Assembly (NCBI GenBank): GCA_015233335.1
Contig: JADFXX010000002.1
Location: 128,891 to 192,890 of the forward strand
Direction of reading: 5' to 3'
DNA from: Candidatus Omnitrophota bacterium
GTDB taxonomy: Bacteria; Omnitrophota; Gorgyraeia; Zapsychrales; Fredricksoniimonadaceae
Length of the DNA: 64,000 bases
Shown here: positions 1 through 64,000 of the stretch, piece after piece
Position numbering within the stretch: position 1 is the first letter of the stretch
Layout of the letters: the number at the start of each line of letters is the position of its first letter
Notes under the pieces: generated by a model
What the model saw: only the letters and a program-made list of their open reading frames with translations
What the model was told of the DNA's origin: nothing
Databases searched by the model: none
Program-made: the position numbers and the translations under genes

Positions 1-715
1 TCATGCCTCCGGCAATGACTTCGCTTTTGATCAGCTCATCAACTTCAGCCAAAGTTAACGTTGAAAACAAAGTGCTGATATCTTTTAAATCACGCATGAC
101 ACCGGGCACATCAGTCAAGAGAACCAATTTCTCTGCCTTCATGGAATTGGCAATGGCACTGGCCACCTCATCGGCATTGACATTATGCGGCTGCTTTTCC
201 ATTGTCATCCCCATCGGAGAAACCACCGTAATCTGTCCCTGTGCTAAATGCGCCTCCAAATGTTCCCGATTAACTGACGTGATCGTGCCTACAAACCCCA
301 AATCCCTATCGGCCTTTTTCTTTTTTACAAAAATAATATTCTCCTGCCCCCGAAGACCGGTAACATCTCCTTTAAACATTTTTATTTCCTGTACGATCTG
401 ATTATTTAATTTTTCTAACTCTTCCCCAACTATTCCCAGCGTTTCTTTGTCTGTCACCCGAATCCCATCAACAAACTCATTCTTCAGCCCCTTTTCCTTC
501 ATTCGCGCCGAAATATGCGGACCGCCGCCATGGACAATGATGACACGTATTCCGACAAAACTTAAAAACACAATGTCCTGCAAAACATTATGCCGGATCT
601 TAGGATCATCTAAAATACTGCCTCCGTATTTAATTACAAAAATCTTGCGGCGAAAAGCATGAATGTAAGGAATAGCCTCGATCAAAATAGACGCTTTTTT
701 AACGATTTGTTCCAT
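1..715 (-). CDS. argB: Acetylglutamate kinase, 3' end truncated by the window edge
   Basis: Not in the ORF track because no stop lies in the window. Reverse translation from ATG (713-715) gives MEQIVKKASILIEAIPYIHAFRRKIFVIKYGGS...VIIVHGGGP, the typical ArgB N-terminus and glycine motifs. The ATG overlaps the argJ stop (TAATG). Synteny argC-argJ-argB. Confidence 0.85.
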   Translation of the reverse strand, partial: MEQIVKKASILIEAIPYIHAFRRKIFVIKYGGSILDDPKIRHNVLQDIVFLSFVGIRVIIVHGGGPHISARMKEKGLKNEFVDGIRVTDKETLGIVGEELEKLNNQIVQEIKMFKGDVTGLRGQENIIFVKKKKADRDLGFVGTITSVNREHLEAHLAQGQITVVSPMGMTMEKQPHNVNADEVASAIANSMKAEKLVLLTDVPGVMRDLKDISTLFSTLTLAEVDELIKSEVIAGGM

Positions 716-1857
716 TAATTGTACTCCCCGTTAATGCGCACATATTCATAAGAAAAATCACAGGTATAGACCGTGGCATGAGCTGAACCCAGATTCAATC
801 GAACCTTAATGGCTATCTCTTTTTTATCAAACGGAGAAAAAGTGATCTTCATATTATGCTCATTAATCTGACCATACCCCAAAGAACCCACCGCCGCACC
901 AACCCTCCCCCAATTAGGATTACTGCCAAAAGCTGCGGTCTTAACAAGGGCAGAATTTGCGATTGCTTTGGCAATCTGCTTGGCCTGAGCTTCATTACGG
1001 GCTCCTTTAACATCAATCGTCAAAAACTTGGTAGCGCCTTCGCCGTCATGGACGATCTTTTTCGCTAAATCAATGCAGGCCCATTCCAGAGCCTGGACAA
1101 ATTTCTTAAAATCCTGATCCTTACGCGATATCGTTTTATTATGCGCCTCTCCATTAGCCTGAATGGTCACCATATCATTAGTGCTCATGCATCCGTCAAC
1201 CGTGATACTATTAAATGACCGGTCCACCGCCTCTTTTAAAGCAAGCTTTAACATCCTCAAGGAAATGGCCGCATCGGTGGTGACAAAGCCAAGCATGGTC
1301 GCCATATTAGGCTCTATCATCCCGGATCCTTTGGCACAGGCCCCGATAGTCACTTTTTGACCTGCTATCACTACCTCAACCGCCATTTCTTTAAGTTTGA
1401 GATCCGTTGTCATAATAGCCCGGGCGAATTTGCGGCCGCTCTTAGGACTTAACCCCTTGATCAGGGCGGGGAGACCATCAACAATTTTATTAAAGGGCAG
1501 CTGTTTGCCGATAATACCTGTTGATGTCACTAAAACTTCTGAAGGATCTATCCCAAGAAGCTGGGCGGCAAGCTCAGTCGATTTATAAGCATATTGCAAA
1601 CCCAATCGACCGGTATAACAGTTGGCATTCCCTGAATTGACCAAGACAGCACGTCCGAGACCGCTTTTAATATGTTTCATGCTCACAACCAAGGGTGCCG
1701 CTTTGATCGAATTCTTGGTAAACACCGCAGCCGTATTCGCCTTAACTTCTGAAAGTATTAACCCCAAATCCGGCTTCCCGGAACGTTTAATACCCGCTGA
1801 AATACCATTAGCCAAAAAGCCTTTAGGTGCTGTTATGCCCCCTTGGATTATTTTCAT
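715..1857 (-). CDS. argJ: Bifunctional ornithine acetyltransferase / N-acetylglutamate synthase
   Basis: 380 aa. Contains the ArgJ self-cleavage region (PNMATMLGFVTTDA). Lies between argC and argB with ATGA-type overlaps. Confidence 0.9.
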   Translation of the reverse strand: MKIIQGGITAPKGFLANGISAGIKRSGKPDLGLILSEVKANTAAVFTKNSIKAAPLVVSMKHIKSGLGRAVLVNSGNANCYTGRLGLQYAYKSTELAAQLLGIDPSEVLVTSTGIIGKQLPFNKIVDGLPALIKGLSPKSGRKFARAIMTTDLKLKEMAVEVVIAGQKVTIGACAKGSGMIEPNMATMLGFVTTDAAISLRMLKLALKEAVDRSFNSITVDGCMSTNDMVTIQANGEAHNKTISRKDQDFKKFVQALEWACIDLAKKIVHDGEGATKFLTIDVKGARNEAQAKQIAKAIANSALVKTAAFGSNPNWGRVGAAVGSLGYGQINEHNMKITFSPFDKKEIAIKVRLNLGSAHATVYTCDFSYEYVRINGEYN

Positions 1858-2903
1858 AACAGCCCCTCGATCTCATTAAAACCATACATGATATTCATAT
1901 TCTGCACAGCCTGCCCAGCTGCCCCTTTAATTAAATTATCAATTGTTGATGTGATAACCACCATTCTCTTATCCCGGCTTAAAGCTAAACCTAAATCACA
2001 AAAATTAGTATTAGTAACATTTTTAATCTCCGGCTGTTCACCGGCCGGATGCAAGCGTACAAACGGTTCAATCTTATAAAACTTCTTATATAATGCATGC
2101 AATTGATTTAAAGTGGTGCTTTCCTTAAGTTGCACGTACATGGTATTGAGAATCCCCCTTGTGATAGGCAGCAAATGGGCCACAAAATGTATGGGTATAG
2201 ATCGACCTGCCAACCCATATAAATACTGTTCAATTTCAGGAGCATGCTGATGACTTAAAACTTTATAAGCTTTAAAATTTTCATTTACTTCACAAAAATG
2301 TAAAGCTACAGAAGCCTTGCGCCCAGCCCCTGAAACCCCTGATTTAGCATCTATCACGATCGACAAAATATCCTTATGGGTACAGGCTAAAGGCGCCAAA
2401 CCTAAAATAGCCGCCGTTGGATAACAGCCGGGATTGGCAATAAACTCGGCATTCTTAATTTTCTGACGAAACAGCTCCGGCAGCCCATAGATAGCTTTGC
2501 TCAAATTCTTCTTATCTGAATGTTTATGCCCATACCAGGTTTCATAAACCTTGCTCTTTTTAAAACGATAATCCGCACTGAGGTCTATCACCCTGAGCCC
2601 GGCCTTTAATAATTTTCCGGCAACTTTCATGGATTCCGTATGCGGCAGAGCTAAAAACACGATATCGCATTTTTGAACCGCTTCCTCAATATCAAGCTTA
2701 TGACAAACGAGGGTCGTACGGTTTATGAATTCCGGAAAAATAGAAGCTACCGGCCCTTGAGTATTATTAGCTGCCACATAGGTCAGGCGTACTCCGGGAT
2801 GCCCTAAGAGCAAAGCTAAGGCTTGCTGTCCGGTATAGCCACTTACACCGAGAACGCCGGCACGTATGGTTTTCAACGGGTATTCATGATATTTGTTATT
2901 CAT
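1854..2903 (-). CDS. argC: N-acetyl-gamma-glutamyl-phosphate reductase
   Basis: 349 aa. N-terminal GVSGYTG NAD(P) motif and the active-site region IANPGCYPTA. Confidence 0.9.
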   Translation of the reverse strand: MNNKYHEYPLKTIRAGVLGVSGYTGQQALALLLGHPGVRLTYVAANNTQGPVASIFPEFINRTTLVCHKLDIEEAVQKCDIVFLALPHTESMKVAGKLLKAGLRVIDLSADYRFKKSKVYETWYGHKHSDKKNLSKAIYGLPELFRQKIKNAEFIANPGCYPTAAILGLAPLACTHKDILSIVIDAKSGVSGAGRKASVALHFCEVNENFKAYKVLSHQHAPEIEQYLYGLAGRSIPIHFVAHLLPITRGILNTMYVQLKESTTLNQLHALYKKFYKIEPFVRLHPAGEQPEIKNVTNTNFCDLGLALSRDKRMVVITSTIDNLIKGAAGQAVQNMNIMYGFNEIEGLL

Positions 2904-2950
2904 ATATTCTTTCCGTCGGCAAAAGCCCCTTCAATGAATTGTTTTATAAT

Positions 2951-2997
2951 AAATAAAAAAGCCCATCTCGTCAACGTATTTCGAAGGGAGATGGGCT
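2951..2997 (-). terminator. Rho-independent terminator after rpsI
   Basis: 10-bp GC-rich stem agcccatctc / gagatgggct (about 2960-2969 and 2988-2997). On the minus strand it is followed by a T-run (complement of aaataaaaaa). It lies between the rpsI stop and the argC start. Confidence 0.7.
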
Positions 2998-3023
2998 ATT
3001 TTATTTTTATATTTTAATAGGGG

Positions 3024-3419
3024 TTAACGTTTAACCCACTGGAATTTACGGCGCGCTCCCTTTTGACCAGGTTTTTTTCTTTCTTTCATTCTGTCATCAC
3101 GAGTCAAACAGCTGGCTTTTTTCAAAATCCCGCGGGTCAAAGGATCACAGGAAATAATAGCACGGGACAACCCCAATTTAAAAGCACCCGCCTGTCCTGT
3201 GGAACCCCCTCCGGTGACACGCACAGCGATATCAAATTTATTTTCCAAATTAACCAGCTTTAAAGGCTGCATGATCGAAATACGATCCGTTTCACGAGGA
3301 AAATAATTTAAGAATTCACGTTTATTAACCAAAATTTTACCGGCCCCGGGAGTTAATACAACACGGGCCACTGAGCTTTTACGACGACCTGTCCCTGCAT
3401 ATTTAACGACTTCAACCAT
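3024..3419 (-). CDS. rpsI: 30S ribosomal protein S9
   Basis: 131 aa. C-terminal KKPGQKGARRKFQWVKR and GGGSTGQAGA motifs. Follows rplM. Confidence 0.95.
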   Translation of the reverse strand: MVEVVKYAGTGRRKSSVARVVLTPGAGKILVNKREFLNYFPRETDRISIMQPLKLVNLENKFDIAVRVTGGGSTGQAGAFKLGLSRAIISCDPLTRGILKKASCLTRDDRMKERKKPGQKGARRKFQWVKR

Positions 3420-3440
3420 AAAATAATCTCACCTTTACGA

Positions 3441-3875
3441 TTAAACTTCTAGAACAATTGGTTTTTGTGCTGCATGCGGATGAACTTCACCCGCGTAAAC
3501 TTTTAACTTACTTGTCTGTTTATACGCTAACGGACCTCTTGGGAACATACGCGATACCGCCAACTCCAGGACTTTCACCGGTCGTTTGGCTAACATATTT
3601 TCTAATGTCATTTCCCTGAATCCGCTGGGATAACCGGTATAACGGCTATACACCTTATCTGTTAATTTCTTACCGGTCACCTTGACTTTATCAGCATTGA
3701 TAATGATCACAGTGTCTCCGGTATCCAGAAAAGGCGTATAAATACGTTTGTGCTTACCGCGCAAGACAGAAGCGGCACGAGCTGCGACCTTGCCCAAGAT
3801 TTTATCTTTGGCATCGATCACATAGCACTTATGTTCAATTTCATCAACTTTTGGTAAATACGTTTTCATAGACAC
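3441..3875 (-). CDS. rplM: 50S ribosomal protein L13
   Basis: 144 aa. KCYVIDAKDKILGKVAARAASVLRGKHK is the typical L13 N-terminus. rplM-rpsI pair. Confidence 0.95.
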   Translation of the reverse strand: MSMKTYLPKVDEIEHKCYVIDAKDKILGKVAARAASVLRGKHKRIYTPFLDTGDTVIIINADKVKVTGKKLTDKVYSRYTGYPSGFREMTLENMLAKRPVKVLELAVSRMFPRGPLAYKQTSKLKVYAGEVHPHAAQKPIVLEV

Positions 3876-3906
3876 AACCTTAGATAATGTTTCTGCAAGA
3901 TTCTAA

Positions 3907-3934
3907 AATATACCACTTTTTCGCCGAATGTCAA
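3907..3934 (-). promoter_or_regulatory. Sigma70-like promoter for rplM-rpsI
   Basis: On the minus strand: TTGACA, then a 16-nt spacer, then TGgTATATT (extended -10). It sits about 30 nt upstream of the rplM ATG. Hand-counted coordinates. Confidence 0.5.
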
Positions 3935-3965
3935 ATTTATTTAATGTTTAATATTTTACTTAAAG

Positions 3966-3987
3966 ATTGTAACTCAAAGTAGGACAA
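3966..3987. repeat. Left terminal inverted repeat of the IS
   Basis: attgtaactcaaagtaggacaa matches the reverse complement of 5152-5173 (attgtaattcaaagtcggacaa) at 20 of 22 positions. Confidence 0.75.
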
Positions 3988-4066
3988 AATAAGGAAAAAA
4001 GCTCCATAGATCAAAAACACCTGTTAATTTGTAAGTTTGCGAACAAAACAAAAGACAGGAGATCAT

Positions 4067-5149
4067 ATGGAGCAAAAGAATTGTAACATTAAGAAACGTA
4101 AATACACGCATTTAAAAGAATGGGAACGTTACAAAATAGAGGCCCTGTGGGCAGGCAAAAAGAAGCCTGATGAAATTGCCCTGATACTCAAGCGTTCCAG
4201 GTCAACAATCTATGCGGAAATAACCCGTGGCATAAGGATGCATATCGATCAACATTTAGCTTACAAGAAAGTCTACCGGGCGAATGTAGGACAGAAAGAC
4301 TACCTAGACAAAGGCAAGAACAAACAGCGAGGTTTAAAAATAGGCAAAGACACAAAACTTGAGGCCTATATTCGAGAAAAGATTCTTAAATATCGCTACT
4401 CCCCTGATGCGATTATTGGAGAGATAAAAATGAAAGGATTAAAATTTGAAGGAATGATCAGTACTAAAACTTTATACAACTACATCGAGGCCGGAATATT
4501 TGCAGGGATTAGCAATGAAAGCCTCTGGGAGAAACGCAAGCGCAAGAAACGAAGCTATCAGCCTGTCCGTCGTATCAGCCTTAATAATCGCACAGGCAAA
4601 AGCATTGAGCAAAGGCCATTACACGTTAATGATCGCAGTCAATACGGGCATTGGGAAGGCGATTGCATCAGAGGCCCTCAAGGACTAACTACAAGCCTCT
4701 TTACATTGACTGAAAGAAAAAGCTTAGAACAAATTATTATTAAGATCGAGCGTGGTTCTCAGCAAGAGATCAAAGACGCTTTAGACCAACTGGAAGTTAG
4801 GTATGGCTCTGAATTTAAATTGAAATTTAAATCGATCACCTTTGATAACGGTGTTGAGTTCTTGGATTGGCGTTCCTTGGAGTTAAGTTCTCTTAACCCA
4901 AAAAATAAAAGAACCACATTGTATTTTGCTCATGCTTATAGCGCTTGGGAAAGAGGTTCAAACGAGAATCAAAACAAGATAATTAGACGGTTTATTCCAA
5001 AAGGAACAGATATTCATCAAGTCAGCGACAAAGAAATTAAAACCATTGAATCTTGGATGAATAATTATCCTAGAAAACGATTGGGATATAAAACAGCAAA
5101 CCAAGTAGCTCAGGAAAACTTACAAATTAACAGAATTAAGGGGCTTTAA
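4067..5149 (+). CDS. IS30-family DDE transposase
   Basis: The track ORF starts at TTG 4037. The ATG at 4067 is preceded by AGGAG. N-terminal HTH region (KEWERYKIE...RSRSTIYAEI). Catalytic region HWEGD...FDNGVEF...AWERGSNEN is typical of IS30 transposases. Confidence 0.85.
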   Translation: MEQKNCNIKKRKYTHLKEWERYKIEALWAGKKKPDEIALILKRSRSTIYAEITRGIRMHIDQHLAYKKVYRANVGQKDYLDKGKNKQRGLKIGKDTKLEAYIREKILKYRYSPDAIIGEIKMKGLKFEGMISTKTLYNYIEAGIFAGISNESLWEKRKRKKRSYQPVRRISLNNRTGKSIEQRPLHVNDRSQYGHWEGDCIRGPQGLTTSLFTLTERKSLEQIIIKIERGSQQEIKDALDQLEVRYGSEFKLKFKSITFDNGVEFLDWRSLELSSLNPKNKRTTLYFAHAYSAWERGSNENQNKIIRRFIPKGTDIHQVSDKEIKTIESWMNNYPRKRLGYKTANQVAQENLQINRIKGL

Positions 5150-5151
5150 AA

Positions 5152-5173
5152 TTGTCCGACTTTGAATTACAAT
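5152..5173. repeat. Right terminal inverted repeat of the IS
   Basis: Reverse complement matches 3966-3987. It ends about 7 nt from the truA stop codon. Confidence 0.75.
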
Positions 5174-5180
5174 TCACCGT

Positions 5181-5924
5181 TTAATATTTTACTGACATAA
5201 GACCCAAACCTTCGGCGGGAGCGGTATCCCAAGCTTCTTTACGGTTGCGAGCCTTTAAAATTTTAGATAGACAGCCCAGCGGCAGTTGGCCTGACCCTAT
5301 GGCCAAAAGCGTTCCGGCGATATTGCGCACCATCTTATAAAGAAAACCGTCAGCCGTAACGTCTATATATATTAGATCCCCTACTTTCCTAATAACGATC
5401 TTTTTAATCGTACGCACGGTCTGGCGTTCGCGACGCAGAGGGTCATACGCCTGAAAAGATTTAAAGTCGTGCTTTCCAATCAAATCTCGTGATGCTCGGC
5501 GCATACAAGAAATGTTCAAGGGATAAGGATAAAAATAAACCCGGTCCCTTAAAAAAACCGATCGGTATTTCCGATTTAAGACTGTATAGCGATAAGTTTT
5601 TTCTTTGACACTGTACTGAGCATGAAAATCACTTTTTACTTCTTTGACTTCAAGCACAACAATGTCCGACGGTAAAAGGCTGTTAAGAGCTTTTTGAATT
5701 TCCAAAGGTTTCATGCGAGTCTCGGCCTTAAAAGACACCACCTGACCATGGGCATGAACACCGCTATCAGTCCGGCCTGAAGCGATCGCATGGGCCGGCT
5801 GTTTAAAAACCTTTGAAAAAACAGCTTCCAGCTCTCCTTGAACCGTACGCTCACCCTGAGCCTGAGCCTGCCATCCGCAAAACCCACTGCCGTCGTATTC
5901 AATAGTAATCTTAAAATTACGCAT
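5181..5924 (-). CDS. truA: tRNA pseudouridine(38-40) synthase
   Basis: 247 aa. IEYDGSGFCGWQ...ASGRTDSGVHA contains the TruA catalytic Asp motif. Confidence 0.9.
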   Translation of the reverse strand: MRNFKITIEYDGSGFCGWQAQAQGERTVQGELEAVFSKVFKQPAHAIASGRTDSGVHAHGQVVSFKAETRMKPLEIQKALNSLLPSDIVVLEVKEVKSDFHAQYSVKEKTYRYTVLNRKYRSVFLRDRVYFYPYPLNISCMRRASRDLIGKHDFKSFQAYDPLRRERQTVRTIKKIVIRKVGDLIYIDVTADGFLYKMVRNIAGTLLAIGSGQLPLGCLSKILKARNRKEAWDTAPAEGLGLMSVKY

Positions 5925-5942
5925 ATAAATAAAATTATTTAT

Positions 5943-6156
5943 GTTCTAATGCGCTAAAGATGAACAGCTATAAATACTATGTATTCGGCAGGGAATATTT
6001 TTGCCGTCTGCTTCGGTTTACAATAAAAATGTTCTATAGATTCTCTTCATTTGGAACATTTTTATTGTAAAGCCTCGCAGACATTTGGCAAAAAATTCCC
6101 TATTGTACCGAATACATAGTATTTATAGCTGTCCATCACGCCCAGCGAGTTAGAAC
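5943..6156. repeat. 214-bp imperfect palindrome (foldback or MITE-like element, or a large RNA hairpin)
   Basis: Termini are gttctaa...ttagaac. Perfect 24-bp pairing 5965-5988 with 6108-6131. Perfect 18-bp pairing 6017-6034 with 6054-6071 around a 19-nt loop. Further 6-8 bp blocks lie between. It fills nearly the whole truA-asd gap. Confidence 0.8.
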
Positions 6157-6160
6157 AAAC

Positions 6161-7144
6161 TTATCTGCTTTTGATCAAAATTTCTGCGATTTGAACGGCG
6201 TTGAGCGCGGCACCTTTGCGCAGATTGTCTGAGACCACCCAGAGATTTAACCCATTGGGAATGGAAATATCTTCACGGATACGACCGACAAAGGTCTCAT
6301 CACGGCCATCGGCCAAAATTGGCAGCGGATAGACAGAAGACTTAACATCATCAACGACCTTGACCCCGGGAGCCTTACTTAAAATCCTGATCGCCTGAGC
6401 GCGAGTGATTTTTTTCTTGGTCTCAATATTGATAGACTCAGAATGGCTGTTTTTAACCGGCACCCGGACACAGGTCGGACACACCTGTATCTTTTGATCA
6501 TGGAACATTTTGCGGGTCTCATTGACCATCTTCATTTCTTCTTTAGTATAAAAATTATCCACAAACACATCGATCTGAGGAATCAGATTATGGGCAATCG
6601 GATGCGGAAACTTTTTAACCGTCTTTTTACCCTTCAGCTGATCTTCCAGTTCAGACACAGCCTCAGCACCAGCCCCAGAAACAGCTTGATAAGTAGAAAC
6701 CACAATGCGCTTGATCCGACCGAAGTCATGCAAAGGCTTTAAAGCCACCAGCATTTGTATAGTCGAACAATTGGGGTTGGCAATAATGCCCTTATGTTTT
6801 TTAATGTCTTCAGGGTTGACTTCCGGAACAACCAACGGCACGTTAGGATCCATACGGAATTGTGAAGTATTATCGATCACAACTGCCCCCGCCTTGGCCG
6901 CGATCGGCGCCCATTTTTTAGAAATTTCAGCACCCGGAGAAGATAAGACAATATCCACCCCATTAAATACATCCCGGGTTAAAGGCACATAGTTATGCCC
7001 ATCCAGTTGGCCACCCGCACCGCTGGGTGAAATTAACACCAATTTGTTGATAGGAAATTTGCGCTCTTTGACAATGCGGTACATGCACTGACCAACCGCG
7101 CCCCGAATGCCTAAAATGGCAACATTGTATTTCTTCATACTCAT
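6161..7144 (-). CDS. asd: Aspartate-semialdehyde dehydrogenase
   Basis: 327 aa. N-terminal GIRGAVG NADP motif and the active-site region ANPNCSTIQM. Confidence 0.9.
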   Translation of the reverse strand: MSMKKYNVAILGIRGAVGQCMYRIVKERKFPINKLVLISPSGAGGQLDGHNYVPLTRDVFNGVDIVLSSPGAEISKKWAPIAAKAGAVVIDNTSQFRMDPNVPLVVPEVNPEDIKKHKGIIANPNCSTIQMLVALKPLHDFGRIKRIVVSTYQAVSGAGAEAVSELEDQLKGKKTVKKFPHPIAHNLIPQIDVFVDNFYTKEEMKMVNETRKMFHDQKIQVCPTCVRVPVKNSHSESINIETKKKITRAQAIRILSKAPGVKVVDDVKSSVYPLPILADGRDETFVGRIREDISIPNGLNLWVVSDNLRKGAALNAVQIAEILIKSR

Positions 7145-7162
7145 ATTCCGTTTTTTAAAAAG

Positions 7163-8227
7163 TTAATTTTTTAAGAGATTATTTACAACCAAATCCCCTA
7201 CTTCGGTAGTTGAATATCCCATTTTCCCGGCAGCTAAATCTTTGATCTTTGTTACCACCACATGTTTAACCGCATCCTCAATAGAAGATGCCGCCTTATC
7301 TTCCCCAATCTGCCTTAAAAGCATAGCACCGGCACAAATCGCAGCCAGAGGATTGATGATATTCTTGCCCGTATATTTGGGTGCGGAGCCACCGATCGGT
7401 TCAAACATAGAAACGCCGTGAGGGTTGATGTTGCCTCCCGCAGCAATTCCCATACCACCTTGGATCATGGCCCCTAGATCAGTGATGATATCCCCAAACA
7501 TATTATCGGTCACAATCACATCAAACCATTCCGGATTCTTCACAAACCACATCGTGGTTGCATCCACATGAGTATATTCTGTTTTTATATCGGGATATTC
7601 CTTCGCAACCTCATAAAATGTGCGTTCCCAAAGATCAAAAGCAAACGTCAAAACATTAGTCTTACCGCAAAGGGTCAGCTTTTTCTTTTTCCCATGCCCA
7701 CGGGTATATTCAAAAGCATAACGAACACAACGTTCGATCCCGCGTCTAGTATTGTGAGAAATCTGGATCGCAACCTCATCCGCTGTCCCTTTATTTTGAA
7801 ATTCGCCAAGCCCCTTGTAGAGACCTTCGGAATTTTCGCGAACAACGACAAAATCAATGTCCTGCGGCTTTTTGTCCTTCAAAGGGCAAAAACGTTCATC
7901 AAATAGCGTAACCGGCCGCAAATTAATATATTGATCCAGATCAAAACGTAAGCGTAATAATATCCCCTTTTCCAATATCCCGGGCTTCACATCAGGATGA
8001 CCGATAGCACCCAGATAGATGGCATCAAATTTTTTCAATTCCGAAATCGCAGAATCCGGCAAAACCTCTTGAGTCCGTAAATATCTTTCTCCGCCAAAAT
8101 CATAGGTATTCGCTTCATATTTAAAACCATACTTTGACGAGGCCGCCTCCATGACTTTAAGACCTTCCCTGATCACTTCAGGCCCTGTTCCGTCACCAGG
8201 AATAATGGCAAGATTGTATGTTTTCAT
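7163..8227 (-). CDS. leuB: Isopropylmalate / tartrate (D-malate) dehydrogenase family enzyme
   Basis: 354 aa. Motifs [55 protein letters not shown]. Adjacency to asd is typical of leuB. From memory the sequence looks closer to DmlA/TtuC-type members, so substrate is uncertain. Confidence 0.6.
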
Positions 8228-9468
8228 TCTTTATACCTCTTAACAACTAAAGTGGCATTATGTCCGCCAAATCCAAGCGAATTAGATAGTGCTACATCCA
8301 CCTGCACCTTGCGGGCAGCATTGGGAACATAGTCCAGATCACAATCAGGGTCCGGAGTTTCATAATTAATCGTAGGGTGCACGATGTTATCCCGAATAGA
8401 CAACACACATGCGACTAGCTCAATGCCACCCGCCGCGCCAAGCAAATGGCCTGTCATAGATTTAGTCGATGAAACGGGAATCTTCTTTGCATGCTCACCA
8501 AATATTTTCTTAATCGCTAATGTCTCAATTTGGTCATTGAGTTTAGTTGAGGTGCCGTGCGCATTAATATAGCTGATATCTGTGATCTTTAAGCCAGCAT
8601 CTCGGATCGCCATATCCATAGACTTGATCGCTCCCAAACCCTCCGAATGAGGCGCTGTAATGTGATAGGCATCCGAAGTCCGGCCATAACCGGCTAGTTC
8701 CCCCAAAATTTTGGCTCCACGGCTACGGGCAAACTCGAGACTTTCTAAAATCACAATCCCAGCTCCTTCACCCATCACGAATCCATCACGGTTTAGATCA
8801 AAGGGCCGGCTGGCTTTGTGAGGAACATCATTTCTTTTGCTTAAAGCCTTCAAAGCACAGAATCCTCCTAATCCAAGCTTGGAGGTGGCACTTTCAGCCC
8901 CCCCGGCAATTACCACATCAGCCTCACCGTGTTGTATCATCCTCATCCCTTCACCGATACAATTATTCGCCGTTGCACAGGCTGTCGCAATAGCAAAACA
9001 AGGACCGGTAGCCCCTGTATTGATAGACACCTGGCCCGCAGCCTCATTAATGATCATTCGGGTAATAAAAAACGGAGAAATACGCCCCGGCCCCTTCTCT
9101 ATATATTTGTCATATTCTTCTTCAGCAGAAAAAATACTGCCAATACCTGATCCTATGATCACCGCGGCACGAGAAGTATCCATCTGACGGATGTCTAATT
9201 GGGCCTGGGCAAGAGCTTCATTGGCCGCCACTACGCCAAACTGTATAAAACGTGATATGTTACGCGCATCTTTGGAATTAAAGTGCTGCAAGGGATCATA
9301 ATCTATGACATCACCGTTGATACGCGAATCAAAAGCCGCTGGATCAAAATGACTGACAGGACGAATGCCGCTCTGGCCTTTGAGCAAAGCCTGCCAAAAC
9401 TTTTCAACCCCGCATCCAACCGGTGAAAGGACTCCCATACCGGTTATAACAACCCGTTTTGTATGCAT
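8224..9468 (-). CDS. fabF: Beta-ketoacyl-ACP synthase II
   Basis: 414 aa. Active-site ATACATANN, plus NAHGTST and GFGGHN motifs. Follows acpP. Confidence 0.92.
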   Translation of the reverse strand: MHTKRVVITGMGVLSPVGCGVEKFWQALLKGQSGIRPVSHFDPAAFDSRINGDVIDYDPLQHFNSKDARNISRFIQFGVVAANEALAQAQLDIRQMDTSRAAVIIGSGIGSIFSAEEEYDKYIEKGPGRISPFFITRMIINEAAGQVSINTGATGPCFAIATACATANNCIGEGMRMIQHGEADVVIAGGAESATSKLGLGGFCALKALSKRNDVPHKASRPFDLNRDGFVMGEGAGIVILESLEFARSRGAKILGELAGYGRTSDAYHITAPHSEGLGAIKSMDMAIRDAGLKITDISYINAHGTSTKLNDQIETLAIKKIFGEHAKKIPVSSTKSMTGHLLGAAGGIELVACVLSIRDNIVHPTINYETPDPDCDLDYVPNAARKVQVDVALSNSLGFGGHNATLVVKRYKE

Positions 9469-9493
9469 TGGTTAAACACCCCTTATTAAAGAT

Positions 9494-9574
9494 TTGCCCC
9501 TGCATTTTGCTGTGTTAAAACAGCTGCAGGGGCAAGGCAAAAAATTAAAAACGCTTAAAAATAAAACTAAGCGT
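9494..9574 (-). terminator. Two hairpins between acpP and fabF, a possible partial terminator or attenuator
   Basis: Stem acgctta/taagcgt overlaps the acpP stop and on the minus strand is followed by a U-rich run. An 11-bp GC-rich stem follows: ttgcccctgca/tgcaggggcaa (9494-9504 and 9525-9535). Confidence 0.4.
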
Positions 9575-9803
9575 TAGATTTCTCTTCGATGTATTTGATG
9601 GCGTCGCCGACCGTTTTCATTTTTTCAGCGTCTTCATCAGGAATTTCAACATTAAATTCCTCTTCCAAAGCCATGATAAGCTCAACGGTGTCCAAAGAAT
9701 CCGCACCTAAATCATCCACAAAAGAGGCATTTGGCGTCACTTCTTCGGGTTTGACTCCCAATTGTTCCGCGATAATTGTCTTGATTTTGCTTTCTACTGC
9801 CAT
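9567..9803 (-). CDS. acpP: Acyl carrier protein
   Basis: 78 aa. Contains the DLGADSLD phosphopantetheine attachment motif. Confidence 0.95.
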
Positions 9804-9830
9804 GTGTTCCTCCTTGATTTGTCTTAACTA

Positions 9831-10571
9831 TTATATCGTCAAACCGCCATCGACAACGATTGTCTGTCCGGTAATATAATTTGCCGATGGAGAAGCTAAA
9901 AACAAACAAACACCTGCAACATCTGAAGTTTCACCAAAACGAGCTAAAGGAATATGTTCCAAGAGCTTCTGCTGCATGACCTCGGATATTTTTGCTGTCA
10001 TATCCGTACGGATATATCCGGGCGCGACCACATTAGCTGTGATATTCCTTTGGGCAAACTCACGAGCCACTGATTTTGAAAAAGCAATTACTCCTGCTTT
10101 GCTGGCCGCATAATTGGCTTGGCCCGCATTTCCTGTTATTCCTATCACAGAAGAAATGCTGATAACCTTGCCCTTTTTGGCTTTTAACATCGCCTTGGTT
10201 ACAACCTTGGTAACATTAAAAACCCCCTTAAGATTGACCTTAATGACTTCATCCCAGTCACTTTCCTCAAGCCTTAAGAGTAAATTATCCCGCGTGATGC
10301 CAGCGTTGTTGACTAATATATCAATGCGTTTATGAATGTCAAGAATTTTATTAACCGTTTCTTGCACTTGAGCTAAAACGGTCACATCACAGCCAAACCC
10401 ATCGGCCAAGAAACCCTGAGCTTTGATTTCATCTGCAACGGTTTTTGCCTGTTGTTGATTACGGCCTATAATGATGACCAAAGCTCCTTCTTTGGCAAAA
10501 GCTTGGGCAACACTCAAGCCTATCCCACGGGTAGACCCTGTAACCAAAACCACTTCATCCTTAAATAACAA
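9831..10571 (-). CDS. fabG: 3-oxoacyl-ACP reductase
   Basis: 246 aa. TGSTRGIG, NNAG and YAASKAG SDR motifs. fabG-acpP-fabF order. The start appears to be TTG, with no nearby ATG. Confidence 0.88.
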   Translation of the reverse strand: MLFKDEVVLVTGSTRGIGLSVAQAFAKEGALVIIIGRNQQQAKTVADEIKAQGFLADGFGCDVTVLAQVQETVNKILDIHKRIDILVNNAGITRDNLLLRLEESDWDEVIKVNLKGVFNVTKVVTKAMLKAKKGKVISISSVIGITGNAGQANYAASKAGVIAFSKSVAREFAQRNITANVVAPGYIRTDMTAKISEVMQQKLLEHIPLARFGETSDVAGVCLFLASPSANYITGQTIVVDGGLTI

Positions 10572-10664
10572 AAGACCCTATCCCTTCATTTTTGTAAGAT
10601 TGGTATCACTGCGATTAGTATATTATCAATGAAAAACATTGCTGCAAGTAAAAACTTCAAGTAT

Positions 10665-11015
10665 TTAACTCCGGGCTGAAAGCTCAAAAGAAACCGAACG
10701 AGCTTCAGGGATGGCATGGGGTTTGTCCAAGCGCACATACGCGCCTTGCACTCTAAGGTCAGACATGATCCCCGCCAAAATCCTGCCAGCCAGTTTTTCT
10801 AATAAATTGCACCTGGATCGCTTAACGGTGTTAATAACGCGAGCAACTACAGCTTCATAATTAAGCGCGTCATCAAGTCTGTCAGTACGGCAAGGTTTGG
10901 AGCCATCGTATTCAATGGTGATGTTGATCACCAGCTCCTGTTGATTGACCCTCTCCCAAGAATGAGCGCCTATAATCGTCCTGACCTTCAAATCATTGAT
11001 TCGGATAACAGCCAT
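10665..11015 (-). CDS. folB: Dihydroneopterin aldolase
   Basis: 116 aa. N-terminus IRINDLKVRTIIGAHSWERVNQQELVINITIEYD is FolB-like. Adjacent to folE. Confidence 0.8.
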   Translation of the reverse strand: MAVIRINDLKVRTIIGAHSWERVNQQELVINITIEYDGSKPCRTDRLDDALNYEAVVARVINTVKRSRCNLLEKLAGRILAGIMSDLRVQGAYVRLDKPHAIPEARSVSFELSARS

Positions 11016-11067
11016 GCGCTTACTCCCCCCAACCGGCCCCGTTGCGCGCTAACAATCTGGCGATGAA

Positions 11068-11793
11068 TTATATTAAACTTTCCCCACCGTCATTTGTAAT
11101 AATTTGTCCGGTCATATAGTCATTTTCTATCAAAAACTGAATGCTCTGGAGGATATTACAGGGATTCCCGATTTTTTGCAAAGGGATCTGACGCGAACGC
11201 TTAAGACGATCATCCGGTTGATTATTGACTGGAGCTAAGATCATCCCCGGAGCTACCCCATTAACCCTGATATGCGGCCCCCATTGCACCGCAGCCATTT
11301 TTGTGAATTCCTTCAAAGCTTTTTTAGTCATCAGATAATCCGAATAACAGGTCTTATTCTTGACAACATTAGCATCAATAAAGTTGATTACCTGCCCATG
11401 TTTGACCAGTCTTGCGAAAGCGCAAGTTAAAATATAAGGAGCCTTAAAATTAATATTCCAATGAGTATTAAAAAGAGTCAGATCACGGTCATCAAAACGG
11501 TTAGGCATAAAGATCGAGGCACTGTTAACCAAAACATTTAAATTGGGGAAAGATTGCACGACTTCAGGGATAAGCTTAAGGACCTGAGCTTCATCCGCCA
11601 AATCACAACAAAAAAGTTCACAGCGCATCCTTTTTTTATATATGCATGCGGCTGTCGCCATCGCATCGGCCTTAGAATGATGATAATGCAATGCTATATG
11701 ATACCCCTGCTTTGCCAAATGCAAAGCGACCTGCCGGCCAAGGCGTTTGGCCCCACCGGTTACCAAGGCTGTTCCTTTGATTTTGGAAGGCAT
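11068..11793 (-). CDS. Pteridine reductase / dihydromonapterin reductase-like SDR (FolM/PTR1 type)
   Basis: The track ORF is trimmed to the internal ATG (MPSKIKGTALVTGGAKRLG), 4 nt after the folE stop. The TGGxxRxG cofactor motif is characteristic of the FolM/PTR1 subgroup. Contains YxxxK. Sandwiched between folE and folB. Confidence 0.6.
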   Translation of the reverse strand: MPSKIKGTALVTGGAKRLGRQVALHLAKQGYHIALHYHHSKADAMATAACIYKKRMRCELFCCDLADEAQVLKLIPEVVQSFPNLNVLVNSASIFMPNRFDDRDLTLFNTHWNINFKAPYILTCAFARLVKHGQVINFIDANVVKNKTCYSDYLMTKKALKEFTKMAAVQWGPHIRVNGVAPGMILAPVNNQPDDRLKRSRQIPLQKIGNPCNILQSIQFLIENDYMTGQIITNDGGESLI

Positions 11794-11797
11794 AATT

Positions 11798-12337
11798 TTA
11801 TGCGATAAGCGACAAAAATTCCTTGCGGGTCGCGTCTTCCTTGCGAAAAACACCCAAAAGGCAGGAGGTTTTCATGACTGAATTTTGTTTTTCAACCCCG
11901 CGCATCATCATGCACAAATGCTGAGCCTCGATCACAACCCCAACCCCCAAAGCACCGGTAACATCCATCAAGGTCCGAGCGATCTCCTTGGTCAAATTCT
12001 CCTGCACTTGCAGACGGCGGGCATACATATCCACGATACGGGCGATTTTGGATAAACCGATAATTTTGCCCTTAGGGATGTACCCCACATGCGCTTTACC
12101 GAAAAATGGCAAGAGATGATGTTCACACAATGAATATAACTCAATATTCTTAACAACGACCATTTCATCATTGTCTGACGTAAAAATAGCTCCGTTAACA
12201 ACGTCATTGATATTTTTTCTATAACCCTGAGTCATAAATGCAAAGGCCTCGGCTGCCCGGACCGGCGTCTTCACAAGCCCTTCACGTTTAGGATCTTCTC
12301 CAATAAACTCGATCATCTTACGAAAATATAAGTCCAT
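11798..12337 (-). CDS. folE: GTP cyclohydrolase I (FolE type I)
   Basis: Contains [19 protein letters not shown] and QVQE motifs. The track starts at GTG 12352. The ATG at 12337 (MDLYF...) has an AAGGGA upstream. Confidence 0.88.
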
Positions 12338-12413
12338 GGTTTTCCCTTTCACACATTATGATTTGAAATATTACCATATTGAATATTTCCTGTCTATGTT
12401 ATAATCTCAGGTT

Positions 12414-13217
12414 ATGATTCCTTATGCCGACTACCATATGCACACTCCGCTTTGCGGGCACGCCACAGGTAACCCTGAAGAGTACGTTAAACAGGCCCTT
12501 AAAATGGGACTCAAGGAAATCGGATTCTCTGATCATGCTCCCATGGTCAACAAACCGATGCCCAAGGTGACCATGTCTTTTGAGCAATTACCTGAGTATC
12601 ACGCCATGATCGAAGATGTGCAAAAACGCTACGCTTCCCAAATCAGAATTAAGATCGGCATAGAGGCAGATTTTCTTCCCGGGTATGAAGACAAAACCAA
12701 ATCTATTATCCAAAGCTACCCTTATGATTATGTGATCGGTTCCGTGCATTTCATTGATGACTGGGCCTTTGATGATCCGGCGACCCGTGAATATTGGAAA
12801 ATACACGATGTTGATGTCGTCTATCATAAGTACTACGCGCTTTTAAGACGGTCTGCTAATACCGGATTCTATCAAATTATAGCTCATTGCGATCTGCCTA
12901 AAAAATTTGGCTCCAGGCCAACGGTCGACTTGACAGACGATATTAAAGCGACCGCAAAAGTATTCAAGGAAACAGGAGTCGCCATTGAGATCAACACCTC
13001 AGGACTGCTCAAGCCTATCGGTGAAATGTTTCCTTCTCTGGACTGTTTAAAAATTTATCGTGAAGCGGGCGTGCCTTTGGTCTTCGGTTCCGATGCACAC
13101 GACCCCTTGAATGTAGGCAGAAATTTTGATCTCGCCTTAGACTTAGTTAAATTGGCAGGTTATAGCGAATATCTTCTCTTCAATAAATGTCAAATTGAAA
13201 AAAGAATTAAGATATGA
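12414..13217 (+). CDS. hisJ: PHP-family histidinol-phosphatase
   Basis: 267 aa. N-terminal DYHMHTPLCGHA, then the GSVHF and GSDAH metal-binding motifs of HisJ/HisK PHP phosphatases. Confidence 0.7.
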   Translation: MIPYADYHMHTPLCGHATGNPEEYVKQALKMGLKEIGFSDHAPMVNKPMPKVTMSFEQLPEYHAMIEDVQKRYASQIRIKIGIEADFLPGYEDKTKSIIQSYPYDYVIGSVHFIDDWAFDDPATREYWKIHDVDVVYHKYYALLRRSANTGFYQIIAHCDLPKKFGSRPTVDLTDDIKATAKVFKETGVAIEINTSGLLKPIGEMFPSLDCLKIYREAGVPLVFGSDAHDPLNVGRNFDLALDLVKLAGYSEYLLFNKCQIEKRIKI

Positions 13218-13627
13218 TCCCCATTCAAGGCCTTGACCATGTAGCATTTAACGTGCGTGATTTGGATAAATCCTTGGAATTCTATACCAAGGTGCTTGGC
13301 CTTGAAATCACCGCGCGTGAATTTTCCAAACCCGGCATTGAATATTTTCTGGATTGCGGAACTTCGCTCTTAGGAATTATCCAAGCCAAAACTTTCAGTC
13401 ACAGCCATTATTTTGCTAACGAGGGATTGGGAGCCAATCATTTTTCCTTCCGTATTCACAGCAGTGACTTTGACGCCATGATCATTCATTTGCAAGCCCA
13501 CCAGGTCAAAATCGAATTTTCTAAAAAACGCCCGAAATCCTGGTCAATTTATTTTTATGACCCCGATGGCAATAAATTAGAAGCTACCGCTTGGCCCTTG
13601 GAAGATCGATCTAGCTCCCTGGAATAA
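13214..13627 (+). CDS. VOC (glyoxalase/bleomycin-resistance/dioxygenase) family protein
   Basis: 137 aa. LDHVAFNVRDLDKSLEFYTKVLGL plus a C-terminal YFYDPDGNKLE motif. ATGA overlap with the upstream gene. Confidence 0.75.
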   Translation: MIPIQGLDHVAFNVRDLDKSLEFYTKVLGLEITAREFSKPGIEYFLDCGTSLLGIIQAKTFSHSHYFANEGLGANHFSFRIHSSDFDAMIIHLQAHQVKIEFSKKRPKSWSIYFYDPDGNKLEATAWPLEDRSSSLE

Positions 13628-14681
13628 AATCCATTTTAGGTGTAATCTCTAAAATGGTTTCCGCAATCAATTGGGAGCAGGAATCCAAATCATCCAGGGA
13701 GCAAGTTTCTACTCTCGTGTGCATGTAACGATTAGGCACGCTGATCAAAACCGTAGCTACTCCCTCACGGTTTAACTGCATGGCTCCGGTATCCGTTCCA
13801 TCGGGCCGCCCAAGAGATGAAAATTGATACGGAATTTTCTTACGTTTGGCGATTTCAATAAACATTTTCCCAAGAGCGCGATTGATCGCCGGTCCTGCAT
13901 GCAGGACCGGTCCTTTTCCCAAAGCTACCTCACCGACCATACGTTTATCAATACCCGGTGTATCCGAAGCAAAGCCTACATCTACCGCAATACCAACTCG
14001 AGGGTTAATACCCCAGGCGCTGGTTCGCGCGCCCCGCAACCCCACTTCTTCCTGAACGGTGGAGACCCCATAGACCCCGACGTCTTTTCGCAATTTCTTT
14101 CCGCTTAAAATTTTGATGGCCTCAGAGACCACAAAAGCCCCCACTTTATCATCGCAACCTTTGGAAGAAAATAAATTATTACGCAATTCCAAATAATTAG
14201 GCGCAAAGGAAACAGCATCGCCCAAAGCCACGACTTTCAAGGCGTCCTCTCGGTCTTTAGCTCCGATATCAATCCACAAATCCTTGATAGGCACACTTTT
14301 ATTACGGTCGCAATCTTCCATTAGGTGTATGGGTTTCTTACCGATGACTCCATCAACCAATCCTTTATCACTCTGGACTTTCACCTGGGAACCTGGCAAT
14401 ACACCGGAGTCAATGCCTCCGACAGGAACCACACATAAAAAACCTTCCGTCGTAATGTGACTGACAATAAAACCGATCTCATCACAATGCCCAGCTAGCA
14501 TGATCTTATATTCTGCTTTAGGATTTAACACAGCAATAGCATTGCCGTGCACATCCCGCTTAATAGCCTGTGCATAAAGCCCCGTCCTCTTGGCCCACAC
14601 ATTTTGACTGGCCTCTTCAAAACCTGAAGGACCGCATTGACTTAAGAAATTACATAAAAACTTCTTAGATTCAGTGTTCAT
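13611..14681 (-). CDS. M42 family metallopeptidase (FrvX / glutamyl aminopeptidase-like)
   Basis: Trimmed to the ATG that forms an ATGA overlap with the ispG stop (MNTESKKFL...). Motifs HCDEIGF, GCDDKVG, VQEEVGLRGA. Confidence 0.75.
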   Translation of the reverse strand: MNTESKKFLCNFLSQCGPSGFEEASQNVWAKRTGLYAQAIKRDVHGNAIAVLNPKAEYKIMLAGHCDEIGFIVSHITTEGFLCVVPVGGIDSGVLPGSQVKVQSDKGLVDGVIGKKPIHLMEDCDRNKSVPIKDLWIDIGAKDREDALKVVALGDAVSFAPNYLELRNNLFSSKGCDDKVGAFVVSEAIKILSGKKLRKDVGVYGVSTVQEEVGLRGARTSAWGINPRVGIAVDVGFASDTPGIDKRMVGEVALGKGPVLHAGPAINRALGKMFIEIAKRKKIPYQFSSLGRPDGTDTGAMQLNREGVATVLISVPNRYMHTRVETCSLDDLDSCSQLIAETILEITPKMDFIPGS

Positions 14682-15898
14682 ACGCCCTCTTTCCCGTAAC
14701 GTTGTTCTATGTATGTTTCCAAAATATCTATGAATTCTTCCTTGATACATTCACCTTTTAACATTTTGAATTCTTTACCGTCTATATACACCGGCGCAAT
14801 CGGATTTTCGGATGTCCCGGGCAAACTGATACCAATGTCTGCATGGCGGCTCTCCCCTGGGCCATTGACAACACAGCCCATGACCGCAATTTTCATTTCT
14901 TCAATCCCAGGATACTGCTTTTGCCATAAAGGCATTTTTAATTTGATGTGGTTGTTGATGTCTTGAGCCAAGTATTGAAAAAAATTAGAACTGGTGCGTC
15001 CGCAGCCCGGACAGCTGGTCACAGACGGCAAGAAATATCGAAACCCCATGGACTGCAACAGCTCCTTACAAACTTCCACTTCTTTGGCGCGTGGGACATT
15101 CGGTTGCGGCGTTAATGAAACACGGATCGTGTCCCCTATCCCCTGCTGTAACAAGATCGATAGTGCCGCAGCAGATGACACGGTCCCTTTAATGTCTGCC
15201 CCAGCTTCTGTCAGCCCTAGATGTAAAGCAAAATCGCAAGCGGCAGCAAGACGCTGATAAACTGCAACCATATCCTGCAACCCTGACATCTTAACGCTTA
15301 AAACTAATTTTTCCCGAGATAACCCTAACTTTAAAGCATATTCCGCAGAACGCAGGGCACTTTGTACCATTGCTTCACGGGTGATCTCTTTAAAATCTTT
15401 AGGTGCAGATGATTTAGCATTATGCTCCATCAATTCAGTCAGCAACTCCTGGTCCAAAGAACCCCAATTGACACCTATGCGCACCGCCTTACCATATTCA
15501 ACGGCAATTTTGACAATCTGGGCAAAGTTATCATCATGCTGGCTACCACGGCCTACATTACCGGGATTGATACGGTATTTATCCAGCAATTGAGCCAACT
15601 TCTGATTTTTAGTCAAAAGAGTATGTCCGTTAAAATGAAAGTCACCTATAATAGGAGTCTGAATTCCTTCAGAACGCAGGCGAGTGATGACCTCAGAGGC
15701 ACCTTGAGCCGCTTGATGGTCATTGATCGTCCAACGTACAAGCTCAGAGCCAGCTGTAATTAATTCTTTAGTTTGAGACAGGGTCTTGACTACATCGCTT
15801 GTAGGCGTATCAGTCATAGACTGAATGCGAATGGGACAGCTCGTCCCCAGCTTGAGAGAACCGATCGTGACAGTTGAAGTTTTTCGACGAGATAACAT
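14678..15898 (-). CDS. ispG: 4-hydroxy-3-methylbut-2-en-1-yl diphosphate synthase
   Basis: 406 aa. VRIGVNWGSL and the C-terminal Fe-S cysteine region SCPGCGRT...GCVVNGPGE. Confidence 0.92.
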   Translation of the reverse strand: MLSRRKTSTVTIGSLKLGTSCPIRIQSMTDTPTSDVVKTLSQTKELITAGSELVRWTINDHQAAQGASEVITRLRSEGIQTPIIGDFHFNGHTLLTKNQKLAQLLDKYRINPGNVGRGSQHDDNFAQIVKIAVEYGKAVRIGVNWGSLDQELLTELMEHNAKSSAPKDFKEITREAMVQSALRSAEYALKLGLSREKLVLSVKMSGLQDMVAVYQRLAAACDFALHLGLTEAGADIKGTVSSAAALSILLQQGIGDTIRVSLTPQPNVPRAKEVEVCKELLQSMGFRYFLPSVTSCPGCGRTSSNFFQYLAQDINNHIKLKMPLWQKQYPGIEEMKIAVMGCVVNGPGESRHADIGISLPGTSENPIAPVYIDGKEFKMLKGECIKEEFIDILETYIEQRYGKEGV

Positions 15899-15903
15899 TT
15901 GAA

Positions 15904-15931
15904 TTTACACCTTAAGCAAAAATGATATAAT
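15904..15931 (+). promoter_or_regulatory. Candidate sigma70 promoter for ispH
   Basis: TTTACA, a 16-nt spacer, then TGaTATAAT (extended -10). About 40 nt upstream of the ispH ATG. Confidence 0.45.
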
Positions 15932-15939
15932 TGACGGAT

Positions 15940-15968
15940 ATTATAAGAAATGTATTGATAAAAAGCAA
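15940..15968 (-). promoter_or_regulatory. Candidate divergent promoter for ispG
   Basis: On the minus strand: TTGCTT, a 17-nt spacer, then TATAAT. About 40 nt upstream of the ispG ATG. Confidence 0.35.
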
Positions 15969-15971
15969 GTT

Positions 15972-16898
15972 ATGGAAATATTTCTAGCCAAAACTCAAGG
16001 TTTTTGTGCTGGCGTTGCCAGCGCTATAGACATCGTCGAGCTTGCTCTAAAGAACTACGGGGCACCTTTGTATGTCTATCATGATATCGTTCACAATACC
16101 TCCGTGGTTGAGGGGATGAAGAACCGCGGGGTGGTTTTTGTTGAATGTCTTAATGAAGTGCCGCAGGGCTCACGTATCATTTTTAGCGCTCATGGTATTC
16201 CGCCAAATTTAATCAAGGAAGCACAAGACCGTCAATTAAAGTATGTCGATGCCACCTGCCCCCTGGTGACAAAAGTCCACAAAGAAGCCATTAAGTATTC
16301 TAATCAAGGGATAGATACCATACTTATCGGACATGTAGGACATCAGGAATTAATCGGCACCTCAGGTTATGTGCGCGGGAATCTGTTGCATATCATCGAG
16401 AATGAAGAAGATGTTCAAAGGTTAAATATTGATCCACAAAAACCCGTCGCCTATATCACCCAAACAACACTATCTGTTGATGACACAAAAAATATTATTA
16501 ACACCCTAAGAAAAAGGTTTCTCAAACTGATCGACCCTTTGCGTTCGGACATCTGTTATGCAACCCAAAACCGCCAGGATGCAGTCAAAGAACTTGCCCA
16601 ATTTTGTGACGTTATTATCATTTGCGGTTCCGCACACTCCTCTAACAGCAACCGTCTACGAGAAACAGCAGCCCATATGGGTGTCTCAAGCTATATCATA
16701 GATACAGCCGCCCAATTAGATTATTCCATGATACACAATAAAAATAAGGTCGGACTAAGCTCTGGGGCTTCCGTCCCCCGTTATCTGGTAGACGAAATCA
16801 TTGACAAGATAAAAAGCCATGATCCAGACTCCCAGGTCCACGAATTTAATAACCCGGAAAAGAATATCGTGTTCCCTGTTTTACAATTTAAGGATTAA
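15972..16898 (+). CDS. ispH: 4-hydroxy-3-methylbut-2-enyl diphosphate reductase
   Basis: 308 aa. GFCAGV, ATCPLVTKVH and SSNSNRL motifs. Confidence 0.92.
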   Translation: MEIFLAKTQGFCAGVASAIDIVELALKNYGAPLYVYHDIVHNTSVVEGMKNRGVVFVECLNEVPQGSRIIFSAHGIPPNLIKEAQDRQLKYVDATCPLVTKVHKEAIKYSNQGIDTILIGHVGHQELIGTSGYVRGNLLHIIENEEDVQRLNIDPQKPVAYITQTTLSVDDTKNIINTLRKRFLKLIDPLRSDICYATQNRQDAVKELAQFCDVIIICGSAHSSNSNRLRETAAHMGVSSYIIDTAAQLDYSMIHNKNKVGLSSGASVPRYLVDEIIDKIKSHDPDSQVHEFNNPEKNIVFPVLQFKD

Positions 16899-16910
16899 GC
16901 AGAGCTTTTT

Positions 16911-17165
16911 ATGGCAAAATTAATCATCGATAATGTCACTTACGAAGTCCCTGACGGAGATACTATTGCCCAATCCTGTGAAGCTGCGGGTATTCCCTTT
17001 TCCTGTAATTCCGGTGTGTGCGGCAGCTGCCAAATTGAAATACTAGATGGTGCAGAAAACTTAAATGAATTAAACAAAGAAGAAATAGATTTAAACCTTG
17101 ACCGTGATCACCGCTTAGGATGCCAGTGCAAGATCTTAGGCGGGACAGTAAAAGCAACCTATTAA
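16911..17165 (+). CDS. Small plant-type [2Fe-2S] ferredoxin
   Basis: 84 aa. Cys pattern C32-x4-C37-x2-C40-x30-C71 (SCNSGVCGSCQ...LGCQC). There is no C-terminal Gly-Gly. Confidence 0.75.
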   Translation: MAKLIIDNVTYEVPDGDTIAQSCEAAGIPFSCNSGVCGSCQIEILDGAENLNELNKEEIDLNLDRDHRLGCQCKILGGTVKATY

Positions 17166-17597
17166 ATGTTTATCCTTCAAGAAAGCCCTATTGATATCTC
17201 TCAAGCTAAAAACATGTGCAACAACCCTGCCAATGGTGCCTTAGTCAGTTTTGAGGGAATAGTCAGAGCAGATAAGCACAATGGAGGTATCGTCAGCGAG
17301 CTTTTATATATTGCTGATACCAAACTTGTTCTTCAGGAAGGTGAAAAAATAATTCAAGAAGCTCTTTCTTCATTCTCTATTACAGAAGCAGTATGCATTC
17401 AAAGAATCGGCCAATTAAAAACCTCTGAGACTGCTGTATGGATTGGCGTTTGGGCGCCCCATAGAGATGAAGCTTTTAAATCTTGCCGCTACCTCATAGA
17501 GGAAATCAAAAAAAGGTTGCTCATCTGGAAAAAAGAATTTTACACCGATGGCAGCAGTAAGTGGCTCCAAAGGCCCCAAACACTGTCTATCTTTTAA
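17166..17597 (+). CDS. moaE: Molybdopterin synthase catalytic subunit
   Basis: 143 aa. GALVSFEGIVR, WAPHRDEAF and IWKKEFY motifs. Confidence 0.8.
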   Translation: MFILQESPIDISQAKNMCNNPANGALVSFEGIVRADKHNGGIVSELLYIADTKLVLQEGEKIIQEALSSFSITEAVCIQRIGQLKTSETAVWIGVWAPHRDEAFKSCRYLIEEIKKRLLIWKKEFYTDGSSKWLQRPQTLSIF

Positions 17598-17598
17598 C

Positions 17599-18528
17599 AT
17601 GAAAATATTCTCTAATGCCCTGCTTGCCCATTACACCACATTTCAATTAGGCGGAGCCTGCCCCTGTCTAGTCGAATGCACAACTCCTGATGAGCTCATT
17701 CAAACAATCCAAAAATTAAAAAAAGAAAATACGCCTTTTCTTTTAATTGGCAGCGGATCAAATTTAGTAATCTCAGACCATGGCCTTGATATAACAATCA
17801 TCCGCTACCTGTCGAAAACACCCCTGATCGAAAACTACGGTCAAGATATAGTGGTATCGGCCAGCACTATCTTAGATGATCTAGCCCTCTTTTGTGTTGA
17901 TTGCGGATTGGAAGGTCTAAATTTTACGACGGGCATACCGGGAACTGTCGGCGGAGCTGTGGCGGGTAATGCCGGTGCTTGGGGCAAACAAGTGGGAGAT
18001 GTATTAAAATCCGCCGTTATTATTGACCATCAGGGTAAACCCCAAAACGTCGGGCCTGATCATTTTGCCTTTTCCTACCGGCATTCACGGCTTAAAGAAA
18101 CGAATGAAATAATTGTGTCCGTCACCTTTATTGGAAAGCATGGTGATCCTGTGCGTTTGGCCCAAGAACGGGCCGAAATCCTTAAACAAAGGGCCGAAAA
18201 ACATCCCTGTCTAACAACCCATCCCTGTGCTGGTTCTTTTTTCCGGAATATTGAACCGACGTCAAAGGCAGAACGCCGTCAGGCCGCGGGATGGTTTTTG
18301 GAACAGGCGGGGGGAAAAGATCTGAAAATCGGCGGTGCGTATGTTTTTGAAAAGCACGCCAATATCATCGTCAAAGGTCCGGGCGCCCGCGCCCAGGATG
18401 TCCATGACCTGCACTTGAAGATGATGGATCTGGTCAAATCAAAATTTGGCTTACAATTAACTCGCGAGGTTCGTTTTGCTGGAAAATTTGATGACGCCCC
18501 GCAGGCTGACCCCGAAGGATTTTGGTAA
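17599..18528 (+). CDS. murB: UDP-N-acetylenolpyruvoylglucosamine reductase
   Basis: Trimmed to the ATG just after the moaE stop (MKIFSNALLAHYTTFQLGG). Motifs GSGSNL, GIPGTVGGA, SYRHS, AGSFF.N. Confidence 0.88.
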   Translation: MKIFSNALLAHYTTFQLGGACPCLVECTTPDELIQTIQKLKKENTPFLLIGSGSNLVISDHGLDITIIRYLSKTPLIENYGQDIVVSASTILDDLALFCVDCGLEGLNFTTGIPGTVGGAVAGNAGAWGKQVGDVLKSAVIIDHQGKPQNVGPDHFAFSYRHSRLKETNEIIVSVTFIGKHGDPVRLAQERAEILKQRAEKHPCLTTHPCAGSFFRNIEPTSKAERRQAAGWFLEQAGGKDLKIGGAYVFEKHANIIVKGPGARAQDVHDLHLKMMDLVKSKFGLQLTREVRFAGKFDDAPQADPEGFW

Positions 18529-18538
18529 TTAAAACAGT

Positions 18539-21500
18539 CTACCCGTCTTTTAACCCCAAAAACATTTTAAGATCACTCATTCCTGCTTGTCCGGCAGGCA
18601 AGGGTGAAATACTAATAACGACCGGCACAAAACCCCCAATATTTTGCAATTGTCGTAACATGCCCGCATCCAAATGAAAAACAATTGCCCCACTGGTATT
18701 TTTTGTCTGCAAACTCATGTTAGTAGGGGTCAAATCAATACCTCCGTTTTCAGGTGATTGAAGACTTTCATTGCCCCCTACCTTTTTCTCTGTTGGTTTC
18801 TTTGTTGGAATAGTCGTCGGTGTTTTAGGGGGATGTGCGACATAGGTCTCAACTTTTTCTCTTGCTCCGGTCATCTCATTATAAAATTCCACAACCGGAT
18901 GATCTTTATCCGGTAGTTTCAACCCTGTGGGTGGGGTTTTAGGCGCATAAACCGGAGCATTTGTAAAAATAGCTATTAAATCCGCAACATTCCCTCCCAC
19001 ACGTTCTGCTCCGCTCGAACAGCCAAAAACATAGCTTTCAAGGATAAGGCCATTTAGCCGCTTGGATATATTCAATACTGTTTCATCTTCCAAGCTTTTA
19101 ATTTCGACCGATGCCCCGCCTCCTATTGGATATGTGACACCACTAAAATGTAAAAAACCTCCAAGCTCATTCGGGGCTGCATGCTGATGTAAAAAAAGAC
19201 GGGCTTTTTTCCCATTTCGGGTAAATTTCTCAATTTGAGAAACAACGCCCTCAAGAGTACTTTGCTCAGCCCACAAGACTCTGTATCCCTGACTTTGCAA
19301 TTGAAAAGTCAAACCTTCAAAACTACCTTCAAACATAGCCCCGTTCCAATCGTAAGTATCCGTAATGACAATAGCTATGGGACGGTCATCATCAAAGCCC
19401 ATTTCAAATTGCAGCCTTTCTTTGTAGATTGAATCCCGAATAACCTTAGGCATATTCAGAGTCCTCACAAGTCCGAATTTTATAATATTATCAATCTTTG
19501 TTAAAAATGCATTTCTATCCAGCCCCCCATACGGCGTTTCAGGTATTTCAGCCGCAATTTCAGCAAGAGCCATTTTTTTATACCGTTCTCTCTCACTCTT
19601 AATCGACTCTTGCTTCTGCAAAGGTAAGAAAGGGTCAACTGTCGATAGTGCGTCAAATCTGCCATCCAGCCCTCCAACTTCTTGGGTCCATTGTAACCTG
19701 TCCGATATATCTGGCAAAAGGCCTTTCAAAAACTCTATACGCTCTGGATTATTGTGCTCATCCGCAATTAATTCTTGCATGGCCGCAACTCTTAGGGCAT
19801 TTTCTTGAATTTGTTTAGACGGCTTGGCTAAAGAACTAAACCATATATTGGCAACATTCCCACGATTTGGAAAATTAGCTATATCAACTTTTACTCTTGG
19901 TCCAAAAGTTTCACTTGTGATACTAATAGCACCTTGTGCGGCGGCGTGAGGCTCAACACCATTTTCAATTCTTATTTGAAACAACAATTTCTCAATAATA
20001 GCCAGTCCCGCTGCCCCAGAACGAAGGTCCTCTTCATCGACATAAATCCCTTCTTTTCCAAAAATCTCTATCGGTGTTTTGTCTTTCTTTGATTTATTGT
20101 TTAGCCCGCTGGATATTTGAATATGACCTGCTTGTAGTTCCCGCAATCTGGCCTTAAGAGCGTTTAATTCAGATATTTTTTTGTCGCCATCAGGGAAAGT
20201 TTTAACTTTTTCTAAAACCATTCTGGAAGCTTCTGCAATACCTGCTTTCAGCAGCATTGGATAGTGTTGTGAACTTACTGTGGAAAGGTAAAAATTATGG
20301 GGATTATCAACCCCTTCTATGTAAATCCCTTGAGGAATAACTTTAACAGCTGCTGGAAGACCCACATCTGATTTGATCGTAGTTACCTCTATCTGATCGT
20401 AAGGGCGTAAGGACGGCTGTAAATTACATCCTACCAATGAAAATACAGCTGCGCCTGACAATACAATACCTGCTAAAGCACTCATTGCTCTCTTCAAAAT
20501 GCCGGGTGGAGAACTTTTATTAACGACAAGCATCGCTACGTCTCCAAATTTAACCCCTCCTGAAAAATATTTTCTTGGCATGGCCTCTTGCGATAAAATA
20601 TCGTTTTCTTCTTTAATATAATTGAATACCCCCTTCTTAAACGCTTTTAAATACCGCTCATAAATCCGCTGTTTTTCCTGCGGGTCATCGATGTTTACCC
20701 CGGCAAGCTTGTTTTGATCGGCATACACTTGAGCTAAAATACTGTCCTTGACCTTCTTCTTGTACCATGTGGCTAAAATAAGTGAGCTATAAACTTGACG
20801 CAGTTTGGCAAAATTCTTGTTTTCGTTGACCTCTGTAGTCAATTCGGGAATGACGATTTCACGGATAATCCCTGAGCCCAAAGCGCTTATGCCATTTATC
20901 GTATCATTTTTTACCTGGGGAACTTTCAGTTGCAACCCTTTAGTGGTTGGTAACCCACTTGCCCCAACATTTTGATTTGCAGCAGGCAAATCAGTAGGGG
21001 CGTGTTTTTCTAATGCCAAATAGTCTTGCTCAAGCATGACCTTTAATTTACTTTCAATAACATACGCTGTTCCAGCCTCGGCATTCTCATAAATAACCGC
21101 CTTCTCCGGCACGATCCACACTTTATTAAATGTGTTAACAGGAATATCCGTTGTCCCATACTTCTTGTATGCTTCTTCATAGATACGTTTCCAAAACTTC
21201 TTACCCACATTATCTTCAGGATAAATCAAGGATGCAGTGATCTGCTTAAGCATATAATCCTCTGCCAAGACATCCCGTCCTGTTTCTGTCAAACCAAAGG
21301 ATTGCGGAATAATACGGTCTTTTTCATAGGGGGACAAATTAACCCATAAATCCTTATCGGGAATTGTCAATGTAGCTAGAAAATATTTGATCAATTGAAC
21401 AGATTCATCCTTTAACTGATCACTGTTTAATACGCTATCCCCATGGTCAAGAATGAAATCAAACCGGAATGGATCGTCAGTATGAACTTTGATGCCCTTA

Positions 21501-21649
21501 AGAACCGGAGGATTAAATTCAGGGCTTAAATGGACCCTAACGCCCGGTGCTGGCAAATAAGAATCCCGGGCTTGGGCCGGTGGAAGAGCTCCAAATATAT
21601 TGACTAAAAAAGCTGTTAAAATAATTATGTGAACACATGGGGACCTCAT
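18539..21649 (-). CDS. Large secreted multidomain protein of unknown function
   Basis: Track ORF is 1041 aa from TTG. The ATG at 21649 gives MRSPCVHIIILTAFLVNIFGALPPAQA, a signal peptide. No family is securely recognised. See findings for the internal lipobox, a GxSxG region and the C-terminal GGIDL tail. Confidence 0.7.
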   Translation of the reverse strand: MRSPCVHIIILTAFLVNIFGALPPAQARDSYLPAPGVRVHLSPEFNPPVLKGIKVHTDDPFRFDFILDHGDSVLNSDQLKDESVQLIKYFLATLTIPDKDLWVNLSPYEKDRIIPQSFGLTETGRDVLAEDYMLKQITASLIYPEDNVGKKFWKRIYEEAYKKYGTTDIPVNTFNKVWIVPEKAVIYENAEAGTAYVIESKLKVMLEQDYLALEKHAPTDLPAANQNVGASGLPTTKGLQLKVPQVKNDTINGISALGSGIIREIVIPELTTEVNENKNFAKLRQVYSSLILATWYKKKVKDSILAQVYADQNKLAGVNIDDPQEKQRIYERYLKAFKKGVFNYIKEENDILSQEAMPRKYFSGGVKFGDVAMLVVNKSSPPGILKRAMSALAGIVLSGAAVFSLVGCNLQPSLRPYDQIEVTTIKSDVGLPAAVKVIPQGIYIEGVDNPHNFYLSTVSSQHYPMLLKAGIAEASRMVLEKVKTFPDGDKKISELNALKARLRELQAGHIQISSGLNNKSKKDKTPIEIFGKEGIYVDEEDLRSGAAGLAIIEKLLFQIRIENGVEPHAAAQGAISITSETFGPRVKVDIANFPNRGNVANIWFSSLAKPSKQIQENALRVAAMQELIADEHNNPERIEFLKGLLPDISDRLQWTQEVGGLDGRFDALSTVDPFLPLQKQESIKSERERYKKMALAEIAAEIPETPYGGLDRNAFLTKIDNIIKFGLVRTLNMPKVIRDSIYKERLQFEMGFDDDRPIAIVITDTYDWNGAMFEGSFEGLTFQLQSQGYRVLWAEQSTLEGVVSQIEKFTRNGKKARLFLHQHAAPNELGGFLHFSGVTYPIGGGASVEIKSLEDETVLNISKRLNGLILESYVFGCSSGAERVGGNVADLIAIFTNAPVYAPKTPPTGLKLPDKDHPVVEFYNEMTGAREKVETYVAHPPKTPTTIPTKKPTEKKVGGNESLQSPENGGIDLTPTNMSLQTKNTSGAIVFHLDAGMLRQLQNIGGFVPVVISISPLPAGQAGMSDLKMFLGLKDG

Positions 21650-21732
21650 ATTATAAGTATGCAATATTAAAGTATTAAAAACAAGATACTGAGGGCGCTT
21701 TTAGGAAAACGTTTTATTGATTACCCCGGATG

Positions 21733-22749
21733 TTACCCGCCGATCTGAAACATTTCGATTTTAGGTAGTGCTTGGGGGGTGTGTCGCAGTTTAGAGCGGA
21801 TTTCAGAGTAGTGGTCATCACGTTTGAGCCAAGTCTCACGGATAAAATTAGTTATGAATTCATCGCTGGCAGAGGTTCTTAAATATCCGCCTAAATTCGC
21901 ACCATGAGTGGCAAAAAGACAAGTATACATTCGACCGTCTGCAGATAGCCGCAAACGGCTACAAGTATTGCAAAAAGCCTTAGTTACTGAGGATATAAAA
22001 CCGACCTCACCTTGTCCATCTTTAAAGCGATAAATTTCAGAAGTCTCTCCACTTTTTATATTTTTTAATTGTTCTAATGGGAAATAGCTGTCAATTAATG
22101 TTATAATCTCGCTAGACTGCACCACTTGACTGTAGTCCCAATGATTTTGATTGCCAACATCCATATATTCGATAAAACGTACGCTATGCCGAGTGCCGCG
22201 AAAATATTTAACAAGATCCAAGATCGTATGGTCATTGATACCGCGCTGAATAACAGCATTGATCCTGATAGAGTCAAATCCAGCCTTCTCTGCGGCTCGA
22301 ATACCTTCCAGCACTTCTTTAACAGAACCTTTCTCCCCGCTCATGCGGTAAAAAATTGCTTCATCTAAAGTGTCAAGGCTGACCGTTAAACGGCCAAGCC
22401 CGGCAGCTTTAAGGCGAGGCGCCCATTCTGCTAGCAGGAAGCCATTGGTTGTCAAAGCTAAATCATCTACGCCTTTGATAGCCGATAAGAGACGGATAAG
22501 GACATCAAGATCAGGACGAAGCAAGGGCTCCCCTCCGGTCAGACGCAATTTAATGACACCGAGTTGGACAAAAATCTTAACAAGACGCACAATTTCTTCA
22601 AAACTTAACCATTCTTTTTTATCCAAAAATTGGTAAGCATGATGATATTTTTCCGACGGCATGCAGTAAGGACAGCGGAAATTACAGCGGTCAATCAATG
22701 AAATACGCAAATCATGCAGAGGCCTGTTAAAAGCATCTAAAATAATCAT
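21733..22749 (-). CDS. moaA: GTP 3',8-cyclase (Moco biosynthesis radical SAM enzyme)
   Basis: 338 aa. CNFRCPYC radical SAM motif, LTGGEPLL, a C-terminal CxxCxRLRLSADG cluster motif, and a terminal GG. Confidence 0.92.
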   Translation of the reverse strand: MIILDAFNRPLHDLRISLIDRCNFRCPYCMPSEKYHHAYQFLDKKEWLSFEEIVRLVKIFVQLGVIKLRLTGGEPLLRPDLDVLIRLLSAIKGVDDLALTTNGFLLAEWAPRLKAAGLGRLTVSLDTLDEAIFYRMSGEKGSVKEVLEGIRAAEKAGFDSIRINAVIQRGINDHTILDLVKYFRGTRHSVRFIEYMDVGNQNHWDYSQVVQSSEIITLIDSYFPLEQLKNIKSGETSEIYRFKDGQGEVGFISSVTKAFCNTCSRLRLSADGRMYTCLFATHGANLGGYLRTSASDEFITNFIRETWLKRDDHYSEIRSKLRHTPQALPKIEMFQIGG

Positions 22750-22758
22750 ATCCCCTTA

Positions 22759-22891
22759 TTAGACCGTTTCTACTGAAGCCTTAGAACTTCATCAAGTTAC
22801 AACAGAACTGTCCCCTTTCTATTTTATTGAATATGGGGACACTTCTATCATAAGTCTATATTTTTCTAAGGCCCAGTTAGAAACGGACTAA
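22759..22891. repeat. 133-bp imperfect palindrome between sufU and moaA
   Basis: 28-nt arms at 22759-22786 and 22864-22891 pair at 25 positions. They enclose an inner hairpin gtcccc/ggggac (22810-22815 and 22835-22840). On the mRNA strand the outer stem ends 2 nt before the moaA SD (AAGGGGA). Confidence 0.75.
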
Positions 22892-22932
22892 GATCCCTGC
22901 TGAGCCACCCGCCATCCAAGATCGATTCAAAC

Positions 22933-23379
22933 CTACTCTGTTGATACTGTCTTGGCTTTTTCAAGCGCTCCGTGCATGGCGTGCCAGCTTAAGGAAGCGC
23001 ATTTGACTCGCGCGGGATACTGCCAGATGCCGGAGAAAACAGTTAATTTTTCCAAGTGGTTAGGCTTCTCATCAGGTTTAAGCTCTCCGATAACGAGCTT
23101 ATGAAATTCTTCAAATAAAATTTGAGCCTCCTGCACACCTTTGCCCTTGAGACTTGTGGTCATCATCGAAGCTGATGCTTTGGAGATGGCGCATCCAGAA
23201 CCCTCAAAAGACGCATCCTCAATGACACCGCAGGAATCGACCTTCATATAGACCCACAAATGGTCCCCGCATAAAGGATTATACCCCTCAGCCGCATGCG
23301 TTGCTCCTTCGATTTTTCTAAAATTACGCGGATTACGGTTGTGCTCTAGGATCGTTTGCTGGTAAAGTTCATCACGCAT
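22933..23379 (-). CDS. sufU: SUF-type Fe-S cluster scaffold/sulfur acceptor (SufU/IscU-like)
   Basis: 148 aa. NPLCGD, GSGCAISKASASMM and CASLSW motifs. Follows sufS. Confidence 0.85.
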   Translation of the reverse strand: MRDELYQQTILEHNRNPRNFRKIEGATHAAEGYNPLCGDHLWVYMKVDSCGVIEDASFEGSGCAISKASASMMTTSLKGKGVQEAQILFEEFHKLVIGELKPDEKPNHLEKLTVFSGIWQYPARVKCASLSWHAMHGALEKAKTVSTE

Positions 23380-24595
23380 GAAAAATTTCCTTTGCCCTGT
23401 AAATAGATTTAGCCAAAATATTAAGCTCTTCTTTAGTGTTGTAAAAGGACAGCGATGCTCTGGCAGTCGCAGGTACCTTAAAAAAATCCATCACAGGCTG
23501 AGTGCAATGATGCCCTGTACGAATAGCCACCCCCTCTTGATCTACAATAGTGCCCAAATCATGGGGATGAATGCCCTCTAGCACAAAAGATAAAATAGCT
23601 GCCTTTTCAGGGGCAGTACCAATCAACCGCACACCGGGAATGGAAGAGAGAATTTTTGTGCCATGAGCAAGCAATTCCTTTTTATAATCAATTATAAACT
23701 CTAAGCCTACTTTCTGAACATAATTCAAAGCGGCCCCCAGCCCAATAGCCTCAGCAATAGCCGGCGTTCCTGCTTCAAATTTATAAGGTAGAACGTTATA
23801 AGCTGTTTTAACAAAACTGACAGAAGCGATCATGTCCCCACCCCCCTGATAAGGCGGCATGGATTCTAACAATTTCTGTTTGCCATAAAGAACACCTATA
23901 CCGGTGGGCCCAAAAATCTTGTGTCCGGAGAATACAAAAAAATCACAATCCAAAGCCTGCACATCCACAGCCTGATGGGCCACAGCCTGAGCACCGTCGA
24001 CTAAGACCGGAATGCCGCGCTCATGTGCCTCTTTGATGATGAGGTTTATAGGATTGACAGTCCCCAAAGAATTAGACACATACACCATGGACACTAAACG
24101 TGTTCGAGACGTCAATAAACGGATAAACTCATCCAAGATCAACTCTCCCTTTTCATTAATAGGCGCTATTTTCAAAATACAACCTGTTTGCTGGCACAAC
24201 ATCTGCCAGGGGACAATATTAGAATGATGCTCCATATGAGAGATAACAATTTCATCACCTGCTTTAAACGATGGCCGACCAAATGATTGAGCCACAAGAT
24301 TGATCGATTCAGTTGCTCCCCGGGTAAAAATAATTTCCTGGGTGGTTTTGGCATTGAGGAACTGTTGGACTATCTGACGGGAATGTTCAAAGGCAATGGT
24401 CGCCCGTTCGCTTAAATAGTGCACACCTCGGTGCACATTAGACGTCCCCTGAGCGTAATGATCACTGACAGCATCAATCACACATTGAGGCTTAAATGTC
24501 GTGGCCGCATTGTCCAGATAAACTAAAGGCTTTCCGTAAACCTTAAGACTAAGGTTAGGAAAATCTTTTCGAAATTTTTGCACATCGAAGGTCAT
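23372..24595 (-). CDS. sufS: Cysteine desulfurase, group II
   Basis: 407 aa. SGHKIFGPTGIG PLP-lysine region and the RTGHHCTQP active-site Cys loop. Confidence 0.92.
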   Translation of the reverse strand: MTFDVQKFRKDFPNLSLKVYGKPLVYLDNAATTFKPQCVIDAVSDHYAQGTSNVHRGVHYLSERATIAFEHSRQIVQQFLNAKTTQEIIFTRGATESINLVAQSFGRPSFKAGDEIVISHMEHHSNIVPWQMLCQQTGCILKIAPINEKGELILDEFIRLLTSRTRLVSMVYVSNSLGTVNPINLIIKEAHERGIPVLVDGAQAVAHQAVDVQALDCDFFVFSGHKIFGPTGIGVLYGKQKLLESMPPYQGGGDMIASVSFVKTAYNVLPYKFEAGTPAIAEAIGLGAALNYVQKVGLEFIIDYKKELLAHGTKILSSIPGVRLIGTAPEKAAILSFVLEGIHPHDLGTIVDQEGVAIRTGHHCTQPVMDFFKVPATARASLSFYNTKEELNILAKSIYRAKEIFHA

Positions 24596-24599
24596 ATTC

Positions 24600-25892
24600 T
24601 TATAATTTGACTTCCGGAAATTTCTTAAGCAATAGACGGCTTAATTTTTCTCGGATAGACTCATTCTTGATTGTATTAATAATATCGTCAATAAAGCCTT
24701 TTGATAATAATTGAACAGCCAACTTTCGGTTGATTCCACGGCTTTCTAAATAAAAAATTTCCTCTTCGCTCAACTGGCCGATGGTGGCCCCATGCGTGCA
24801 TTTGACGTCATCAGCAAAAATTTCCAGTTGTGGTTTAGTGTCCACATGGGCCTCCCGACCCAATAATAAGTGCTTGTTAAGCTGATAGGCATCAGTTTTC
24901 TGGGCAAGGGGATGTACATAAATCTTCCCGTTAAAAACTGCCCGCGACTTGCCAGATAGAAGTCCTTTGTAAAGCTGGAAACTTGTGCAGCCAGGTTGTT
25001 GAATATCCAACAGGGTATGATTATCCACATGCTGATTGCCATCAATGGCATAAAAACCATTCATGACTGTATGCGCTCCTTCACCTTTGAGCATAACAGA
25101 AAAATTATTACGGACCAACTGCCCGCCATATGCGAAAGAAAAGGAATCCAGAGAACTCCCCGCGTCCTGCCAAATACGGGAGGCACCGATATGCGCGGCC
25201 TGGTGGCTCTCGGACTGGGACTTGCAATAGGCAACCCGCGCATTGGAGGCAATCCTTATATCCGTAACCGCATTAGACAAATAGAACACAGGCTCAAAAC
25301 AAACATAACTTTCTAAAATATTTACCTGCGCCGACTCCTTGATAGTGATAAAACTACGAGGAAAAACTACCGTATCAGCACCAATGCCGCTGGTGACATG
25401 AATGATGTGTATCAAAGGATCAATGACGGCATCTTGATCAACTTGAATAAAAGTCCCGTCTAAAAAAAGCGCCTGATTCATCCATAAAAATGCTTTGGTG
25501 TCATTGGGAGTCAACTTGGAAAGATTGTCCTGAATTTCCATATTATTATGGACAATGACATCATTTAAAGAAAACACTGAAAGGCCACGAGGCAGATGAT
25601 CCACATCTGATAAACCTCTCCATAAAACACCGTTAACTAAAACGATATTAATATCTTTCTTGTCACGATAATCCGAAAATTGTTTGTCTTCGATCAATTT
25701 GTGATGGGAGGCAATCTTAAAAGAATGGTTAACCGTGTCCGCAAGGGATGTGTACTTCCACTCCTCATCCTTCACGGTCGGAAGACCAGCCTCAGTCCAC
25801 TGCTTAAAGCTTCGCTGACGAAATGCCTTAAGCCATGAACCTGAGTTATTCTCCAGATTAGAACGATAGCTATCAAGCCCTTCAATGTTCAT
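24600..25892 (-). CDS. sufD: Fe-S cluster assembly protein SufD
   Basis: Trimmed from TTG 25904 to the ATG that forms an ATGA overlap with the sufC stop. C-terminal beta-helix region with DVKCTHGATIGQLSEEEIFYLESRGI. Confidence 0.85.
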   Translation of the reverse strand: MNIEGLDSYRSNLENNSGSWLKAFRQRSFKQWTEAGLPTVKDEEWKYTSLADTVNHSFKIASHHKLIEDKQFSDYRDKKDINIVLVNGVLWRGLSDVDHLPRGLSVFSLNDVIVHNNMEIQDNLSKLTPNDTKAFLWMNQALFLDGTFIQVDQDAVIDPLIHIIHVTSGIGADTVVFPRSFITIKESAQVNILESYVCFEPVFYLSNAVTDIRIASNARVAYCKSQSESHQAAHIGASRIWQDAGSSLDSFSFAYGGQLVRNNFSVMLKGEGAHTVMNGFYAIDGNQHVDNHTLLDIQQPGCTSFQLYKGLLSGKSRAVFNGKIYVHPLAQKTDAYQLNKHLLLGREAHVDTKPQLEIFADDVKCTHGATIGQLSEEEIFYLESRGINRKLAVQLLSKGFIDDIINTIKNESIREKLSRLLLKKFPEVKL

Positions 25893-26641
25893 TGAATTAA
25901 CCAATCATATCCGCGGTTTTCTACTTCCTGCGCCAATTCTTTGCCTTCAGATTTAACAATGCGGCCGTTGTAAAGGATATGGACAAAATCAGGCTGGATA
26001 TAATTAAGCAGACGCTGATAGTGGGTGATCAAAATAATCGTGTTATCCCGACGACGCAGTTTATTAACCCCTTCGGAAACAATTTTCATGGAATCAATAT
26101 CCAACCCTGAATCCGTTTCATCCAAAACAGCCAAACGCGGATTCAAAACAGCCATTTGCAGAATCTCATTGCGCTTCTTTTCTCCTCCGGAAAAATCAAC
26201 ATTGACTGGCCGGTCGATAGTTTTCTCATCCATGCTCAATATTTTCATTTTCTCCCGCATGTATTTGTCAAAATCGATAGGATCCATCTCAACCGTTCCC
26301 TGATGGCGACAAACGGCATTAAAGGCAGCACGCAAAAATACAGAAGTTGGTATCCCGGGAATCTCAACCGGATATTGGAACGCCATAAATACGCCTTCAC
26401 GGGCACGCAAGTCCGGATCCATTCCCACCAGATTAATTTTCTTAAAATTTACCTCATAATCAATACTCCCCTTGGTAACTGTATATTGGGGATGGCCCGC
26501 TATCACCTTAGATAAGGTGCTTTTTCCCGAACCGTTAGGCCCCATGATGGCATGCACTTCGCCGGCATTGACGTTCAAATTGATCCCTTTTAATATTTCC
26601 TTACCTTCGATACCGGCATGTAAATCTTTAATCTCAAGCAT
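25889..26641 (-). CDS. sufC: Fe-S cluster assembly ATPase SufC
   Basis: 250 aa. Walker A GPNGSGKST, signature FSGGEKKR, Walker B AVLDETDSGLD. Confidence 0.93.
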   Translation of the reverse strand: MLEIKDLHAGIEGKEILKGINLNVNAGEVHAIMGPNGSGKSTLSKVIAGHPQYTVTKGSIDYEVNFKKINLVGMDPDLRAREGVFMAFQYPVEIPGIPTSVFLRAAFNAVCRHQGTVEMDPIDFDKYMREKMKILSMDEKTIDRPVNVDFSGGEKKRNEILQMAVLNPRLAVLDETDSGLDIDSMKIVSEGVNKLRRRDNTIILITHYQRLLNYIQPDFVHILYNGRIVKSEGKELAQEVENRGYDWLIQ

Positions 26642-28122
26642 CAGCCCACACTCCCTTCTAATTTCATCTCCAATAATTTGACCGCCTCCACTGAAAACTC
26701 CAGAGGCAATTCTTTAAACACATCTTTACAAAAGCCGTTGATGATCAGAGAAACAGACTCTTCCAGATCTAAACCGCGTGAACGCAAATAAAACATCTGT
26801 TCTGCGTTGATCTTTGAGGTTGAGGCCTCATGCTCAACCACAGCCGTATTGTTTCTGACTTCGATATAAGGAAAAGTATTGGCAGAGCAATTATTTCCGA
26901 CTAACATGGAATCGCATTGAGAAAAATTACGCGCTCCGTCAGCAGAAGGCATAATTTTGACCAAACCCCGGTAGCTGTTATGCGCATGGTCCGAAGAAAT
27001 ACCTTTAGAGACAATCGTACTCTTGGTGTTCTTCCCAATATGGATCATCTTACTGCCCGTATCCGCATTCATGTAATGATTTGTCAGGGCTACGGAATAA
27101 AATTTGCCGACCGAGTTGTCCCCCTGTAAAATAACACTGGGATATTTCCAGGTAATCGCACTCCCCGCCTCCACCTGAGTCCAGGAGATCTGGGAATTAA
27201 CGCCCGCACATTTACCTCGCTTGGTGACAAAATTATAAATACCGCCACGTCCTTCCTTGTCACCGGAATACCAGTTCTGTACCGTTGAATATTTAATCTC
27301 GGCATGGTCTAAAGCCACAAGTTCAACGACAGCCGCGTGCAATTGATTAGTATCGCGCATGGGCGCCGTGCAGCCCTCCAGATAACTGACATAACTGCTC
27401 TCCTCAGCGATAACCAGGGTACGCTCAAACTGACCGGTATTTTCGGCATTAATACGAAAATATGTGGAAAGCTCTATCGGACAGCGAACCCCTTTTGGAA
27501 TAAAGCAAAAGGAACCGTCGGAAAACACCGCAGCATTCAATGAAGCAAAAAAATTATCCGTATAAGGAACTACAGAACCTAAGTATTTTTTAACCAAATC
27601 TGGATGTTTGATGACAGCTTCGGACATAGAGCAAAAAATAACACCATACTTGGCCAACTCCGATTGATGGGTTGTACCGACCGATATGCTGTCAAAGACC
27701 GCATCAACAGCAACTCCGGTCAGGCGCTTCTGCTCAGTCAATGGGATCCCCAAACGGTCAAATGTCTTCAGGAGCTCCTGATCCACCTCTTCTAAACTTG
27801 CAGGAGTAGCCTTTTTCGGTTTAGGAGCCGAATAATAATAAATATCCTGATAATCAATAGGCCCATATTCAAAATTAGGCCATGTTGGCTCCTTCATAGT
27901 TTGCCAATAACGAAATGCCTTCAGGCGCCATTCCAGCATCCACTCAGGTTCCTTTTTCTTGAAAGAAATAAGACGTACGGTGTCTTCATTAAGGCCTTTT
28001 GGCGGTTTATCTTCTTCGATATCCGTATGAAAACCATAACGGTAATCACCTGCGGCTAATTTGTTATCTTCCAGTTCTTTTTGTCGGACAATGTCTGCCA
28101 TATTTCCCTTATTCGCCTCCAT
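26641..28122 (-). CDS. sufB: Fe-S cluster assembly protein SufB
   Basis: The track starts at GTG 28137. The ATG at 28122 is preceded by GGGAGGG. The ATG at 28101 is an alternative. Conserved DAVFDS, YFRIN and [18 protein letters not shown] regions. Confidence 0.9.
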
Positions 28123-28165
28123 CCCTTGCCCTCCCACAATGGGGAAAGGAAAAAGAAGAGGAAAC

Positions 28166-28633
28166 TTACCCCTCCACTTTTGCTTCCTGAAAATTTTTAG
28201 AACGGATCTGTTTTTCGCCCTGATTTCGCGAACTGATCAGATCACGCACATTAATGGTCTTAAACAGCGCTGAAATTTTTTCGTTCAAATTAAGCATAGG
28301 TGAGATCACATTACAACTTGTGGTCATATCACAATGTGCATAATTACCGTGGAAACAATTAACAATCTGGATGGGGCCCTCGATGATCTGAGTTAATTCA
28401 TGAAGTGTAATCTTAGAGATGTCCTTAAGGATCTGGTAGCCCCCATGAGCCCCCTGCTCGGCGCGGACAATCTCATGTTGGGCCATGATCTGCAGCACAC
28501 GGGAAGTAGGATCAAAAGGCGTATGGTAAATATCACAGATTTCCTTGGCTGAGGTCAGCTGACCCGGCGATTTGGTACTCATGTGCCTTAGTGAAATCAG
28601 CGCATATTCTAACTTGCGGTTGATTTTAAACAT
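28166..28633 (-). CDS. Rrf2-family transcriptional regulator (IscR/SufR-like)
   Basis: 155 aa. N-terminal winged HTH ([12 protein letters not shown]). Three clustered Cys (C-x8-C-x6-C: [15 protein letters not shown]) consistent with Fe-S ligation. Immediately upstream of sufB. Confidence 0.8.
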
Positions 28634-28973
28634 AGTCGTTCACCCTTAGTTGATTAATTTTCGCTGCAACGATAAAATCATTCTCAGTAACTCCGCCAAG
28701 CGCATGCGTATATAAAACTACTTTTAAATTTCTAAATCCGGTCAAATGTAAATCAGGATGATGCATTTCATCTTCAGCAATATCTTTAATCTTGTTAATC
28801 AAATTCACCGCGGCAACGAAATTCTTAAGGACATACTTACGCTCAATGCTTTGATCGTCTTCTCCCAAAGCCCAAAAGGGAATTTCTCCCAAACGTTCTT
28901 GAGCCTCCAGGGATGTATAAGCTTTGCCAATGCCTTCACAGGGAATGCATTTTTTCTTAGTCAAGTCCTCCAT
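28626..28973 (-). CDS. Pterin-4a-carbinolamine dehydratase (PCD/DCoH family)
   Basis: Trimmed to MEDLTKKKCIPCEG. Signature E-x3-HHP...H-x8-D is present (EDEMHHPDLHLTGFRNLKVVLYTHALGGVTEND). Confidence 0.75.
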   Translation of the reverse strand: MEDLTKKKCIPCEGIGKAYTSLEAQERLGEIPFWALGEDDQSIERKYVLKNFVAAVNLINKIKDIAEDEMHHPDLHLTGFRNLKVVLYTHALGGVTENDFIVAAKINQLRVNDYV

Positions 28974-29547
28974 GGTCAAACCCTCCCAAAGCTCCATCGA
29001 TCTCAACCGAGATTTCAGGATTATATTGATCGCGCAAAATACTCTCAATAGCTCCGAGCGTTCCCATGCTTGCAGAGGGACAGGAGCCACAAGCCCCTTG
29101 ATAGTTGATCGTCAATTTTTGTCCATCAAACCCTACGATCTGTATATCCCCTCCGTCCATTTGTAGGCCGAGACGAATGGTGTTATCTAATATCGCATTG
29201 ATCTTGACAATTTCAGGATCCTCAGACCCCATGACTGTCGACCTTCTATTTTCTTCAACCTTAAAATTAGGATCATGATCTTGGGCGTATTTTAAAATAA
29301 TATCCCTAATCTGCCCCTCGATCTTACCCCAATCCGCCTCGCCATCCTGTGTCACTGTGACATAATTGTCAAAAAAATAAACCTCCGAAATATGGTCGAC
29401 AGTAAAGATCGCAGCGGCCATGGGGTTAGTATCGCATTGCTCCAAATTTTTATACATCACCTTGCCATCGGTTTTTACAGGAATATTTAATATAAATTTG
29501 AGCGCATTTGGGTTAGGTGTGCTCTGGACCATGATCCTAATATCCAT
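28957..29547 (-). CDS. Nfu/NifU-type Fe-S cluster carrier (Nfu_N plus NifU C-terminal domain)
   Basis: Trimmed to MDIRIMVQSTPNPNALKF (Nfu N-domain signature). C-terminal domain has the GACGSCPS CxxC motif. Confidence 0.8.
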   Translation of the reverse strand: MDIRIMVQSTPNPNALKFILNIPVKTDGKVMYKNLEQCDTNPMAAAIFTVDHISEVYFFDNYVTVTQDGEADWGKIEGQIRDIILKYAQDHDPNFKVEENRRSTVMGSEDPEIVKINAILDNTIRLGLQMDGGDIQIVGFDGQKLTINYQGACGSCPSASMGTLGAIESILRDQYNPEISVEIDGALGGFDHGGLD

Positions 29548-29629
29548 ATTCTTCACTCCATATACTTCATATTTTGACGTATATAGATTAACATGAATGG
29601 CAGGGTTTGACAAGCAAGGAATCTGACTA

Positions 29630-30235
29630 TTATTTGGCCTTGGAGATCAAAAAAATCCCGGTTTGAGCAAATAAATTAGGAAAAAACTGTAACCGTTGAG
29701 CTGTGCCCAAGAAAGATTTTTCCTCGATGGCAACATTTTTCGTGCGGCAATAATCGATAAAATCCAAAATGCTTAAAAAATGAAGATTGGGGGTTTCATA
29801 CCATTGATATGGCAAAGAGGCATTGACCGGCGTTTTCCCGCGGAATAATATCTGCAAACGGGAACGGTAATACGTAAAATTAGGAAACCCCACGACCACC
29901 TTTTTCCCAACCCGCAAAGCATCCTGCAAAACCCTGTCCACATGAAGGATCTGCTGCATGCTTTGATTTAAGATCACATAATCAAAAGACTGGTCCTTAT
30001 AATCGGCCAGACCGTTTTCAATGTCCCCGTGCAAAACATTCAACCCCTTGGCAACGCACTTATAAATTTCCTCATTGCTAATATCGATCCCATGGCCGCG
30101 CGCCTCCTTTTCCTTAATGAGCAGGTAAAGAAGATCCCCGCTACCGCATCCCAGATCAAGGACAGTCGCACCGGGCTTGATCCATTCCAGAATGATGCGG
30201 TGATCAGGACGAATCGCTTCATTTTTTATGTCCAT
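29630..30235 (-). CDS. metW: Methionine biosynthesis protein MetW
   Basis: Trimmed to [36 protein letters not shown]. Methyltransferase-like fold. Directly follows metX. Confidence 0.8.
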
Positions 30236-31355
30236 TGGACACCTCGCAGTCATGAAGAATTTTCTTTAAAAAATGCTGAATTAAATGCGTCTCTTCCTCA
30301 ATTTCCAGCAAAAAGGCATCATGCCCATAGGTTGAGTCAACTTCACAATAACTTGTCTCAAGCCCTGCAATCTTACAAGCCTTAACGATCTCTTTGGACT
30401 GATACGCCGGATAAAGCCAGTCAGATTTAAAAGCGATCACTAGCACCTTCGCAACGACATGTCCAAAAGCATCCTGCACCGACTTACCGGCAAAACCATC
30501 AAAATGGTCCATGGCCTTGGTAATATACAAATATGAATTAGCATCGAATCTTTTGACAAAATTGTCACCCCGGTAACGCAAATAGCCCTCCACCTCAAAA
30601 TCCGCGGTGAACTTCTCCCCCATGGAAGGCCATTTCTTTTGTCGACCAAACTTCTCAGCCATAGACACATCACTCATGTAAGTGATATGCCCTACCATTC
30701 TAGCCACAGCCAAGCCCTTATCGGGCGGTTTGCCCTCATAATAATGACCGGAATTCCATAAAGGATCGGCCATGATCGCGAGGCGTCCCGCTTCATTAAA
30801 CGCGATCTGCTGAGGTGAATGACGGGCGGTGGTAGCTATCGGAATGGCGCTGCGAATACTTTTAGGGTAGTTGACCAGCCATGATAAAGCCTGCTGTCCT
30901 CCCATGGATCCTCCTACCACCGTGAGCAACTGTTCAATCCCTAAATGATCGATCAGTTTTTTTTGGCAGTGGACCATATCATTAATCGTAATCAAAGGAA
31001 AGTCCAGAGCATATGGCTTTCCTGTCTTAGGGTTAATACTAGAAGGCCCGGTCGAACCTTTACAACCTCCCAAAACATTAGAACAAATGACAAAATACTT
31101 ATTCGTATCAAAAGCCTTGCCCTCACCGATCATGGAATCCCACCAGCCGGGAGCCTTTTCTCCTTCATGATGAAACGCGGCATGAGCATCCCCTGTGAGA
31201 GCATGGAGAATGAGAACAGCATTGGCCTTGCGAGCATCCAACTGCCCATACGTTTCAAAAGCAATGGTTACAGGACCTAGCTTTTCACCATTCTCAAGCC
31301 TGAGCTCATCAAACGTGAAATACTGCGTTTGAACAATGACCGGCTTTGTCGTCAT
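30219..31355 (-). CDS. metX: Homoserine O-acetyltransferase
   Basis: 378 aa. Alpha/beta hydrolase with GGSMGG nucleophile motif, HALTGDAH, and a C-terminal GHDAFL. Confidence 0.9.
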
Positions 31356-32287
31356 ACCTTAACCTCTTGAAATAGCCATGTTGTCAAGTAACGTTCGCCC
31401 GTATCCGGCAAAACAATGACAATGGTTTTTCCTTTGTTTTCTTTCCGTTTAGCTACCTCGAGTCCTGCCCATAAGGCCGCCCCGCTTGATATCCCGACAA
31501 GTATACCTTCCAGACGCGCTGCACGACGTGCGGTTTCTCCGGCATTTTCATTGGTTACCCGGATAACCTCATCTATGATATCGCGATTTAAAACCTTCGG
31601 CACAAATCCGGCACCTATCCCCTGGATCTTATGCGGTCCGGGAGCTCCACCTGATAAAACTGGAGATGCATCCGGCTCAACCGCAATCGCCTTAAAAGAA
31701 GGCTTTCTTTTTTTTATGACCTCGGCCACCCCTGTAATAGTTCCGCCTGTGCCTATACCGGAAATCAGAATATCAACCTTGCCGTCAGTATCATTCCAAA
31801 TTTCCTCAGCCGTGGTCTTGCGGTGGATCTCGGGATTCGCCGGGTTGTTAAACTGCTGCGGCACAAAGCTGTTAGGTGTGCTGCGAGCAAGCTCATCCGC
31901 TTTTTCGATCGCACCTTTCATCCCTTTTGCCCCTTCAGTCAAAACTAACTCAGCCCCAAAAATCTTGAGCAATTGCCTGCGCTCGATACTCATGGTGTCC
32001 GGCATGGTCAAAATCAACTTATAACCTTTAGCGGCTGCAATAAAGGCTAATGCAATCCCTGTATTTCCGCTGGTGGGCTCGATAATGACCGTGTCTTTTT
32101 TAAGATGCCCTTTTTTTTCGGCATCCTCGATAAGCGCAATCCCAAGCCTATCCTTAACACTTGAAAGCGGATTAAAGGATTCGAGTTTTACCAATACTGT
32201 TGCCTCACTGCCCTCGGTGATACGGTTTAATCTGACCAATGGCGTATTGCCGATGGTCTTAGTGATGTCTGAGAATATTTTAGTCAT
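31352..32287 (-). CDS. cysK: Cysteine synthase A (O-acetylserine sulfhydrylase)
   Basis: 311 aa. [12 protein letters not shown]-lysine motif, [16 protein letters not shown]. Confidence 0.9.
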
Positions 32288-32297
32288 AGACCCCTCC

Positions 32298-33611
<1,314 letters not shown>

Positions 33612-33619
33612 TTATCTAG

Positions 33620-34060
33620 TTAAATAGAATACGTTAAAGCTTTCTGACTATTTTTGACCTGTAAAGCAAGATCTTCAAAAGTTACATGATCAATAATATC
33701 TGATGTTGCCTCATAAACCCTTTGCCAAATATTCCTAAAAACACATTTATTGATATCCACACAACTGGCGTACCCATCTTTGACGCATGCAATCGGCTCT
33801 ATAGGCCCCTCAATGATCCTGACTACATCACCGACCGTTATTTCTGAAGGAGATTTTGACAATAAGTAGCCGCCAACATTTCCCCGCCTGCTTTGGATAA
33901 TGCCTCCTCTTTTGAGCTCCATAAGGACTTGCTCAAAAAACTTTACCGGAGCATCAATACGCCTGGCTAAATCATGGCTGGTCACCAACTCCTCTCCATA
34001 ATGAAGCGCTAAATCAAGAACTGCCTTTAAAGCATAATCCCCTTTATAGGTCAATTTCAT
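33620..34060 (-). CDS. Rrf2-family transcriptional regulator (CymR/IscR-like)
   Basis: Trimmed to MKLTYKGDYALKAVLDLA. Three clustered Cys (CVKDGYASCVDINKC). Heads the metY-cysK-metX-metW run. Confidence 0.8.
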   Translation of the reverse strand: MKLTYKGDYALKAVLDLALHYGEELVTSHDLARRIDAPVKFFEQVLMELKRGGIIQSRRGNVGGYLLSKSPSEITVGDVVRIIEGPIEPIACVKDGYASCVDINKCVFRNIWQRVYEATSDIIDHVTFEDLALQVKNSQKALTYSI

Positions 34061-34200
34061 CCTAACTCCTATTATTCCCACCAATTTAGTATAGTATATA
34101 ACATAAGCCAAAAAAATGCAAGAACTTATTTTCACTCGGATTGCAAAAGCGCACCTTTTATGTTATATTTTAATCTATGGCAAACGGGAGGAGAAAAAAT

Positions 34201-35226
34201 ATGTTTATCTTAAAGAAATTATACCTTTGCGTTGGGCTATTCTTTGGTTTTTTTCCGGCTGTAATGGCCCTAGCCGGTCCAAATGACAACCCCGAGCAAG
34301 CCCGTCTTAACCTAATGGATAATGAAATGAATTGCATCAAGCAACACATGCAAAACAGTATTGACTGGAATGATGTTTGTTATATCAACGATACAGCAAG
34401 TACCAATGCACTGATAGCTTCTTATAGAACAACAACCAGCTATAGCAATCCCAACTTAAGCAAAGAACACCAGCTGGATGCAGGGACAGAGGTTTCCTAC
34501 TTTAAATATCGTGAATCCCGACAAAATATTTCAGAAAACGGGATGGCTTACGGTGTTTACGGAATCTATAATTTCCGCATGCCCCCAGAGCATCCTTTGG
34601 CTGATTTTATTAATGTTTATCATATCGATACTCATGTGGATTATCTTAGGGCCGATTATAAAGGTTCCGGTGAAATTAACGGTATTAATGATTTTCTGGT
34701 GGAGCCACGCGCCTGGCTTGGTAAGGATTTTGCAGTTACCGAAAACAGCCTTTTAACACCTTATGCAGGTGTAGGATACCGCTACTTGGGCGATCGAACC
34801 GGGGACAGAATTTCTTCGACCGGATATGCTGGTTATGACCGCCGTTCCCAGTATTTGTATGTGCCGGCAGGGGCCCAGGTCTCAATCATCCCCACTTCAG
34901 GCTGGGAGATTGGCCTTAACGGTGAATATGATGCTCTTATTCGCGGCTGGCAGACTTCTTATTATAGCCAAGTCCCGACCGGCGTTCCAGGCATTCAGTA
35001 TCCTAACCTTACGAACATACAGAACAGGGGGTTTGGTTTGCGAGGATCGCTGGATATAATCAAGAAAAATGACTGGATCAATTTCCTGATCTCTCCGTAT
35101 ATCCGTTACTGGAATGTCAAAACATCTAAGACAGCTACAGCTTCAAATCAAAATGCATGGGTTAAGGGCTATGAACCTGCCAATACTTCAACGGAAATAG
35201 GCTTAAAACTGGGAGTAGAGTTCTGA
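34201..35226 (+). CDS. Putative outer-membrane beta-barrel protein
   Basis: Trimmed to the ATG preceded by GGGAGGAG. Signal peptide MFILKKLYLCVGLFFGFFPAVMALA. Alternating aromatic/Gly-rich strands. C-terminal ...LKLGVEF ends in Phe. Confidence 0.5.
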   Translation: MFILKKLYLCVGLFFGFFPAVMALAGPNDNPEQARLNLMDNEMNCIKQHMQNSIDWNDVCYINDTASTNALIASYRTTTSYSNPNLSKEHQLDAGTEVSYFKYRESRQNISENGMAYGVYGIYNFRMPPEHPLADFINVYHIDTHVDYLRADYKGSGEINGINDFLVEPRAWLGKDFAVTENSLLTPYAGVGYRYLGDRTGDRISSTGYAGYDRRSQYLYVPAGAQVSIIPTSGWEIGLNGEYDALIRGWQTSYYSQVPTGVPGIQYPNLTNIQNRGFGLRGSLDIIKKNDWINFLISPYIRYWNVKTSKTATASNQNAWVKGYEPANTSTEIGLKLGVEF

Positions 35227-35230
35227 GGTC

Positions 35231-36100
35231 CTAAAGACCTTGAGTGTGCAGGATGAAAATGACTGCTGAAACAAATAAGCAATAGATTCCGAATAGATAC
35301 CACCGGCCGCCCTCCAGCCAATTTGAAAGCCACCTGAGCGCCAGAATTCCGAAAATAAAACTTAATACCATACCGATCATGCTTGGCAAAAAAAGGCCAA
35401 TTACGCTTACTTGATGGTCATGTGCAGACGCATGTTGCGCCTTTAAAAATCTCATTCCTTCCTTTAAAATAACCGGCGGTGTCAAAACAACAGCCAAGGC
35501 AAAACTAAAATCCTCAAGACGTTTTTTATCGACCCCTAAGATCAGCCCTGTCGATATAGTTGCTCCCGAGCGCGAAAATCCCCTAAAGGGAAGACAGATC
35601 CCTTGCACCATTCCGATTAAGAAGGCAGCTTTGAGCCCCAGAACAATTTTCTTTTTTGAAGACTGAACTTCCTTGTAACCTGCCCAAAGTATTAGGATGC
35701 CGACTGTCGCAAGTGCCGTTGAAATAAGAGGTAAATTGCCAAAAAGCAGCTCAATTTCCGGATGAGAAATATTTTTTAACACAATTTTCTCAATTAAGAT
35801 TTTCAATAAAAGGCCTACAAAACCTGTAGCTATCGTTGCAACAGCAATGAATTTGACCGACTCTAAAAAGACTTTTTGTGATGAGAAAAAATTCGCTTTC
35901 CATGCCTTCCCAAAGAATACAATAACCGCCAGCATAGTCCCCGTATGAAGCATAACCAAAAGCATCGTCATTTGCGGACTGGCGGGGTCAAGCCCCATTA
36001 ATTTTTCTGCGACAATAACATGAGCTGAACTCGAAACCGGCAATAGTTCACAAGCGCCTTGGATGGCGGAAAGAATAAAAATTTCTGACATATTAAACAT
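35231..36100 (-). CDS. uppP: Undecaprenyl-diphosphate phosphatase
   Basis: 289 aa. ELLPVSSSAH and FSRSGATI motifs. Multi-pass membrane protein. Confidence 0.88.
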   Translation of the reverse strand: MFNMSEIFILSAIQGACELLPVSSSAHVIVAEKLMGLDPASPQMTMLLVMLHTGTMLAVIVFFGKAWKANFFSSQKVFLESVKFIAVATIATGFVGLLLKILIEKIVLKNISHPEIELLFGNLPLISTALATVGILILWAGYKEVQSSKKKIVLGLKAAFLIGMVQGICLPFRGFSRSGATISTGLILGVDKKRLEDFSFALAVVLTPPVILKEGMRFLKAQHASAHDHQVSVIGLFLPSMIGMVLSFIFGILALRWLSNWLEGGRWYLFGIYCLFVSAVIFILHTQGL

Positions 36101-36131
36101 TGATGAAGTATATCAAAAGGGGGAATTTATA

Positions 36132-37649
36132 TCAACCGGTAATAAACCAAAATGGATTGACTCCGGCATCAACGAACATCATCCAGCCGGTTGAAGCCAG
36201 ACTCATTACCTGAGGGTCATGAGAGTTCCACCCAAAGGGGATCCATCCCCTGCGAGAAGAATAGCTATACGCTGCTTGAGCTTGGGACACTTGAAACCTC
36301 AAATTTTCTATAGACCTACGCATGCTCAATTTATCCCGAAAGGCCTCCTGGCTTAAGTCAGGATTTGTTTCGAAATAGTATTCCCCCAGCTCTTGCAAAG
36401 CGACCAACGCCCCTGCAGACCATTCGACCGAAACCCTGTCATGCTCATCCGTATAACCCACACCCAACATTTGCCCCTGAGGATCATAAACACCTGAGCG
36501 CTTCTTGGCTGTTTGCCAGATACGCCAGGCTGAACCGTCCCCCAACCATGCATCAAGCCTCTTTGGCCCAAAACAATCAAGACTCCAGGTTTGAACATCC
36601 AAAGCAAAATTCTCCCCAGCAATTTTCCATTGCCCATTAATTTCATAAGCTCCCTGATAAAAAAATCCTTGAGGGTCATCCCATACAAAACGCATATATC
36701 TTTCGATTCCCTCCATTGCCTTTTTATATTCTGCTTTACCTGTCACTTGAAATAACATACGTAAAGCGGCATACCAAGAAATATTATTCTCCGTCGAAAT
36801 ATGGTTATACCACCAGTTATCTTCTGTAAAATATTTCTTTTCCTGCTGTTCAAGACTTCGATAAGTACCCAGAGGTGCCATGCGAATACCGCCACTGTCA
36901 GATTGAAGGATGATAGCGGCGCGAGCCAGCTCTTCTGCCAAACGAAGCTCGATACTGTCTGTTTTATAAAGACAGCCCCCCCTGTCTGAATTACAATATT
37001 TCTTATGATAAAGCTGCATGGCTGCCATGACAACCCATGCATTCTCACCGGCAACTGGCTTCCAGTCAACCCAATGAAGACGATCTTGTTCGGGAAACCC
37101 AGCTAAAGTCGTGTTACCATCTTTAGGATCAGAAACCAAAAACTCCCCATCAGCGTTAATAATACGAAAAATAAATCCTCGCTGCCCCAAACTATCATTA
37201 TCCGAACTGACCGCCTCAGGATGGTTAACATCGTAGACAAAGAGATTCACCGGATAGCCCGCTCGAATAGTCGCCAAATTCCCAACTGCCCCCTGCCAAT
37301 AATAATTGATCGGAACAAAAGCCTGTTCTAAATTTTTCTCTCCGCCTGCCATACTTAGAACTATTTGATAAACGGCCCCATCATAAATATCCAGACCTTC
37401 CTTAGTAATAGTCCGTTCGATCGACCCATTGATCGCTCCTTTGGAGTCCATATCTTGATAAATTCGAGCCTTAGCTTCCTTGGGAATATAAAAACTATAC
37501 GGGAGCTGAGTGATAGGACTTACATTGGATTTGACCCAACCAAGCAGACAAGGATCAAAATCAAAACCCATAGGTGATTGCGCTTCAAGAGAGGAAAAGA
37601 AAAATACTGTTAAGAATACTGTAATGAATGGGGATAAAAGTTTCTTCAT
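36132..37649 (-). CDS. Secreted protein of unknown function, possibly an (alpha/alpha)6 glycosidase-like fold
   Basis: 505 aa with a signal peptide (MKKLLSPFITVFLTVFFFSSLEA). Recurrent Trp/aromatic-rich helix pairs. No catalytic motif recognised. Confidence 0.35.
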   Translation of the reverse strand: MKKLLSPFITVFLTVFFFSSLEAQSPMGFDFDPCLLGWVKSNVSPITQLPYSFYIPKEAKARIYQDMDSKGAINGSIERTITKEGLDIYDGAVYQIVLSMAGGEKNLEQAFVPINYYWQGAVGNLATIRAGYPVNLFVYDVNHPEAVSSDNDSLGQRGFIFRIINADGEFLVSDPKDGNTTLAGFPEQDRLHWVDWKPVAGENAWVVMAAMQLYHKKYCNSDRGGCLYKTDSIELRLAEELARAAIILQSDSGGIRMAPLGTYRSLEQQEKKYFTEDNWWYNHISTENNISWYAALRMLFQVTGKAEYKKAMEGIERYMRFVWDDPQGFFYQGAYEINGQWKIAGENFALDVQTWSLDCFGPKRLDAWLGDGSAWRIWQTAKKRSGVYDPQGQMLGVGYTDEHDRVSVEWSAGALVALQELGEYYFETNPDLSQEAFRDKLSMRRSIENLRFQVSQAQAAYSYSSRRGWIPFGWNSHDPQVMSLASTGWMMFVDAGVNPFWFITG

Positions 37650-37711
37650 TTTTCGGTAACCAGGCGGTCCTTAGATTCAAGGATCCACGGCTTTGCCTCG
37701 TCTTTGACGAG

Positions 37712-37752
37712 CCAGGCATCGCTGAATATCAAAATAATTCAGCGATGCCTGG
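37712..37752. repeat. Perfect 16-bp stem hairpin in a 260-bp intergenic region
   Basis: ccaggcatcgctgaat / attcagcgatgcctgg with a 9-nt loop. It is adjacent to a second 6-bp hairpin (ctcgtc ttt gacgag). There is no flanking T-run on either strand. Confidence 0.7.
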
Positions 37753-37908
37753 GTCCCCAGGTTGCCCTAGGTTTGCCTTTATCGTTAATGACTTCTCAAA
37801 AGAACAGTTGCCTTACTTAATTGAAGTATAGCTTATCTTTTTTCATTTTTCAAGTAAGCGCTTTCAGAAAATCTAAGAATATCTCTTATCCCATTGAAAA
37901 TACAGCAA

Positions 37909-38295
37909 TTATTTCACTGTATTGCTTGCTGCTTGGGGCTGTTGTGAGTGCCCTGGTTGACCCCCACCTTGCTGTCCCTGTCCCTGCTGTCCATGCCCCT
38001 GATGACCTCTGTGTTCGCCACGCATATGCTCAAGTTTCTCACGATCAGCTTTGATTTTTTCCTGTATAGGACGCATTTGTTCTCTTAATGCCTTAGCTTG
38101 AGACATAAGCTGTTGATGTTGTTTGCGTAAGGGCTCTAACTGCTGACGCAAGGTCTGTATTTCCTGCCTTAACTGTTGAGCCTCTCCGTTTTCATGAGAA
38201 TTACCCCCAGCCGTGGCCTGCTGCGCATCCGCTCTAAACGCAAAAATACCTACCATGCATAGTGCAATAATGCCAATTCTTAATCTGTTTGCCAT
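37909..38295 (-). CDS. Small periplasmic coiled-coil protein, CpxP/Spy/ZraP-like
   Basis: Trimmed to the ATG preceded by GGAGGG (MANRLRIGIIALCMVGIFAFRADA signal peptide). Gln/Leu/Arg-rich helices. The tail is His/Gly/Gln-rich (GHQGHGQQGQGQQGGGQPGHSQQ). Confidence 0.45.
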   Translation of the reverse strand: MANRLRIGIIALCMVGIFAFRADAQQATAGGNSHENGEAQQLRQEIQTLRQQLEPLRKQHQQLMSQAKALREQMRPIQEKIKADREKLEHMRGEHRGHQGHGQQGQGQQGGGQPGHSQQPQAASNTVK

Positions 38296-38401
38296 ACATC
38301 CCTCCTGTAATAAAGTTAAAAACTCCTGATTTATAATGCCTGCCCAAATTATACATATTAATTTCTCCACTTTCAAGCAAGTAAATACGTAAAACCTGGT
38401 T

Positions 38402-38914
38402 TTAACCAGATTTAAAATACCCCTTGTAAAAATTCGATCCTGCGGTTCTTGATTCTTTTAATAAAATTTGACTCTTTTCATAAAAACTCACAGCCACATT
38501 TTTCCATCCTTGAGCCTGTTGAATGACGCCAGGAGTAAATTTAAAATAATTTTCCAGATCACGCACAGAAACATCTCTGACATTTTTACGTCGATTTTTA
38601 TTTTTAAATTTCTTGGCGTTATAAAAATTCCATCCGCGGATGAACAAATACATAACAAATACAGTGCCAACATAAATAAAGCTAAATCCTGCCAGAGCCT
38701 TAATGCCCCCCAAACGGATCATGTGTTCATAAAAGATCTCAAAACCAAGAAACCATAATAATGCCAGCAATAAAGGCCGGCATAAAACAGCCCAGATAAA
38801 CCAGCCAATGGCTATCATGCCCCATTCCATACCCCGACGCAACGGATTTAACGCATGTGGATGATAAATGATCAAATCTTCATCATTACTCTTTGAATCC
38901 TGTGGGTTATGCAT
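38402..38914 (-). CDS. pgaD: PNAG biosynthesis protein PgaD
   Basis: 170 aa with two N-terminal TM helices. Position directly after pgaC. Confidence 0.65.
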   Translation of the reverse strand: MHNPQDSKSNDEDLIIYHPHALNPLRRGMEWGMIAIGWFIWAVLCRPLLLALLWFLGFEIFYEHMIRLGGIKALAGFSFIYVGTVFVMYLFIRGWNFYNAKKFKNKNRRKNVRDVSVRDLENYFKFTPGVIQQAQGWKNVAVSFYEKSQILLKESRTAGSNFYKGYFKSG

Positions 38915-38924
38915 ATCTTAAGTT

Positions 38925-40148
38925 TTAAAATCCCCGGTCTGGGCTATCCCATACAGCAGGAGTCCCCCGTTTTTTCATCATCGCCAAAGGAAATCCAAAA
39001 ATAGTGACCGCTGCATTCAATATCCAATAAATAAGCGGATACCATATCAGCCAAAAATACATTTTATAGATTTTAGGCTCAAAGCGGCTGTCAATAATAA
39101 GCCCGATCGCCATCTGGACCAAACACGCAATTGCCAAAATAATACCGGTCCATCCTGGGACGATGCTGCGAACCATCATCGATGTTGGCAATTTTATCAA
39201 TAGCCCGATTAAATAAATACCATAAGTCATAAAAAGCATATAGGCCCAATAAATACTCACGCCATATTCTATATACAACAGCCAGATACGTCGCTGCTGC
39301 CAACTGAACATAGAATGAAAATATTTACGCAACACCTCACTGCCTCCTTGAGCCCAACGCAGGCGCTGATTCCACAAGCCTTTCATCGTTTCCGGCATAA
39401 GGATCCAGCATAACGCCCTTGGCTCATAACGGATATCCCAAAATTTAAGCTGTAATTTCCAACTGATATCGATATCCTCGGTGACCATGTCGGTACTCCA
39501 AAACCCCACGGAAAAAAGAGCACGCTTACGGAATGCCGCAATGACCCCTGATACCGTATAAACCTTTCCCAAAATACGCTGTGCACGCTTAATCATACCG
39601 ACGATTGAGGAAAATTCACCAACCTGAATTTTTCCCACAATGCTGGTACGGTTACGCACACGCGGGTTTCCGGTCACGGCCCCCACCCTTGGAAAATTCA
39701 AGAAATGCCACATAAAATATTGAATCGCACAGGGGTCAAGAAGAGCGTCTGCATCTATACAAATAAGATACTCCCCACGGGCAACCAAGGCCCCCATGGT
39801 CAAAGCCATGCCTTTACCTTGATTGGTCGCAAGCTCAACAATACGTAAACGGGAGTCCTGTGTCGAAAGTTCTCTTAAAATATTTAAGGTTTCATCCCTG
39901 GAACCATCGTCAATGACAATAATTTCATAATTAGGATATTCCTGTTTTCTTAAATAACTGATCGTGTCACGAATACACCGGGCCTCATTATGGCAGGGGA
40001 CCAAAATGGAGGCAAAAGGAAATTCGGAAAGCCGCATGTCACGATTCTTAGGCTCCCTTAAAACATGATAAATGATCCCTCCTATCATAAAAACAAAAGC
40101 CATGAACAAGGGATAATAGAAAACAAAATTGTAAATTACCTGCATCAT
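38925..40148 (-). CDS. pgaC: Poly-beta-1,6-N-acetyl-D-glucosamine synthase (GT2)
   Basis: 407 aa. Motifs VPCHNE, IDDGS, IDAD, TEDID and Q(R)RLRWAQGG. Flanking TM helices. Confidence 0.88.
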   Translation of the reverse strand: MMQVIYNFVFYYPLFMAFVFMIGGIIYHVLREPKNRDMRLSEFPFASILVPCHNEARCIRDTISYLRKQEYPNYEIIVIDDGSRDETLNILRELSTQDSRLRIVELATNQGKGMALTMGALVARGEYLICIDADALLDPCAIQYFMWHFLNFPRVGAVTGNPRVRNRTSIVGKIQVGEFSSIVGMIKRAQRILGKVYTVSGVIAAFRKRALFSVGFWSTDMVTEDIDISWKLQLKFWDIRYEPRALCWILMPETMKGLWNQRLRWAQGGSEVLRKYFHSMFSWQQRRIWLLYIEYGVSIYWAYMLFMTYGIYLIGLLIKLPTSMMVRSIVPGWTGIILAIACLVQMAIGLIIDSRFEPKIYKMYFWLIWYPLIYWILNAAVTIFGFPLAMMKKRGTPAVWDSPDRGF

Positions 40149-40156
40149 ATACTCAA

Positions 40157-42097
40157 TTAATGTCTATAAGGATAATCTTCGCTCGACATCATCTCACGGA
40201 TAACACTAGCTCGGGGGTGATCTTGAACAAAATCATCCGGATAGTACCCCACATGATGGGCCCCAAGAGCCACCAGCGCTCTTAACCAACCATTTAACAT
40301 TTCAGGTTTCAACCAGACTTTTTTGTGCCAGTCAAATGCCTGAATTTTAAAAATAGTTTTTTCTATTCCATGAGGATGGGTTCGGGCGGCATCAACTAAA
40401 TGTTTAAACCAGACTTTAAAATCCCCATGGATTTCTTCCAGATAGGGATAGACCATCACCACCGCATAATCATAAGAATCGAGGGTCTTCTGATAATTTT
40501 GGGCAAACCATTCCTCACTGTCGGGATCTAACAAAACAGGAGAATATAAATTACGGCAAAACAAAGCTTCCGGACGATAGTAACGGACTGCTTTTTTCAA
40601 ATACTCGGTCAGGTCGATCAATTGATCAGTTTTCCTCTGCATCCATTGATGGGCTTGTTGTTGGGTTAACTGCTGTGGATCTTTTATCCCCCTGCCTGTT
40701 ATCTTAAAATATTCTTTTAAGGCGTCCGGATGAAAATCTTCGAAATCCGTTAAATAACCGTCATCTTGAAAAAGAACCCCGTCAATCGCAGCATTGGAAG
40801 CCAGATCAGCGTATAACTGATAAAGTTTATCCCAAGCTTCCTGACTAAAGGGGGAAAGACGCTGATAAGATTCATCACTATCAACTATTTTGCCATGATC
40901 ATATTTCTTAACCCTAAGTGCTTGAGTTTTAGCTAAATCAGGCAAAATAATACTGCTCACTGGCATCCAAGCATAAACTTCAACCTGACAACGGGCAAAC
41001 AATTGATGAGCCACCCGGCTAAACAAGTCCATACGCATGGGCAAGACCTGATTAGGGAAATAGACAGATTTAACATTACCGGTGCCTTCTGGATCAGCAA
41101 ATGCCTGCAAAAAAACGGTCGTGACCTTCATGTCCTTAACACGATCCAAAACAGCACTTAAATTTCTCTCTATTTGCTGTGGATCCTTATCGAAAATCAT
41201 GTCTAAATCCAACTGCATGATACGCAAGTGCTCCGGGCCACCAGGCTTAATCCCTAAAAAAATCAGTAAAGAGCCGATATCAGGATTCTTAAAAAGCATG
41301 AACCGCTCAATAATGCTATCATGAGACACATCCACACGCCGGTCGTTTAAGGCAAAGGTGAGCTTAATCCCCGCCTGCTTCGCTGCTTCCTGGGTCAAAG
41401 CATTATACTTGCCATAGGGCCACGCGATAGACCGCACCTTTATATTTAATTTCTCCTCGAGCTCATTTTTGGACCGCAGAATATCATCGAAAACCCTCTC
41501 CTGATAGATCTTATCCTCTTCATAGGCATGAGTTGTAATATCAAATGAATGGGCGGTCGCTGCAGCATCAGCATTACCCTGAGGATTATAAACGATCACT
41601 TGATGGAGACTATGCGTGTGCGAGGCTATCTCCACCAACCCACTGTGGGCCACCTCTTTAAGCTGATCCCATGTCATGAGCTTTTGTCTAACCACTAACG
41701 GTTTTTTATCAAGCCATCCGGAAACAACAGCCAGCAGACTTGGAATCTTGTATTCTTTCAGAAGAGGGAAAACAAAATCGTAAAATGTGGCATAACCGTC
41801 ATCAAAGGTTAAAAGAACAGGTTTTGAAGGAAGCGCTTTAATCCCGGTCTGAGCCTGAATAAGATCATCCAAGCTGACAAAATGAAAATTATGCATTCGG
41901 AAATATTCAATAGTTTGAATAAAAGTCCCTTCATCCACCGCATAATTATCCAAATTTACATCTTTCGGAATATCGTGATAACACAAAACGATCAGATCAT
42001 TCTTGGGCTTGTCCCCTGCAGTAGACACATCAGGCAGACACCACGTCAGGACCATGCCTAGAATTATCACAGGTAGAATTTTAAAATTATGCCCCAC
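40157..42097 (-). CDS. pgaB: PNAG N-deacetylase PgaB
   Basis: 646 aa. N-terminal polysaccharide-deacetylase domain (LTFDDGY...HTHSLH) plus a C-terminal GH-like domain. Signal/lipoprotein-like N-terminus. Confidence 0.85.
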   Translation of the reverse strand: MGHNFKILPVIILGMVLTWCLPDVSTAGDKPKNDLIVLCYHDIPKDVNLDNYAVDEGTFIQTIEYFRMHNFHFVSLDDLIQAQTGIKALPSKPVLLTFDDGYATFYDFVFPLLKEYKIPSLLAVVSGWLDKKPLVVRQKLMTWDQLKEVAHSGLVEIASHTHSLHQVIVYNPQGNADAAATAHSFDITTHAYEEDKIYQERVFDDILRSKNELEEKLNIKVRSIAWPYGKYNALTQEAAKQAGIKLTFALNDRRVDVSHDSIIERFMLFKNPDIGSLLIFLGIKPGGPEHLRIMQLDLDMIFDKDPQQIERNLSAVLDRVKDMKVTTVFLQAFADPEGTGNVKSVYFPNQVLPMRMDLFSRVAHQLFARCQVEVYAWMPVSSIILPDLAKTQALRVKKYDHGKIVDSDESYQRLSPFSQEAWDKLYQLYADLASNAAIDGVLFQDDGYLTDFEDFHPDALKEYFKITGRGIKDPQQLTQQQAHQWMQRKTDQLIDLTEYLKKAVRYYRPEALFCRNLYSPVLLDPDSEEWFAQNYQKTLDSYDYAVVMVYPYLEEIHGDFKVWFKHLVDAARTHPHGIEKTIFKIQAFDWHKKVWLKPEMLNGWLRALVALGAHHVGYYPDDFVQDHPRASVIREMMSSEDYPYRH

Positions 42098-42111
42098 CAG
42101 TCACTCCCTAA

Positions 42112-44145
42112 TTAAAATTTTTGCCGGACCGTCCAGTAGGTATCAAGCACATTCATATGCTGGCCGGTGTAATACTCAAGTGAATACGTCAACCCTACCA
42201 AGAAACTTAGTGTATCTGAAGCCTTATACTCTACTTCTTCACGCAAATACCCCACATTTTTATCACTGATACTATATTCCCATTGCTGACCTAATCCTAT
42301 ATAAAAACGATCAGAAAACTGCTTTTCATAAAGCTTGTACCAAATATGTTCCACATTAGGGATCAAATAAAAATCATAAACTTTCTTGGGGCTATAATAA
42401 TCCACCGCCTGCTTGGAAAAAGTTCTGGCATCAAACTCTGTTCCTAAACGCCATCTCCAGTACGCAAAAGTCCGAATGGCTGAATCTGTCGTCCACTGAT
42501 AATTCCAATTCGCGTTGCCATCTTGAAAATTCTTCAAATCTGCTGATAAACCGGTATCAAACGATTCGTTAAGACGCAATAAACTGGATAAAGAATAATC
42601 CTGAACATTTTCACCTGGCGCACGGCTGACTAAAGGAATATCGATTGTTCGTGAATCATAATGAAAGGTATGTGTCCAATGATCATCAGGGGTAAATGCA
42701 ACCTCAGAAATACCCCCTATTCTCTGCCCGGTGTTATAATCTCCGGTCAGCGCCTCTGTTAATTTCCAGGCATTATCAGGACGGTAAATATCCCCTAGAT
42801 AAAAACGTTGTGTCAGATAATGTCCTCCCCCAGTTGAGATAAATTCGGTGTTTCGACGAATAAGCTCGAAAAATAATTGGTTATGATCGTTGATGCGCTC
42901 ATCCAGACGATTAGATAAATAAAATTCGTCATCGCCGATAATTTCATGTGTATAATAGCCGCTCATGGTCCACATGGCCATATCATCCACATCCATTTGA
43001 CGTTTGGCTTCAAGCACTTGGGGATCCCTGGGGTATTGTCCGCTCAAAGATTTCAGCATCAAGCGCCCTTGGGCCTGGTGCATATTGTCATAAAGCGCGC
43101 GCGCAAACCCGAGTTCTGCCGGAAGCAAGGAAGGGTCCATCGTGTGGATGATACGAAATTCCTCCAAAGCCCGACGCGGCCATCCACGCCATAAATAAAG
43201 ATGGGCCATAGCGGAAAGAATCTGGGTATCCATCGGAGCTGCGTTAAAATACTGATCCCCGATTTTCTGGGCTTTTTTCAAACGATCCTGATACATCAGA
43301 AGCCAAATTTTATTATAGGAGATCTCTTCCTTGTGGGGATTATCCCTCATGATGCCCCGTTCTTTGATTTGAACAGGTTCCAGGCGGTCCATGGATTCCA
43401 AAAGCTCACCGGCCTGCTGGTAACGTCCTAAATCAATGAAGGTATAATAAATGGCTATTTTGACATTAAAAGAATCCGGTTCACTTTTCAAAACAGATTG
43501 ATACAAACTCAAGGCCTTTTTAGGTTGCCATTTTGCAAGATAGGCATCCCCCGCAGCCTCTTTAATCCAAGAGGGTATTTCGATCTTCTCCTGAAGCGCT
43601 TTTTGATAATCTGCAACAATTTCATCAAACCTGTTCTTTTCCTTTAAAATCAAAATGTTGTCCCAACGCGAACGATTCTCTTCAACTCCAGCCGCCTGTA
43701 AATTAATATTGATCTTGTTGTCCCGGGCCCGCGCGTAATCCTCTTGTTGCTTTTCTTTCTTTAACTGAATCGCAGCAATAGCCTCTTGCGGTTCATCCCA
43801 ACGAATATACATCGCAGCCAAATTCCCGCGAGCCCGTTGACATAAAACAGGATCAGAGTAAGGATTTTGAATGGACAGCTCAAGTGCCAAAGAATTAGCA
43901 CCCAATTCCATCAATGCACGCATTTTTAAATTGAAAGCAGCTTGATTATTTGGATACTGCTTCAAGATATAATTGTAGACTTTAACTGCTGAGAAATAAT
44001 CTCTGTGGAATTCTAACATTTCAGCTTTTGACATCAGACTTTGATAAGAATCCGAACCTTGCACAGAGGAAGCAATCTGGCCTAAGGCCAAAGAGCTATT
44101 CAATAAAACCAGAAATGATACAAACAGCTGTAAATAAATCATCAA
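42112..44145 (-). CDS. pgaA: PNAG export porin PgaA (TPR plus beta-barrel)
   Basis: 677 aa. Signal peptide, an N-terminal TPR-rich half, an aromatic-rich beta-barrel half ending ...YWTVRQKF. First gene of the pga order. Confidence 0.8.
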   Translation of the reverse strand: MMIYLQLFVSFLVLLNSSLALGQIASSVQGSDSYQSLMSKAEMLEFHRDYFSAVKVYNYILKQYPNNQAAFNLKMRALMELGANSLALELSIQNPYSDPVLCQRARGNLAAMYIRWDEPQEAIAAIQLKKEKQQEDYARARDNKININLQAAGVEENRSRWDNILILKEKNRFDEIVADYQKALQEKIEIPSWIKEAAGDAYLAKWQPKKALSLYQSVLKSEPDSFNVKIAIYYTFIDLGRYQQAGELLESMDRLEPVQIKERGIMRDNPHKEEISYNKIWLLMYQDRLKKAQKIGDQYFNAAPMDTQILSAMAHLYLWRGWPRRALEEFRIIHTMDPSLLPAELGFARALYDNMHQAQGRLMLKSLSGQYPRDPQVLEAKRQMDVDDMAMWTMSGYYTHEIIGDDEFYLSNRLDERINDHNQLFFELIRRNTEFISTGGGHYLTQRFYLGDIYRPDNAWKLTEALTGDYNTGQRIGGISEVAFTPDDHWTHTFHYDSRTIDIPLVSRAPGENVQDYSLSSLLRLNESFDTGLSADLKNFQDGNANWNYQWTTDSAIRTFAYWRWRLGTEFDARTFSKQAVDYYSPKKVYDFYLIPNVEHIWYKLYEKQFSDRFYIGLGQQWEYSISDKNVGYLREEVEYKASDTLSFLVGLTYSLEYYTGQHMNVLDTYWTVRQKF

Positions 44146-44161
44146 AATTTTTTCTCAAAAA

Positions 44162-44833
44162 CTAGATTCTATCTAATAAACGCAATAAACCGTCAAGCGT
44201 TGTCAAAGGATGTGGCGGGCAGCCCGGTATAAAAAGATCAACAGGGAGGATAGTATCAAGTCCTAAAGAAACTTGCGGGCCATCCCTGAATATCCCACCT
44301 GAAATTGCACACCCTCCCAAAGCAATCACAATCTTAGGTGAGGGCAGGGCTTCATAGGTTTTAAGGAGCGCCTCGCGCATATTTTTTGTGATCGGGCCAG
44401 TCACTACAATGCCATCAGCATGCCGGGGAGAAGCCACAAACTGGATACCAAATCGTGAGAGATCAAAAACCGGAGTATTTAAAACATTTAAATCCAGCTC
44501 GCAGGCATTACAGCCTCCGGCTGAGACTTGTCTCAGCTTAAGCGAGCGGCCAAATATTTTAAGCATTTTATCCTCTAAAGCAGAGGCCAACACCTTTTCA
44601 CGGCCTGAAGACAAAATCAAGTCTTCTCGACCAGATGTGGACATTTGATAATCATTAGAAAAACTAAAACCGCTATCCGGATCAAAAGAAATTCTTCCCA
44701 TATCGACAATGTCATTTTGTCCTGCAATAATCGGGCGCCCGCGATAGCGCTCAGGCAACGCCGGCGCAGGAGCCTTAGGAAAAAATATGGTCTTGCAACC
44801 TTGTTTAAAACGTGCTTTAAGGATTTTTAACAT
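44162..44833 (-). CDS. NuoB/HycG-like small subunit with a NuoI-like cluster-less N-terminal extension (Ehr-type S subunit)
   Basis: 223 aa. [4Fe-4S] ligand pattern GGCNAC...GGCAISGG...IPGCPPHP. The N-terminal 90 aa carry LPERYRGRP and EDLILSSGREK segments but no CxxCxxCxxxCP motif. Confidence 0.8.
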   Translation of the reverse strand: MLKILKARFKQGCKTIFFPKAPAPALPERYRGRPIIAGQNDIVDMGRISFDPDSGFSFSNDYQMSTSGREDLILSSGREKVLASALEDKMLKIFGRSLKLRQVSAGGCNACELDLNVLNTPVFDLSRFGIQFVASPRHADGIVVTGPITKNMREALLKTYEALPSPKIVIALGGCAISGGIFRDGPQVSLGLDTILPVDLFIPGCPPHPLTTLDGLLRLLDRI

Positions 44834-44850
44834 AAATTTATTTTTCTATA

Positions 44851-46362
44851 CTATAAATCATGCCCACAATAGGACAAATTGAAACTTTTATTACACAAAG
44901 GAAAATCAGAAATTTCCTGACCTCGCATGGCATAGGCCAGCCCAAACCAGTTATGAAATGAGGGATCTTTGATCTTATAACGTCCAAAGCCGCCTTGGTT
45001 ATCGCTAATACCAACATGCATGATCTCTCCTCGCCAGCCTTCAACCATAGACACCGCCACCGTATCTGGTTTCATTGGCCCCGGAGCCACAAAAATATCT
45101 CCTGCTGGCAAAGAAGGTAAAACCCGTAGCAAAAATTCCAAGGACCTTAGGACCTCCTGACTTCGCACTAAAGCTCTAGCATAGACATCCCCGGTCGCCC
45201 CTAAAGAAATCGGCACATGTTGAAACTGCCACATCCCTGAAGCATAATTGATCCTGACATCACATTCCATCTGACTGGCACGTCCGGCAGGTCCTACCAG
45301 CCCAATCTCTTTAGCATCCTTAGGAGAAACGATCCCCACCCCTTCAAAGCGCGCTAATACTGACGGTCTGGTAAATAAAAGATCACTGACATCTTTAAAT
45401 TCATCCCTATATTTTTTTAACTTAAGACAAAAATCATTGGCCATTTTGTTATCAATATCGAATAAAACTCCCCCTGGCCGGCATAACCCCTTACCGAAAC
45501 GATTACCAGTTAAAATCAAAAGCAGATTTAAATAATCCCCCCGCATACGTCCAAAATAAGCACTCGTAGGTAAAAACCCAGCATCCATGCCAAGCGCGCC
45601 TAAATCTCCAACATGATTAGCTAATCTCTCCAGCTCTAAAGCAATGGCCCGGATCGCCTGGGCTCGAGGTGTAATACTACACCCTGTTAAGGATTCAACC
45701 ACTTCAGAAAAAGCCGTGGAATGTCCGATAGATGTGTCACCGACAATCGATTCGCTTAAAAGCATGCTTCGCCTTAAATCCTGCCCCTGCATCATCGGTT
45801 CAATACCCCGATGTTGATAGCCTAATTGGATTTCCAAATGCAGGATCTCCTCTCCGTGACATTGAAAACGGAAATGCCCGGGCTCGATGATCCCCGCATG
45901 AACCGGTCCTACCCCAATTTCATGGACCTCTTCCCCTTCCACAGCGTAAAATGGATATCCTCCCGGGATTATTTTGTCGTTAATACCCTGCCAAATATCC
46001 TCTGCCTGACGATAGTTGGAATGGTATCTTAATGGCTTAAGCCATGGGTGCCCCACGGGTTTGACGGCCCACTGTTCTGCAATCTCGCGCTCAAATAAAT
46101 GCGCTTGCGTAAGATCTTTTGTTAAAGATTCATATTGAGGGGATTCTAAACTAATAAAAGTCGATAAAATGTCAAGTCTGGCCTCTTCGTCTACCCCAAG
46201 AACAGCCAATAAACGCAGGTATCCGTTTGTCTCCAAAATCCCGAACAAATTCACCAGACGGGAAGACTCACCGCAAGATTCAATGATCTGCGCTCGGAAT
46301 TTTTCAACAACTAAGACCGGAATATTCGATAAAGATATTTTTCCACCATTAAAAAGTGCCAT
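44851..46362 (-). CDS. Fused NuoC + NuoD/HycE-like large subunit lacking NiFe-binding cysteines (Ehr-type L subunit)
   Basis: 503 aa. NuoC-like FEREIAEQWAVKPVGHP, then GPVHAGIIEPGHFRF. The L1 site reads ESIVGDTSIGHS instead of ERxCGICxxxHS. The C-terminus reads NLSYCGHDL instead of DPCxxCxxR. Confidence 0.8.
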   Translation of the reverse strand: MALFNGGKISLSNIPVLVVEKFRAQIIESCGESSRLVNLFGILETNGYLRLLAVLGVDEEARLDILSTFISLESPQYESLTKDLTQAHLFEREIAEQWAVKPVGHPWLKPLRYHSNYRQAEDIWQGINDKIIPGGYPFYAVEGEEVHEIGVGPVHAGIIEPGHFRFQCHGEEILHLEIQLGYQHRGIEPMMQGQDLRRSMLLSESIVGDTSIGHSTAFSEVVESLTGCSITPRAQAIRAIALELERLANHVGDLGALGMDAGFLPTSAYFGRMRGDYLNLLLILTGNRFGKGLCRPGGVLFDIDNKMANDFCLKLKKYRDEFKDVSDLLFTRPSVLARFEGVGIVSPKDAKEIGLVGPAGRASQMECDVRINYASGMWQFQHVPISLGATGDVYARALVRSQEVLRSLEFLLRVLPSLPAGDIFVAPGPMKPDTVAVSMVEGWRGEIMHVGISDNQGGFGRYKIKDPSFHNWFGLAYAMRGQEISDFPLCNKSFNLSYCGHDL

Positions 46363-46367
46363 AAACT

Positions 46368-47780
46368 TTAAACAGCTCCGATTAATTTGACTGCATTGTT
46401 GATCATTTTCTCAAGCCCGATCGGCATCCATAACCCGAGACCAACCAACAGCACGACAGCAAGTAGAATAGCCGCATTCATAGACGTGTTCTCTTTCTTT
46501 GCAAGAAGCGGTTCACGGGGCTTGCCATGAACAACCCCAAGAACAATTTTGGCGACTCCGATAAACATGACACCCAAACAAACAACACCCCCTGCGGCCA
46601 GACAATAATGCCTTGACGTGATCGCCGCATTAAGTATCAAAAGTTCACTATGAAATGTCGCAAAAGGAAACATGCCAGTTCCCGCCAAAAAGGCCGCGAC
46701 CAGTAAAATACCTGTCAACGGATAAATATGAATAATACCCTTAACTTCATCCGCTCTACTGGAACCATATTTCTGGGCAATAGAACCCGCCGTCAAGAAC
46801 ATGACGGACTTGGCCAAAGCATTATTGATCATATGAAACAACGCCCCAAATAAACCAACAGCACCCAGCCCAAGACCTAAAACCAAAAGACCCATATTTT
46901 CGATAGAAGAGTACGCAAATGCCCTTTTAATACTCTTTTCTCCTAAAATAAACAAGGCCGGGACTAGCAGTGATAACATCCCTGAAACAATCAGAATGGA
47001 AGAATAAAATTCTGTTAAACCTGCTTTGTTACAAACCTGAGCGATACGAAGCAAAGCCAAAAAAGAACATTGAGTCAATGCCCCAGCCATAATAACTCCA
47101 ACCATTCCTGTCGCCTGCCCATAAGCATCAGGTTTCCAACTATGGGTTGGAGCCAATCCCATTTTGCAACCATAACCAACGATAAAGAAAATGATGCTAA
47201 GCTTCATCCAATTCAAAGATAATGAAGATGATCCTTTTAAAATAGCCGGAAGCAAAAGAGTGTGCACATCGTGGGCCGCAATAGCAAGAAAAAATGTGCC
47301 CATCAATCCTAAAGCGATACCAACAGAACAAACCAGCAAATACCGCCATGTTGCCTGAAGACTTTGCTGATTGCGGTGATAACTGATCAAAGGCGCGCTA
47401 AACAAGGTCGTAGCTTCAATCGACACCCACAAAAGGCCAAAATGATAACTAACGGCAACCAGCGTCATCGTTGAAAGCAAACATAATAGACATACTGTTA
47501 AAAGACGATTGCTTCGAGGCTCATGCTTGAAATAACCAATCATAAAAACAGATACTGACAAAAAGAGGAAACTGACTATCGACAGCAGGATCAAACCCAA
47601 AGGATCAAGCACTAAAAAGCCGTTAAACTCAACCGGAGGCCTCTGCATCCAGAATAAAGCAACAATCAGTCCATGACAAAAAGAAACAGCTATGAACAGC
47701 TTAAGAATAAACTTCTTGCTCACTGGCAAAAAAATGCCCAGAGCGCTTATAAACGGCAATAAGATCAAAAGAGTCAACAT
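46368..47780 (-). CDS. NuoN/NuoM/Mrp-type antiporter-like membrane subunit
   Basis: 470 aa polytopic protein. GYGCKMGLAPTHSWKPDAYGQA matches the proton-pumping subunit signature. Confidence 0.8.
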   Translation of the reverse strand: MLTLLILLPFISALGIFLPVSKKFILKLFIAVSFCHGLIVALFWMQRPPVEFNGFLVLDPLGLILLSIVSFLFLSVSVFMIGYFKHEPRSNRLLTVCLLCLLSTMTLVAVSYHFGLLWVSIEATTLFSAPLISYHRNQQSLQATWRYLLVCSVGIALGLMGTFFLAIAAHDVHTLLLPAILKGSSSLSLNWMKLSIIFFIVGYGCKMGLAPTHSWKPDAYGQATGMVGVIMAGALTQCSFLALLRIAQVCNKAGLTEFYSSILIVSGMLSLLVPALFILGEKSIKRAFAYSSIENMGLLVLGLGLGAVGLFGALFHMINNALAKSVMFLTAGSIAQKYGSSRADEVKGIIHIYPLTGILLVAAFLAGTGMFPFATFHSELLILNAAITSRHYCLAAGGVVCLGVMFIGVAKIVLGVVHGKPREPLLAKKENTSMNAAILLAVVLLVGLGLWMPIGLEKMINNAVKLIGAV

Positions 47781-47793
47781 CCAACTTCCTTTT

Positions 47794-48447
47794 TTAAAAC
47801 GTTTCCCCCATCTTCGAGAACGTTACCGAAGCCGGGTTTTTCTCAAACTCTTCATTAATATGATTGACCACAATGGCCATGATAAATACAGCCACGAAAA
47901 TATCCAGAAGAATGCCCATTTCGATCAAGACCGGCATCACGTCAAATAATGACACCGCAAAAAGAAAAATTCCGTTTTCCATGATCAAATACCCCAGCAC
48001 TTGGGTGACCGCCCGGGTGCGGGTAACCATGATCATAAACCCTAAAAGCACCGTCGAAAGGGAGCATGGCAAGATAAGATCCGAAGCGGGCTTCCCCGGA
48101 AGCTTTAGGGATAACGAGACCCAAAAGGCCCCGGCAATGATCATCGCTCCTAAAATAATGGACGCTGATAATCCTATAATAGGCTTGACTTCCGAACGCA
48201 TGGACACATGCCGAATGGCCCAAAATAAAATAGAAGGTACCAGAACCGCCTTAAGGACCATTGTGACAACCCCTAAAATGACGTCACGGTTTGAAATACA
48301 GAAAGCATGCAAGAAAAACGGCAATAGCCCCAGGACAAAAGACTGAATGGCAAAAATCCGAATCATGGCAGCAACACGATAATTGGACAATATAATAAGA
48401 GATAAAAATACCACCGTAATACAGATGACATCAACCCAGCTTGTCAT
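47794..48447 (-). CDS. HyfE/NuoK-like small membrane subunit
   Basis: 217 aa, about 7 TM helices. Size and position match hydrogenase-4 component E-like subunits. Confidence 0.6.
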   Translation of the reverse strand: MTSWVDVICITVVFLSLIILSNYRVAAMIRIFAIQSFVLGLLPFFLHAFCISNRDVILGVVTMVLKAVLVPSILFWAIRHVSMRSEVKPIIGLSASIILGAMIIAGAFWVSLSLKLPGKPASDLILPCSLSTVLLGFMIMVTRTRAVTQVLGYLIMENGIFLFAVSLFDVMPVLIEMGILLDIFVAVFIMAIVVNHINEEFEKNPASVTFSKMGETF

Positions 48448-48454
48448 ATCTTTT

Positions 48455-49366
48455 TTATCCTTTCCACATTTTTACAACAAACCCAAAAAAACCTAAAGCA
48501 AAAGCAATCAAAAGCAAATGATTGACCCTGTTAAGCCGTAAACGTGCCGTGGTTGATTCTACTATGCCAACAGCTATAGATACAGCCAGCATCCCCCCTA
48601 AAAATATCAGCATATCCATAACCTTATTGACCGGCTCAATTGGTAGAATAATAGGGATCAGGATTCCGGCAAAAACAAATAACTTTATAGCTGAAGCATA
48701 AAGCAAGAATCCCAGATCGACCCCGCTATGGTCCAAAATTTTGACTTCATGGATCATGGTCAACTCCAAATGAGTATCAGGATCATCAATGGGAATACGC
48801 GCATTTTCGGCCAGAATTAAAATAAAAAAACTGCCTACCACTAAAATAAGCACTGTCCCCCAAAGCTTCCAAGACAGAGGAAGATTACCCCCGATCATGG
48901 AGGATAAAGAAATGCTGTGCTGGGCAAGAGAAAGCGTAATAAAATTCATGAACAAGATCATTTCACAAAGACACGAAAAGAAAGCCTCACGGCTGGCCCC
49001 CATACCTTCAAAACTATAGCCCGTATCCAGAGCCGCTATGATCATAAAAAACCTGGCTAGCCCTAAAATAGAAGCCGCCAAGAAAATGTCACCTGTAAAT
49101 TGAAGGGGCGCTTTAAATGGCCCTAGAGGAACAAGCAGAGCTAACAACAATACAGCGGCGAGGCAAATAATAGGTACGGCACGAAAAACCCATGTAGTCG
49201 TCCTGCTATAAACAGAATCCTTTTGAAAAAGCCTTTGCAGATCAAAAAAAGGTTGAAACAATGAGGGCCCTTTTTTACCTGCAAAAAACGCCTTAACCTT
49301 AGCGATAACACCCACAAACAAAGGTGCCAGTAAAAACACTATGATCCAGTGAGAAAAAATTAACAT
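48455..49366 (-). CDS. NuoH/HycD-like membrane subunit
   Basis: 303 aa. The AENARIPIDDPDTHLELTMIHE loop corresponds to the conserved E..R.PFD..E.E.EL loop of NuoH/HycD. Confidence 0.75.
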   Translation of the reverse strand: MLIFSHWIIVFLLAPLFVGVIAKVKAFFAGKKGPSLFQPFFDLQRLFQKDSVYSRTTTWVFRAVPIICLAAVLLLALLVPLGPFKAPLQFTGDIFLAASILGLARFFMIIAALDTGYSFEGMGASREAFFSCLCEMILFMNFITLSLAQHSISLSSMIGGNLPLSWKLWGTVLILVVGSFFILILAENARIPIDDPDTHLELTMIHEVKILDHSGVDLGFLLYASAIKLFVFAGILIPIILPIEPVNKVMDMLIFLGGMLAVSIAVGIVESTTARLRLNRVNHLLLIAFALGFFGFVVKMWKG

Positions 49367-49370
49367 ATTT

Positions 49371-51191
49371 TTATTTTAATTTCCAAACCAATAAGATTAT
49401 CAAATATAAGAAAATGTACATCAGATACATCTGTGTATACCGAATACGGCTGATATCCAATTTCCTTGATAAATTCGTCAATTTGCCGAATACTGGCTTA
49501 AACAAAAATTCTTCAAAGAAATCGCTGACCGATGAAGACATGGATGCCGATTGAGGGAAAAAGCCTTTAACCTGGGGAAATGTCCGTTTATAAAATAAAA
49601 TTCTCTTAAAAAAATCTAGAATAAGCCGTGCAAAAGAAGAAGAGGTGTATTGCATCCGAGGTGTCACATAAGAAAAACCACAACGCCAAGTTTCACTGAC
49701 AGATGCAGGCAAAGCCTTTAAAAATAATACGCGTAAATAAGTCAAAATTAGCACTAACGCAAGAAAAAGAACAACACCACCGATCATACAGGTTAGCGGT
49801 GAAAAAATATTATCCATGGGAAGCTCTAAAAGATCGGCATGGGACAAAAAAGCCCCCCCCAAAAAAGCTATGCCTGCCGCTGTTCTTGGGAAAAGACCGA
49901 TCCATAAACAAAATCCTGCCAAAACGATCATAGGGATACACATCCATAATGAAATTCTTTCCCCCAGCTGCGATCCTTTTGGCACGCGAGGTTCACCTAA
50001 GAATACTGTACCGTAAACCTTGGAAAAACAAGCTAGTGCAAGCGTTCCCATAAGGGCCAGTGCAATAATCCCCAAAGCACAGACAAATGTCCCCTGTAAA
50101 GGCAGATGAAAAATACCCTGAAAAAGGCCAAAATAAATAATAAACTCACTAATAAACCCGTTAAATAACGGTAATCCGCAGATGGCCAATGCCCCTATAA
50201 GAAATAAAATACTGACAAGCGGCATGACCTTGGCCATCCCTCCCATACGGTCCATCTCACCTGTGTGTGTTTTTTGAATAACAGCACCTGCAGCCAAAAA
50301 CAAAAGTCCTTTAAAAATGGCATGGTTAAAAACATGTAAGAGTGCACCACCAAACCCAAGCACAGCTAAAAAAGGCATACGATGACTCTCTCCCAGCAAC
50401 CCAACACCCAATCCAAGCGCAACAATCCCAATATTCTCGATACTATGATACGCTAAAAGTCTTTTAAGCTCATGCTGTCCTAAGGCATATAAAACCCCCA
50501 TCACTCCGCACAGAACGCCTATGATCAATAGCAAATATCCACACCAATCCGGAAGGACACCGATCATCCACAACACACGGCAGATACCGTAAATACCCAT
50601 TTTGATCATAACGCCGGATAAAACTGCCGATACGTGGCTCGGAGCTGCCGGATGCGCATGAGGCAGCCAAATATGGAGTGGAATAAAACCTGCCTTAACC
50701 CCAAAACCAAAAATAGCTAGAAGAAATATAACACCCGCAAGAACCGGCGGGAAAGGAGCATGACTGATGATGTCAAAATTCATGGACCCGCTGTTAGAGG
50801 CCATTAAAAAGAACATTATGATAAGAAGAAAAGTCCCACAGTGGGAAGCGATCAAATAAAGGAAACCGGCCCGGCGTACGTCAGACTCCTCATCCTTGAA
50901 AACAACCAAAAAAAATGCTGAAACCGACATTATTTCCCATGCGCCTAGAAAAAGAATCACATTATTAGCCAGAACAATCACTATAAGAGCCAGTGACAAA
51001 ACCAAATAAAAGAAGATATGAAGCCCCACAGGCCTCTTGGAGGCGTACGGACGCATATAACCGACAGCGTAAATGCCTGCACACAAGATTAAAATTATGA
51101 CCGCAACCAAAAAAATAAAACTCAACGGGTCAAATTTAAGCGAAAACTCCCCGAAGGGAACATGCCATGAGGATTGAAAATATTTTTCCAT
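49371..51191 (-). CDS. NuoL/HyfB-like antiporter-like membrane subunit
   Basis: 606 aa. IPLHIWLPHAHPAAPSHVSAVLSGVMIKMGIYG signature. Confidence 0.8.
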   Translation of the reverse strand: MEKYFQSSWHVPFGEFSLKFDPLSFIFLVAVIILILCAGIYAVGYMRPYASKRPVGLHIFFYLVLSLALIVIVLANNVILFLGAWEIMSVSAFFLVVFKDEESDVRRAGFLYLIASHCGTFLLIIMFFLMASNSGSMNFDIISHAPFPPVLAGVIFLLAIFGFGVKAGFIPLHIWLPHAHPAAPSHVSAVLSGVMIKMGIYGICRVLWMIGVLPDWCGYLLLIIGVLCGVMGVLYALGQHELKRLLAYHSIENIGIVALGLGVGLLGESHRMPFLAVLGFGGALLHVFNHAIFKGLLFLAAGAVIQKTHTGEMDRMGGMAKVMPLVSILFLIGALAICGLPLFNGFISEFIIYFGLFQGIFHLPLQGTFVCALGIIALALMGTLALACFSKVYGTVFLGEPRVPKGSQLGERISLWMCIPMIVLAGFCLWIGLFPRTAAGIAFLGGAFLSHADLLELPMDNIFSPLTCMIGGVVLFLALVLILTYLRVLFLKALPASVSETWRCGFSYVTPRMQYTSSSFARLILDFFKRILFYKRTFPQVKGFFPQSASMSSSVSDFFEEFLFKPVFGKLTNLSRKLDISRIRYTQMYLMYIFLYLIILLVWKLK

Positions 51192-51874
51192 TATGAAATT
51201 TTTGCGACCTTTGATTCCGCTACTTGAAATGCTGCCAGGATCTCCTCACTCTGGATCCGGCGCTGTAAAGCTGATTTAACTTCCTGATCCTGCAGACAAA
51301 ATGCGAGGCGTGACAGCAAAGATAAATGCCATTTGAATGATGAAGATAAAATAACAAATAACGTATGCACGCCTTCACCGTCTGGTGAAGAAAAATCAAC
51401 GGCCTTTTCTAGGAAAAAAAGCCCGACAATGGGTTCCATTCCCGCCAGTACCACCGGATGTTTAACATGCGGAATCGCAATCCCATTGCCAATGCCTGTC
51501 GTTCCCGCCTGCTCACGAGACAGCAACATCTCTTTTAAAGATGATTTCCGGATATGATCAGGCAGGACCAAAAGATCTAAAACTCTTCCTAAGATTTCTT
51601 CTCGATGATGACCAGTGAGGCCAAAATAGACTCCGCCACGCATGAGTGCCGGAGTAATAAGATCCTGCCCCTGACGGGCTTTTTCGCAAAGTTTCAATGC
51701 ACCGGCTGTAAGACATATTCGATTTTTTAAAGCCCATTCCAGGACTTCAACCGAATTAAAATAATACTGATCATTGGCCTTGATCGCAGGCATCCCCTGC
51801 TTATTAAGCCATTGATAAAGCTTCTCCTCAGGGATCCCAAACGCCTTTTCTATGTCACGGAAAGTCAGCTGCAT
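51191..51874 (-). CDS. HTH (excisionase/MerR-like) + PTS EIIA type-2 (EIIA-Ntr-like) domain protein
   Basis: 227 aa. N-terminal LTFRDIEKAFGIPEEKLYQWLNKQGMPA HTH. C-terminal GTTGIGNGIAIPHVKHP phosphorylatable-His motif. Its stop overlaps the next gene's ATG (TAATG). Confidence 0.75.
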   Translation of the reverse strand: MQLTFRDIEKAFGIPEEKLYQWLNKQGMPAIKANDQYYFNSVEVLEWALKNRICLTAGALKLCEKARQGQDLITPALMRGGVYFGLTGHHREEILGRVLDLLVLPDHIRKSSLKEMLLSREQAGTTGIGNGIAIPHVKHPVVLAGMEPIVGLFFLEKAVDFSSPDGEGVHTLFVILSSSFKWHLSLLSRLAFCLQDQEVKSALQRRIQSEEILAAFQVAESKVAKIS

Positions 51875-53289
51875 ACAATGCTTTGAGCAACCCCTGTTTG
51901 ATGCGCTGCCCCTTCAACGGCTTTGGTCACAGCTTCAACCACACGTTTATCAAAAATACTGGGAACAATGTATTCACTGCTCAGCTGGGTCGGCAAAATA
52001 AGATTGGCTATCGCGTCAGAAGCGGCAATTTTCATAGCCTCATTAATTTGTTTGGCACGTACATTCAAGGCCCCTCTGAATATACCGGGAAAAGCTAAAG
52101 CATTGTTAATTTGATTAGGAAAATCTGAACGGCCGGTCGCAAAAACCCGACAAACTTTGAAAGCCTGATGAGGATCAATCTCCGGATCAGGATTGGCCAT
52201 GGCAAATACAATACGATCTTTTTTCATCACCTTGAGATCTTCCTTGGATAAAATGTTCCCAGCTGAAACTCCGATGAAAACATCCGCTCCCCGCAAAGCT
52301 TCCCGTAAAGTTAAAACGGGATCATTGGGGGAAGCGCATGAAAACAAGTCCTGACGTGCACGGTCCAAATTAGCGCCATTGGCGATCAGAACAACTCCCT
52401 TGCGATTACAAGCCAGCAAATTCGAAACTCCTGCGGCCAATAGGATCCGGCAACAAGCCGCTCCCGCCGCCCCCAATCCATTCACGACAACGTGAACCCG
52501 TTTAATATCTTTTTTAACAACTTTCAATGCGTTTTTTAAGGCCGCCAATATAACGACCGCAGTCCCATGCTGGTCGTCATGCATCACCGGTATAGATAAA
52601 ATCTTTTTAAGCCTCTCTTCAATTTCAAAACAACGCGGAGCGCTGATATCTTCCAAATTAATACCGCCGAATGCCGGGGCGATATTCTGGACCGTCTTGA
52701 CAATTTCGTCAACATTCTGAGTGGCCAAACAAATAGGCCAGGCATCTATATTGGCAAACTCCTTAAAGATCATGGCCTTGCCTTCCATGACAGGCAAGGC
52801 AGCCTCAGGCCCCAAATTCCCTAATCCCAGAATAGCAGACCCGTCTGTCACGATAGCAACGCTATTGGCTTTGATAGTCAATTTATAAACCTCTTCTGGG
52901 TTTTTAGCAATCACTTGAGAAACTTTTGCAACTCCGGGGGTATACGCCATGGAAAGCTGATTACGTGTTTGCAGGGGGGTTTTATTATGAACCTGTATCT
53001 TCCCCCCTAAATGAAGCAGTAATACCCGATCAGATATCGCAATGATCCTGACATTTTTCAATTTTCCTAGACCTTTAAGGATCTTTTCGGCATCTTTTTC
53101 CCGGGCCACGTCAAAGGTTACATCACGAATGATTTTGGTGGCCGTAACATCGACGATGTCCACTGCTCCCAGTCCCGCTTTAGCAGAGGCGATCAATGCG
53201 GCGACAGACGCAAAAACACCCGGCCGATTTACAAGCTCCAGACGAATAGTCACTTTATTATTGGATGAAAAATTGCTTTCATTGTCCAT
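51865..53289 (-). CDS. NAD(P)-dependent malic enzyme with an N-terminal ACT domain
   Basis: Trimmed to the ATG preceded by GGGAGAG (MDNESNF...). ACT-like region, then AYTPGVA, GLGNLGP, MHDDQHGTA and GLGAAG motifs. Confidence 0.85.
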   Translation of the reverse strand: MDNESNFSSNNKVTIRLELVNRPGVFASVAALIASAKAGLGAVDIVDVTATKIIRDVTFDVAREKDAEKILKGLGKLKNVRIIAISDRVLLLHLGGKIQVHNKTPLQTRNQLSMAYTPGVAKVSQVIAKNPEEVYKLTIKANSVAIVTDGSAILGLGNLGPEAALPVMEGKAMIFKEFANIDAWPICLATQNVDEIVKTVQNIAPAFGGINLEDISAPRCFEIEERLKKILSIPVMHDDQHGTAVVILAALKNALKVVKKDIKRVHVVVNGLGAAGAACCRILLAAGVSNLLACNRKGVVLIANGANLDRARQDLFSCASPNDPVLTLREALRGADVFIGVSAGNILSKEDLKVMKKDRIVFAMANPDPEIDPHQAFKVCRVFATGRSDFPNQINNALAFPGIFRGALNVRAKQINEAMKIAASDAIANLILPTQLSSEYIVPSIFDKRVVEAVTKAVEGAAHQTGVAQSIVCS

Positions 53290-53354
53290 ATTTTTCGACT
53301 CTCCCTTCAGGGAAAATTTAACCCCCATCCGCTAATGTGTCCTTTAGCATGACA

Positions 53355-53379
53355 GGGGCCTACCATTAAAAAAATATTT
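53355..53379 (+). repeat. 25-nt direct repeat, copy 1 (intergenic)
   Basis: ggggcctaccattaaaaaaatattt is 24/25 identical to 54492-54516. Confidence 0.8.
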
Positions 53380-53507
53380 TCAAAGCTGGATATGTAATTA
53401 TGATACTCTCCTGTCCCTTATTGTCAATACCGCAGCCAACATTATCCTAAATCACCATCGGCTTTATTTACATTGGTTCATCATCCTGTTAAAATAACCA
53501 CACCCTT

Positions 53508-54134
53508 ATGTTAGCCACCTTTATCATTCAGCCTTTGCTTGTCGGCCTTTCTCTGGGGGCTTTTTGCCTTTCCTATTGCTTCCCTTTTTTATCCACCTTT
53601 GTGGCCAGTGATCCCAGAAGCGTCAAAGAAAATGCTAAACTGATCGTTCGTTTTATATTCGGCCGTCTGCTCGGTTATATAATGTTTGGCATTATATTCG
53701 GATTTCTGGGTGAAAAACTGCAATCTCCTTTATTAACTCTTGCCACAGACCTGTCCCTGATCTTTATTTCCTTCATCTTAATTTTATACCTCTGCGGCCT
53801 TTTAAAACAACAAGAAGGCAATTGCCCTTCCCGAAAATTTCAAAATCAAAATGCCATGATGATGGGTTTTTTCATGGGAATCAATATCTGTCCCCCTTTT
53901 TTATTATCACTCCCTTATGTTTTTTCTTTACATAGCACATGGCTGGGGGTCTTATATTTTCTCATTTTCTTTGTAAGCAGTTCTATTTTCTTTCTACCGA
54001 TGATCTTTGTGGGGATGCTGGCCCGCATCAAAGAATTTCAACTCGTGGCCCGCATAAGTGGTTTTATCTGTGCTGGCATTTTCATTGCTTACGGAGCATA
54101 TTCGATTATTCATACTTTTATTATTAAACATTAG
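53508..54134 (+). CDS. Polytopic membrane protein with paired Cys motifs (DsbD_2 / UreH-like / TauE-like transporter fold)
   Basis: 208 aa, about 6 TM helices. GAFCLSYCFP in TM1 and GINICPPF in a later TM resemble the HCxxMCGP / PCG motifs of that family, from memory. Confidence 0.45.
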   Translation: MLATFIIQPLLVGLSLGAFCLSYCFPFLSTFVASDPRSVKENAKLIVRFIFGRLLGYIMFGIIFGFLGEKLQSPLLTLATDLSLIFISFILILYLCGLLKQQEGNCPSRKFQNQNAMMMGFFMGINICPPFLLSLPYVFSLHSTWLGVLYFLIFFVSSSIFFLPMIFVGMLARIKEFQLVARISGFICAGIFIAYGAYSIIHTFIIKH

Positions 54135-54175
54135 TAGTTAGATACACTGGCTATTCATCCATCATAGGAGGGGCC

Positions 54176-54487
54176 ATGCTTGGCGGTAAGTTTCTTAACA
54201 AGATAGATAAATTTGGCGTATGGATCTTAATGCTTCTGGTTTTGTCCTTTGTCCTGACCGGCTACGGCATGACCAAACACATCATGGACCCTGTGCTGGC
54301 TAAATATATCCACACAGAGCTGTTGCCCTTACCTTTACTCATTTTCTTTTGTATTCATATCATCAAGGCTGTGCGCAACCAATTAAAAAAATGGAGTGTT
54401 TTTAAGGAAGATCGCATCCTGGACATGTATGCATACAGCCTCGTACTAATCATTACCTTCATTTTGATCTGGTTGAATTTTCGCTAG
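54176..54487 (+). CDS. Small 3-TM membrane protein, unknown function
   Basis: 103 aa. GGAGGGG SD. Three hydrophobic segments with conserved-looking His residues. Confidence 0.5.
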   Translation: MLGGKFLNKIDKFGVWILMLLVLSFVLTGYGMTKHIMDPVLAKYIHTELLPLPLLIFFCIHIIKAVRNQLKKWSVFKEDRILDMYAYSLVLIITFILIWLNFR

Positions 54488-54489
54488 CT

Positions 54490-55614
54490 ATGGGGCCTAT
54501 CATTAAAAAAATATTTGCCGGTCTTTTTCTAATTCTTATCCTTGGATCATCTGTGTATGTGGTCATCCACCGGGAAAAAATAGTGCGCCAGGAAGAGGAT
54601 CCTTCTCTATTCCACGAAGCGTCCTACTACGATAAACTTTTGGGCAGCTTGGTCCAGTGCCGCCTTTGCCCTAACGAATGCATTCTTTCACCCGGCCAGT
54701 ACGGCACCTGCAAGGCGCGCAAGAACATTAACGGCAAACTTTATTCTATGGTCTATGGTAAAATTGCAACAGCCCATCTTGATCCCATCGAAAAAAAACC
54801 CTTTTTCCACGTGCTGCCTGCAACGGCAGCATTTTCTATCGCCACCACTGGCTGCAACATCCAATGCCTGTTTTGCCAAAACTGGGAAATCTCTCAAGCA
54901 TTTCCTTTTGATTCACAAACCGTCCCAGCAACTCCCCAACAAATAGTAGATAAGGCTTTAGAAAGCGGGGCTCGAACGATTGCGTTCACTTATAGCGAAC
55001 CGACCATTTCTTTCGAATACGTACTCGATATTGCCAAGTTGGCCCATGCCGCGGGATTAAAAACACTTATGGTCAGCAATGGCTATATTGAGCAAAAACC
55101 CCTCAAAGAACTCCTTCCTTACATTGATGCCTATAAAGTAGATTTCAAAGGCTTTGACGAAAAATTTTACAAAAAGTTAACCCACGGCCACCTACAACCG
55201 GTTTTAGACGCCATGAAAACGATCCATGAAAATGGAGTATGGCTTGAGATTGTCACCTTGCTTGTCACTAATCAAAATGACAGCGACAGACAAATTCGGG
55301 ATTTAGCCAATTGGGTCAAAAATAATCTGGGAGAGAATGTCCCTTTACATTTCTCACGCTTTGCCCCCCAATATAAAATGCTCAACGTCCCCGCAACCCC
55401 GCCTGAAACCGTCATCCGTGCCCGTGAAATTGCTATGCAGGAAGGTTTAAAATATGTCTATACCGGCAATATCGTCTACCCTCCGGGAGAGATCACCCGC
55501 TGCCCCTCATCAGGCGAAGAGATTATTGTGCGTCAGGGCATGTTTACCATTTATAACGGACTGAAAAACGGGGCTTGCAGTGACGGGGAAAAAATACCGG
55601 GCGTTTGGGATTAG
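54490..55614 (+). CDS. AmmeMemoRadiSam-system-type radical SAM enzyme (PflA-like) with an N-terminal membrane anchor
   Basis: 374 aa. VQCRLCPNEC...GTCKARKN, DPIEKKPFFH, and the radical SAM motif GCNIQCLFCQN. The first about 30 aa (MGPIIKKIFAGLFLILILGSSVYVVI) form a TM helix. Confidence 0.75.
   Translation: MGPIIKKIFAGLFLILILGSSVYVVIHREKIVRQEEDPSLFHEASYYDKLLGSLVQCRLCPNECILSPGQYGTCKARKNINGKLYSMVYGKIATAHLDPIEKKPFFHVLPATAAFSIATTGCNIQCLFCQNWEISQAFPFDSQTVPATPQQIVDKALESGARTIAFTYSEPTISFEYVLDIAKLAHAAGLKTLMVSNGYIEQKPLKELLPYIDAYKVDFKGFDEKFYKKLTHGHLQPVLDAMKTIHENGVWLEIVTLLVTNQNDSDRQIRDLANWVKNNLGENVPLHFSRFAPQYKMLNVPATPPETVIRAREIAMQEGLKYVYTGNIVYPPGEITRCPSSGEEIIVRQGMFTIYNGLKNGACSDGEKIPGVWD
54492..54516 (+). 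repeat. 25-nt direct repeat, copy 2 (covers codons 1-9 of the radical SAM gene)
   Basis: ggggcctatcattaaaaaaatattt is 24/25 identical to 53355-53379. Confidence 0.8.
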
Positions 55615-57842
55615 GTCTTTTTAAAAAGGACAAAAGCCAATGCTGCATTAACAATCATCAAAAACAGAAGCGTTTTGTAAATCCCATAGGCCGGAATCAT
55701 AAAAACACTGATCCCTAAAGCTCCCAAGCAGGAGCCCAGTAGATCAGCCGCATAAATAGCCCCCAGCCGGAATTGCCCTTCATATTTTTCTTTTAAAAAA
55801 TATAAAATATTGATACATGAAAATTCTAGACCGATCAATACGCCTATGCCTGCCCCCAGCATGATCCATACCTCCGGTGGTGGAGCCCATTTGACCCCAG
55901 CAGCTAACCACATAACCAAAAACCAAAGAACAAAATATGCCCCAATAGCCGAATGGAGTTTAAATAATTTAATAAAACTGGCAATTGAATCTCTATTCCC
56001 CCAGAAAGCCCCCGCAGCTGTTGCAGCCATAAACGACGAAATAATCCAAGAGATTTTGTAATACAAATTGCCGTAAAAAATCTGAAACCCATAGATAACG
56101 ATCACCTCGGCCGACATCAATGAAAAGCCTCCCATAGCCATAGCGAAAATAATAATAGTCTTATTAACATTCAACTGACTGGATATCCTTGACAGCAGCA
56201 ATATGAATAATACAGCCAAAACCAAAATAAGAAAATAATTTGTCTGCATAACCGAGGCATATAGAACAGCAAAATATTGATGAAAAATGCTCAACCAATA
56301 GACCGAATTATAAAAATAGCCTTGCGGATAAAGATCAGAATTGATCCGTGCCGTTGTGTTGGAGAGAAAAAGATCAAGGGTCTTGGAAACGCGGTCTGTG
56401 GTGTAGCGGTAGACAATTGAAGGAGGTGTAACAAAATAATTTTGAATATTCCTAGATTTAAGCCTTTGGATCAATACTTGCGGGTCACGGGGTAAAGGAC
56501 TAGGTGAAGCCAAGATAAAAAGCACATCTTCGGGAAGAATGACAACCGAATCAAAATTTCTATGTATTGTCTTGTATATGGATGTGCCTAAATTTCCCAA
56601 AGGCTCAGATACGCTGTCCGACGCAAACACTAAATGCGTTGCCATTACCCCATTGGATTTTAAATGCCCGCGCACCTCTTTGAAAAATTCATCAGTAAAA
56701 TAACGGTTGATCAAACCCGTTGAAGGGTTAGGCAGATTAATGATGATCACGTCTAAATCCCTTGGCAGACTCCTTAAAGAAATTCGAGGGTCCCTTTTGA
56801 TTAATTGCACCCTTCCTCCGTCTAAAATCCGGCGCGACGCGGGAATATACTCACGGGCCAAATCGATGATAGATGGATCTAGTTCTGCATAAAATATTTC
56901 TTTAGGGTTATACTTTAAGATCTCCCGTAAAGCACCGTTAAAACCTGATCCGATCAAAAGCACTTTTTGAGGGTTCGCATTGGAAAGCATGGGAAAGTGG
57001 ATGAGGCATTCATTAAAAGCTTCATCACGGTCTGTCCCGACAGGCAGCCCGCTTTCATAAAAATTAAACTGGTCCCCCGTGCGGGTCAGCGCAAGATTCC
57101 CGTATATGGAATTCTGCGTCTTAATGAGCGGCTGCTGAGCAAACCTAAAACCCGCAGTTCGGATGTTAAGCTGATCTGAAAACAAAAAACAAATATGGCC
57201 AAGACAAAATGTTAGTACCGCGGCTATAAGAAAATACTTCTTTGCCGCCACCTTTTCCAAGAACAAGAACATAAGCACCATGCCAAGATTCAAGAAAATA
57301 ACAATGGCGCTGGTCTGAAATTCATTTAAGAACACTAAACCATAACTGAACACCAAGCCGCCCAAAACAAACCCCAGAGCCTCATAAAAGTAAGCTATTC
57401 TCAAAACCCCTGCACGGTCTTGGGATTCACGACATGCCTGCCTATATCCAGAGGCAGCCACAAAGTGCATCCCTAAAACAAGACACAAAGGAGCTATAAC
57501 AATAAAAGAGGTCATCAATGCCGGCATAAGATCGGGGATTTGTCCGGCAGCGTTAGCAGAAAAGCTTTTGCTTAAACGTATCCAGAAAATGGTAAGGGGA
57601 ACTAATACAGCGGCCAGTAAATGACAGGTAAGTACAAGGGACAGCCCACGATGAGGCTTGCTCAGGAATTTTATAATAATACTGCCGACACCAACCCAAA
57701 AAAGCCAACCAAACAGCAGCCACCCGATAAAAAACTCATTCCCATAAAAACTAACTACCAGCTCCCGAGTCATGACGATCTGGGAGACTAGAGAAGTAAA
57801 TCCCAGTATAAAAAGTGACAAAAAAAACATAGGATTGTTCAC
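55611..57842 (-). CDS. Fused polytopic membrane / spermidine-synthase-like protein
   Basis: 743 aa with a GTG start overlapping the upstream stop (GTGA). About 8 N-terminal and about 6 C-terminal TM helices flank a SpeE-like domain (VLLIGSGFNGALREIL, AELDPSIIDLAREY, DVIIINLPNP). Confidence 0.75.
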   Translation of the reverse strand: MNNPMFFLSLFILGFTSLVSQIVMTRELVVSFYGNEFFIGWLLFGWLFWVGVGSIIIKFLSKPHRGLSLVLTCHLLAAVLVPLTIFWIRLSKSFSANAAGQIPDLMPALMTSFIVIAPLCLVLGMHFVAASGYRQACRESQDRAGVLRIAYFYEALGFVLGGLVFSYGLVFLNEFQTSAIVIFLNLGMVLMFLFLEKVAAKKYFLIAAVLTFCLGHICFLFSDQLNIRTAGFRFAQQPLIKTQNSIYGNLALTRTGDQFNFYESGLPVGTDRDEAFNECLIHFPMLSNANPQKVLLIGSGFNGALREILKYNPKEIFYAELDPSIIDLAREYIPASRRILDGGRVQLIKRDPRISLRSLPRDLDVIIINLPNPSTGLINRYFTDEFFKEVRGHLKSNGVMATHLVFASDSVSEPLGNLGTSIYKTIHRNFDSVVILPEDVLFILASPSPLPRDPQVLIQRLKSRNIQNYFVTPPSIVYRYTTDRVSKTLDLFLSNTTARINSDLYPQGYFYNSVYWLSIFHQYFAVLYASVMQTNYFLILVLAVLFILLLSRISSQLNVNKTIIIFAMAMGGFSLMSAEVIVIYGFQIFYGNLYYKISWIISSFMAATAAGAFWGNRDSIASFIKLFKLHSAIGAYFVLWFLVMWLAAGVKWAPPPEVWIMLGAGIGVLIGLEFSCINILYFLKEKYEGQFRLGAIYAADLLGSCLGALGISVFMIPAYGIYKTLLFLMIVNAALAFVLFKKT

Positions 57843-59392
57843 ATTTCCACAGCCACCCCGGAATCGAATTGTCCTTTATAGACGGGAATCATTAATACGA
57901 GCGGGACACAAAAAAGAAAGATGATCATCAAAAACATAGAAATATCATTGTAAGCCATCATTTCTGACTGCTGGGAGACAAGCCCGTTGACCATGGCCAT
58001 CGCGGCTTCACGCGCTCTTCCCAAGGCCATCCCGTGGCGGTACATACCCCCAACCATTTGATGAAAAAGATTAACAAAATTGTAATTAAAACGACTGATA
58101 TGTTCTGCCAGATAAGCGTGGTGGATCTGAGAGTTCCTCTCAAGCAAGGTGGCTACGATAGCATATCCAATATTGCCGCCGACCTGCTGAAAAAGATTAA
58201 ACAACCCTGTAGCCGAGGTGGTATTTTCCTTCTCCAAAGTGCTTAAAGACACTGTTGATAGAGTAACAAAAATAAACGGCATCCCTGTTCCCATCAATAG
58301 AAGGATCGGAACAATATTGCCATAACCGGCACTCGTAGCCAAATGGGCCAGCTGGAAATAAGATACACAAACCACGGCAATGCCATAAATCATGAGCTGG
58401 CGGGGATCAACATAGTTGTAAAGTTTGCCTACAATAGGCAAAACAAACATAAGGGCCACAGCCCTTGGCATCAGTACTAAACCCGCCTGATACGCCGGAT
58501 AATTTAAAAGCCGCTGAGTAAACTGCGGTAAGATAAACGTGGTCCCATAAAGCGCAACGCCGAAAACCAGAACAACCAAGACCCCCATGCGAAACTGCAT
58601 GTTCTTAAAGATCCTGAAATTGACCACCGGTTCTGCAACCGACAATTCCCACAACACCAGCGATACTAAACTAATTACCGTAAAGACAGCTGTCCATAGA
58701 ATCCATGGGGAATCAAACCAGTTTTCCTGCTGTCCCCGTTCCAAGAAAACCTGTAGGCCCGTCAACCCCACCGTCAACAAAATGATACCAACAATATCGA
58801 TTTTCTTTATCCCCCGTCTAAGATAGGGGGGGTCATGCACAAAGCTTGCAACCATCAGCATCCCGACTAAACTGATCGGTATATTGATATAAAAAATCCA
58901 TGCCCAGCCATAATGGTCAGTCAACCATCCTCCCAAAACCGGACCAACGGCCGGGGCCACCACCACCCCCATAGAGAAAAGAGCCATGGCCATGCCCTGT
59001 TCTTTTTTTGAAAAAGTCTCACGAATGATAGCCTGCGCCAGGGGGACCAAACTGCCTCCCCCCATACCTTGCAGGATACGGCATATGATCATTTGTGCAA
59101 AGGTGTGCGACATGCCCGCCAGGATAGACCCAACAGTAAAGATCACGAACGAAAACAGATAAAAATTCTTTCTACCGACTAAGGTTGACCACCATCCTGC
59201 CATGGTCAGCATGATGACAGCAGCAATGCTATAGGCCGTGGCGACCCAAGTGATCGCCGATAAATTCTGGCCAAAGCTACCCATCATGTGCGGGAGCGCG
59301 ACATTGACTACACTCACGTCCATCACTCCCATAAACGCCCCGATCATAACCGAGACGCCCACCATCCATTTATTGGGTTTTAAATCATCCAT
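57839..59392 (-). CDS. MFS DHA2 (EmrB/QacA-type) efflux transporter, 14 TM
   Basis: 517 aa. VMDVSVVNVALP and LAGWWSTLVGRK motifs typical of EmrB-family transporters. Confidence 0.85.
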   Translation of the reverse strand: MDDLKPNKWMVGVSVMIGAFMGVMDVSVVNVALPHMMGSFGQNLSAITWVATAYSIAAVIMLTMAGWWSTLVGRKNFYLFSFVIFTVGSILAGMSHTFAQMIICRILQGMGGGSLVPLAQAIIRETFSKKEQGMAMALFSMGVVVAPAVGPVLGGWLTDHYGWAWIFYINIPISLVGMLMVASFVHDPPYLRRGIKKIDIVGIILLTVGLTGLQVFLERGQQENWFDSPWILWTAVFTVISLVSLVLWELSVAEPVVNFRIFKNMQFRMGVLVVLVFGVALYGTTFILPQFTQRLLNYPAYQAGLVLMPRAVALMFVLPIVGKLYNYVDPRQLMIYGIAVVCVSYFQLAHLATSAGYGNIVPILLLMGTGMPFIFVTLSTVSLSTLEKENTTSATGLFNLFQQVGGNIGYAIVATLLERNSQIHHAYLAEHISRFNYNFVNLFHQMVGGMYRHGMALGRAREAAMAMVNGLVSQQSEMMAYNDISMFLMIIFLFCVPLVLMIPVYKGQFDSGVAVEM

Positions 59393-59398
59393 GGTTTT

Positions 59399-60274
59399 TT
59401 ATAATTCAATGGTAGGAACGACTGACATCCCCAACTCCAGAGGCTTCTGCGGATCAAGTAAGCCGTCAAAGACAATTTTTACAGGGACCCTTTGGACAAC
59501 CTTAATAAAATTTCCTGTAGCATTCTCAGCAGGTAGCAAGCTAAACCTTGACCCAGTCCCCTGTTGAATACTCTCAACATGGCCGTGGAAAACCACACCC
59601 GGATAAGCATCAACATGAATGATAACCTTGAGCCCAGGTTTGACATGCGTCATCTGAGTTTCTTTCAAATTAGCGATCACCCAACGCTGTGGAGGGACAA
59701 TCGCAAGCAACGCCTGACCTTCCTGTACAAACATACCTGGTTCAACGGCTTTTTGGGTCACCACACCAGAGGTCGGTGCTGCAATATTCGTGTAAGACAT
59801 TTTCAACTGTGCCCCTTCAAGCCGTGCTTGGGCCGCCTCCACCTGAGCCTTGGCCGTATTCCAACGCAGAAGCGCCTTGTCATACTGTTGCTGAGAAATG
59901 TCTTTGCTGGCTAATAATTTCTGATAACGGCCCAGATCCTGCCGGGCTTGTTCTGCTTCAACCTCCGCTGCCCCTAACTCAGCGCGAGCCAAATTAAAAA
60001 AGGCCTGATAGTCCCGTCCATCGATAGCACAAAGAGGCTCTTGGACTGAAACTGTCTGGTTATCTCTCACATAAACCTTATCAATATGCCCTGAAACCTT
60101 GGGACTAATAACAATGACATCCCCTTCAATAAAGGCGTCGTCAGTTGACTCGTGTGTAAAGACGTACCATAACCACCAACCCAACAAAACAACCACAATC
60201 AATGTCGCCGGCGCTGCTAATTTCCAAAACCTTTGATGTAATTCATAAACTTTCGTTACTATTTTGCTGACCAT
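59399..60274 (-). CDS. HlyD/EmrA-type periplasmic adaptor
   Basis: 291 aa. N-terminal TM anchor, coiled-coil hairpin (AELGAAEVEAEQARQDL...), lipoyl/beta-barrel segments. Confidence 0.82.
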   Translation of the reverse strand: MVSKIVTKVYELHQRFWKLAAPATLIVVVLLGWWLWYVFTHESTDDAFIEGDVIVISPKVSGHIDKVYVRDNQTVSVQEPLCAIDGRDYQAFFNLARAELGAAEVEAEQARQDLGRYQKLLASKDISQQQYDKALLRWNTAKAQVEAAQARLEGAQLKMSYTNIAAPTSGVVTQKAVEPGMFVQEGQALLAIVPPQRWVIANLKETQMTHVKPGLKVIIHVDAYPGVVFHGHVESIQQGTGSRFSLLPAENATGNFIKVVQRVPVKIVFDGLLDPQKPLELGMSVVPTIEL

Positions 60275-60287
60275 ATCTGCTCCCTAG

Positions 60288-61640
60288 TTATTCTGATGAA
60301 CTTAAATGAAATGAATCTGTCTGACCCAAAGCGGAATAATAATTCATACGGGCCATATGATACCCAACCAAGGCCGTCACATAAACCTGACGTGAATTCT
60401 CCAGTGTCGTCTGAGCATCAACCACAGCAATATTATTCCCAACCCCATTGGTGTACTGATCACGAGCCAAAACAACTTCTTGGGCCGATAGCCTCAGCGC
60501 ATCTTGCGCGGCCCTGACTTCTTCGTTCGCCGTCGCCAACGTTTGCAAGGCCAGACGGACATCCTCCTCGACTTGGGTCTTAATATCGTCACGCAGTATC
60601 TGGGCTTGAGTTTTTTGACTCTGCTGTTGTTTAATTACCCCTTCAATCTGACCGCCTTCAAAAATGGGCATGTGCACATTAACGGAAATCTGTGCGGCTC
60701 TATGGGCATATTTATTCGGCTGGGCAGCGGACTGCCCATAGTCTCCGTAGAATTCCAGCTTGGGATACCTTTCCCTATTGGCTCCTGATAGAAGATATTG
60801 CTCATATTTAAGTTTGGCGTCAGCAATCGACATCTCTAATCGATCCTTAATGGCTATATGAACGGCATCCAAAACCTCAAAATTTCTTTCATTAAAATAC
60901 TGGAGATTGTCGATCAGGTGAACTTCACTACTCAAAGGTAATCCGATAATACGTTTAAATGAAAGGAAAGAAGTATTGACGCCTTGGATATCCCCTTGCT
61001 CCTTTGCTTTTTGCACTGCCAAACGCGTTTGGGCCCGAATAAGATCCAAGTTAGTCACAAGCCCTGCCCCAAGCTGGTGTTGCGCCAAACTCGTTAACTT
61101 TTGGGCCAAACGCACATCCTGTTCTACGGCCTGTAACTGTTCCTGAGCTCGCAAAACATCTAAATACGCCATGACTGCAGCTGCGATGACCTGTTGTTGA
61201 GCTAATTTCTCCTCAAATTTTGCAATAATCACATCTTCGTTAGCAGCCTGAAATTTGGAAACAGCGCTCAAATCAAAAATCCGTTGAGTAATTTGAAGGC
61301 GTGCATCAAATGAATTAAACGGCCCAATGACCCCAAAAGCCGGTAACCCCTGCGAGGCAAAATTATCCCAAAAAACCCTGCCTTGGGTGGCTCCAAACGA
61401 AAGATGCGGAAGGAGATCAGAATTATTCTGCCATCTGCGCCCGCGTGCCTCATTAATCCGCTCTTGGGCAATTTTAAGAAGAACGTTATTATGCCGGGCC
61501 ATGTCAATCGCTTGCTTAAGGTTTAAACTCAAAACCATCCCCTGCTCATTGATTCTCTGCAAGCCGCTTGCCGCCAATGCATGATTTTGGCTGACAGCCG
61601 TCACTAAAAATATCCAAAAAATAAATTTCCAGACCCTCAT
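60288..61640 (-). CDS. TolC-family outer-membrane efflux protein
   Basis: 450 aa. Signal peptide. Duplicated coiled-coil/beta repeat organisation (LNLKQAIDMA..., YLDVLRAQEQL...). Confidence 0.82.
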   Translation of the reverse strand: MRVWKFIFWIFLVTAVSQNHALAASGLQRINEQGMVLSLNLKQAIDMARHNNVLLKIAQERINEARGRRWQNNSDLLPHLSFGATQGRVFWDNFASQGLPAFGVIGPFNSFDARLQITQRIFDLSAVSKFQAANEDVIIAKFEEKLAQQQVIAAAVMAYLDVLRAQEQLQAVEQDVRLAQKLTSLAQHQLGAGLVTNLDLIRAQTRLAVQKAKEQGDIQGVNTSFLSFKRIIGLPLSSEVHLIDNLQYFNERNFEVLDAVHIAIKDRLEMSIADAKLKYEQYLLSGANRERYPKLEFYGDYGQSAAQPNKYAHRAAQISVNVHMPIFEGGQIEGVIKQQQSQKTQAQILRDDIKTQVEEDVRLALQTLATANEEVRAAQDALRLSAQEVVLARDQYTNGVGNNIAVVDAQTTLENSRQVYVTALVGYHMARMNYYSALGQTDSFHLSSSE

Positions 61641-61676
61641 ACCTTCTCAACCTTCTGATTAAAGGATTTAAATAAT

Positions 61677-62228
61677 TTAAAATGCGGCATGAATAAAGGG
61701 AAAAAATCCTAAATATTTATCATCATCATTAAAGTTAAAAAATCCGATCTGGACCCCATATAAAGATCCTGTGGTATTGATAATCCCAAATTGAATCCCT
61801 CGCAAGTCTTCTTCGGTATCATTAAATAATATGGCAGCCTGAACGCCTGTACAGGAGCCTCTGGCTACATTAGCAAACAGTCCTAACTGAAAACCTTTAA
61901 AATCATGCCCAACTTCATTAAAGAGACCAGACTGCCAGCCTCCAAAATCTTCATGGACCCGATTTACAGCTCCTAACTCAAAGCCATGCGCATTGCCCTT
62001 TATAGTGTTTACGACACCTAGATCAACTCCCTGCAAATCCTCATTGATCCCGTAAATAAGATCTAGTCTAAAACCATCAACACTGTACTCATCCGGATAT
62101 GCCTGAAGGGGATGGAAAAGGCTTACTTCAAGCTGAGTGATTTGTTCTGCCCGGCCAACCATAGGACAAACCACCAACATCCCCAAAATTAATAAATGAG
62201 GAGCCCATAATTTTATGATCTTGAACAT
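61677..62228 (-). CDS. Secreted protein made of tandem G-h-Q-h-G-h-h-N repeats
   Basis: 183 aa with a signal peptide. About 8 repeats of roughly 15 aa (GVDLGVVN, GFELGAVN, GWQSGLFN, GFQLGLFAN, GIQFGIIN, GVQIGFFN). Ends in Phe. Confidence 0.6.
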   Translation of the reverse strand: MFKIIKLWAPHLLILGMLVVCPMVGRAEQITQLEVSLFHPLQAYPDEYSVDGFRLDLIYGINEDLQGVDLGVVNTIKGNAHGFELGAVNRVHEDFGGWQSGLFNEVGHDFKGFQLGLFANVARGSCTGVQAAILFNDTEEDLRGIQFGIINTTGSLYGVQIGFFNFNDDDKYLGFFPFIHAAF

Positions 62229-62243
62229 TTCATGCTCTTTTTA

Positions 62244-62861
62244 TTAATAATTATTCGCTTTCATTTGAAAAACTCCTTTGCTGTTCTGGCAAGTCGGACA
62301 AACAGCCGGTGTTTGCTTGCCGATATGAACATGCCCGCATTCAGCACAAATCCATATCGTTTCTTCATCTTTAGAGAACACTTTATTGTTCCCTATATTT
62401 TGGGCTAATTTGCGATAACGCTCTTCATGCTCTTTTTCAATCTTAGCGATCATTTTAAACTGGGCGGCAATCTTAGGAAAACCCTCCTTCTCGGCAACAC
62501 CCGCAAAGCATGGGTATAAATCTGCAAACTCTTCATGCTCTCCGTCTGCCGATACCAACAGATTATCATAAGTCTCCTTAACCGAACCCGCGGGATAAAC
62601 GGCTGTTATCTCCAAAGGCCCGCCTTCAAGAAATGCAAAAAATGTCTCTGCATGAACTTGTTCATTATGGGCGGTCTCCTCGAATATAGAGGCAATCTGA
62701 CACAAGCCTTCTTCTTGGGCCTTCTGAGCATACATCATATACCTATTACGCGCCTGTGACTCTCCGGCAAAGGCCTTGAGCAGATTCTTGTGTGTTTGGG
62801 TCCCTTTTAAAGTTTTTCCTGAAAGATAACTCGCAAATTTCTCCCGTAATTCTTTTTTCAT
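62244..62861 (-). CDS. rbr: Rubrerythrin
   Basis: 205 aa. Di-iron four-helix motifs (ESQARNRY, ETAHNEQVH, EGEHEE, EKEHEERY). C-terminal rubredoxin-like CAECGH...CPTC. Confidence 0.88.
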   Translation of the reverse strand: MKKELREKFASYLSGKTLKGTQTHKNLLKAFAGESQARNRYMMYAQKAQEEGLCQIASIFEETAHNEQVHAETFFAFLEGGPLEITAVYPAGSVKETYDNLLVSADGEHEEFADLYPCFAGVAEKEGFPKIAAQFKMIAKIEKEHEERYRKLAQNIGNNKVFSKDEETIWICAECGHVHIGKQTPAVCPTCQNSKGVFQMKANNY

Positions 62862-62865
62862 CTAA

Positions 62866-63414
62866 CTATTCCTTTCCTTCTGATTTGTCTTCTTTGAATA
62901 TCCCCTCACCGCTCTGACCCCATAAATGCTTAAATTGTTTCGCATACTTCTGCCCCAATTCTTTATCCGATATAACCAATAAATTCTCAGCATTCTTTTT
63001 GTCTGCTGAAGTGGTCCAATTAAATGAACCTGTTAACACAACCCGAGAATCAATCACAGCAAACTTATTGTGCATCAGTCCGGGCCCCAGCAAAAACTTA
63101 ACGCTTAATCCCTTATTGATCAAATATCTACTTTTCGAAAAGTGATCTTTTATTTGGGCATTATCTAAAACCACCCTTACCTTAACTCCTCGCTTTTTTG
63201 CTTCAATTAACGCTTGAGCTATTTCTCTGGAGGTAAAGGAATACATGGCCGCTTCAATTGACTTTTTGGCCTTGCCAATTTCTGAGATAACCGCCCCCTG
63301 ACAGCCTCCGTTAGGGGAAAAATACACTTCTGTTGAAGCAAATGCGTACGACGATCCCTCGATGAGCAAAAATAAAATTAAAGCGCTTATAAAATATTTC
63401 ATTCGCAAAAACAT
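62866..63414 (-). CDS. Secreted phospholipase-D-family (Nuc-like) nuclease
   Basis: Trimmed from TTG 63420 to the ATG at 63414 with AAGGAG upstream. Signal peptide. Single HKD motif MHNKFAVID...GSFNWT. Confidence 0.75.
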   Translation of the reverse strand: MFLRMKYFISALILFLLIEGSSYAFASTEVYFSPNGGCQGAVISEIGKAKKSIEAAMYSFTSREIAQALIEAKKRGVKVRVVLDNAQIKDHFSKSRYLINKGLSVKFLLGPGLMHNKFAVIDSRVVLTGSFNWTTSADKKNAENLLVISDKELGQKYAKQFKHLWGQSGEGIFKEDKSEGKE

Positions 63415-63416
63415 AT

Positions 63417-64000
63417 TCAATGCTCCTTTCTTAATGCATAATAATAACCGTCTTGTTCCTTTATTTCTACAGATGCTCCAAAAAGTTTACTGATATTGTG
63501 ATCTGTCAAAATGGACGCTTTAGGCCCTTCATCGTAAAACCTCCCATCCTTCATTAAGATCACACGCTTGATCTCAGGAATTATATCAGAGATATTATGG
63601 GTAACAAGAATTATACTGATAGATGTTCTTGATATTTTGCGTAAAATATTGCTGAACTTATAGAGCGCATGCAGATCAAGACTATTTCCCGGCTCATCAA
63701 GAATAAGCGCCTTAGGATCATGAACTAAAGCCCTGCCGATTAAAAAGCGTTTAGCCTCTCCGGATGACATCTCAATCATCATCCTGTCTCTTAAATGTTC
63801 TATTTCCAGGAACTCAATAACTTCTAGGGCTTTTCTTTTCATCTCAGAGGTTATATTCTCTTTAAAAAGACCTACACTGCTGAAAAATCCTGATAAGACT
63901 GTCTCCATACCAGTTATGTTTCGCGCACAGGTGTATTGCAGATCATTTGAAACAATGCCCAATAAAGACCGCAAATCAAATACATCCCATCTATCCTGTC
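63417..64000 (-). CDS. ABC-type ATPase, N-terminus beyond the window (orphan, ModF/YlmA-like)
   Basis: The reading frame is open to the window edge. Signature MSSGEAKR, Walker B ALILDEPGNSLD, H-loop VTHN. Walker A would lie upstream of 64000. Confidence 0.75.
   Translation of the reverse strand, partial: QDRWDVFDLRSLLGIVSNDLQYTCARNITGMETVLSGFFSSVGLFKENITSEMKRKALEVIEFLEIEHLRDRMMIEMSSGEAKRFLIGRALVHDPKALILDEPGNSLDLHALYKFSNILRKISRTSISIILVTHNISDIIPEIKRVILMKDGRFYDEGPKASILTDHNISKLFGASVEIKEQDGYYYALRKEH

Follow-up and report, generated by a model that had tools for sequence, protein, structure and literature searches.

What does a hydrogenase-like membrane complex do when genes for its electron input and its maturation are nowhere to be seen around it? 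The question is raised by a 64,000-nt stretch of Omnitrophota DNA, here called the window, in which a first-pass annotation had picked out six complex-I-like genes as an Ehr (energy-converting-hydrogenase-related) module. The six reading frames on the minus strand are as it described them in position, length and spacing, with gaps of 4–17 nt (in order 4, 7, 13, 5 and 17 nt), and subunit assignment with Pfam and NCBIfam profiles and with phmmer searches using E. coli proteins confirms a genuine ehrABCDLS set. The Ehr identity is further supported by the cysteine-less L subunit, by operon content and by gene order, A-B-C-D-L-S being common to Geobacterales loci and to about 80 loci spread over more than 10 phyla. 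The naming lineage of Ehr is the Geobacterales, with a first description reportedly in Geobacter sulfurreducens, in work attributed to Coppi 2005 and Marreiros et al. 2013. Ehr is an already known, widespread family, found in at least 597 species-level genomes, and the Omnitrophota form is a stripped-down variant of it.

This variant shares with Geobacter-type Ehr the six subunits and their order, an L subunit devoid of [NiFe] cysteines, the NuoC-NuoD fusion, an N2-type small subunit and the absence of maturation genes. It differs in having a single ehrA where Geobacterales have ehrA-1 and ehrA-2, in an EhrA some 60 residues shorter than the long form, in an EhrS without the NuoI/HyfH-like 2x[4Fe-4S] core kept by 61% of the family, and in the malic-enzyme gene and conserved leader hairpin that lie upstream in the Omnitrophota clade.

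The transcription unit is larger than six genes. The original description of the module was right about the six but missed an HTH-EIIA gene, which shares 1 nt with the start of ehrA, and a malic-enzyme gene, whose stop runs 10 nt into EIIA. EIIA and ehrABCDLS together occupy positions 44162–51874 on the minus strand (Table 1), with the malic-enzyme gene ahead of them in the Omnitrophota clade. All genes of the unit are intact, and dN/dS values of 0.07–0.13 (about 0.1) for EIIA and the six ehr genes indicate purifying selection.

Table 1. Features of the ehr locus and its surroundings, in window coordinates.
Feature	Position	Strand	Description and matches
Candidate promoter	53400–53427	-	sigma-70-like, TTGACA-16 nt-TATCAT; consensus match only, 11/12 positions
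Leader hairpin	53312–53359	-	16 predicted pairs, then T-run; conserved, predicted fold
Malic enzyme, ACT domain	51865–53289	-	Pfam malic, Malic_M, ACT_4; listed ORF begins at 53328
HTH-EIIA	51191–51874	-	227 aa; HTH_17 + PTS EIIA(Ntr)-like; Pfam PTS_EIIA_2 1.3e-20, HTH_17 5.6e-6
EhrA	49371–51191	-	606 aa; HyfB/HycC/NuoL-M-like, antiporter-like; Proton_antipo_M PF00361 1.7e-53; HyfB 1.3e-102
EhrB	48455–49366	-	303 aa; NuoH/HyfC/HycD-like; NADHdh PF00146 7.1e-30; HyfC 6e-33
EhrC	47794–48447	-	217 aa; HyfE-like (NuoK-related); HyfE 1.1e-15
EhrD	46368–47780	-	470 aa; HyfF/NuoN-like, antiporter-like; Proton_antipo_M PF00361 7e-36; HyfF 6.5e-66
EhrL	44851–46362	-	503 aa; fused NuoC-like + NuoD/HycE-like; Complex1_49kDa; HycE 3.2e-50 (phmmer)
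EhrS	44162–44833	-	223 aa; NuoB/HyfI-like; Oxidored_q6; HyfI 7e-40 (phmmer)
pgaA-pgaB-pgaC-pgaD	38402–44145	-	PNAG synthesis and export; NCBIfam PgaA, PgaB; Pfam PgaD

The predicted structure of the seventh protein (pLDDT 88) finds its best folds among PtsN/EIIA-Ntr structures (3urr, 2a0j, 4gqx and 1a6j; TM 0.73–0.84 on the target for 3urr, 2a0j and 1a6j). It shares with them the EIIA_2 fold and the active-site histidine, which lies in a GIAIPH motif and is at least 90% conserved among 39 orthologues. Unlike PtsN, it has an HTH_17 DNA-binding domain at its N-terminus and sits in an ehr-linked position. The gene is found directly 5' of ehrA in about 38 of 57 genome loci, and in a reciprocal blind test on 62 metagenome loci, picked by EIIA similarity alone, ehrA lay directly downstream in 61. 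In the EIIA-less Desulfobulbaceae loci the regulator slot holds a sensor kinase together with a sigma-54 response regulator. HTH-EIIA, with a dN/dS of 0.07–0.12, is by position dedicated to ehr and is its only conserved partner gene.

The best E. coli match of every Ehr subunit is HyfB, C, E, F, G or I. Within the membrane arm only two subunits, EhrA and EhrD, are antiporter-like (PF00361), rather than the three first counted; EhrC matches the NCBIfam hydrogenase 4 membrane subunit (4.8e-27) and PF00420 weakly. EhrA is a short form which, on alignment with long forms, has about 60 fewer N-terminal residues, equivalent to two TM helices, and its match to HycC (7z0s_C, 3.8e-67) begins at HycC residue 68. 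Its E86, K166, K197 and E349 correspond to NuoM E144, K234, K265 and E407 and are 98–100% conserved in 56 orthologues, whilst E122, K206, Q237 and E379 of EhrD correspond to HyfF E143, K232, N263 and E406. EhrC retains E157, E176 and D182 (99–100%). In EhrB the loop ENARIPIDDPDTHLEL aligns with the PFD..EAEQEL loop of HyfC/HycD/NuoH, and E120, E127, E135, E187, R190, D194, D195, H199, E201, E207 and E270 show conservation of 94% or more. No canonical ion-path residue has been lost (conservation 93–100%), and as judged from these alignments EhrA/B/C/D hold the full Glu/Lys/His chain used for ion movement by complex I, MBH and Mrp.

The large subunit is a different matter. EhrL is closest to HycE/HyfG, and HycE of E. 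coli hydrogenase 3/formate hydrogenlyase (PDB 7Z0S) is its top PDB match in both sequence (7z0s_E, 3.6e-46; ranking HycE > MbhL > Nqo4) and fold. The predicted monomer (pLDDT 76) has a TM of 0.80 to HycE over both domains, with low confidence in the junction loop (residues 133–181) and the C-terminus (480–503). Re-alignment with HycE, MbhL and HyfG shows that all four [NiFe] cysteines are missing, their places being taken by V207, T210, S497 and G500; over 83 Ehr L sequences the same positions hold S/A, S/T, S (81) and G (81). EhrL groups with cysteine-less sequences, 146 of its 150 best representatives lacking the CGxC/CxxC motifs, rather than inside a genuine [NiFe] group-4 clade with intact ligands, a placement that would have spoken against the first-pass annotation. 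The quinone ligands of complex I are equally absent by alignment, with I159 for H38 and G208 for Y87 of Nqo4. The protein is well conserved, with 46–49% identity to Geobacterales orthologues and 31–50% across phyla, many invariant polar residues, a nearly invariant D209 and an almost invariant junction loop, HAGIIEPGHFRF, as is the junction loop of EhrB.

The remaining four representatives keep CGxCxxSH and CYSC, unlike Ehr. These cysteine-bearing sisters cluster with Ehr against HyfG, HycE and NuoCD (bootstrap 97), share its C-terminal context NKSF[NE]L.Y..D[LR] and end position, and are probably group 4f [NiFe] hydrogenases. The Ehr complex appears to descend from a Hyf/group-4f-like [NiFe] hydrogenase, and with its metal site lost it would be unable to make or consume H2. 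Compared with Hyf/Hyc, Ehr lacks the NiFe ligands and the C-terminal extension, together with HyfA/HycB, HyfD, free HyfH/HycF, HyfJ/HycH, HycI, FdhF and hyp. With complex I/NDH-1 (Nuo) it has in common the NuoB, CD, H, L/M/N and K-like folds and the ion-path residues, whereas NuoA, E, F, G and J are missing and the cluster motif is the hydrogenase-type CxxC in place of the tandem CC of Nuo.

That cluster motif belongs to EhrS (further matches MbhJ 5.7e-37 and HycG 1.2e-35), which keeps CxxC...C...CP, four cysteines that suffice for one N2/proximal-type [4Fe-4S] cluster. A separate HycF/NuoI had been said to be lacking, and there is indeed no free subunit, but a gutted remnant of such a HyfH/NuoI (HycF)-like ferredoxin domain forms the EhrS N-terminus, its eight cysteines deleted. 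In most phyla the fused 2x[4Fe-4S] domain is complete. Full-type EhrS from locus L010, whose N-terminus resembles E. coli HyfH residues 1–106 (E 5e-9), aligns end to end with the present protein (54% identity, E 2e-91), and 33 gap positions fall exactly on both cysteine motifs whilst the HyfH-like flanks persist. In a census of EhrS, 0/8 ferredoxin-type cysteines remain in all five Omnitrophota loci as against 8/8 in 49 of 74 loci; 45 of the 74 proteins (61%) keep 12 cysteines, enough for three clusters. The earlier limit of one Fe-S cluster at most consequently holds for the Omnitrophota lineage and not for the family. The N2-type cysteines are kept in at least 95% of the 74, including every wire-less lineage, and the 2x[4Fe-4S] wire has decayed on separate occasions in Omnitrophota, Desulfobacterales-type and Gemmatimonadota lineages with the rest of the complex retained. 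By comparison with full-type EhrS, the built-in wire has been deleted in the Omnitrophota lineage and one N2-type cluster left.

No external source of electrons came to light either. E. coli HypA-E, HycI/H/B/F, HyfA/H/J, FdhF and NuoA/E/F/G/I/J/K found no ORF in the window by phmmer at E <= 1e-3, in keeping with the claim that HyfA/HycB, formate dehydrogenase and hyp/hycI are missing. Homologues of hyp, hycI, FDH and NuoEFG were likewise absent within 10 kb of 85 related loci. None lies in the operon or just outside it, the probable promoter and the downstream pgaABCD both being inside the window. The survey of orthologue neighbours first suggested in that annotation gave no recurrent oxidoreductase in the neighbourhood of about 80 loci (235 ORFs), nor within 10 kb of the 85, HTH-EIIA being the one recurrent partner.

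The view that the role of Ehr lacks experimental proof is still correct: papers up to 2025 call its function unknown, and the searchable literature yielded no experiment on any Ehr complex. The suspicion has been voiced that Ehr links charge translocation to a redox reaction in the cytoplasm (PMC6349859), and its subunits are more abundant in Geobacter grown on formate (PMC7894505). We tentatively favour, at somewhat less than even chances, a redox-coupled H+ or Na+ translocator that takes its electrons straight from a soluble carrier. Ferredoxin, or another diffusible carrier of low potential, would reduce the single EhrS cluster directly, perhaps docking where loss of the ferredoxin domain has uncovered the protein surface. 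From there the electron may pass to an acceptor in a remodelled EhrL/EhrS/EhrB pocket, in which Ser, Thr, Gly and a new invariant Asp would replace the NiFe cysteines, and the redox chemistry would drive ions through EhrB/C/D/A. The whole process could be reversible, with an ion gradient used to reduce the carrier. HTH-EIIA would set expression, and a PTS-Ntr-type relay, signalling carbon/nitrogen or ion status, may phosphorylate its conserved histidine. The full three-cluster set in 45 of 74 loci suggests that cytoplasmic electron entry matters in most of the family. The absence of a recurrent oxidoreductase partner is counted against a redox-coupled translocator, as is the separate loss of the wire in several lineages.

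A serious rival, if a doubtful one, is that Ehr is a secondary Mrp-like cation/proton antiporter with the hydrogenase-derived cap as a plug or redox sensor. The single cluster would report redox state and gate ion flow, with no substrate and no net electron flux, the ion gradient itself being the driving force. Repeated erosion of the wire, with N2-type cysteines and junction loops kept, is more easily explained if net electron flow is dispensable, and EhrL has lost all known substrate ligands while no partner oxidoreductase recurs. In E. coli, K+ and ion homeostasis is under PtsN control, and the sole conserved partner of Ehr is an EIIA(Ntr)-type protein. Recurrent neighbours include ion/anion transporters (SulP in 7 loci, CitMHS in 1), and one clade has two interchangeable membrane modules for one L-S pair, which would fit a variable ion specificity. 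EhrA and EhrD also match MrpA and MrpD (6z16_A 9.5e-37 for EhrA; 7qru, 7d3u). Mrp, however, has a different subunit set and works without any NuoB/NuoD-like cap or Fe-S cluster, a complete three-cluster wire in 61% of the family is costly for a mere sensor, and EhrL is conserved like a catalytic subunit.

Complex-I-type machines are reversible, and an architecture identical to that of the proposed translocator could run backwards. Ferredoxin would then receive electrons from quinol or a similar membrane donor, driven uphill by the proton or sodium motive force, and would provide biosynthesis with low-potential reductant. Ehr is common where reduced ferredoxin is needed without obvious sources, about half of Nitrospirales genomes carrying it (PMC12342949). 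The missing quinone ligands, and in Omnitrophota the missing wire to a ferredoxin site, make this unlikely; the window content is silent on direction. Less probable by far is an inorganic-carbon or decarboxylation-linked device akin to cyanobacterial NDH-1MS/CupA or DabAB, whose antiporter-like subunits would power the conversion or export of CO2/HCO3- in concert with the adjacent malic enzyme and a SulP (BicA/DauA-family) transporter. EhrD has DabB2 among its recognisable PDB relatives (9rd0_B, 9.8e-11), and malic enzyme, SulP and CitMHS do occur as neighbours, albeit in a minority (8/83, 7/83 and 1 locus); no carbonic-anhydrase-like or CupA/DabA-like protein or motif was found, and the L-S module would be left without explanation. 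That Ehr still evolves H2, as a true hydrogenase or formate hydrogenlyase, or is the decaying relic of such an enzyme is scarcely credible. Public annotations do read 'hydrogenase' and the best EhrL matches are HycE, HyfG and MbhL, but the four metal-binding cysteines are replaced in 77–83 of 83 members, hyp, hycI and fdhF are missing from the window and the 85 loci, and a relic is at odds with intact genes under selection in so many genomes.

The surroundings of the unit are largely lineage-specific. The pga genes follow ehrS on its strand after a 16-nt gap, with no terminator-like site found in between, and were seen beside ehr in no other locus surveyed; they are probably context and not part of the Ehr system. 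Malic enzyme precedes EIIA-ehr in loci L003, L030, L085, L086, L092-L094, L100 and L104, which makes it a clade-specific neighbour, and comparison with orthologues places its likely true start at 53289 (MDNESNF...). The candidate promoter ahead of it is the best minus-strand match, and L001 and L092-L094 likewise have a conserved TTGACA...TATTAT pair. The leader hairpin, which matched no Rfam family, has a core, TGCTAAAGGAnnnnTTnGCGG, that occurs once in the window against 0.02 expected by chance; in 2.04 Mb of loci it is present once each in L001/L002, L092, L093 and L094, invariably a short way 5' of the first gene of the (malic enzyme-)EIIA-ehr unit. Its consensus fold has a predicted energy of -19.9 kcal/mol with almost no covariation, and it may act as an attenuator RNA resembling a terminator, or else be a palindromic operator.

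The six reading frames that the first-pass annotation had assigned to an Ehr complex, an energy-converting-hydrogenase-related membrane complex, were found at exactly the coordinates it gave, all on the minus strand and separated by gaps of 4, 7, 13, 5 and 17 nt. Pfam, NCBIfam and E. coli queries return the subunit order NuoL-like (EhrA), NuoH-like (EhrB), HyfE-like (EhrC), NuoN/M-like (EhrD), large (EhrL) and small (EhrS), although none of the six subunits of the window reaches an NCBIfam equivalog cut-off. The assignment to Ehr is supported by this order, by a large subunit without the hydrogenase cysteines, by the N2-type cluster of the small subunit and by kinship with Geobacterales loci. 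Only EhrA and EhrD are antiporter-like, so that the three such subunits counted earlier become two.

The order A-B-C-D-L-S is near universal in the 80 or so loci compared, which come from Omnitrophota, Planctomycetota, Verrucomicrobiota, Gemmatimonadota, Spirochaetota, Desulfobacterota, Acidobacteriota, Myxococcota, Fibrobacterota and others and include the Geobacterales loci L036, L039, L050, L051 and L088; some lineages, the Geobacterales among them, have two ehrA genes. The window comes from a Candidatus Omnitrophota MAG; its EhrL is identical to an NCBI entry annotated 'MAG: hydrogenase' and shares 46–49% identity with that of Geobacter, Geomonas and Pelobacter loci arranged ehrA-1/ehrA-2-B-C-D-L-S. 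G. sulfurreducens itself is not among these loci; the close matches of L036 include Geobacter isolates, and the ehr context of G. pickeringii was also mapped. On these comparisons, the cluster shares common descent with the Geobacter complex that named the family. With one genome scanned per GTDB species, EhrL is encoded in at least 597 genomes, and Ehr occurs in about half of the Nitrospirales (PMC12342949). As the family is already known, the system in the window is not categorically new; it is a new, minimal variant. In two Geobacter loci a PemK/MazF toxin-antitoxin pair lies between a divergent ehrA' and the main ehr cluster.

Among solved structures, EhrL is closest to HycE (7z0s_E, 3.6e-46), followed by MbhL and then Nqo4. 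The NuoC-D fusion is present, the model (pLDDT 76) being HycE-like across both the NuoC-like and the NuoD-like domain (TM 0.80), with PF00329 below threshold; this monomer AlphaFold model is unreliable at the pocket-forming loop and the C-terminus. Unlike the group 4 [NiFe] hydrogenases (Hyf/Hyc/Ech/Mbh/4f), EhrL lacks the motifs L1 (CGxCxxxH) and L2 (DPCxxC) with their four cysteines. The columns of HyfG C243, C246, C517 and C520 are occupied in the window by V207, T210, S497 and G500, CGICxxxH being replaced by VGDTSIGH and DPCYSC by NLSYCG. Re-alignment of 83 diverse Ehr large subunits with HyfG places serine (38) or alanine (33) at the first cysteine column, serine (39) or threonine (31) at the second, serine at the third (81) and glycine at the fourth (81). 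D209, between the first two columns, is nearly invariant, the segment VGPVHAGIIEPGHFRF is almost invariant, and EhrL ends at the position of the endopeptidase cleavage site. The quinone-binding His and Tyr of NuoD in complex I (NDH-1) are also absent, since His38 and Tyr87 of Nqo4 align to Ile159 and Gly208.

HMMER, run exhaustively against 1.84 billion representatives, gave 6,290 relatives, and only four of the best 150 of these keep CGxCxxSH and CYSC; these four also have the Ehr C-terminal context NKSF[NE]L. A neighbour-joining tree separates Ehr together with its four cysteine-bearing sisters from HyfG, HycE and NuoCD (bootstrap 97%), and the split that contains Ehr only is weak (44%). No HypA-E, HycI/H/B/F, HyfA/H/J, FdhF or NuoA/E/F/G/I/J/K was found in the window when E. 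coli proteins were run with phmmer (E <= 1e-3) against all stop-to-stop ORFs of 50 aa or longer, which bears out the earlier statement that electron-input and maturation genes are missing there. Ehr thus differs from group 4 hydrogenases, with no hyp or endopeptidase genes in the window or within 10 kb of 85 ehr loci, as well as from complex I, with no NuoA/E/F/G/J/K matches in the window. Neither a place for EhrL in a bona fide [NiFe] clade with its ligands nor hyp or FDH genes beyond the window in the operon, both of which had been named as evidence against an Ehr complex, was found. From the absent ligands and the absent hyp genes, the complex presumably has no hydrogenase activity.

EhrS of the window retains the four proximal, N2-type [4Fe-4S] cysteines (GGCNACE...GGCAISG...PGCPP), which are at least 95% conserved in 74 EhrS loci. 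In most phyla the N-terminal 100 residues form a complete HyfH/NuoI-like ferredoxin domain, a fused wire of two [4Fe-4S] clusters; in the full-type EhrS of L010, residues 1-102 match E. coli HyfH residues 1-106 (E 5e-9). Aligned over its full length with full-type EhrS (54% identity, E 2e-91), the window protein has its gaps precisely where the two cysteine motifs lie, so the single-cluster state is derived and the NuoI-B fusion survives only as a remnant with 0/8 ferredoxin-type cysteines. This remnant was identified by alignment to full-type EhrS and HyfH rather than by a single-sequence PDB search, in which the N-terminus alone has no significant match (best NuoI 8e9g_I, E 1.9). NuoC-D and NuoI-B fusions have been described for some Ehr complexes only (PMC6349859 Suppl. 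Note 4), and for this reason the window EhrS is counted as a variant. Among the 74 loci, 45 have 8/8 ferredoxin-type and 4/4 NuoB-type cysteines, 12 of Desulfobacterales type have 5/8 ferredoxin-type, those of Gemmatimonadota 1-5/8, and all five of Omnitrophota 0/8 with 4/4 NuoB-type. By the usual cross-ligation rule, the 5/8 pattern would leave the ligand set of one cluster intact. The proposal of at most one Fe-S cluster therefore holds for the window EhrS but not as a trait of the family, in which full-type EhrS is commoner.

The ion path of the membrane arm is intact. Residues E86/K166/K197/E349 of EhrA and E122/K206/Q237/E379 of EhrD are equivalent to NuoM E144/K234/K265/E407, and conservation in 56–69 orthologues is 93–100% for these ion-path residues, for the acidic loop of EhrB and for the two glutamates of EhrC. 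All seven genes have dN/dS of 0.07–0.13, with dS near saturation. Taken with the almost invariant EhrL segment, this conservation and the low dN/dS mean that the complex is functional and almost certainly moves ions. The EhrA of the window is about 60 N-terminal residues, or two predicted TM helices, shorter than HycC, HyfB and most EhrA proteins. Metagenome contig k141_334716 (L086) carries two tandem paralogous ehrABCD modules before a single ehrL, in the order EIIA-[ABCD]-[ABCD]-L; the window genes are 74–85% identical to the first set and 44–51% to the second, whereas L001 has only the second (76–83%). The short-EhrA set alone is thus kept in the window and the long-EhrA set alone in L001, but L, S and EIIA are 80–83% identical between them, which indicates that one peripheral module pairs with either of two paralogous membrane arms.

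A seventh gene, encoding a 227-aa protein with HTH_17 and PTS_EIIA_2 domains (HTH-EIIA), lies immediately upstream of an ehrA and in most cases overlaps it. By a strict automated rule this holds for 31 of the 57 loci with enough upstream DNA; maps read by eye give 38/57, adding loci in which the gene is flanked by two ehrA copies or forms a divergent EIIA-ehrA' pair. The reciprocal survey took 80 metagenome loci on HTH-EIIA similarity alone, and ehrA is directly downstream in 61 of the 62 whose downstream sequence reaches 600 nt (51 by the strict rule and 10 with over-extended stop-to-stop ORFs); the exception, L146, has two divergent HTH-EIIA genes. Conservation across phyla extends to both the GIAIPH histidine and the N-terminal helix-turn-helix, and the model (pLDDT 88) is nearest to PtsN/EIIA-Ntr structures; the protein has an EIIA_2 fold bearing a putatively phosphorylatable histidine. 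After PtsN, the fold search returns cytoplasmic regulatory domains of SLC4 bicarbonate/anion exchangers (Band 3, AE2, NDCBE), a reminder that EIIA-like folds act as regulatory domains of ion transporters. In Desulfobulbaceae loci devoid of EIIA its position is taken by a histidine kinase and a sigma-54 response regulator, which favours a regulatory role for HTH-EIIA. In the searchable literature, whose coverage stops short of the founding papers (Coppi 2005; Marreiros 2013), no mention of the link with ehr was found, under GSU0738 or otherwise. A planctomycete locus has HTH-EIIA followed directly by ehrL-ehrS, with no ehrA-D between, and a gemmatimonadete locus has a more distant HTH-EIIA gene after ehrS.

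An ACT-domain malic enzyme gene precedes EIIA in the window, in L003, L085, L086, L092-L094, L100 and L104 and in one planctomycete (L030), and in some of these loci a SulP transporter gene intervenes. In the window the malic enzyme gene overlaps the EIIA gene, to which it is coupled in translation. Its listed ATG at 53328 falls within a leader hairpin, and orthologues indicate that the true start is 53289 (MDNESNF...). SulP/STAS genes lie directly upstream of EIIA in at least three phyla (L077, L083, L099, L100 and L103 besides the tabulated loci), and L003 additionally carries a CitMHS transporter. In the window, L001 and L092-L094 a conserved sigma-70-like promoter and, between it and the first gene, the hairpin (core TGCTAAAGGAnnnnTTnGCGG; no match in Rfam) precede the (ME-)EIIA-ehr unit, where ME is the malic enzyme. 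The hairpin might act as a leader of the attenuator or riboswitch type, or else as a palindromic operator for HTH-EIIA; its copies vary too little to discriminate RNA structure from DNA operator.

Both the probable promoter of the unit and its downstream neighbours lie inside the window. The search for a recurrent partner oxidoreductase near orthologues turned up none, and it is HTH-EIIA that recurs instead. A Pfam census of 235 flanking ORFs, the nearest two per side (105 upstream and 130 downstream), gave no enrichment of oxidoreductases, the commonest families being sensor kinases (7), response regulators (5), SulP/STAS (4-5) and sigma-54 activators (3). An FDH/Hyp/NuoEFG partner, as proposed for Margulisbacteria/Saganbacteria, was rejected on this census and on the count of Hyp, HycI, FdhF and NuoE/F/G homologues within 10 kb (0/85 loci). 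The complete pgaABCD operon, for poly-N-acetylglucosamine synthesis and export, follows ehrS with no terminator-like site between them; it was rejected as a functional partner as it adjoins ehr in no other locus.

Positions of the ehr unit, its relatives and other features
Feature	Locus	Position (strand)	Remarks
ehrABCDLS	window	44162-51191 (-)	
EhrA	window		PF00361; HyfB 1.3e-102
EhrB	window		PF00146; HyfC 6e-33
EhrC	window		HyfE 1.1e-15
EhrD	window		PF00361; HyfF 6.5e-66
EhrL	window		PF00346; HycE 3.2e-50
EhrS	window		PF01058; HyfI 7e-40
HTH-EIIA gene	window	51191-51874	1-nt overlap with ehrA
ACT-domain malic enzyme	window	51865-53328	10-nt overlap with EIIA gene
Leader hairpin	window	53312-53359 (-)	16 pairs and T-run
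Probable promoter, sigma-70-like	window	53427-53400 (-)	
Leader hairpin	L001	3985-4035	
Leader hairpin	L092	~2995-3045	
Leader hairpin	L093	~2708-2758	
Leader hairpin	L094	~4461-4511	
SulP/STAS gene	L003	2631-4316	directly upstream of EIIA
SulP/STAS gene	L005	2573-4372	directly upstream of EIIA
SulP/STAS gene	L086	8331-9983	directly upstream of EIIA
Tandem ehrABCD modules and ehrL	L086	10833-20543	
HTH-EIIA, ehrL-ehrS	L017	177-3283	planctomycete
HTH-EIIA, more distant	L016	6721-7467	gemmatimonadete
Divergent HTH-EIIA genes	L146	2777-4560	
PemK/MazF pair	L036	4159-4542	Geobacter
PemK/MazF pair	L088	4318-4885	Geobacter
pgaABCD	window	38402-44145	same strand, 16 nt after ehrS
MoaE	window	17166-17597	
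MoaA	window	21733-22749	
Transposase-like ORF	window	4037-5149 (+)	
ORF, 1041 aa	window	18539-21664 (-)	
ORF, 505 aa	window	36132-37649 (-)	
ORF, 349 aa	window	34177-35226 (+)	

What is established is that the hydrogenase-derived cap has neither a metal nor a quinone site and keeps one cluster, that the ion path is intact and that the complex has a PTS-type regulator of its own. The reading tentatively preferred is that Ehr is still a redox-coupled ion translocator, in which a soluble carrier would reduce the EhrS cluster directly, docking where the lost ferredoxin core has left the surface exposed. The electron acceptor would sit in the remodelled pocket, and the redox reaction would continue to drive ion translocation. 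The overall process may run in reverse. Reverse electron transport as the physiological direction seems improbable. A link to CO2 or decarboxylation is more doubtful still, and it is scarcely credible that Ehr is a true hydrogenase, given the missing ligands and hyp genes, or a relic, given the constraint on all seven genes.

The main rival, possible though on the unlikely side, is that the EhrL/S cap merely gates an Mrp-like antiporter, which would best account for the absence of a partner and of substrate ligands and for the wire having been lost several times over. Ehr nevertheless lacks the MrpA-G subunit set of an Mrp antiporter: EhrA and EhrD alone match MrpA and MrpD, whereas the L and S subunits, a NuoB/NuoD-like cap, have no counterpart in Mrp. 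A more speculative form of this idea is that Ehr is not an oxidoreductase but a PTS-Ntr-controlled, redox-gated cation/proton antiporter, the former hydrogenase module serving as sensor and plug on an Mrp-like conductor. The Omnitrophota complex would then be an evolutionary end state, down to one cluster and devoid of wire and substrate site, and would have two swappable membrane arms for different ions; HTH-EIIA would tie it to carbon/nitrogen or potassium signalling, as a transcription factor or a direct EhrA-binding partner. If true, this would be a new functional class in the complex I superfamily.

Ehr is widespread, in Geobacter, Nitrospirales and many candidate phyla, and three results ease work on its function. 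The Omnitrophota complex is a natural minimal version, with one cluster, no wire and a shorter EhrA, which reveals the dispensable parts and is attractive for structure determination and reconstitution. The sole recurrent partner is a PTS-Ntr-type HTH-EIIA and not an oxidoreductase, providing a genetic and biochemical handle through its phosphorylation state, its binding to an operator or leader and the conditions of induction. Finally, the ferredoxin domain has been eroded repeatedly while the N2-type cluster and ion path are strictly kept, which limits any mechanism. Both the link with HTH-EIIA and the way Fe-S clusters were lost thus offer testable leads.

The other genes of the window are, from our reading and Pfam, housekeeping (arg, ribosomal proteins, fab, isp, suf, met/cys, moaA/moaE, pgaABCD). 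MoaE and MoaA serve molybdenum cofactor synthesis, and it is therefore probable that a molybdo- or tungsto-enzyme, perhaps a formate dehydrogenase, is encoded elsewhere in the genome, beyond the window. One ORF among the rplM/rpsI and truA housekeeping genes we take by eye to be IS30-family transposase-like. Pfam gives nothing at E <= 1e-3 for three ORFs of 1041, 505 and 349 aa, the longest of which begins with a signal-like N-terminal segment.

Follow-up and report, generated by a model that had tools for sequence, protein, structure and literature searches.

The Ehr small subunit (EhrS) encoded in the window, by which we mean the whole 64 kb stretch of Omnitrophota DNA that was analysed, almost certainly begins with a vestigial NuoI/HycF (TYKY-type) subunit: its amino acids (aa) 1–76 are fused to a NuoB/HycG-type small subunit and have lost both ferredoxin-type clusters. 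Taken as a whole, from this anatomy through to function, the best explanation of the data is likely, and we assign it a probability of roughly 0.8; within it, the vestige would probably act as a structural strap, and the complex would work, at a little under even odds, with a shortened electron wire. As far as we know, two NuoI-type clusters precede the NuoB cluster in all members of the superfamily of complex I that have a peripheral arm and have been characterised (complex I, NDH-1, Fpo, Ech, FHL, MBH, and MBS are the members meant). Here, a conserved and selected lineage has discarded this relay but kept the NuoB cluster and the other parts of the machine, and its relatives show intermediate steps. 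The Ehr complex of the window is predicted to have no relay and, as its single [4Fe-4S] cluster, the equivalent of N2. Having one cluster and no electron wire would reduce the number of possible functions for Ehr; two papers (PMC10284858, PMC6349859) still describe its function as unknown or as conjecture.

The EhrS gene is divided as follows, in positions of the window.

44162..44833, minus strand: EhrS, the Ehr small subunit, 223 aa, a vestigial NuoI/HycF module and a NuoB/HycG-type core in one ORF
44720..44833, minus strand: EhrS aa 1–38, NuoI/HycF N-terminal segment, a predicted helix (aa 2–13) and then a loop with FPxxxxxLPxRYRGRP
44705..44719, minus strand: EhrS aa 39–43 (QNDIV), scar of the deleted first Cys motif and its strand (hhalign gap, MAFFT series)
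44669..44704, minus strand: EhrS aa 44–55 (DMGRISFDPDSG), what remains of the strand and of the second Cys motif (alignments)
44606..44668, minus strand: EhrS aa 56–76 (FSFSNDYQMSTSGREDLILSS), NuoI/HycF segment after the second cluster motif (alignments)
44555..44605, minus strand: EhrS aa 77–93, linker helix from the NuoI remnant to the NuoB core (alignments; AlphaFold2 [AF2] helix at aa 78–94)
44165..44554, minus strand: EhrS aa 94–223, NuoB/PSST/HycG-type core (Pfam, NCBIfam, and PDB matches)
44510–44512 (C108), 44501–44503 (C111), 44309–44311 (C175), and 44219–44221 (C205), minus strand: predicted N2-type [4Fe-4S] ligands (core alignment)

In the ORF translation, EhrS aa 1–90 correspond to window positions 44564–44833, and the residues quoted from them in the earlier note, which had recognized two NuoI-like segments there, are exact. 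The extension (aa 1–93) includes the stretches FFPKAPAPALPERYRGRPII and SGREDLILSSGREK. Pairwise and profile comparisons agree on both segments: Escherichia coli NuoI and HycF align with the extension in collinear BLAST segments, and in hhalign comparisons the extension profile significantly matches the N-domains of intact fused EhrS proteins (100 per cent, E = 1.9e-39) and the stand-alone HycF alignment (94.9 per cent probability, E = 4.3e-8), in both the N- and C-terminal segments of NuoI/HycF. The intact EhrS N-domain itself matches HycF with E = 4.8e-31, and aa 1–104 of the Geomonas EhrS match the HycF-type and NuoI models of NCBIfam (3.8e-21 and 8.5e-20, respectively). NuoI and HycF were the only matches of the extension profile among all PDB sequences, and from 18,950 NCBIfam models only those of NuoI, HycF-type, and HyfH proteins were retrieved, in the correct register. 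A profile search of 1.84 billion representatives gave 254 matches, most of which carry both stretches around an intact 2x[4Fe-4S] domain; Cys-degenerate intermediates are also found.

It is extremely improbable that the extension is an unrelated, lineage-specific tail with a chance likeness to NuoI, or that the short form stems from misassembly or from the decay of a pseudogene. A chance likeness would suit the lack of a meaningful Pfam match on aa 1–90 (outside the ferredoxin domain, NuoI is to our knowledge not covered by any Pfam model) and the weak single-sequence NCBIfam matches of the extension to NuoI/HycF (E = 0.03–0.07), but not the profile–profile E-values, the collinear two-segment alignments, or PDB and NCBIfam searches that return NuoI-family matches only. 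More than 110 independent Omnitrophota homologues (67–83 per cent identity) from many metagenomes have the same architecture as the window EhrS, and one NCBI protein from a Candidatus Omnitrophica metagenome-assembled genome is 100 per cent identical to it. In the extension of the short-form genes, non-synonymous change is constrained (pN of 0.17–0.39), whereas pS is about 0.75–0.9; because synonymous sites are saturated between all short-form genes, we give pN against pS instead of dN/dS. The homologues and the constraint on pN argue against an assembly artefact or a pseudogene, and this group of explanations as a whole is already refuted, as far as sequence analysis can refute it.

The alignments also locate what was lost. 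EhrS aa 1–38 pair one to one with HycF 1–37, NuoI 15–50, and intact EhrS; in NCBIfam, EhrS 1–39 correspond to positions 1–38 of the HycF model and EhrS 1–43 to positions 1–42 of the HyfH model. The scar at aa 39–43 lies at a 23-column gap relative to intact EhrS, and aa 44–55 correspond to 'DLGRCLFCxxCxxxCPxGA' with every Cys replaced and seven residues gone, such that the two hhalign gaps (23 and 7 columns) coincide exactly with the two Cys motifs. Beyond them, aa 56–76 match NuoI 110–137 and HycF 86–108, the NCBIfam NuoI model covers EhrS 52–88, and the linker has the pattern 'LAxALxxxMxxL' in common with intact fused EhrS. The earlier note had described the ferredoxin core as missing. Both cluster sites are indeed lost, but the excision was not clean: the cluster-1 block is deleted, whereas the strand leading into cluster 2 persists as 'VDMGRISF' (from 'IDLGRCLFC'). 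Because the cluster-1 block and the cluster-2 cysteines are gone, neither an N6a-type nor an N6b-type [4Fe-4S] cluster could be bound. What is left of NuoI/HycF is the N-terminal helix and loop with PxRYRGRP, a short strand, and the post-ferredoxin segment. Across 56 homologues, the majority-residue frequency is 0.81 in aa 1–38 and 0.74 in aa 56–76, as opposed to 0.41 in the scar, the least conserved stretch of EhrS; D44 and G46 are invariant.

In the window EhrS and in seven other short-form proteins (L003–L007, L008, and L010), each of the eight ligand columns has either a gap or a residue other than Cys. No CxxCxxCxxxC motif occurs in EhrS, as the earlier note had observed for the extension, or in the six frames of the whole window. 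A separate NuoI-like gene, the possibility raised against fusion and loss in that note, was found neither in the window nor within ~10 kb of the seven short-form loci (L003–L008 and L010), and the latter regions contain no ferredoxin motif. EhrS has Cys only at positions 13, 108, 111, 175, and 205; C13 is therefore the sole Cys of the extension, as had been noted, and its column is H or Y in intact homologues. The core is recognized by Pfam Oxidored_q6 at aa 108–218 only (E = 5.6e-30), and its best PDB matches are MbhJ (5.7e-37) and HycG (1.2e-35). The cysteines of its GGCNACE, GGCA, and PGCPP motifs are in register with those of MbhJ and HycG, in accordance with the earlier claim that the NuoB core retains its four ligands, and C108, C111, C175, and C205 are invariant across the 56 homologues. 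The architecture proposed from the letters, a NuoI 'clamp' fused to NuoB with the N6a and N6b sites gone and the N2-type site kept, is what the alignments show.

The fusion itself is the normal state of Ehr small subunits and is already published (Supplementary Note 4 of PMC6349859, citing Marreiros 2013); the cluster loss is what sets the window EhrS apart. In a neighbour-joining tree, which carries no support values, N6a-type ligands are lost and N6b-type ligands kept in at least five clades, and the reverse was never seen. Both sites are lost in at least two clades, and also in a 70 per cent GC lineage with the same operon, in which a full-length but Cys-poor pseudo-ferredoxin domain is still in place. 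Among the 82 complete EhrS sequences compared, 81 have CCCC in the N2-type columns, the one departure being an unverified fourth-Cys call (CCCS) in L042. As reconstructed from these sequences, cluster-free EhrS is the end-point of a recurrent series in which the loss of the distal (N6a-type) cluster precedes that of the proximal one. The cluster-free form appears not to have been described before: an exact-phrase literature search returned no match, although Cys-less forms may be mentioned in Marreiros 2013 or Coppi 2005.

EhrS is the last gene of an operon in the canonical Ehr order (HTH-EIIA, EhrA, B, C, D, L, S), the other members of which are listed below.

44851..46362, minus strand: EhrL, NuoCD/HycE-like large subunit without [NiFe] cysteines (Pfam Complex1_49kDa and Complex1_30kDa)
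46368..47780, minus strand: EhrD, NuoN/HyfF-like antiporter-type subunit (Pfam Proton_antipo_M; gene order kept in related loci)
47794..48447, minus strand: EhrC, HyfE-like membrane subunit (weak Oxidored_q2 match; operon position conserved)
48455..49366, minus strand: EhrB, NuoH/HycD-like subunit (Pfam NADHdh, 7.1e-30)
49371..51191, minus strand: EhrA, NuoL/HyfB-like antiporter-type subunit (Pfam Proton_antipo_M, 1.7e-53)
51191..51874, minus strand: HTH_17 and PTS EIIA-2 (PtsN-like) protein, first gene of the operon, overlapping the EhrA start (Pfam, NCBIfam)

The gene order is identical in eight other loci (L003–L006, L009, L034, L082, and L083), and the HTH-EIIA gene shares the strand of EhrA and lies upstream of it in 39/53 Ehr loci from many phyla, plus L083. 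No other subunits of the operon are as well conserved as EhrL and EhrS. In EhrL, 'SIVGDTSIGH' and 'NLSYCGHDL' align with 'RVCGICGFAH' and 'DPCYSCTDR' of HycE, so that the L1 and L2 Ni-Fe motifs are absent; the [NiFe] cysteines are also missing from the Geomonas and six other EhrL sequences, and the quinone-site Tyr of NuoD is absent from EhrL. Two neighbours were rejected as parts of the system: the upstream malic enzyme occurs with Ehr in one other locus only, on the opposite strand, and the genes downstream, here pgaABCD, differ in every related locus.

The NuoI/HycF remnant is probably kept as a structural strap. Such a strap would keep the NuoB/NuoD-like module at the lipid surface and attached to the NuoH-like membrane subunit, the task that the same pieces have in complex I and formate hydrogenlyase. 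The N-terminal helix and loop of HycF are found in all structures solved within the complex I superfamily and bind lipid (PMC9474812), and residues 23–38 of E. coli NuoI, which align with EhrS aa about 8–23, become ordered only once the peripheral arm meets the membrane arm (PMC8357420). In an AF2 monomer of EhrS, computed from a 56-sequence alignment, pLDDT falls below 50 over aa 7–49 and 60–76, and the model was therefore left out of fold searches and of the placement of the strap. It has a helix at aa 2–13, also of low pLDDT. This N-terminal helix is basic (+4), and its hydrophobic moment of 0.39 (0.64 in HycF) is no better than that of shuffled sequences; we therefore do not claim amphipathicity. 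The EhrS remnant marks the structural as opposed to the electronic parts of NuoI, and this bears on assembly and on what TYKY-type subunits do at interfaces and with lipid.

For a remnant-bearing Ehr complex, we infer one of two states: the single cluster is reduced directly by a donor, or electron input is no longer needed. A shortened wire is the most likely mechanism, at a little under even odds: in the absence of the ferredoxin domain, the EhrS cluster could be reached directly by a soluble donor, for example ferredoxin. Electrons pass from N6a to N6b and on to N2 (PMC6616624), and the NuoI residues near N6b (around 48, C74, and L116) fit an N6b held by motif 2 and the CP cysteine of motif 1; the shortened wire would be the last step of the Ehr series, in which the distal cluster went first and the proximal one next. 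That the relay was lost repeatedly may just as well mean that Ehr needs no electron input, and we entertain this reading tentatively. The N2-type cluster would then be a structural or a redox- or O2-sensing cofactor, and the Omnitrophota Ehr an ion translocator or antiporter that is either redox-independent or redox-gated, in other words an Mrp-like machine that has a peripheral cap and may be under the control of the PtsN-like protein. Such a machine would be in keeping with a relay that was lost repeatedly while the six-gene operon stayed intact and conserved, with an EhrL devoid of both [NiFe] site and quinone-site Tyr, and with the conservation of a PTS-EIIA-type regulator alongside the operon. 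It would also accord with the surroundings: no redox partner genes lie near short- or long-form operons (a ferredoxin motif occurs within ~10 kb in 7/80 Ehr loci), and transporters (SulP/STAS, CLC, H+-PPase, and MFS) adjoin the short-form operons. However, the four N2-type cysteines are kept in every EhrS compared, save for the unverified CCCS of L042, whereas the other eight are often lost, and EhrL and the EhrS core are conserved above all other subunits, as would be expected of an active site more than of a cap. Conservation is also possible for a structural cluster, and the retention of the N2-type site is therefore not decisive. The natural series of two-, one-, and zero-cluster forms suggests constructs with which to ask whether the single cluster is directly reducible or electron input is dispensable.

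A relay supplied in trans, by a separate NuoI/HycF-like 2x[4Fe-4S] protein that is encoded elsewhere in the genome and binds the complex, is improbable. The span of genome read here is 64 kb only, and anaerobes have many ferredoxin-like proteins, both of which leave room for such a gene; none is present, however, in the window or in the flanks of the seven short-form loci, and the retained N- and C-terminal segments of NuoI would presumably already fill the canonical docking site. The 70 per cent GC lineage keeps its Cys-poor pseudo-ferredoxin domain in place, which argues that the position is filled in cis. We regard it as doubtful, though worth stating, that the Ehr family as a whole is independent of a cytoplasmic electron wire, with an ion- or solute-translocating machine as its core and the NuoB/NuoD-like module as a sensor or non-redox catalytic head under PTS-Ntr-type (EIIA) control. 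If so, the one-cluster Omnitrophota form would reveal the core activity of the family, and Ehr would stand functionally between Mrp antiporters and the redox-driven pumps of the complex I superfamily.

Among known systems, the canonical Ehr (Geobacter ehrA-D, L, S [Marreiros 2013]; Riflemargulisbacteria [PMC6349859]) has the same operon order, including the HTH-EIIA gene, the same single-gene NuoI–NuoB fusion (PMC6349859), and a large subunit that likewise lacks [NiFe] cysteines. Its EhrS is 49–57 per cent identical to that of the window over the whole protein. The canonical N-domain has eight Cys and two [4Fe-4S] clusters, whereas that of the window has none and is about 30 residues shorter; lacking these eight cysteines, the window EhrS is therefore a variant member of Ehr and not the standard form. 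The closest PDB relatives of the core belong to E. coli formate hydrogenlyase (HycF and HycG, 7z0s) and Pyrococcus MBH (MbhN and MbhJ, 6cfw). HycF 1–108 aligns with the EhrS extension outside the cluster motifs, but HycF and HycG are separate polypeptides, HycF carries clusters F1 and F2, a C-terminal metal site, and the docking of HycB/FdhF, and the large subunit of formate hydrogenlyase and MBH, unlike EhrL, is a true [NiFe] hydrogenase.

Complex I (NuoI/TYKY/Nqo9 with NuoB/PSST/Nqo6) and NDH-1 (NdhI with NdhK) share with EhrS the PxRYRGR loop, the 'TPDFEM...DL' segment, and an N2-type cluster, which in EhrS is predicted; in NDH-1, the first cluster of the chain can receive electrons directly from soluble ferredoxin. 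The wire of these complexes contains N6a and N6b and cannot do without them, whereas EhrS has neither; NuoB has a CC pair where EhrS has CxxC, and the quinone-site Tyr of NuoD has no counterpart in EhrL. Mrp-type cation/proton antiporters have NuoL/M/N-like and related membrane subunits, as Ehr does, and operate with no electron relay. They possess no NuoB/NuoD-like peripheral module and no Fe-S cluster, whereas Ehr has kept both peripheral subunits, and these are its most conserved.

In the window, which is part of a Candidatus Omnitrophota MAG, the EhrS gene (44162-44833, minus strand) is the final gene of a closely packed minus-strand operon. NCBI has a protein with 100 per cent identity to its product, annotated NuoB and listed under 'Candidatus Omnitrophica bacterium'.

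Genes of the Ehr operon in the window
51874-51191, minus strand: HTH_17 and PTS-EIIA-2 protein
51191-49371, minus strand: EhrA, NuoL/HyfB-like
49366-48455, minus strand: EhrB, NuoH/HycD-like
48447-47794, minus strand: EhrC, HyfE-like
47780-46368, minus strand: EhrD, NuoN/HyfF-like
46362-44851, minus strand: EhrL, NuoCD/HycE-like large subunit
44833-44162, minus strand: EhrS, small subunit, 223 aa

EhrL lacks both [NiFe] motifs: in the alignment, 'RVCGICGFAH' of HycE corresponds to 'SIVGDTSIGH', and 'DPCYSCTDR' to 'NLSYCGHDL'. The operon therefore encodes an Ech-/energy-converting hydrogenase-related (Ehr) complex, as the earlier note had assumed. At the position of the first CxxC of hydrogenases, all EhrL sequences compared, including that of the window (44851-46362, minus strand), carry 'GDT[ST][IV][GA]H'; they also share an almost invariant C-terminus, 'ISDFPLCNKSFNLSYCGHDL', and have a Gly where NuoD has its quinone-site Tyr. 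A metal site or active site of another kind may be built from the conserved Asp, His, and Cys of EhrL.

The HTH_17 and PTS EIIA-2 (PtsN-like) gene that opens the operon (51191-51874, minus strand) overlaps the start of EhrA. Of 53 Ehr loci across many phyla, 39 have such a gene 5' of EhrA and in the same orientation, and this recurrence suggests a conserved regulatory tie between PTS-Ntr-type signalling and Ehr. Its positions in other Ehr loci include L003 2840-3523, L034 468-1145, L082 2728-3411, and L083 788-1495. In the window, the start of the HTH-EIIA gene is overlapped by an ACT-domain malic enzyme-like gene (51865-53328, minus strand; identified from its translation); of the other Ehr loci, L004 alone has a homologue, on the opposite strand.

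Positions 44564-44833 encode aa 1-90 of EhrS, exactly as quoted in the earlier note. No Pfam domain was found in aa 1-90, and Oxidored_q6 covers aa 108-218. The only cysteines of EhrS are at positions 13, 108, 111, 175, and 205, which leaves C13 as the sole one in the extension, as had been claimed. The extension was also said to lack a CxxCxxCxxxCP motif; indeed, CxxCxxCxxxC is absent from all six frames of the 64-kb window. In alignments of the core with MbhJ (5.7e-37) and HycG (1.2e-35), the cysteines of the CxxC, GxC, and PGCPP motifs coincide, in agreement with a NuoB core that keeps its four cluster ligands.

Pairwise BLAST of the extension against retrieved sequences of E. coli HycF and NuoI yielded two weak, collinear segments. 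A profile of the extension (A1, built from 46 Omnitrophota sequences) matched only NuoI and HycF among all PDB sequences, each in two collinear stretches, and a single extension sequence searched against 18,950 NCBIfam models matched only NuoI, HycF-type, and HyfH models, in the correct register. Among 1.84 billion representative proteins, A1 had 254 matches; in most of these, the counterpart of its first 35-45 residues is the protein's own N-terminus, an intact 2x[4Fe-4S] domain comes next, and the counterpart of its later part follows; many run on into 'FGRSLKLRQVSAGGCNACE', the NuoB core. In hhalign comparisons, aa 1-92 of A1 aligned with residues 1-121 of intact EhrS N-domains (100 per cent, E = 1.9e-39), with the two Cys motifs falling precisely in gaps of 23 and 7 columns. 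The A1 match to stand-alone HycF was at 94.9 per cent (E = 4.3e-8), and the intact EhrS N-domain matched HycF with E = 4.8e-31. The NuoI/HycF-like character proposed earlier is upheld by these profile matches, and the extension is, to judge from its sequence, a NuoI/HycF remnant.

Segments of the EhrS extension
aa 1-38: HycF/NuoI N-terminus, FPxxxxxLPxRYRGRP
aa 39-43: scar, cluster-1 block deleted
aa 44-55, 'DMGRISFDPDSG': remnant of 'DLGRCLFCxxCxxxCPxGA'
aa 56-76, 'FSFSNDYQMSTSGREDLIL': 'IxFSxDYRLAxxRREDLIV' segment, counterpart of a NuoI segment
aa 77-93: linker helix leading into the NuoB core

An AF2 monomer model was uninformative over aa 7-76, and the N-terminal helix could not be told from shuffled sequences by its hydrophobic moment. 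The N-domain cannot, from its sequence, bind N6a- and N6b-type clusters, and the N2-type site is intact; the gaps at the Cys motifs and the intact N2-type cysteines support the proposed clamp-NuoB fusion from which the N6a and N6b sites are gone and in which the N2-type site is kept.

Independent metagenomes supplied over 110 homologues with the short architecture (67-83 per cent identity). Among species-representative genomes, short EhrS occurs in L003-L007, and L008 and L010 have a short form that has diverged further; of the seven genomes, five are titled Omnitrophota, and L004 and L007 were deposited as 'uncultured Planctomycetales'. Synonymous sites are saturated between the short-form genes compared (pS about 0.75-0.9), with pN of 0.17-0.39 in the extension versus 0.12-0.22 in the core. 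Conservation is 0.74-0.81 in the retained NuoI pieces and lowest, 0.41, in the scar. Within Ehr, conservation is highest in EhrL and the EhrS core. The short form is evidently real and selected.

A NuoI-NuoB fusion in Ehr has already been described (PMC6349859, Supplementary Note 4, citing Marreiros 2013). It is conserved in other Ehr small subunits: the long form, which has all eight Cys, predominates in the 80 loci taken from species-representative genomes and occurs in Planctomycetota, Verrucomicrobiota, Desulfobacterota/Geobacter, Acidobacteriota, Spirochaetota, Chlamydiota, Riflebacteria, and others. The window EhrS is, by its sequence, a cluster-free variant of this known fusion, undescribed in the literature searched.

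Scoring of the ligand columns sorted EhrS sequences into three cluster states. Most loci have two clusters. One-cluster forms (L023/L024, L048/L061, L052/L068, L040, L082, and P0195) retain the CP cysteine of motif 1 and the CxxCxxC of motif 2, the other four Cys being gone. Zero-cluster forms are those of the window, L003-L007, L008/L010, and the metagenomic P0182/P0139 type. Electrons pass from N6a through N6b to N2, which N6b adjoins (PMC6616624). From the rule for ferredoxin ligation, and from the residues that surround N6b in E. coli NuoI according to PMC8357420, the cluster kept in one-cluster EhrS is predicted to be the N6b equivalent, adjoining N2; retention of N6a with loss of N6b was never seen among the EhrS sequences compared. 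On a neighbour-joining tree of the EhrS core, which carries no support values, one-cluster forms occupy five or more separate places and zero-cluster forms two or more. The N2-type ligands are CCCC in all complete EhrS sequences except L042 (putatively CCCS, deviating at the fourth position). A Cys-poor EhrS (P0182/P0391 type) is encoded on a 70 per cent GC contig in the same operon, HTH-EIIA gene included, and cluster loss therefore extends beyond Omnitrophota. This high-GC lineage is unrelated: its EhrS (L083 10001-10798; metagenome contig of 70.5 per cent GC), in an operon with the layout HTH-EIIA-EhrA-A-B-C-D-L-S, has a full-length, Cys-poor pseudo-ferredoxin domain, 'DVGACLFSPEESGCTP', apparently a second route to relay loss, by substitution without deletion.

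The cluster-free EhrS is relevant to the function of Ehr and to the question of what in NuoI is structural. The remnant is probably a structural strap, because the N-terminal helix and long loop of HycF occur in every superfamily structure solved so far, sit at the membrane surface, and bind lipid (PMC9474812), and residues 23-38 of E. coli NuoI, aligned with about aa 8-23 of EhrS, gain order only once the two arms, peripheral and membrane, are joined (PMC8357420). For electron transfer, we favour a shortened wire, with a probability of roughly 45 per cent: a donor would dock at the former place of the ferredoxin domain and reduce the EhrS cluster directly, as the final step of a 2-1-0 cluster series. 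In favour of this reading, and against its main rival, are the N2-type ligands, kept almost everywhere, and the strong conservation of EhrL and EhrS. In the rival, electron input would be dispensable, the EhrS cluster structural or sensory, and the complex a redox-independent or redox-gated ion translocator; this rival, which the recurrent loss of the relay supports, is somewhat less probable.

Provision of the relay in trans by a NuoI-like protein is very improbable. For a replacement in cis there is no candidate, since the window and the stretches within about 10 kb of short-form loci have no ferredoxin motif; nor was a separate NuoI-like gene, which the earlier note had considered, found at the operon. 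Across short and long forms, only 7 of 80 loci have a ferredoxin motif within about 10 kb, and in long-form Ehr, too, the wire seems to end at its own N-domain. In NDH-1 a soluble donor feeds the chain, and an Ehr wire ending at the N-domain would fit such a donor.

Short-form operons have transporter genes or unrelated genes beside them (in related loci, SulP/STAS, CLC channel, H+-PPase, MFS, and histidine kinase), and the flanking genes are transporters, not redox genes (L003 737-2401 and 10609-12051; L005 306-1949; L006 1319-2968 and 10798-13218; L008 3968-5287; L010 5354-6673). Three loci have a SulP/STAS permease upstream; downstream comes a CLC channel, H+-pyrophosphatase, or MFS transporter, the MFS gene beginning 2 nt past EhrS in L008 and L010. 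Directly 3' of EhrS in L004 (10743-15710) is a second, divergent EhrA-B-C-D set (45-52 per cent identity) without a second large or small subunit. In the window, a pgaABCD-like exopolysaccharide cluster (38402-44145, minus strand; PgaA barrel/TPR, deacetylase, glycosyltransferase, and PgaD-like) begins 16 nt beyond the EhrS stop, with no terminator-like site found between them; its position beside Ehr is not conserved in related loci. The rest of the window also holds efflux and biosynthetic genes, and a suf cluster (SufS, SufD, SufC, SufB, and an Rrf2 regulator) and rubrerythrin (23372-28633 and 62244-62861, both minus strand) place Fe-S biogenesis and oxidative-stress functions nearby.

Follow-up and report, generated by a model that had tools for sequence, protein, structure and literature searches.

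A conserved Ehr-type gene cassette in an Omnitrophota genome with a HycE/NuoCD-like large subunit lacking all four [NiFe] ligands

Genes of the locus

The window analyzed here, a 64-kb stretch of an Omnitrophota genome, carries on its minus strand a gene cassette in the order HTH plus EIIA, HyfB-like, NuoH-like, HyfE-like, HyfF-like, large subunit, and small subunit. The order EhrA, -B, -C, -D, -L, and -S is common to 80 genomic loci, and synteny of all seven genes is retained across phyla, the Geobacteraceae among them. EhrA (49371..51191, minus strand; 606 amino acids [aa]) is a HyfB/NuoL-like antiporter-like subunit (NCBIfam hydrogenase 4 subunit B, 1.1e-163) that spans positions 67 to 665 of the 669-position model, approximately the first 60 residues of HyfB being missing. 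It is followed by EhrB (48455..49366, minus strand; 303 aa), a NuoH/HycD-like membrane anchor (Pfam NADHdh, 7.1e-30), and by EhrC (47794..48447, minus strand; 217 aa), a HyfE-like membrane subunit with a below-cutoff match to the NCBIfam hydrogenase 4 membrane subunit (4.8e-27) and a weak Pfam match to Oxidored_q2. EhrD (46368..47780, minus strand; 470 aa) is a second antiporter-like subunit, of the HyfF/NuoM/N type (Pfam Proton_antipo_M, 7e-36), whose best NCBIfam match, hydrogenase 4 subunit F, likewise falls below the cutoff.

Alignment places EhrA residues E86, K166, K197, and E349 at NuoM E144, K234, K265, and E407 and EhrD residues E122, K206, and E379 at NuoM E144, K234, and E407, with Q237 at the TM8 position of EhrD. 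Set against E. coli NuoL/M/N and HyfB/D/F, EhrA and EhrD show the Mrp-type pattern of TM5 Glu, TM7 Lys, TM8 Lys/His, and TM12 Glu/Lys, and the family-invariant EhrB residues E135, D194, E201, and D212 correspond to E. coli NuoH E157, D213, E220, and E228. Judged from these alignments, the membrane arm retains the ion-carrying charged residues of complex I, Mrp, and the membrane-bound hydrogenase MBH. The EhrA-D membrane block has been swapped between close relatives, an exchange of which no mention was found in the searchable literature.

The gene upstream of ehrA encodes a 227-aa protein (51191..51874, minus strand) with an HTH_17 domain (Pfam, 5.6e-06) and a PtsN-like PTS EIIA-2 domain (PTS_EIIA_2, 1.3e-20), and its stop codon overlaps the EhrA start by 1 nt. 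Across phyla, at least 31 of 54 loci have such an EIIA gene immediately upstream of an EhrA gene, and the G-I-A-I-P-H motif keeps its His without exception (32/32). No mention of an EIIA partnership with Ehr was found in the searchable literature, a scope that leaves aside the BBA survey of Marreiros et al. (2013). An ACT-domain malic enzyme (51865..53328, minus strand; 487 aa; Pfam malic, Malic_M, and ACT_4), which belongs to the context rather than to the core of the cassette, shares 10 nt with the start of the EIIA gene and probably opens the transcription unit; the best sigma-70-like minus-strand site (53427-53400) lies just upstream of it. A malic enzyme neighbor was also found at loci L001, L090 (85% identity), and L033.

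[quoted passage not shown] No function has yet been given for Ehr (PMC6349859, PMC7894505, PMC10284858, PMC10432482, PMC7304191), and we found no structural, biochemical, or genetic work on any Ehr complex in the searchable literature. The class is abundant, with at least 600 matches in GTDB species genomes and 865 cluster representatives at E < 1e-30.

No hyp or hycI homologues and no formate dehydrogenase or NuoE/F genes were found in the 64-kb window. In a neighbor census of the 80 loci, in which most of the recurrent clusters were artefacts of antisense ORFs in GC-rich genomes, genes for formate dehydrogenase, NuoE/F, Hyp proteins, and ferredoxin were not recurrent near Ehr. Because the census contains no recurrent formate dehydrogenase, the proposed link between formate dehydrogenase and Ehr (PMC6349859) is unsupported at these loci.

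Fold and former [NiFe] ligand positions of EhrL

EhrL (44851..46362, minus strand; 503 aa) was identified by Pfam, by phmmer against the PDB, and by AF2 modeling with Foldseek as a HycE-like large subunit with fused NuoC and NuoD parts. Pfam reports Complex1_49kDa (2.9e-35) and, weakly, Complex1_30kDa, while the closest solved structures are HycE (7z0s_E, 3.6e-46), MbhL (6cfw_L, 5.3e-42), and Nqo4 (3.5e-37), the match to MbsL being far weaker (E = 2.4e-20). The NCBIfam NuoD model gives 177.7 bits against a cutoff of 360. EhrL can be aligned to E. coli HycE along its length, at an identity to HycE and HyfG of only 26 to 27%. The AF2 model (pTM, 0.80) has 7z0s_E as its best Foldseek match (TM, 0.79), and in the monomer pLDDT is below 50 at residues 131 to 184 and 479 to 503, the pocket segments. 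The hydrogenase/NuoD scaffold described in the initial annotation is present as the β1-β2 loop GPVHAGIIEPGHFRF (residues 152 to 166; 45865..45909, minus strand), identified by alignment to HycE, in which E160 corresponds to HycE E193 and is Glu in 93 of 94 sequences. Arg444, in the canopy, aligns with HycE R478; the role of HycE E193 in proton transfer and that of R478 are taken from PMC9474812.

The initial annotation held that all four NiFe cysteines are substituted, and a MAFFT alignment of EhrL with E. coli HycE, HyfG, and NuoCD agrees position by position: HycE C241, C244, C531, and C534 correspond to V207, T210, S497, and G500, leaving none of the four cysteines. The Cys-to-Val and Cys-to-Thr exchanges at L1 and the Ser and Gly at the L2 ligand positions were thus read correctly. 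The phmmer alignment pairs the same residues ('lsesivgdtsighsta' with HycE 'lsdrvcgicgfahsta' and 'sfnlsy' with 'sldpcy'). The former L1 motif, E-S-I-V-G-D-T-S-I-G-H-S (residues 204 to 215; 45718..45753), and the former L2 motif, C-N-K-S-F-N-L-S-Y-C-G-H-D-L (residues 490 to 503, followed by the stop codon; 44854..44895), both translated from the minus-strand ORF 44851-46362, lie and read exactly as first annotated. In the alignment, G208 further corresponds to NuoCD Y273, D209 to HycE I243, and L503 to HycE R537, so that EhrL stops at the HycE maturation cleavage position. Its fold is that of HycE/NuoCD, but all four NiFe ligands and the C-terminal maturation extension are missing.

The residues that replace the ligands are more conserved than the sequence around them. 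Among 114 EhrL orthologues (58 to 100% identity), L1 reads E-S-I-A/V-G-D-T/S (Ala in 112 and Val in 2; Thr in 112 and Ser in 2), and NKSF.LSY.G.DL is invariant at L2. In 40 diverse representatives (32 to 49% identity), D209, S497, Y498, G500, D502, and L503 are invariant, as are N491, K492, and S493. Across 86 genomic homologues from many phyla the four ligand positions read ATSG in 70 and ASSG in 8, with other Cys-less patterns in the remainder. The family signatures, E-x-[IVL]-[A/S]-G-D-[T/S]-x-x-[G/A]-H at L1 and S-Y-x-G-x-D-L(end) at L2, are kept in their [A/S]-G-D-[T/S] and S-Y-x-G-x-D-L(end) parts over more than 10 phyla, and V207 is a rare local variant at a position where the family has Ala or Ser. 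Position 209 is Asp in 87 of 87 Cys-less homologues of a 94-row alignment, the seven rows without it being the hydrogenase and NuoCD references.

With respect to a placement of Ehr beside the group 4f hydrogenases, the nearest Cys-containing representatives (P0215, P0232, P0256, and P0267) have GPxHAGIIEPGHFRF and DFPLxNKSF motifs and form one clade near the S-S-S-G subfamily, inside the Cys-less radiation, in a neighbor-joining tree that is crude and without labeled HydDB references, such that single and multiple ligand losses are not separable on it.

One reading of the cysteine loss would make ehrL the degenerating remnant (pseudogene) of a group 4 [NiFe]-hydrogenase gene, and that loss is its sole support. 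This reading is refuted by the intact ORF, by dN/dS values of 0.095 for EhrL, 0.11 for EhrS, and 0.07 for EIIA, by replacement residues that are invariant over 32 to 100% identity, and by the seven-gene synteny, and we give it practically no weight; the view in the initial annotation that the gene is not decayed stands. Because dS is saturated for orthologue pairs below approximately 80% identity, dN/dS is given only against locus L003, whose EhrL is 83% identical. No frameshifts or random residues were seen at positions 207 to 210 or 497 to 500 in close relatives, and on these comparisons chance or sequencing error is excluded as the source of the ligand loss.

A second reading retains metal chemistry, with a hydrogenase or other metalloenzyme using ligands other than the four cysteines, for example D209, H214, C490, C499, and H501. 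Asp209 and His214 are indeed conserved, and C490 and H501 are conserved inside the close Omnitrophota clade. Family-wide, however, I, V, or N occurs at 490, A or S at 499, and N, F, V, or Y at 501. The displaced Cys of the initial annotation, Cys499, is present in EhrL but varies among the 114 orthologues (Cys in 62, Ala in 38, and Ser in 14) and for this reason is not a conserved ligand candidate. True hydrogenases conserve the equivalent of His214 as well and do not use it as a ligand of the metal. With these positions variable, no hyp genes in the window, and no extension for endopeptidase-dependent NiFe insertion, we consider an alternative-ligand hydrogenase very improbable and reject it.

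Since the ligands are replaced by a cross-phylum signature under strong purifying selection, we conclude that EhrL is functional but is no hydrogenase. That the site was "repurposed," as first proposed, is something we infer. The ligand loss is real, but since cassette and ligand loss match the published Ehr class, it is the defining trait of known complexes and not new in kind. No new class follows from the window; the gain is a precise family-wide signature in place of the NiFe site, in which the invariant Asp209 and Ser497 are obvious targets for mutagenesis. The public database record names EhrL of this Omnitrophota window "hydrogenase," and such labels on Ehr genes mislead the prediction of H2 metabolism from metagenomes.

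Proximal and relay cluster cysteines of EhrS

EhrS (44162..44833, minus strand; 223 aa) matches only Oxidored_q6 in Pfam (residues 108 to 218). Its NuoB/HycG-like domain (residues ~101 to 223, minus strand) can be aligned to MbhJ and HycG with all four proximal-cluster cysteines, C108, C111, C175, and C205 (codons at 44510-44512, 44501-44503, 44309-44311, and 44219-44221, minus strand), and these four are invariant in 118 orthologues. Preceding it is a degenerate HycF/NuoI-like domain without FeS cysteines (residues ~1 to 100; 44534-44833, minus strand), which matches HycF residues 1 to 109 in hhalign at E = 1e-3 with a 28-aa deletion over Cys motif 1. Elsewhere EhrS is typically a fusion of a Fer4 dicluster and Oxidored_q6, that is, a HycF/NuoI-like 2x[4Fe-4S] part and a NuoB-like part. 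The AF2 model of EhrS, from a 37-sequence alignment, is poor (mean pLDDT, 38.5).

The N-terminal ~105 aa of the 118 Omnitrophota-clade orthologues contain 0 to 3 cysteines, and the eight relay cysteines are gone in all 118, with the remnant domain still conserved. Partial, independent loss of relay cysteines was observed in the Gemmatimonadota and Desulfobacterales; in most Ehr lineages the three-cluster chain is complete, and the proximal cluster is kept everywhere. By its cysteine complement, the Omnitrophota variant has lost two of three FeS clusters and kept the cysteines of the proximal [4Fe-4S] cluster. Neither the usual fusion of EhrS nor its relay-cysteine loss in Omnitrophota received mention in the searchable literature, of which the survey of Marreiros et al. 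(2013) was not part. The clade is a natural variant in which the two relay clusters are dispensable and the proximal cluster is not.

This loss bears on whether the Omnitrophota Ehr performs redox chemistry at all. It may be redox-dead, a Mrp-like secondary cation/proton antiporter or gated ion path in which the peripheral arm serves as a structural cap and the [4Fe-4S] cluster either aids folding or senses redox state, with activity switched by the phosphorylation state of EIIA. We offer this tentatively: the relay loss with its conserved remnant domain, the parallel partial losses in other groups, the intact antiporter and E-channel residues, the tight pairing of EIIA and its invariant His with an EhrA gene, and the lack of a nearby electron-donor module are consistent with it. 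Mrp antiporters, however, need no NuoB/NuoD-like arm, and the polar pocket is conserved here as in relay-containing lineages, which suggests that pocket and cluster keep an ancestral job. The invariance of the proximal-cluster cysteines argues, at the level of sequence, that some iron-sulfur role persists, and a purely non-redox transporter does not fit these cysteines neatly unless the cluster is structural.

Conversely, Ehr might be a redox-driven ion pump in which a substrate, such as a quinone (as in complex I) or sulfane or another small molecule (as in MBS), is reduced at or near the proximal [4Fe-4S] cluster; in the Omnitrophota clade a soluble low-potential donor would then dock at the former relay site. 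The complete chain of most lineages and the ubiquitous proximal cluster point in this direction, as do the precedent of MBS, with catalysis at the proximal cluster after NiFe loss (PMC8165549), and the greater abundance of Ehr subunits in formate-grown G. sulfurreducens (PMC7894505). Against it, the quinone ligands of complex I are absent (Gly208 for Tyr; Glu for the loop His), EhrS, with four cysteines in hydrogenase-type C-x2-C spacing, differs both from MBS, with its three-Cys open iron, and from complex I, with its tandem Cys-Cys, Ehr is present in lineages reported to be without quinone biosynthesis (PMC6349859), and no donor or acceptor is recognizable in the 64-kb window. This, too, we regard as doubtful.

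Proposed function and comparison with known systems

Our preferred reading, to which we assign a probability of roughly 0.7, is that EhrL is the large subunit of an Ehr complex, not of a hydrogenase, and that the complex would be an H+/Na+-translocating machine with a trigger in the former active-site pocket. Ion translocation, with redox chemistry possibly absent, is on this analysis the most likely function of Ehr. The old NiFe/quinone pocket would hold D209, T210, and S497 beside the retained Glu160 and canopy Arg444 and could act as a protonatable trigger that couples the peripheral and membrane arms. Because AF2 confidence is low in the pocket segments, the predicted clustering of D209, T210, S497, and E160 is based on the HycE alignment. 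In most phyla three clusters could pass electrons to an acceptor in the EhrL pocket. In the variant of the window, electron throughput by the relay route would be impossible, which implies either that a soluble donor reduces the single remaining cluster directly or that the complex operates with no net transfer of electrons. In the latter case the Omnitrophota Ehr would be a secondary or regulated ion transporter, and the phosphorylatable EIIA-like partner would be its likely regulator.

It is conceivable, although we hold the odds to be against it, that the Omnitrophota Ehr has neither a catalytic metal site nor an electron relay, only the proximal cluster, and is yet strongly conserved, its peripheral module being independent of electron throughput. 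If this is true, the NuoB/NuoD/NuoH-type module has a role beyond passing electrons; driven by protonation, it could, for example, gate the antiporter arm, under the control of a PTS-Ntr-type EIIA bound to the HyfB-like subunit. The repeated relay loss (Omnitrophota, Gemmatimonadota, and partly Desulfobacterales) and the exchange of membrane blocks would then make Ehr a modular, regulated ion transport system and not a respiratory enzyme. Ehr stands evolutionarily between hydrogenases and complex I and is found in very many bacteria and archaea. The conserved, phosphorylatable EIIA-type partner offers a handle on its regulation, and together the signature, the relay-loss variant, and the EIIA partner narrow the hypotheses testable in a tractable organism such as Geobacter.

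The initial annotation suggested setting the protein beside annotated Ehr L subunits, which proved apt. The same cassette and signature occur in the Geobacteraceae. Loci of an uncultured Geobacter sp. (L039), Geomonas limicola (L054), and Citrifermentans bremense (P0437), together with L053, carry the cassette and ATSG at the ligand positions; their EhrL homologues are 46 to 49% identical to that of the window over the full length and have the family's A-G-D-T and S-Y-x-G signature. In a search seeded with the Geomonas EhrL, all of the matches listed had at least 64% identity. The G. sulfurreducens genes GSU0739-45 (EhrA-1/B/C/D/L/S), which were likened to the window by description and not by sequence, the link to Geobacter running through the other Geobacteraceae, have the same subunit set and gene order. 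In contrast to the Geobacteraceae and most other lineages, the Omnitrophota clade of the window has lost the eight ferredoxin-domain cysteines. Compared with Geobacter Ehr, the window has one, N-terminally shorter copy of EhrA (606 aa), and compared with the Ehr family, its EhrL has Val for Ala/Ser at the first ligand position.

Among solved structures, EhrL is best matched by HycE of the E. coli formate hydrogenlyases FHL-1 and FHL-2 (HycE/HyfG, group 4a), with which it has the NuoC-NuoD fusion in common and whose β1-β2 Glu (HycE E193) and canopy Arg (R478) it retains. Hyf-like membrane subunits and the C-x2-C proximal cluster are likewise common to E. coli hydrogenases 3 and 4 and the Ehr of the window. 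Unlike these enzymes, EhrL has none of the four cysteines of the group 4 motifs RxCGxCxxxH and DPCxxCxxH/R and no C-terminal cleavage extension, and HycB, FdhF, hyp, and hycI genes are absent nearby, the maturation genes hyp and hycI from the entire 64-kb window. HycF is a separate protein in E. coli hydrogenase 3, whereas in the window the HycF-like part is fused to EhrS and degenerate.

In complex I, NuoD and NuoB have also lost the NiFe cysteines and have also kept the proximal [4Fe-4S] cluster and an antiporter-like arm. EhrL lacks both NuoD hallmarks, however: the quinone Tyr (T. thermophilus Nqo4 Y87; NuoCD Y273) is replaced by the invariant Gly208, and in place of the β1-β2 loop His there is Glu160, in a hydrogenase-type EPGHF context. 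The tandem Cys-Cys of complex I is absent from EhrS, and a NuoE/F/G module is absent from the window.

MBS/Mbx of Pyrococcus, treated as Ehr-type by some authors (PMC6349859), is a relative of the group 4 hydrogenases that, like Ehr, has abandoned NiFe chemistry and kept the ion-translocating arm. MbsL retains two of the four NiFe cysteines, and the proximal cluster of MbsJ is bound by three Cys (PMC8165549), whereas EhrL retains none of four and EhrS all four; the two residual L-subunit cysteines and the three-Cys open Fe site of MBS/Mbx are thus both absent from the complex of the window. The membrane module differs as well, being Mrp-like in MBS and Hyf-like in the window.

Cysteine-less former NiFe site of the large subunit

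The large-subunit gene (EhrL, 44851-46362, minus strand) encodes 503 amino acids, and its top PDB match is E. coli HycE (7z0s_E; phmmer against PDB sequences, E=3.6e-46), followed by P. furiosus MbhL (5.3e-42) and T. thermophilus Nqo4 (3.5e-37). On the minus strand, bases 45753-45718 encode the former L1 site, E204-S-I-V-G-D-T-S-I-G-H-S215, and bases 44895-44854 encode the former L2 site, C490-N-K-S-F-N-L-S-Y-C-G-H-D-L503, followed by the stop codon; re-reading them returned the residues of the initial annotation. The phmmer pairing with HycE sets "sivgdtsigh" over "rvcgicgfah" and "sfnlsy" over "sldpcy". In one alignment of the query, 150 family representatives, and E. coli HycE, HyfG, and NuoCD, HycE C241, C244, C531, and C534 fall on V207, T210, S497, and G500, so that none of the four NiFe ligands is kept. 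The alignment places no cysteine at any ligand position of EhrL, which bears out the earlier claim of four substituted cysteines, with Ser and Gly at the C-terminal pair. L503 aligns with HycE R537, and the protein ends at the HycE maturation cleavage position; HycI cuts HycE after R537.

The replacements are conserved. Among 114 full-length close orthologues (58 to 100% identity), L1 reads E-S-I, then Ala (112) or Val (2), Gly (114), Asp (114), and Thr (112) or Ser (2), and the C terminus, D-F-P-L-C-N-K-S-F-N-L-S-Y-x-G-H-D-L, is nearly invariant except at position 499. That position is Cys in 62, Ala in 38, and Ser in 14 orthologues, so the "displaced Cys" described initially is present in the window but is not a conserved feature. 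Residues E160, D209, N491, K492, S493, S497, Y498, G500, D502, and L503 are invariant in 40 diverse representatives (32 to 49% identity). Measured against the 83%-identical orthologue of locus L003, dN/dS was 0.095 for EhrL, 0.11 for EhrS, and 0.07 for the EIIA gene. Judged by these values and by the invariance of D209, S497, and G500 among its replacement residues, the EhrL gene is not decaying, in agreement with the initial annotation, and a pseudogene is effectively excluded.

HMMER, run exhaustively over 1.84 billion cluster representatives, gave 865 at E<1e-30. Among the best 150 of these, all but four lack the cysteines and have a signature in common, E-x-[IVL]-[A/S/C]-G-D-[T/S]-x-x-[G/A]-H at L1 and D-F-P-[LIV]-x-N-K-S-F-[N/D]-L-S-Y-x-G-x-D-L(end) at L2; the four exceptions (P0215, P0232, P0256, and P0267) are true hydrogenase sequences (ERxCGxC...H; NKSF[E/N]LCYSCxDR) on the same scaffold. 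A GTDB scan with one genome per species gave at least 600 matches, and the best 80 loci belong to Omnitrophota, Planctomycetota, Verrucomicrobiota, Gemmatimonadota, Spirochaetota, Riflebacteria, Acidobacteriota, Myxococcota, Fibrobacterota, Lentisphaerae, and Desulfobacterota, the last including an uncultured Geobacter sp., Geomonas limicola, Geobacteraceae, and Pelobacter. Of 86 genomic homologues, 70 have ATSG at the four sites and 8 have ASSG, the rest having a few other Cys-less forms; within this set, VTSG occurs in the window alone.

Operon, EIIA partner, and probably exchanged membrane genes

All genes of the Ehr operon lie on the minus strand, overlapping or separated by at most 17 nt: a malic enzyme with an ACT domain (51865-53328), an HTH_17 plus PTS_EIIA_2 protein (51191-51874), HyfB-like EhrA (49371-51191), NuoH/HycD-like EhrB (48455-49366), HyfE-like EhrC (47794-48447), HyfF-like EhrD (46368-47780), EhrL, and the NuoB/HycG-like small subunit EhrS (44162-44833). 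The malic enzyme gene runs 10 nt past the EIIA start, and the best sigma-70-like site on this strand, a consensus match only, lies just upstream of it. EhrA has 606 amino acids, against 658 to 679 in some relatives. Compared with HyfB-type subunits it is short by roughly 60 residues (about two helices) at the N terminus, and it cannot start further upstream because an in-frame stop directly precedes it. The order EIIA-EhrA(-EhrA2)-B-C-D-L-S is repeated in the best 80 loci and in more Omnitrophota contigs.

An HTH_17 plus PTS-EIIA-2 (PtsN-like) gene directly precedes an EhrA gene in at least 31 of the 54 loci with enough upstream sequence, across many phyla, often alongside the second copy where EhrA is duplicated; in two Geobacteraceae loci (L039 and L053) the EIIA-EhrA pair is divergently oriented. 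The EIIA stop codon overlaps the EhrA start in the window, and such overlap is frequent across loci. The His of the G-I-A-I-P-H motif, the phosphorylation site in PtsN-type proteins and a putative one here, is invariant in 32 of 32 EIIA proteins. No hyp, PTS, or formate dehydrogenase gene was found anywhere in the 64-kb window. The EIIA-Ehr association is not mentioned in the literature searched, outside which lies the main Ehr survey (Marreiros et al. 2013).

Comparison of the window with loci L001, L033, L090, L091, and L020 showed that an ACT-domain malic enzyme also precedes Ehr in two Omnitrophota loci besides the window and in one locus of Planctomycetaceae. A CitMHS transporter and SulP-family transporters (with STAS or P-II domains) recur nearby as well, and these neighbours hint at a link between Ehr and C4-dicarboxylate or anion metabolism.

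Compared with the related clusters L003, L090, L089, and L091, the window is a mosaic. Its EhrA-D block (46368-51191) is only 46 to 52% identical to those of L003 and L090, whereas EIIA, EhrL, and EhrS, and likewise the malic enzyme in L090, are 82 to 85% identical; L089 is 74 to 84% identical throughout. Since dN is also four-fold higher in the block, the four membrane genes appear to have been swapped as one unit by recombination between related operons.

Only 16 nt separate the EhrS stop from a full pgaABCD-like operon for making and exporting poly-N-acetylglucosamine (38402-44145, minus strand; PgaA barrel plus TPR, PgaB deacetylase plus GHL13, PgaC GT2, and PgaD). With no terminator-like site between them, the two may be co-transcribed; no pga-like neighbour was seen in related loci. 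The window also holds, in a minus-strand stretch (21733-29613), MoaA (molybdenum cofactor synthesis) and a SUF/NifU iron-sulfur assembly cluster (SufS-like, SufB, SufD, SufC-like, and Nfu), and elsewhere three open reading frames without Pfam match: 1041 aa (18539-21664, minus strand), 505 aa (36132-37649, minus strand), and 349 aa (34177-35226, plus strand), the latter two with signal-peptide-like N termini.

Small subunit and possible coupling

The more unusual part of this Ehr is the small subunit. Across phyla (e.g., loci L010, L012, and L054), EhrS is usually a fusion of a HycF/NuoI-like 2x[4Fe-4S] ferredoxin domain with a NuoB-like domain. It begins like HycF/HyfH/NuoI (M-x3-L-x2-R-x2-Q-G-x-R-T-x2-[FY]-P...R-F-R-G-x-P) and carries, N-terminal to the NuoB-like domain, motif 1 (C-x3-C-x2-C-x3-C-P) and motif 2 (D-L-G-R-C-L-F-C-x2-C-x3-C-P). 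Pfam finds the Fer4 dicluster with Oxidored_q6 in Sedimentisphaerales, Limisphaerales, and Geomonas proteins, but in the window's protein Oxidored_q6 alone. In proteins of the Omnitrophota clade, a deletion has removed motif 1, and D-M-G-R-I-S-F-D-P stands at motif 2; the N-terminal ~100 residues hold 0 to 3 Cys across 118 orthologues, and hhalign pairs residues 1-75 with HycF 1-109, skipping 28 residues at motif 1 (E=1e-3, probability 22%). By alignment, all eight ferredoxin cysteines are thus deleted or mutated in this clade, the window included. The four proximal [4Fe-4S] ligands are all present (C108-x2-C111, C175, and C205, aligned to MbhJ and HycG), are Cys in 72 to 75 of 76 genomic homologues, and are kept in 118 of 118 close orthologues. 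With NiFe ligands and relay cysteines gone and the proximal ones kept, the window's complex is predicted to have neither catalytic metal site nor electron relay, and one conserved cluster.

Partial relay losses elsewhere look independent of that in Omnitrophota. EhrS of Gemmatimonadota (L017, L019, L026, L032, L034, and L036) retains little of motif 2 and has lost the Cys-Pro from motif 1, and that of Desulfobacterales and relatives (L045, L047, L052, L055, L059, L066, L073, L084, and L085) has relay Cys for one cluster only, retaining motif 2 C-x2-C-x2-C and motif 1 C-P; by analogy with NuoI, this would be the cluster adjoining the proximal one.

Judged by alignment, the ion-path residues of the membrane arm are intact. 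The canonical antiporter residues are present in both EhrA and EhrD (Glu in TM5, Lys in TM7, Lys or Gln in TM8, and Glu in TM12; placed with E. coli NuoL/M/N and HyfB/D/F), and EhrB has family-invariant acidic residues over NuoH E157, D213, E220, and E228; the complex would translocate H+ or Na+. In EhrL, Glu160 corresponds to HycE E193 of the β1-β2 loop, the proton-exchange partner of C531 in formate hydrogenlyase (PMC9474812), and Arg444 to canopy R478; canopy Asp529 of HycE, called "strictly conserved" (PMC9474812), is Asn495, and an invariant Gly (Gly208) occupies the position of the complex I quinone Tyr. EhrL is, as read from its sequence, no NiFe enzyme, and a hydrogenase with other, non-Cys ligands can effectively be dismissed.

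Asp209, Thr210, and Ser497 would line the old NiFe/quinone pocket beside Glu160 and Arg444. In most phyla, three clusters could pass electrons to an acceptor there; in the Omnitrophota clade this route would be cut. A soluble donor might instead work directly on the remaining EhrS cluster, a tentative reading, and an EIIA-regulated transporter without net electron transfer is about as doubtful a proposal. The pocket itself may be a protonatable element coupling the peripheral module to the membrane arm, like the equivalent site in complex I and MBH.

Relation to known Ehr complexes

Energy-converting (or Ech-) hydrogenase-related complexes (Ehr) are defined as group 4 [NiFe]-hydrogenase relatives without the Ni/Fe-coordinating cysteines; their genes accompany antiporter-like subunits, as in G. 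sulfurreducens GSU0739-45 (EhrA-1, B, C, D, L, and S), and the literature calls their function "unknown" or "never investigated" (PMC6349859, PMC7894505, PMC10284858, PMC10432482, PMC7304191). Because this definition fits, with a Cys-less subunit and antiporter-like partners, we assign the window's large subunit to EhrL by sequence; the Geobacteraceae sequences compared here come from relatives of G. sulfurreducens. An identical protein (P0001, from a Candidatus Omnitrophota MAG) is already public, annotated only as "hydrogenase." In some genomes (L053, 13248-20566; L071, 221-9977), the first Ehr cluster is joined in tandem by a divergent, Ehr-like second one, whose large subunit shows 34 to 35% identity to the query and reads S-[ST]-S-G at the four sites; there are therefore two or more paralogous Ehr subfamilies, and they are able to coexist. 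Loss of the NiFe cysteines is a textbook trait of the known Ehr class, and the window's complex is worth recording as a variant of that class for its relay-less small subunit, EIIA partnership, and module swap.
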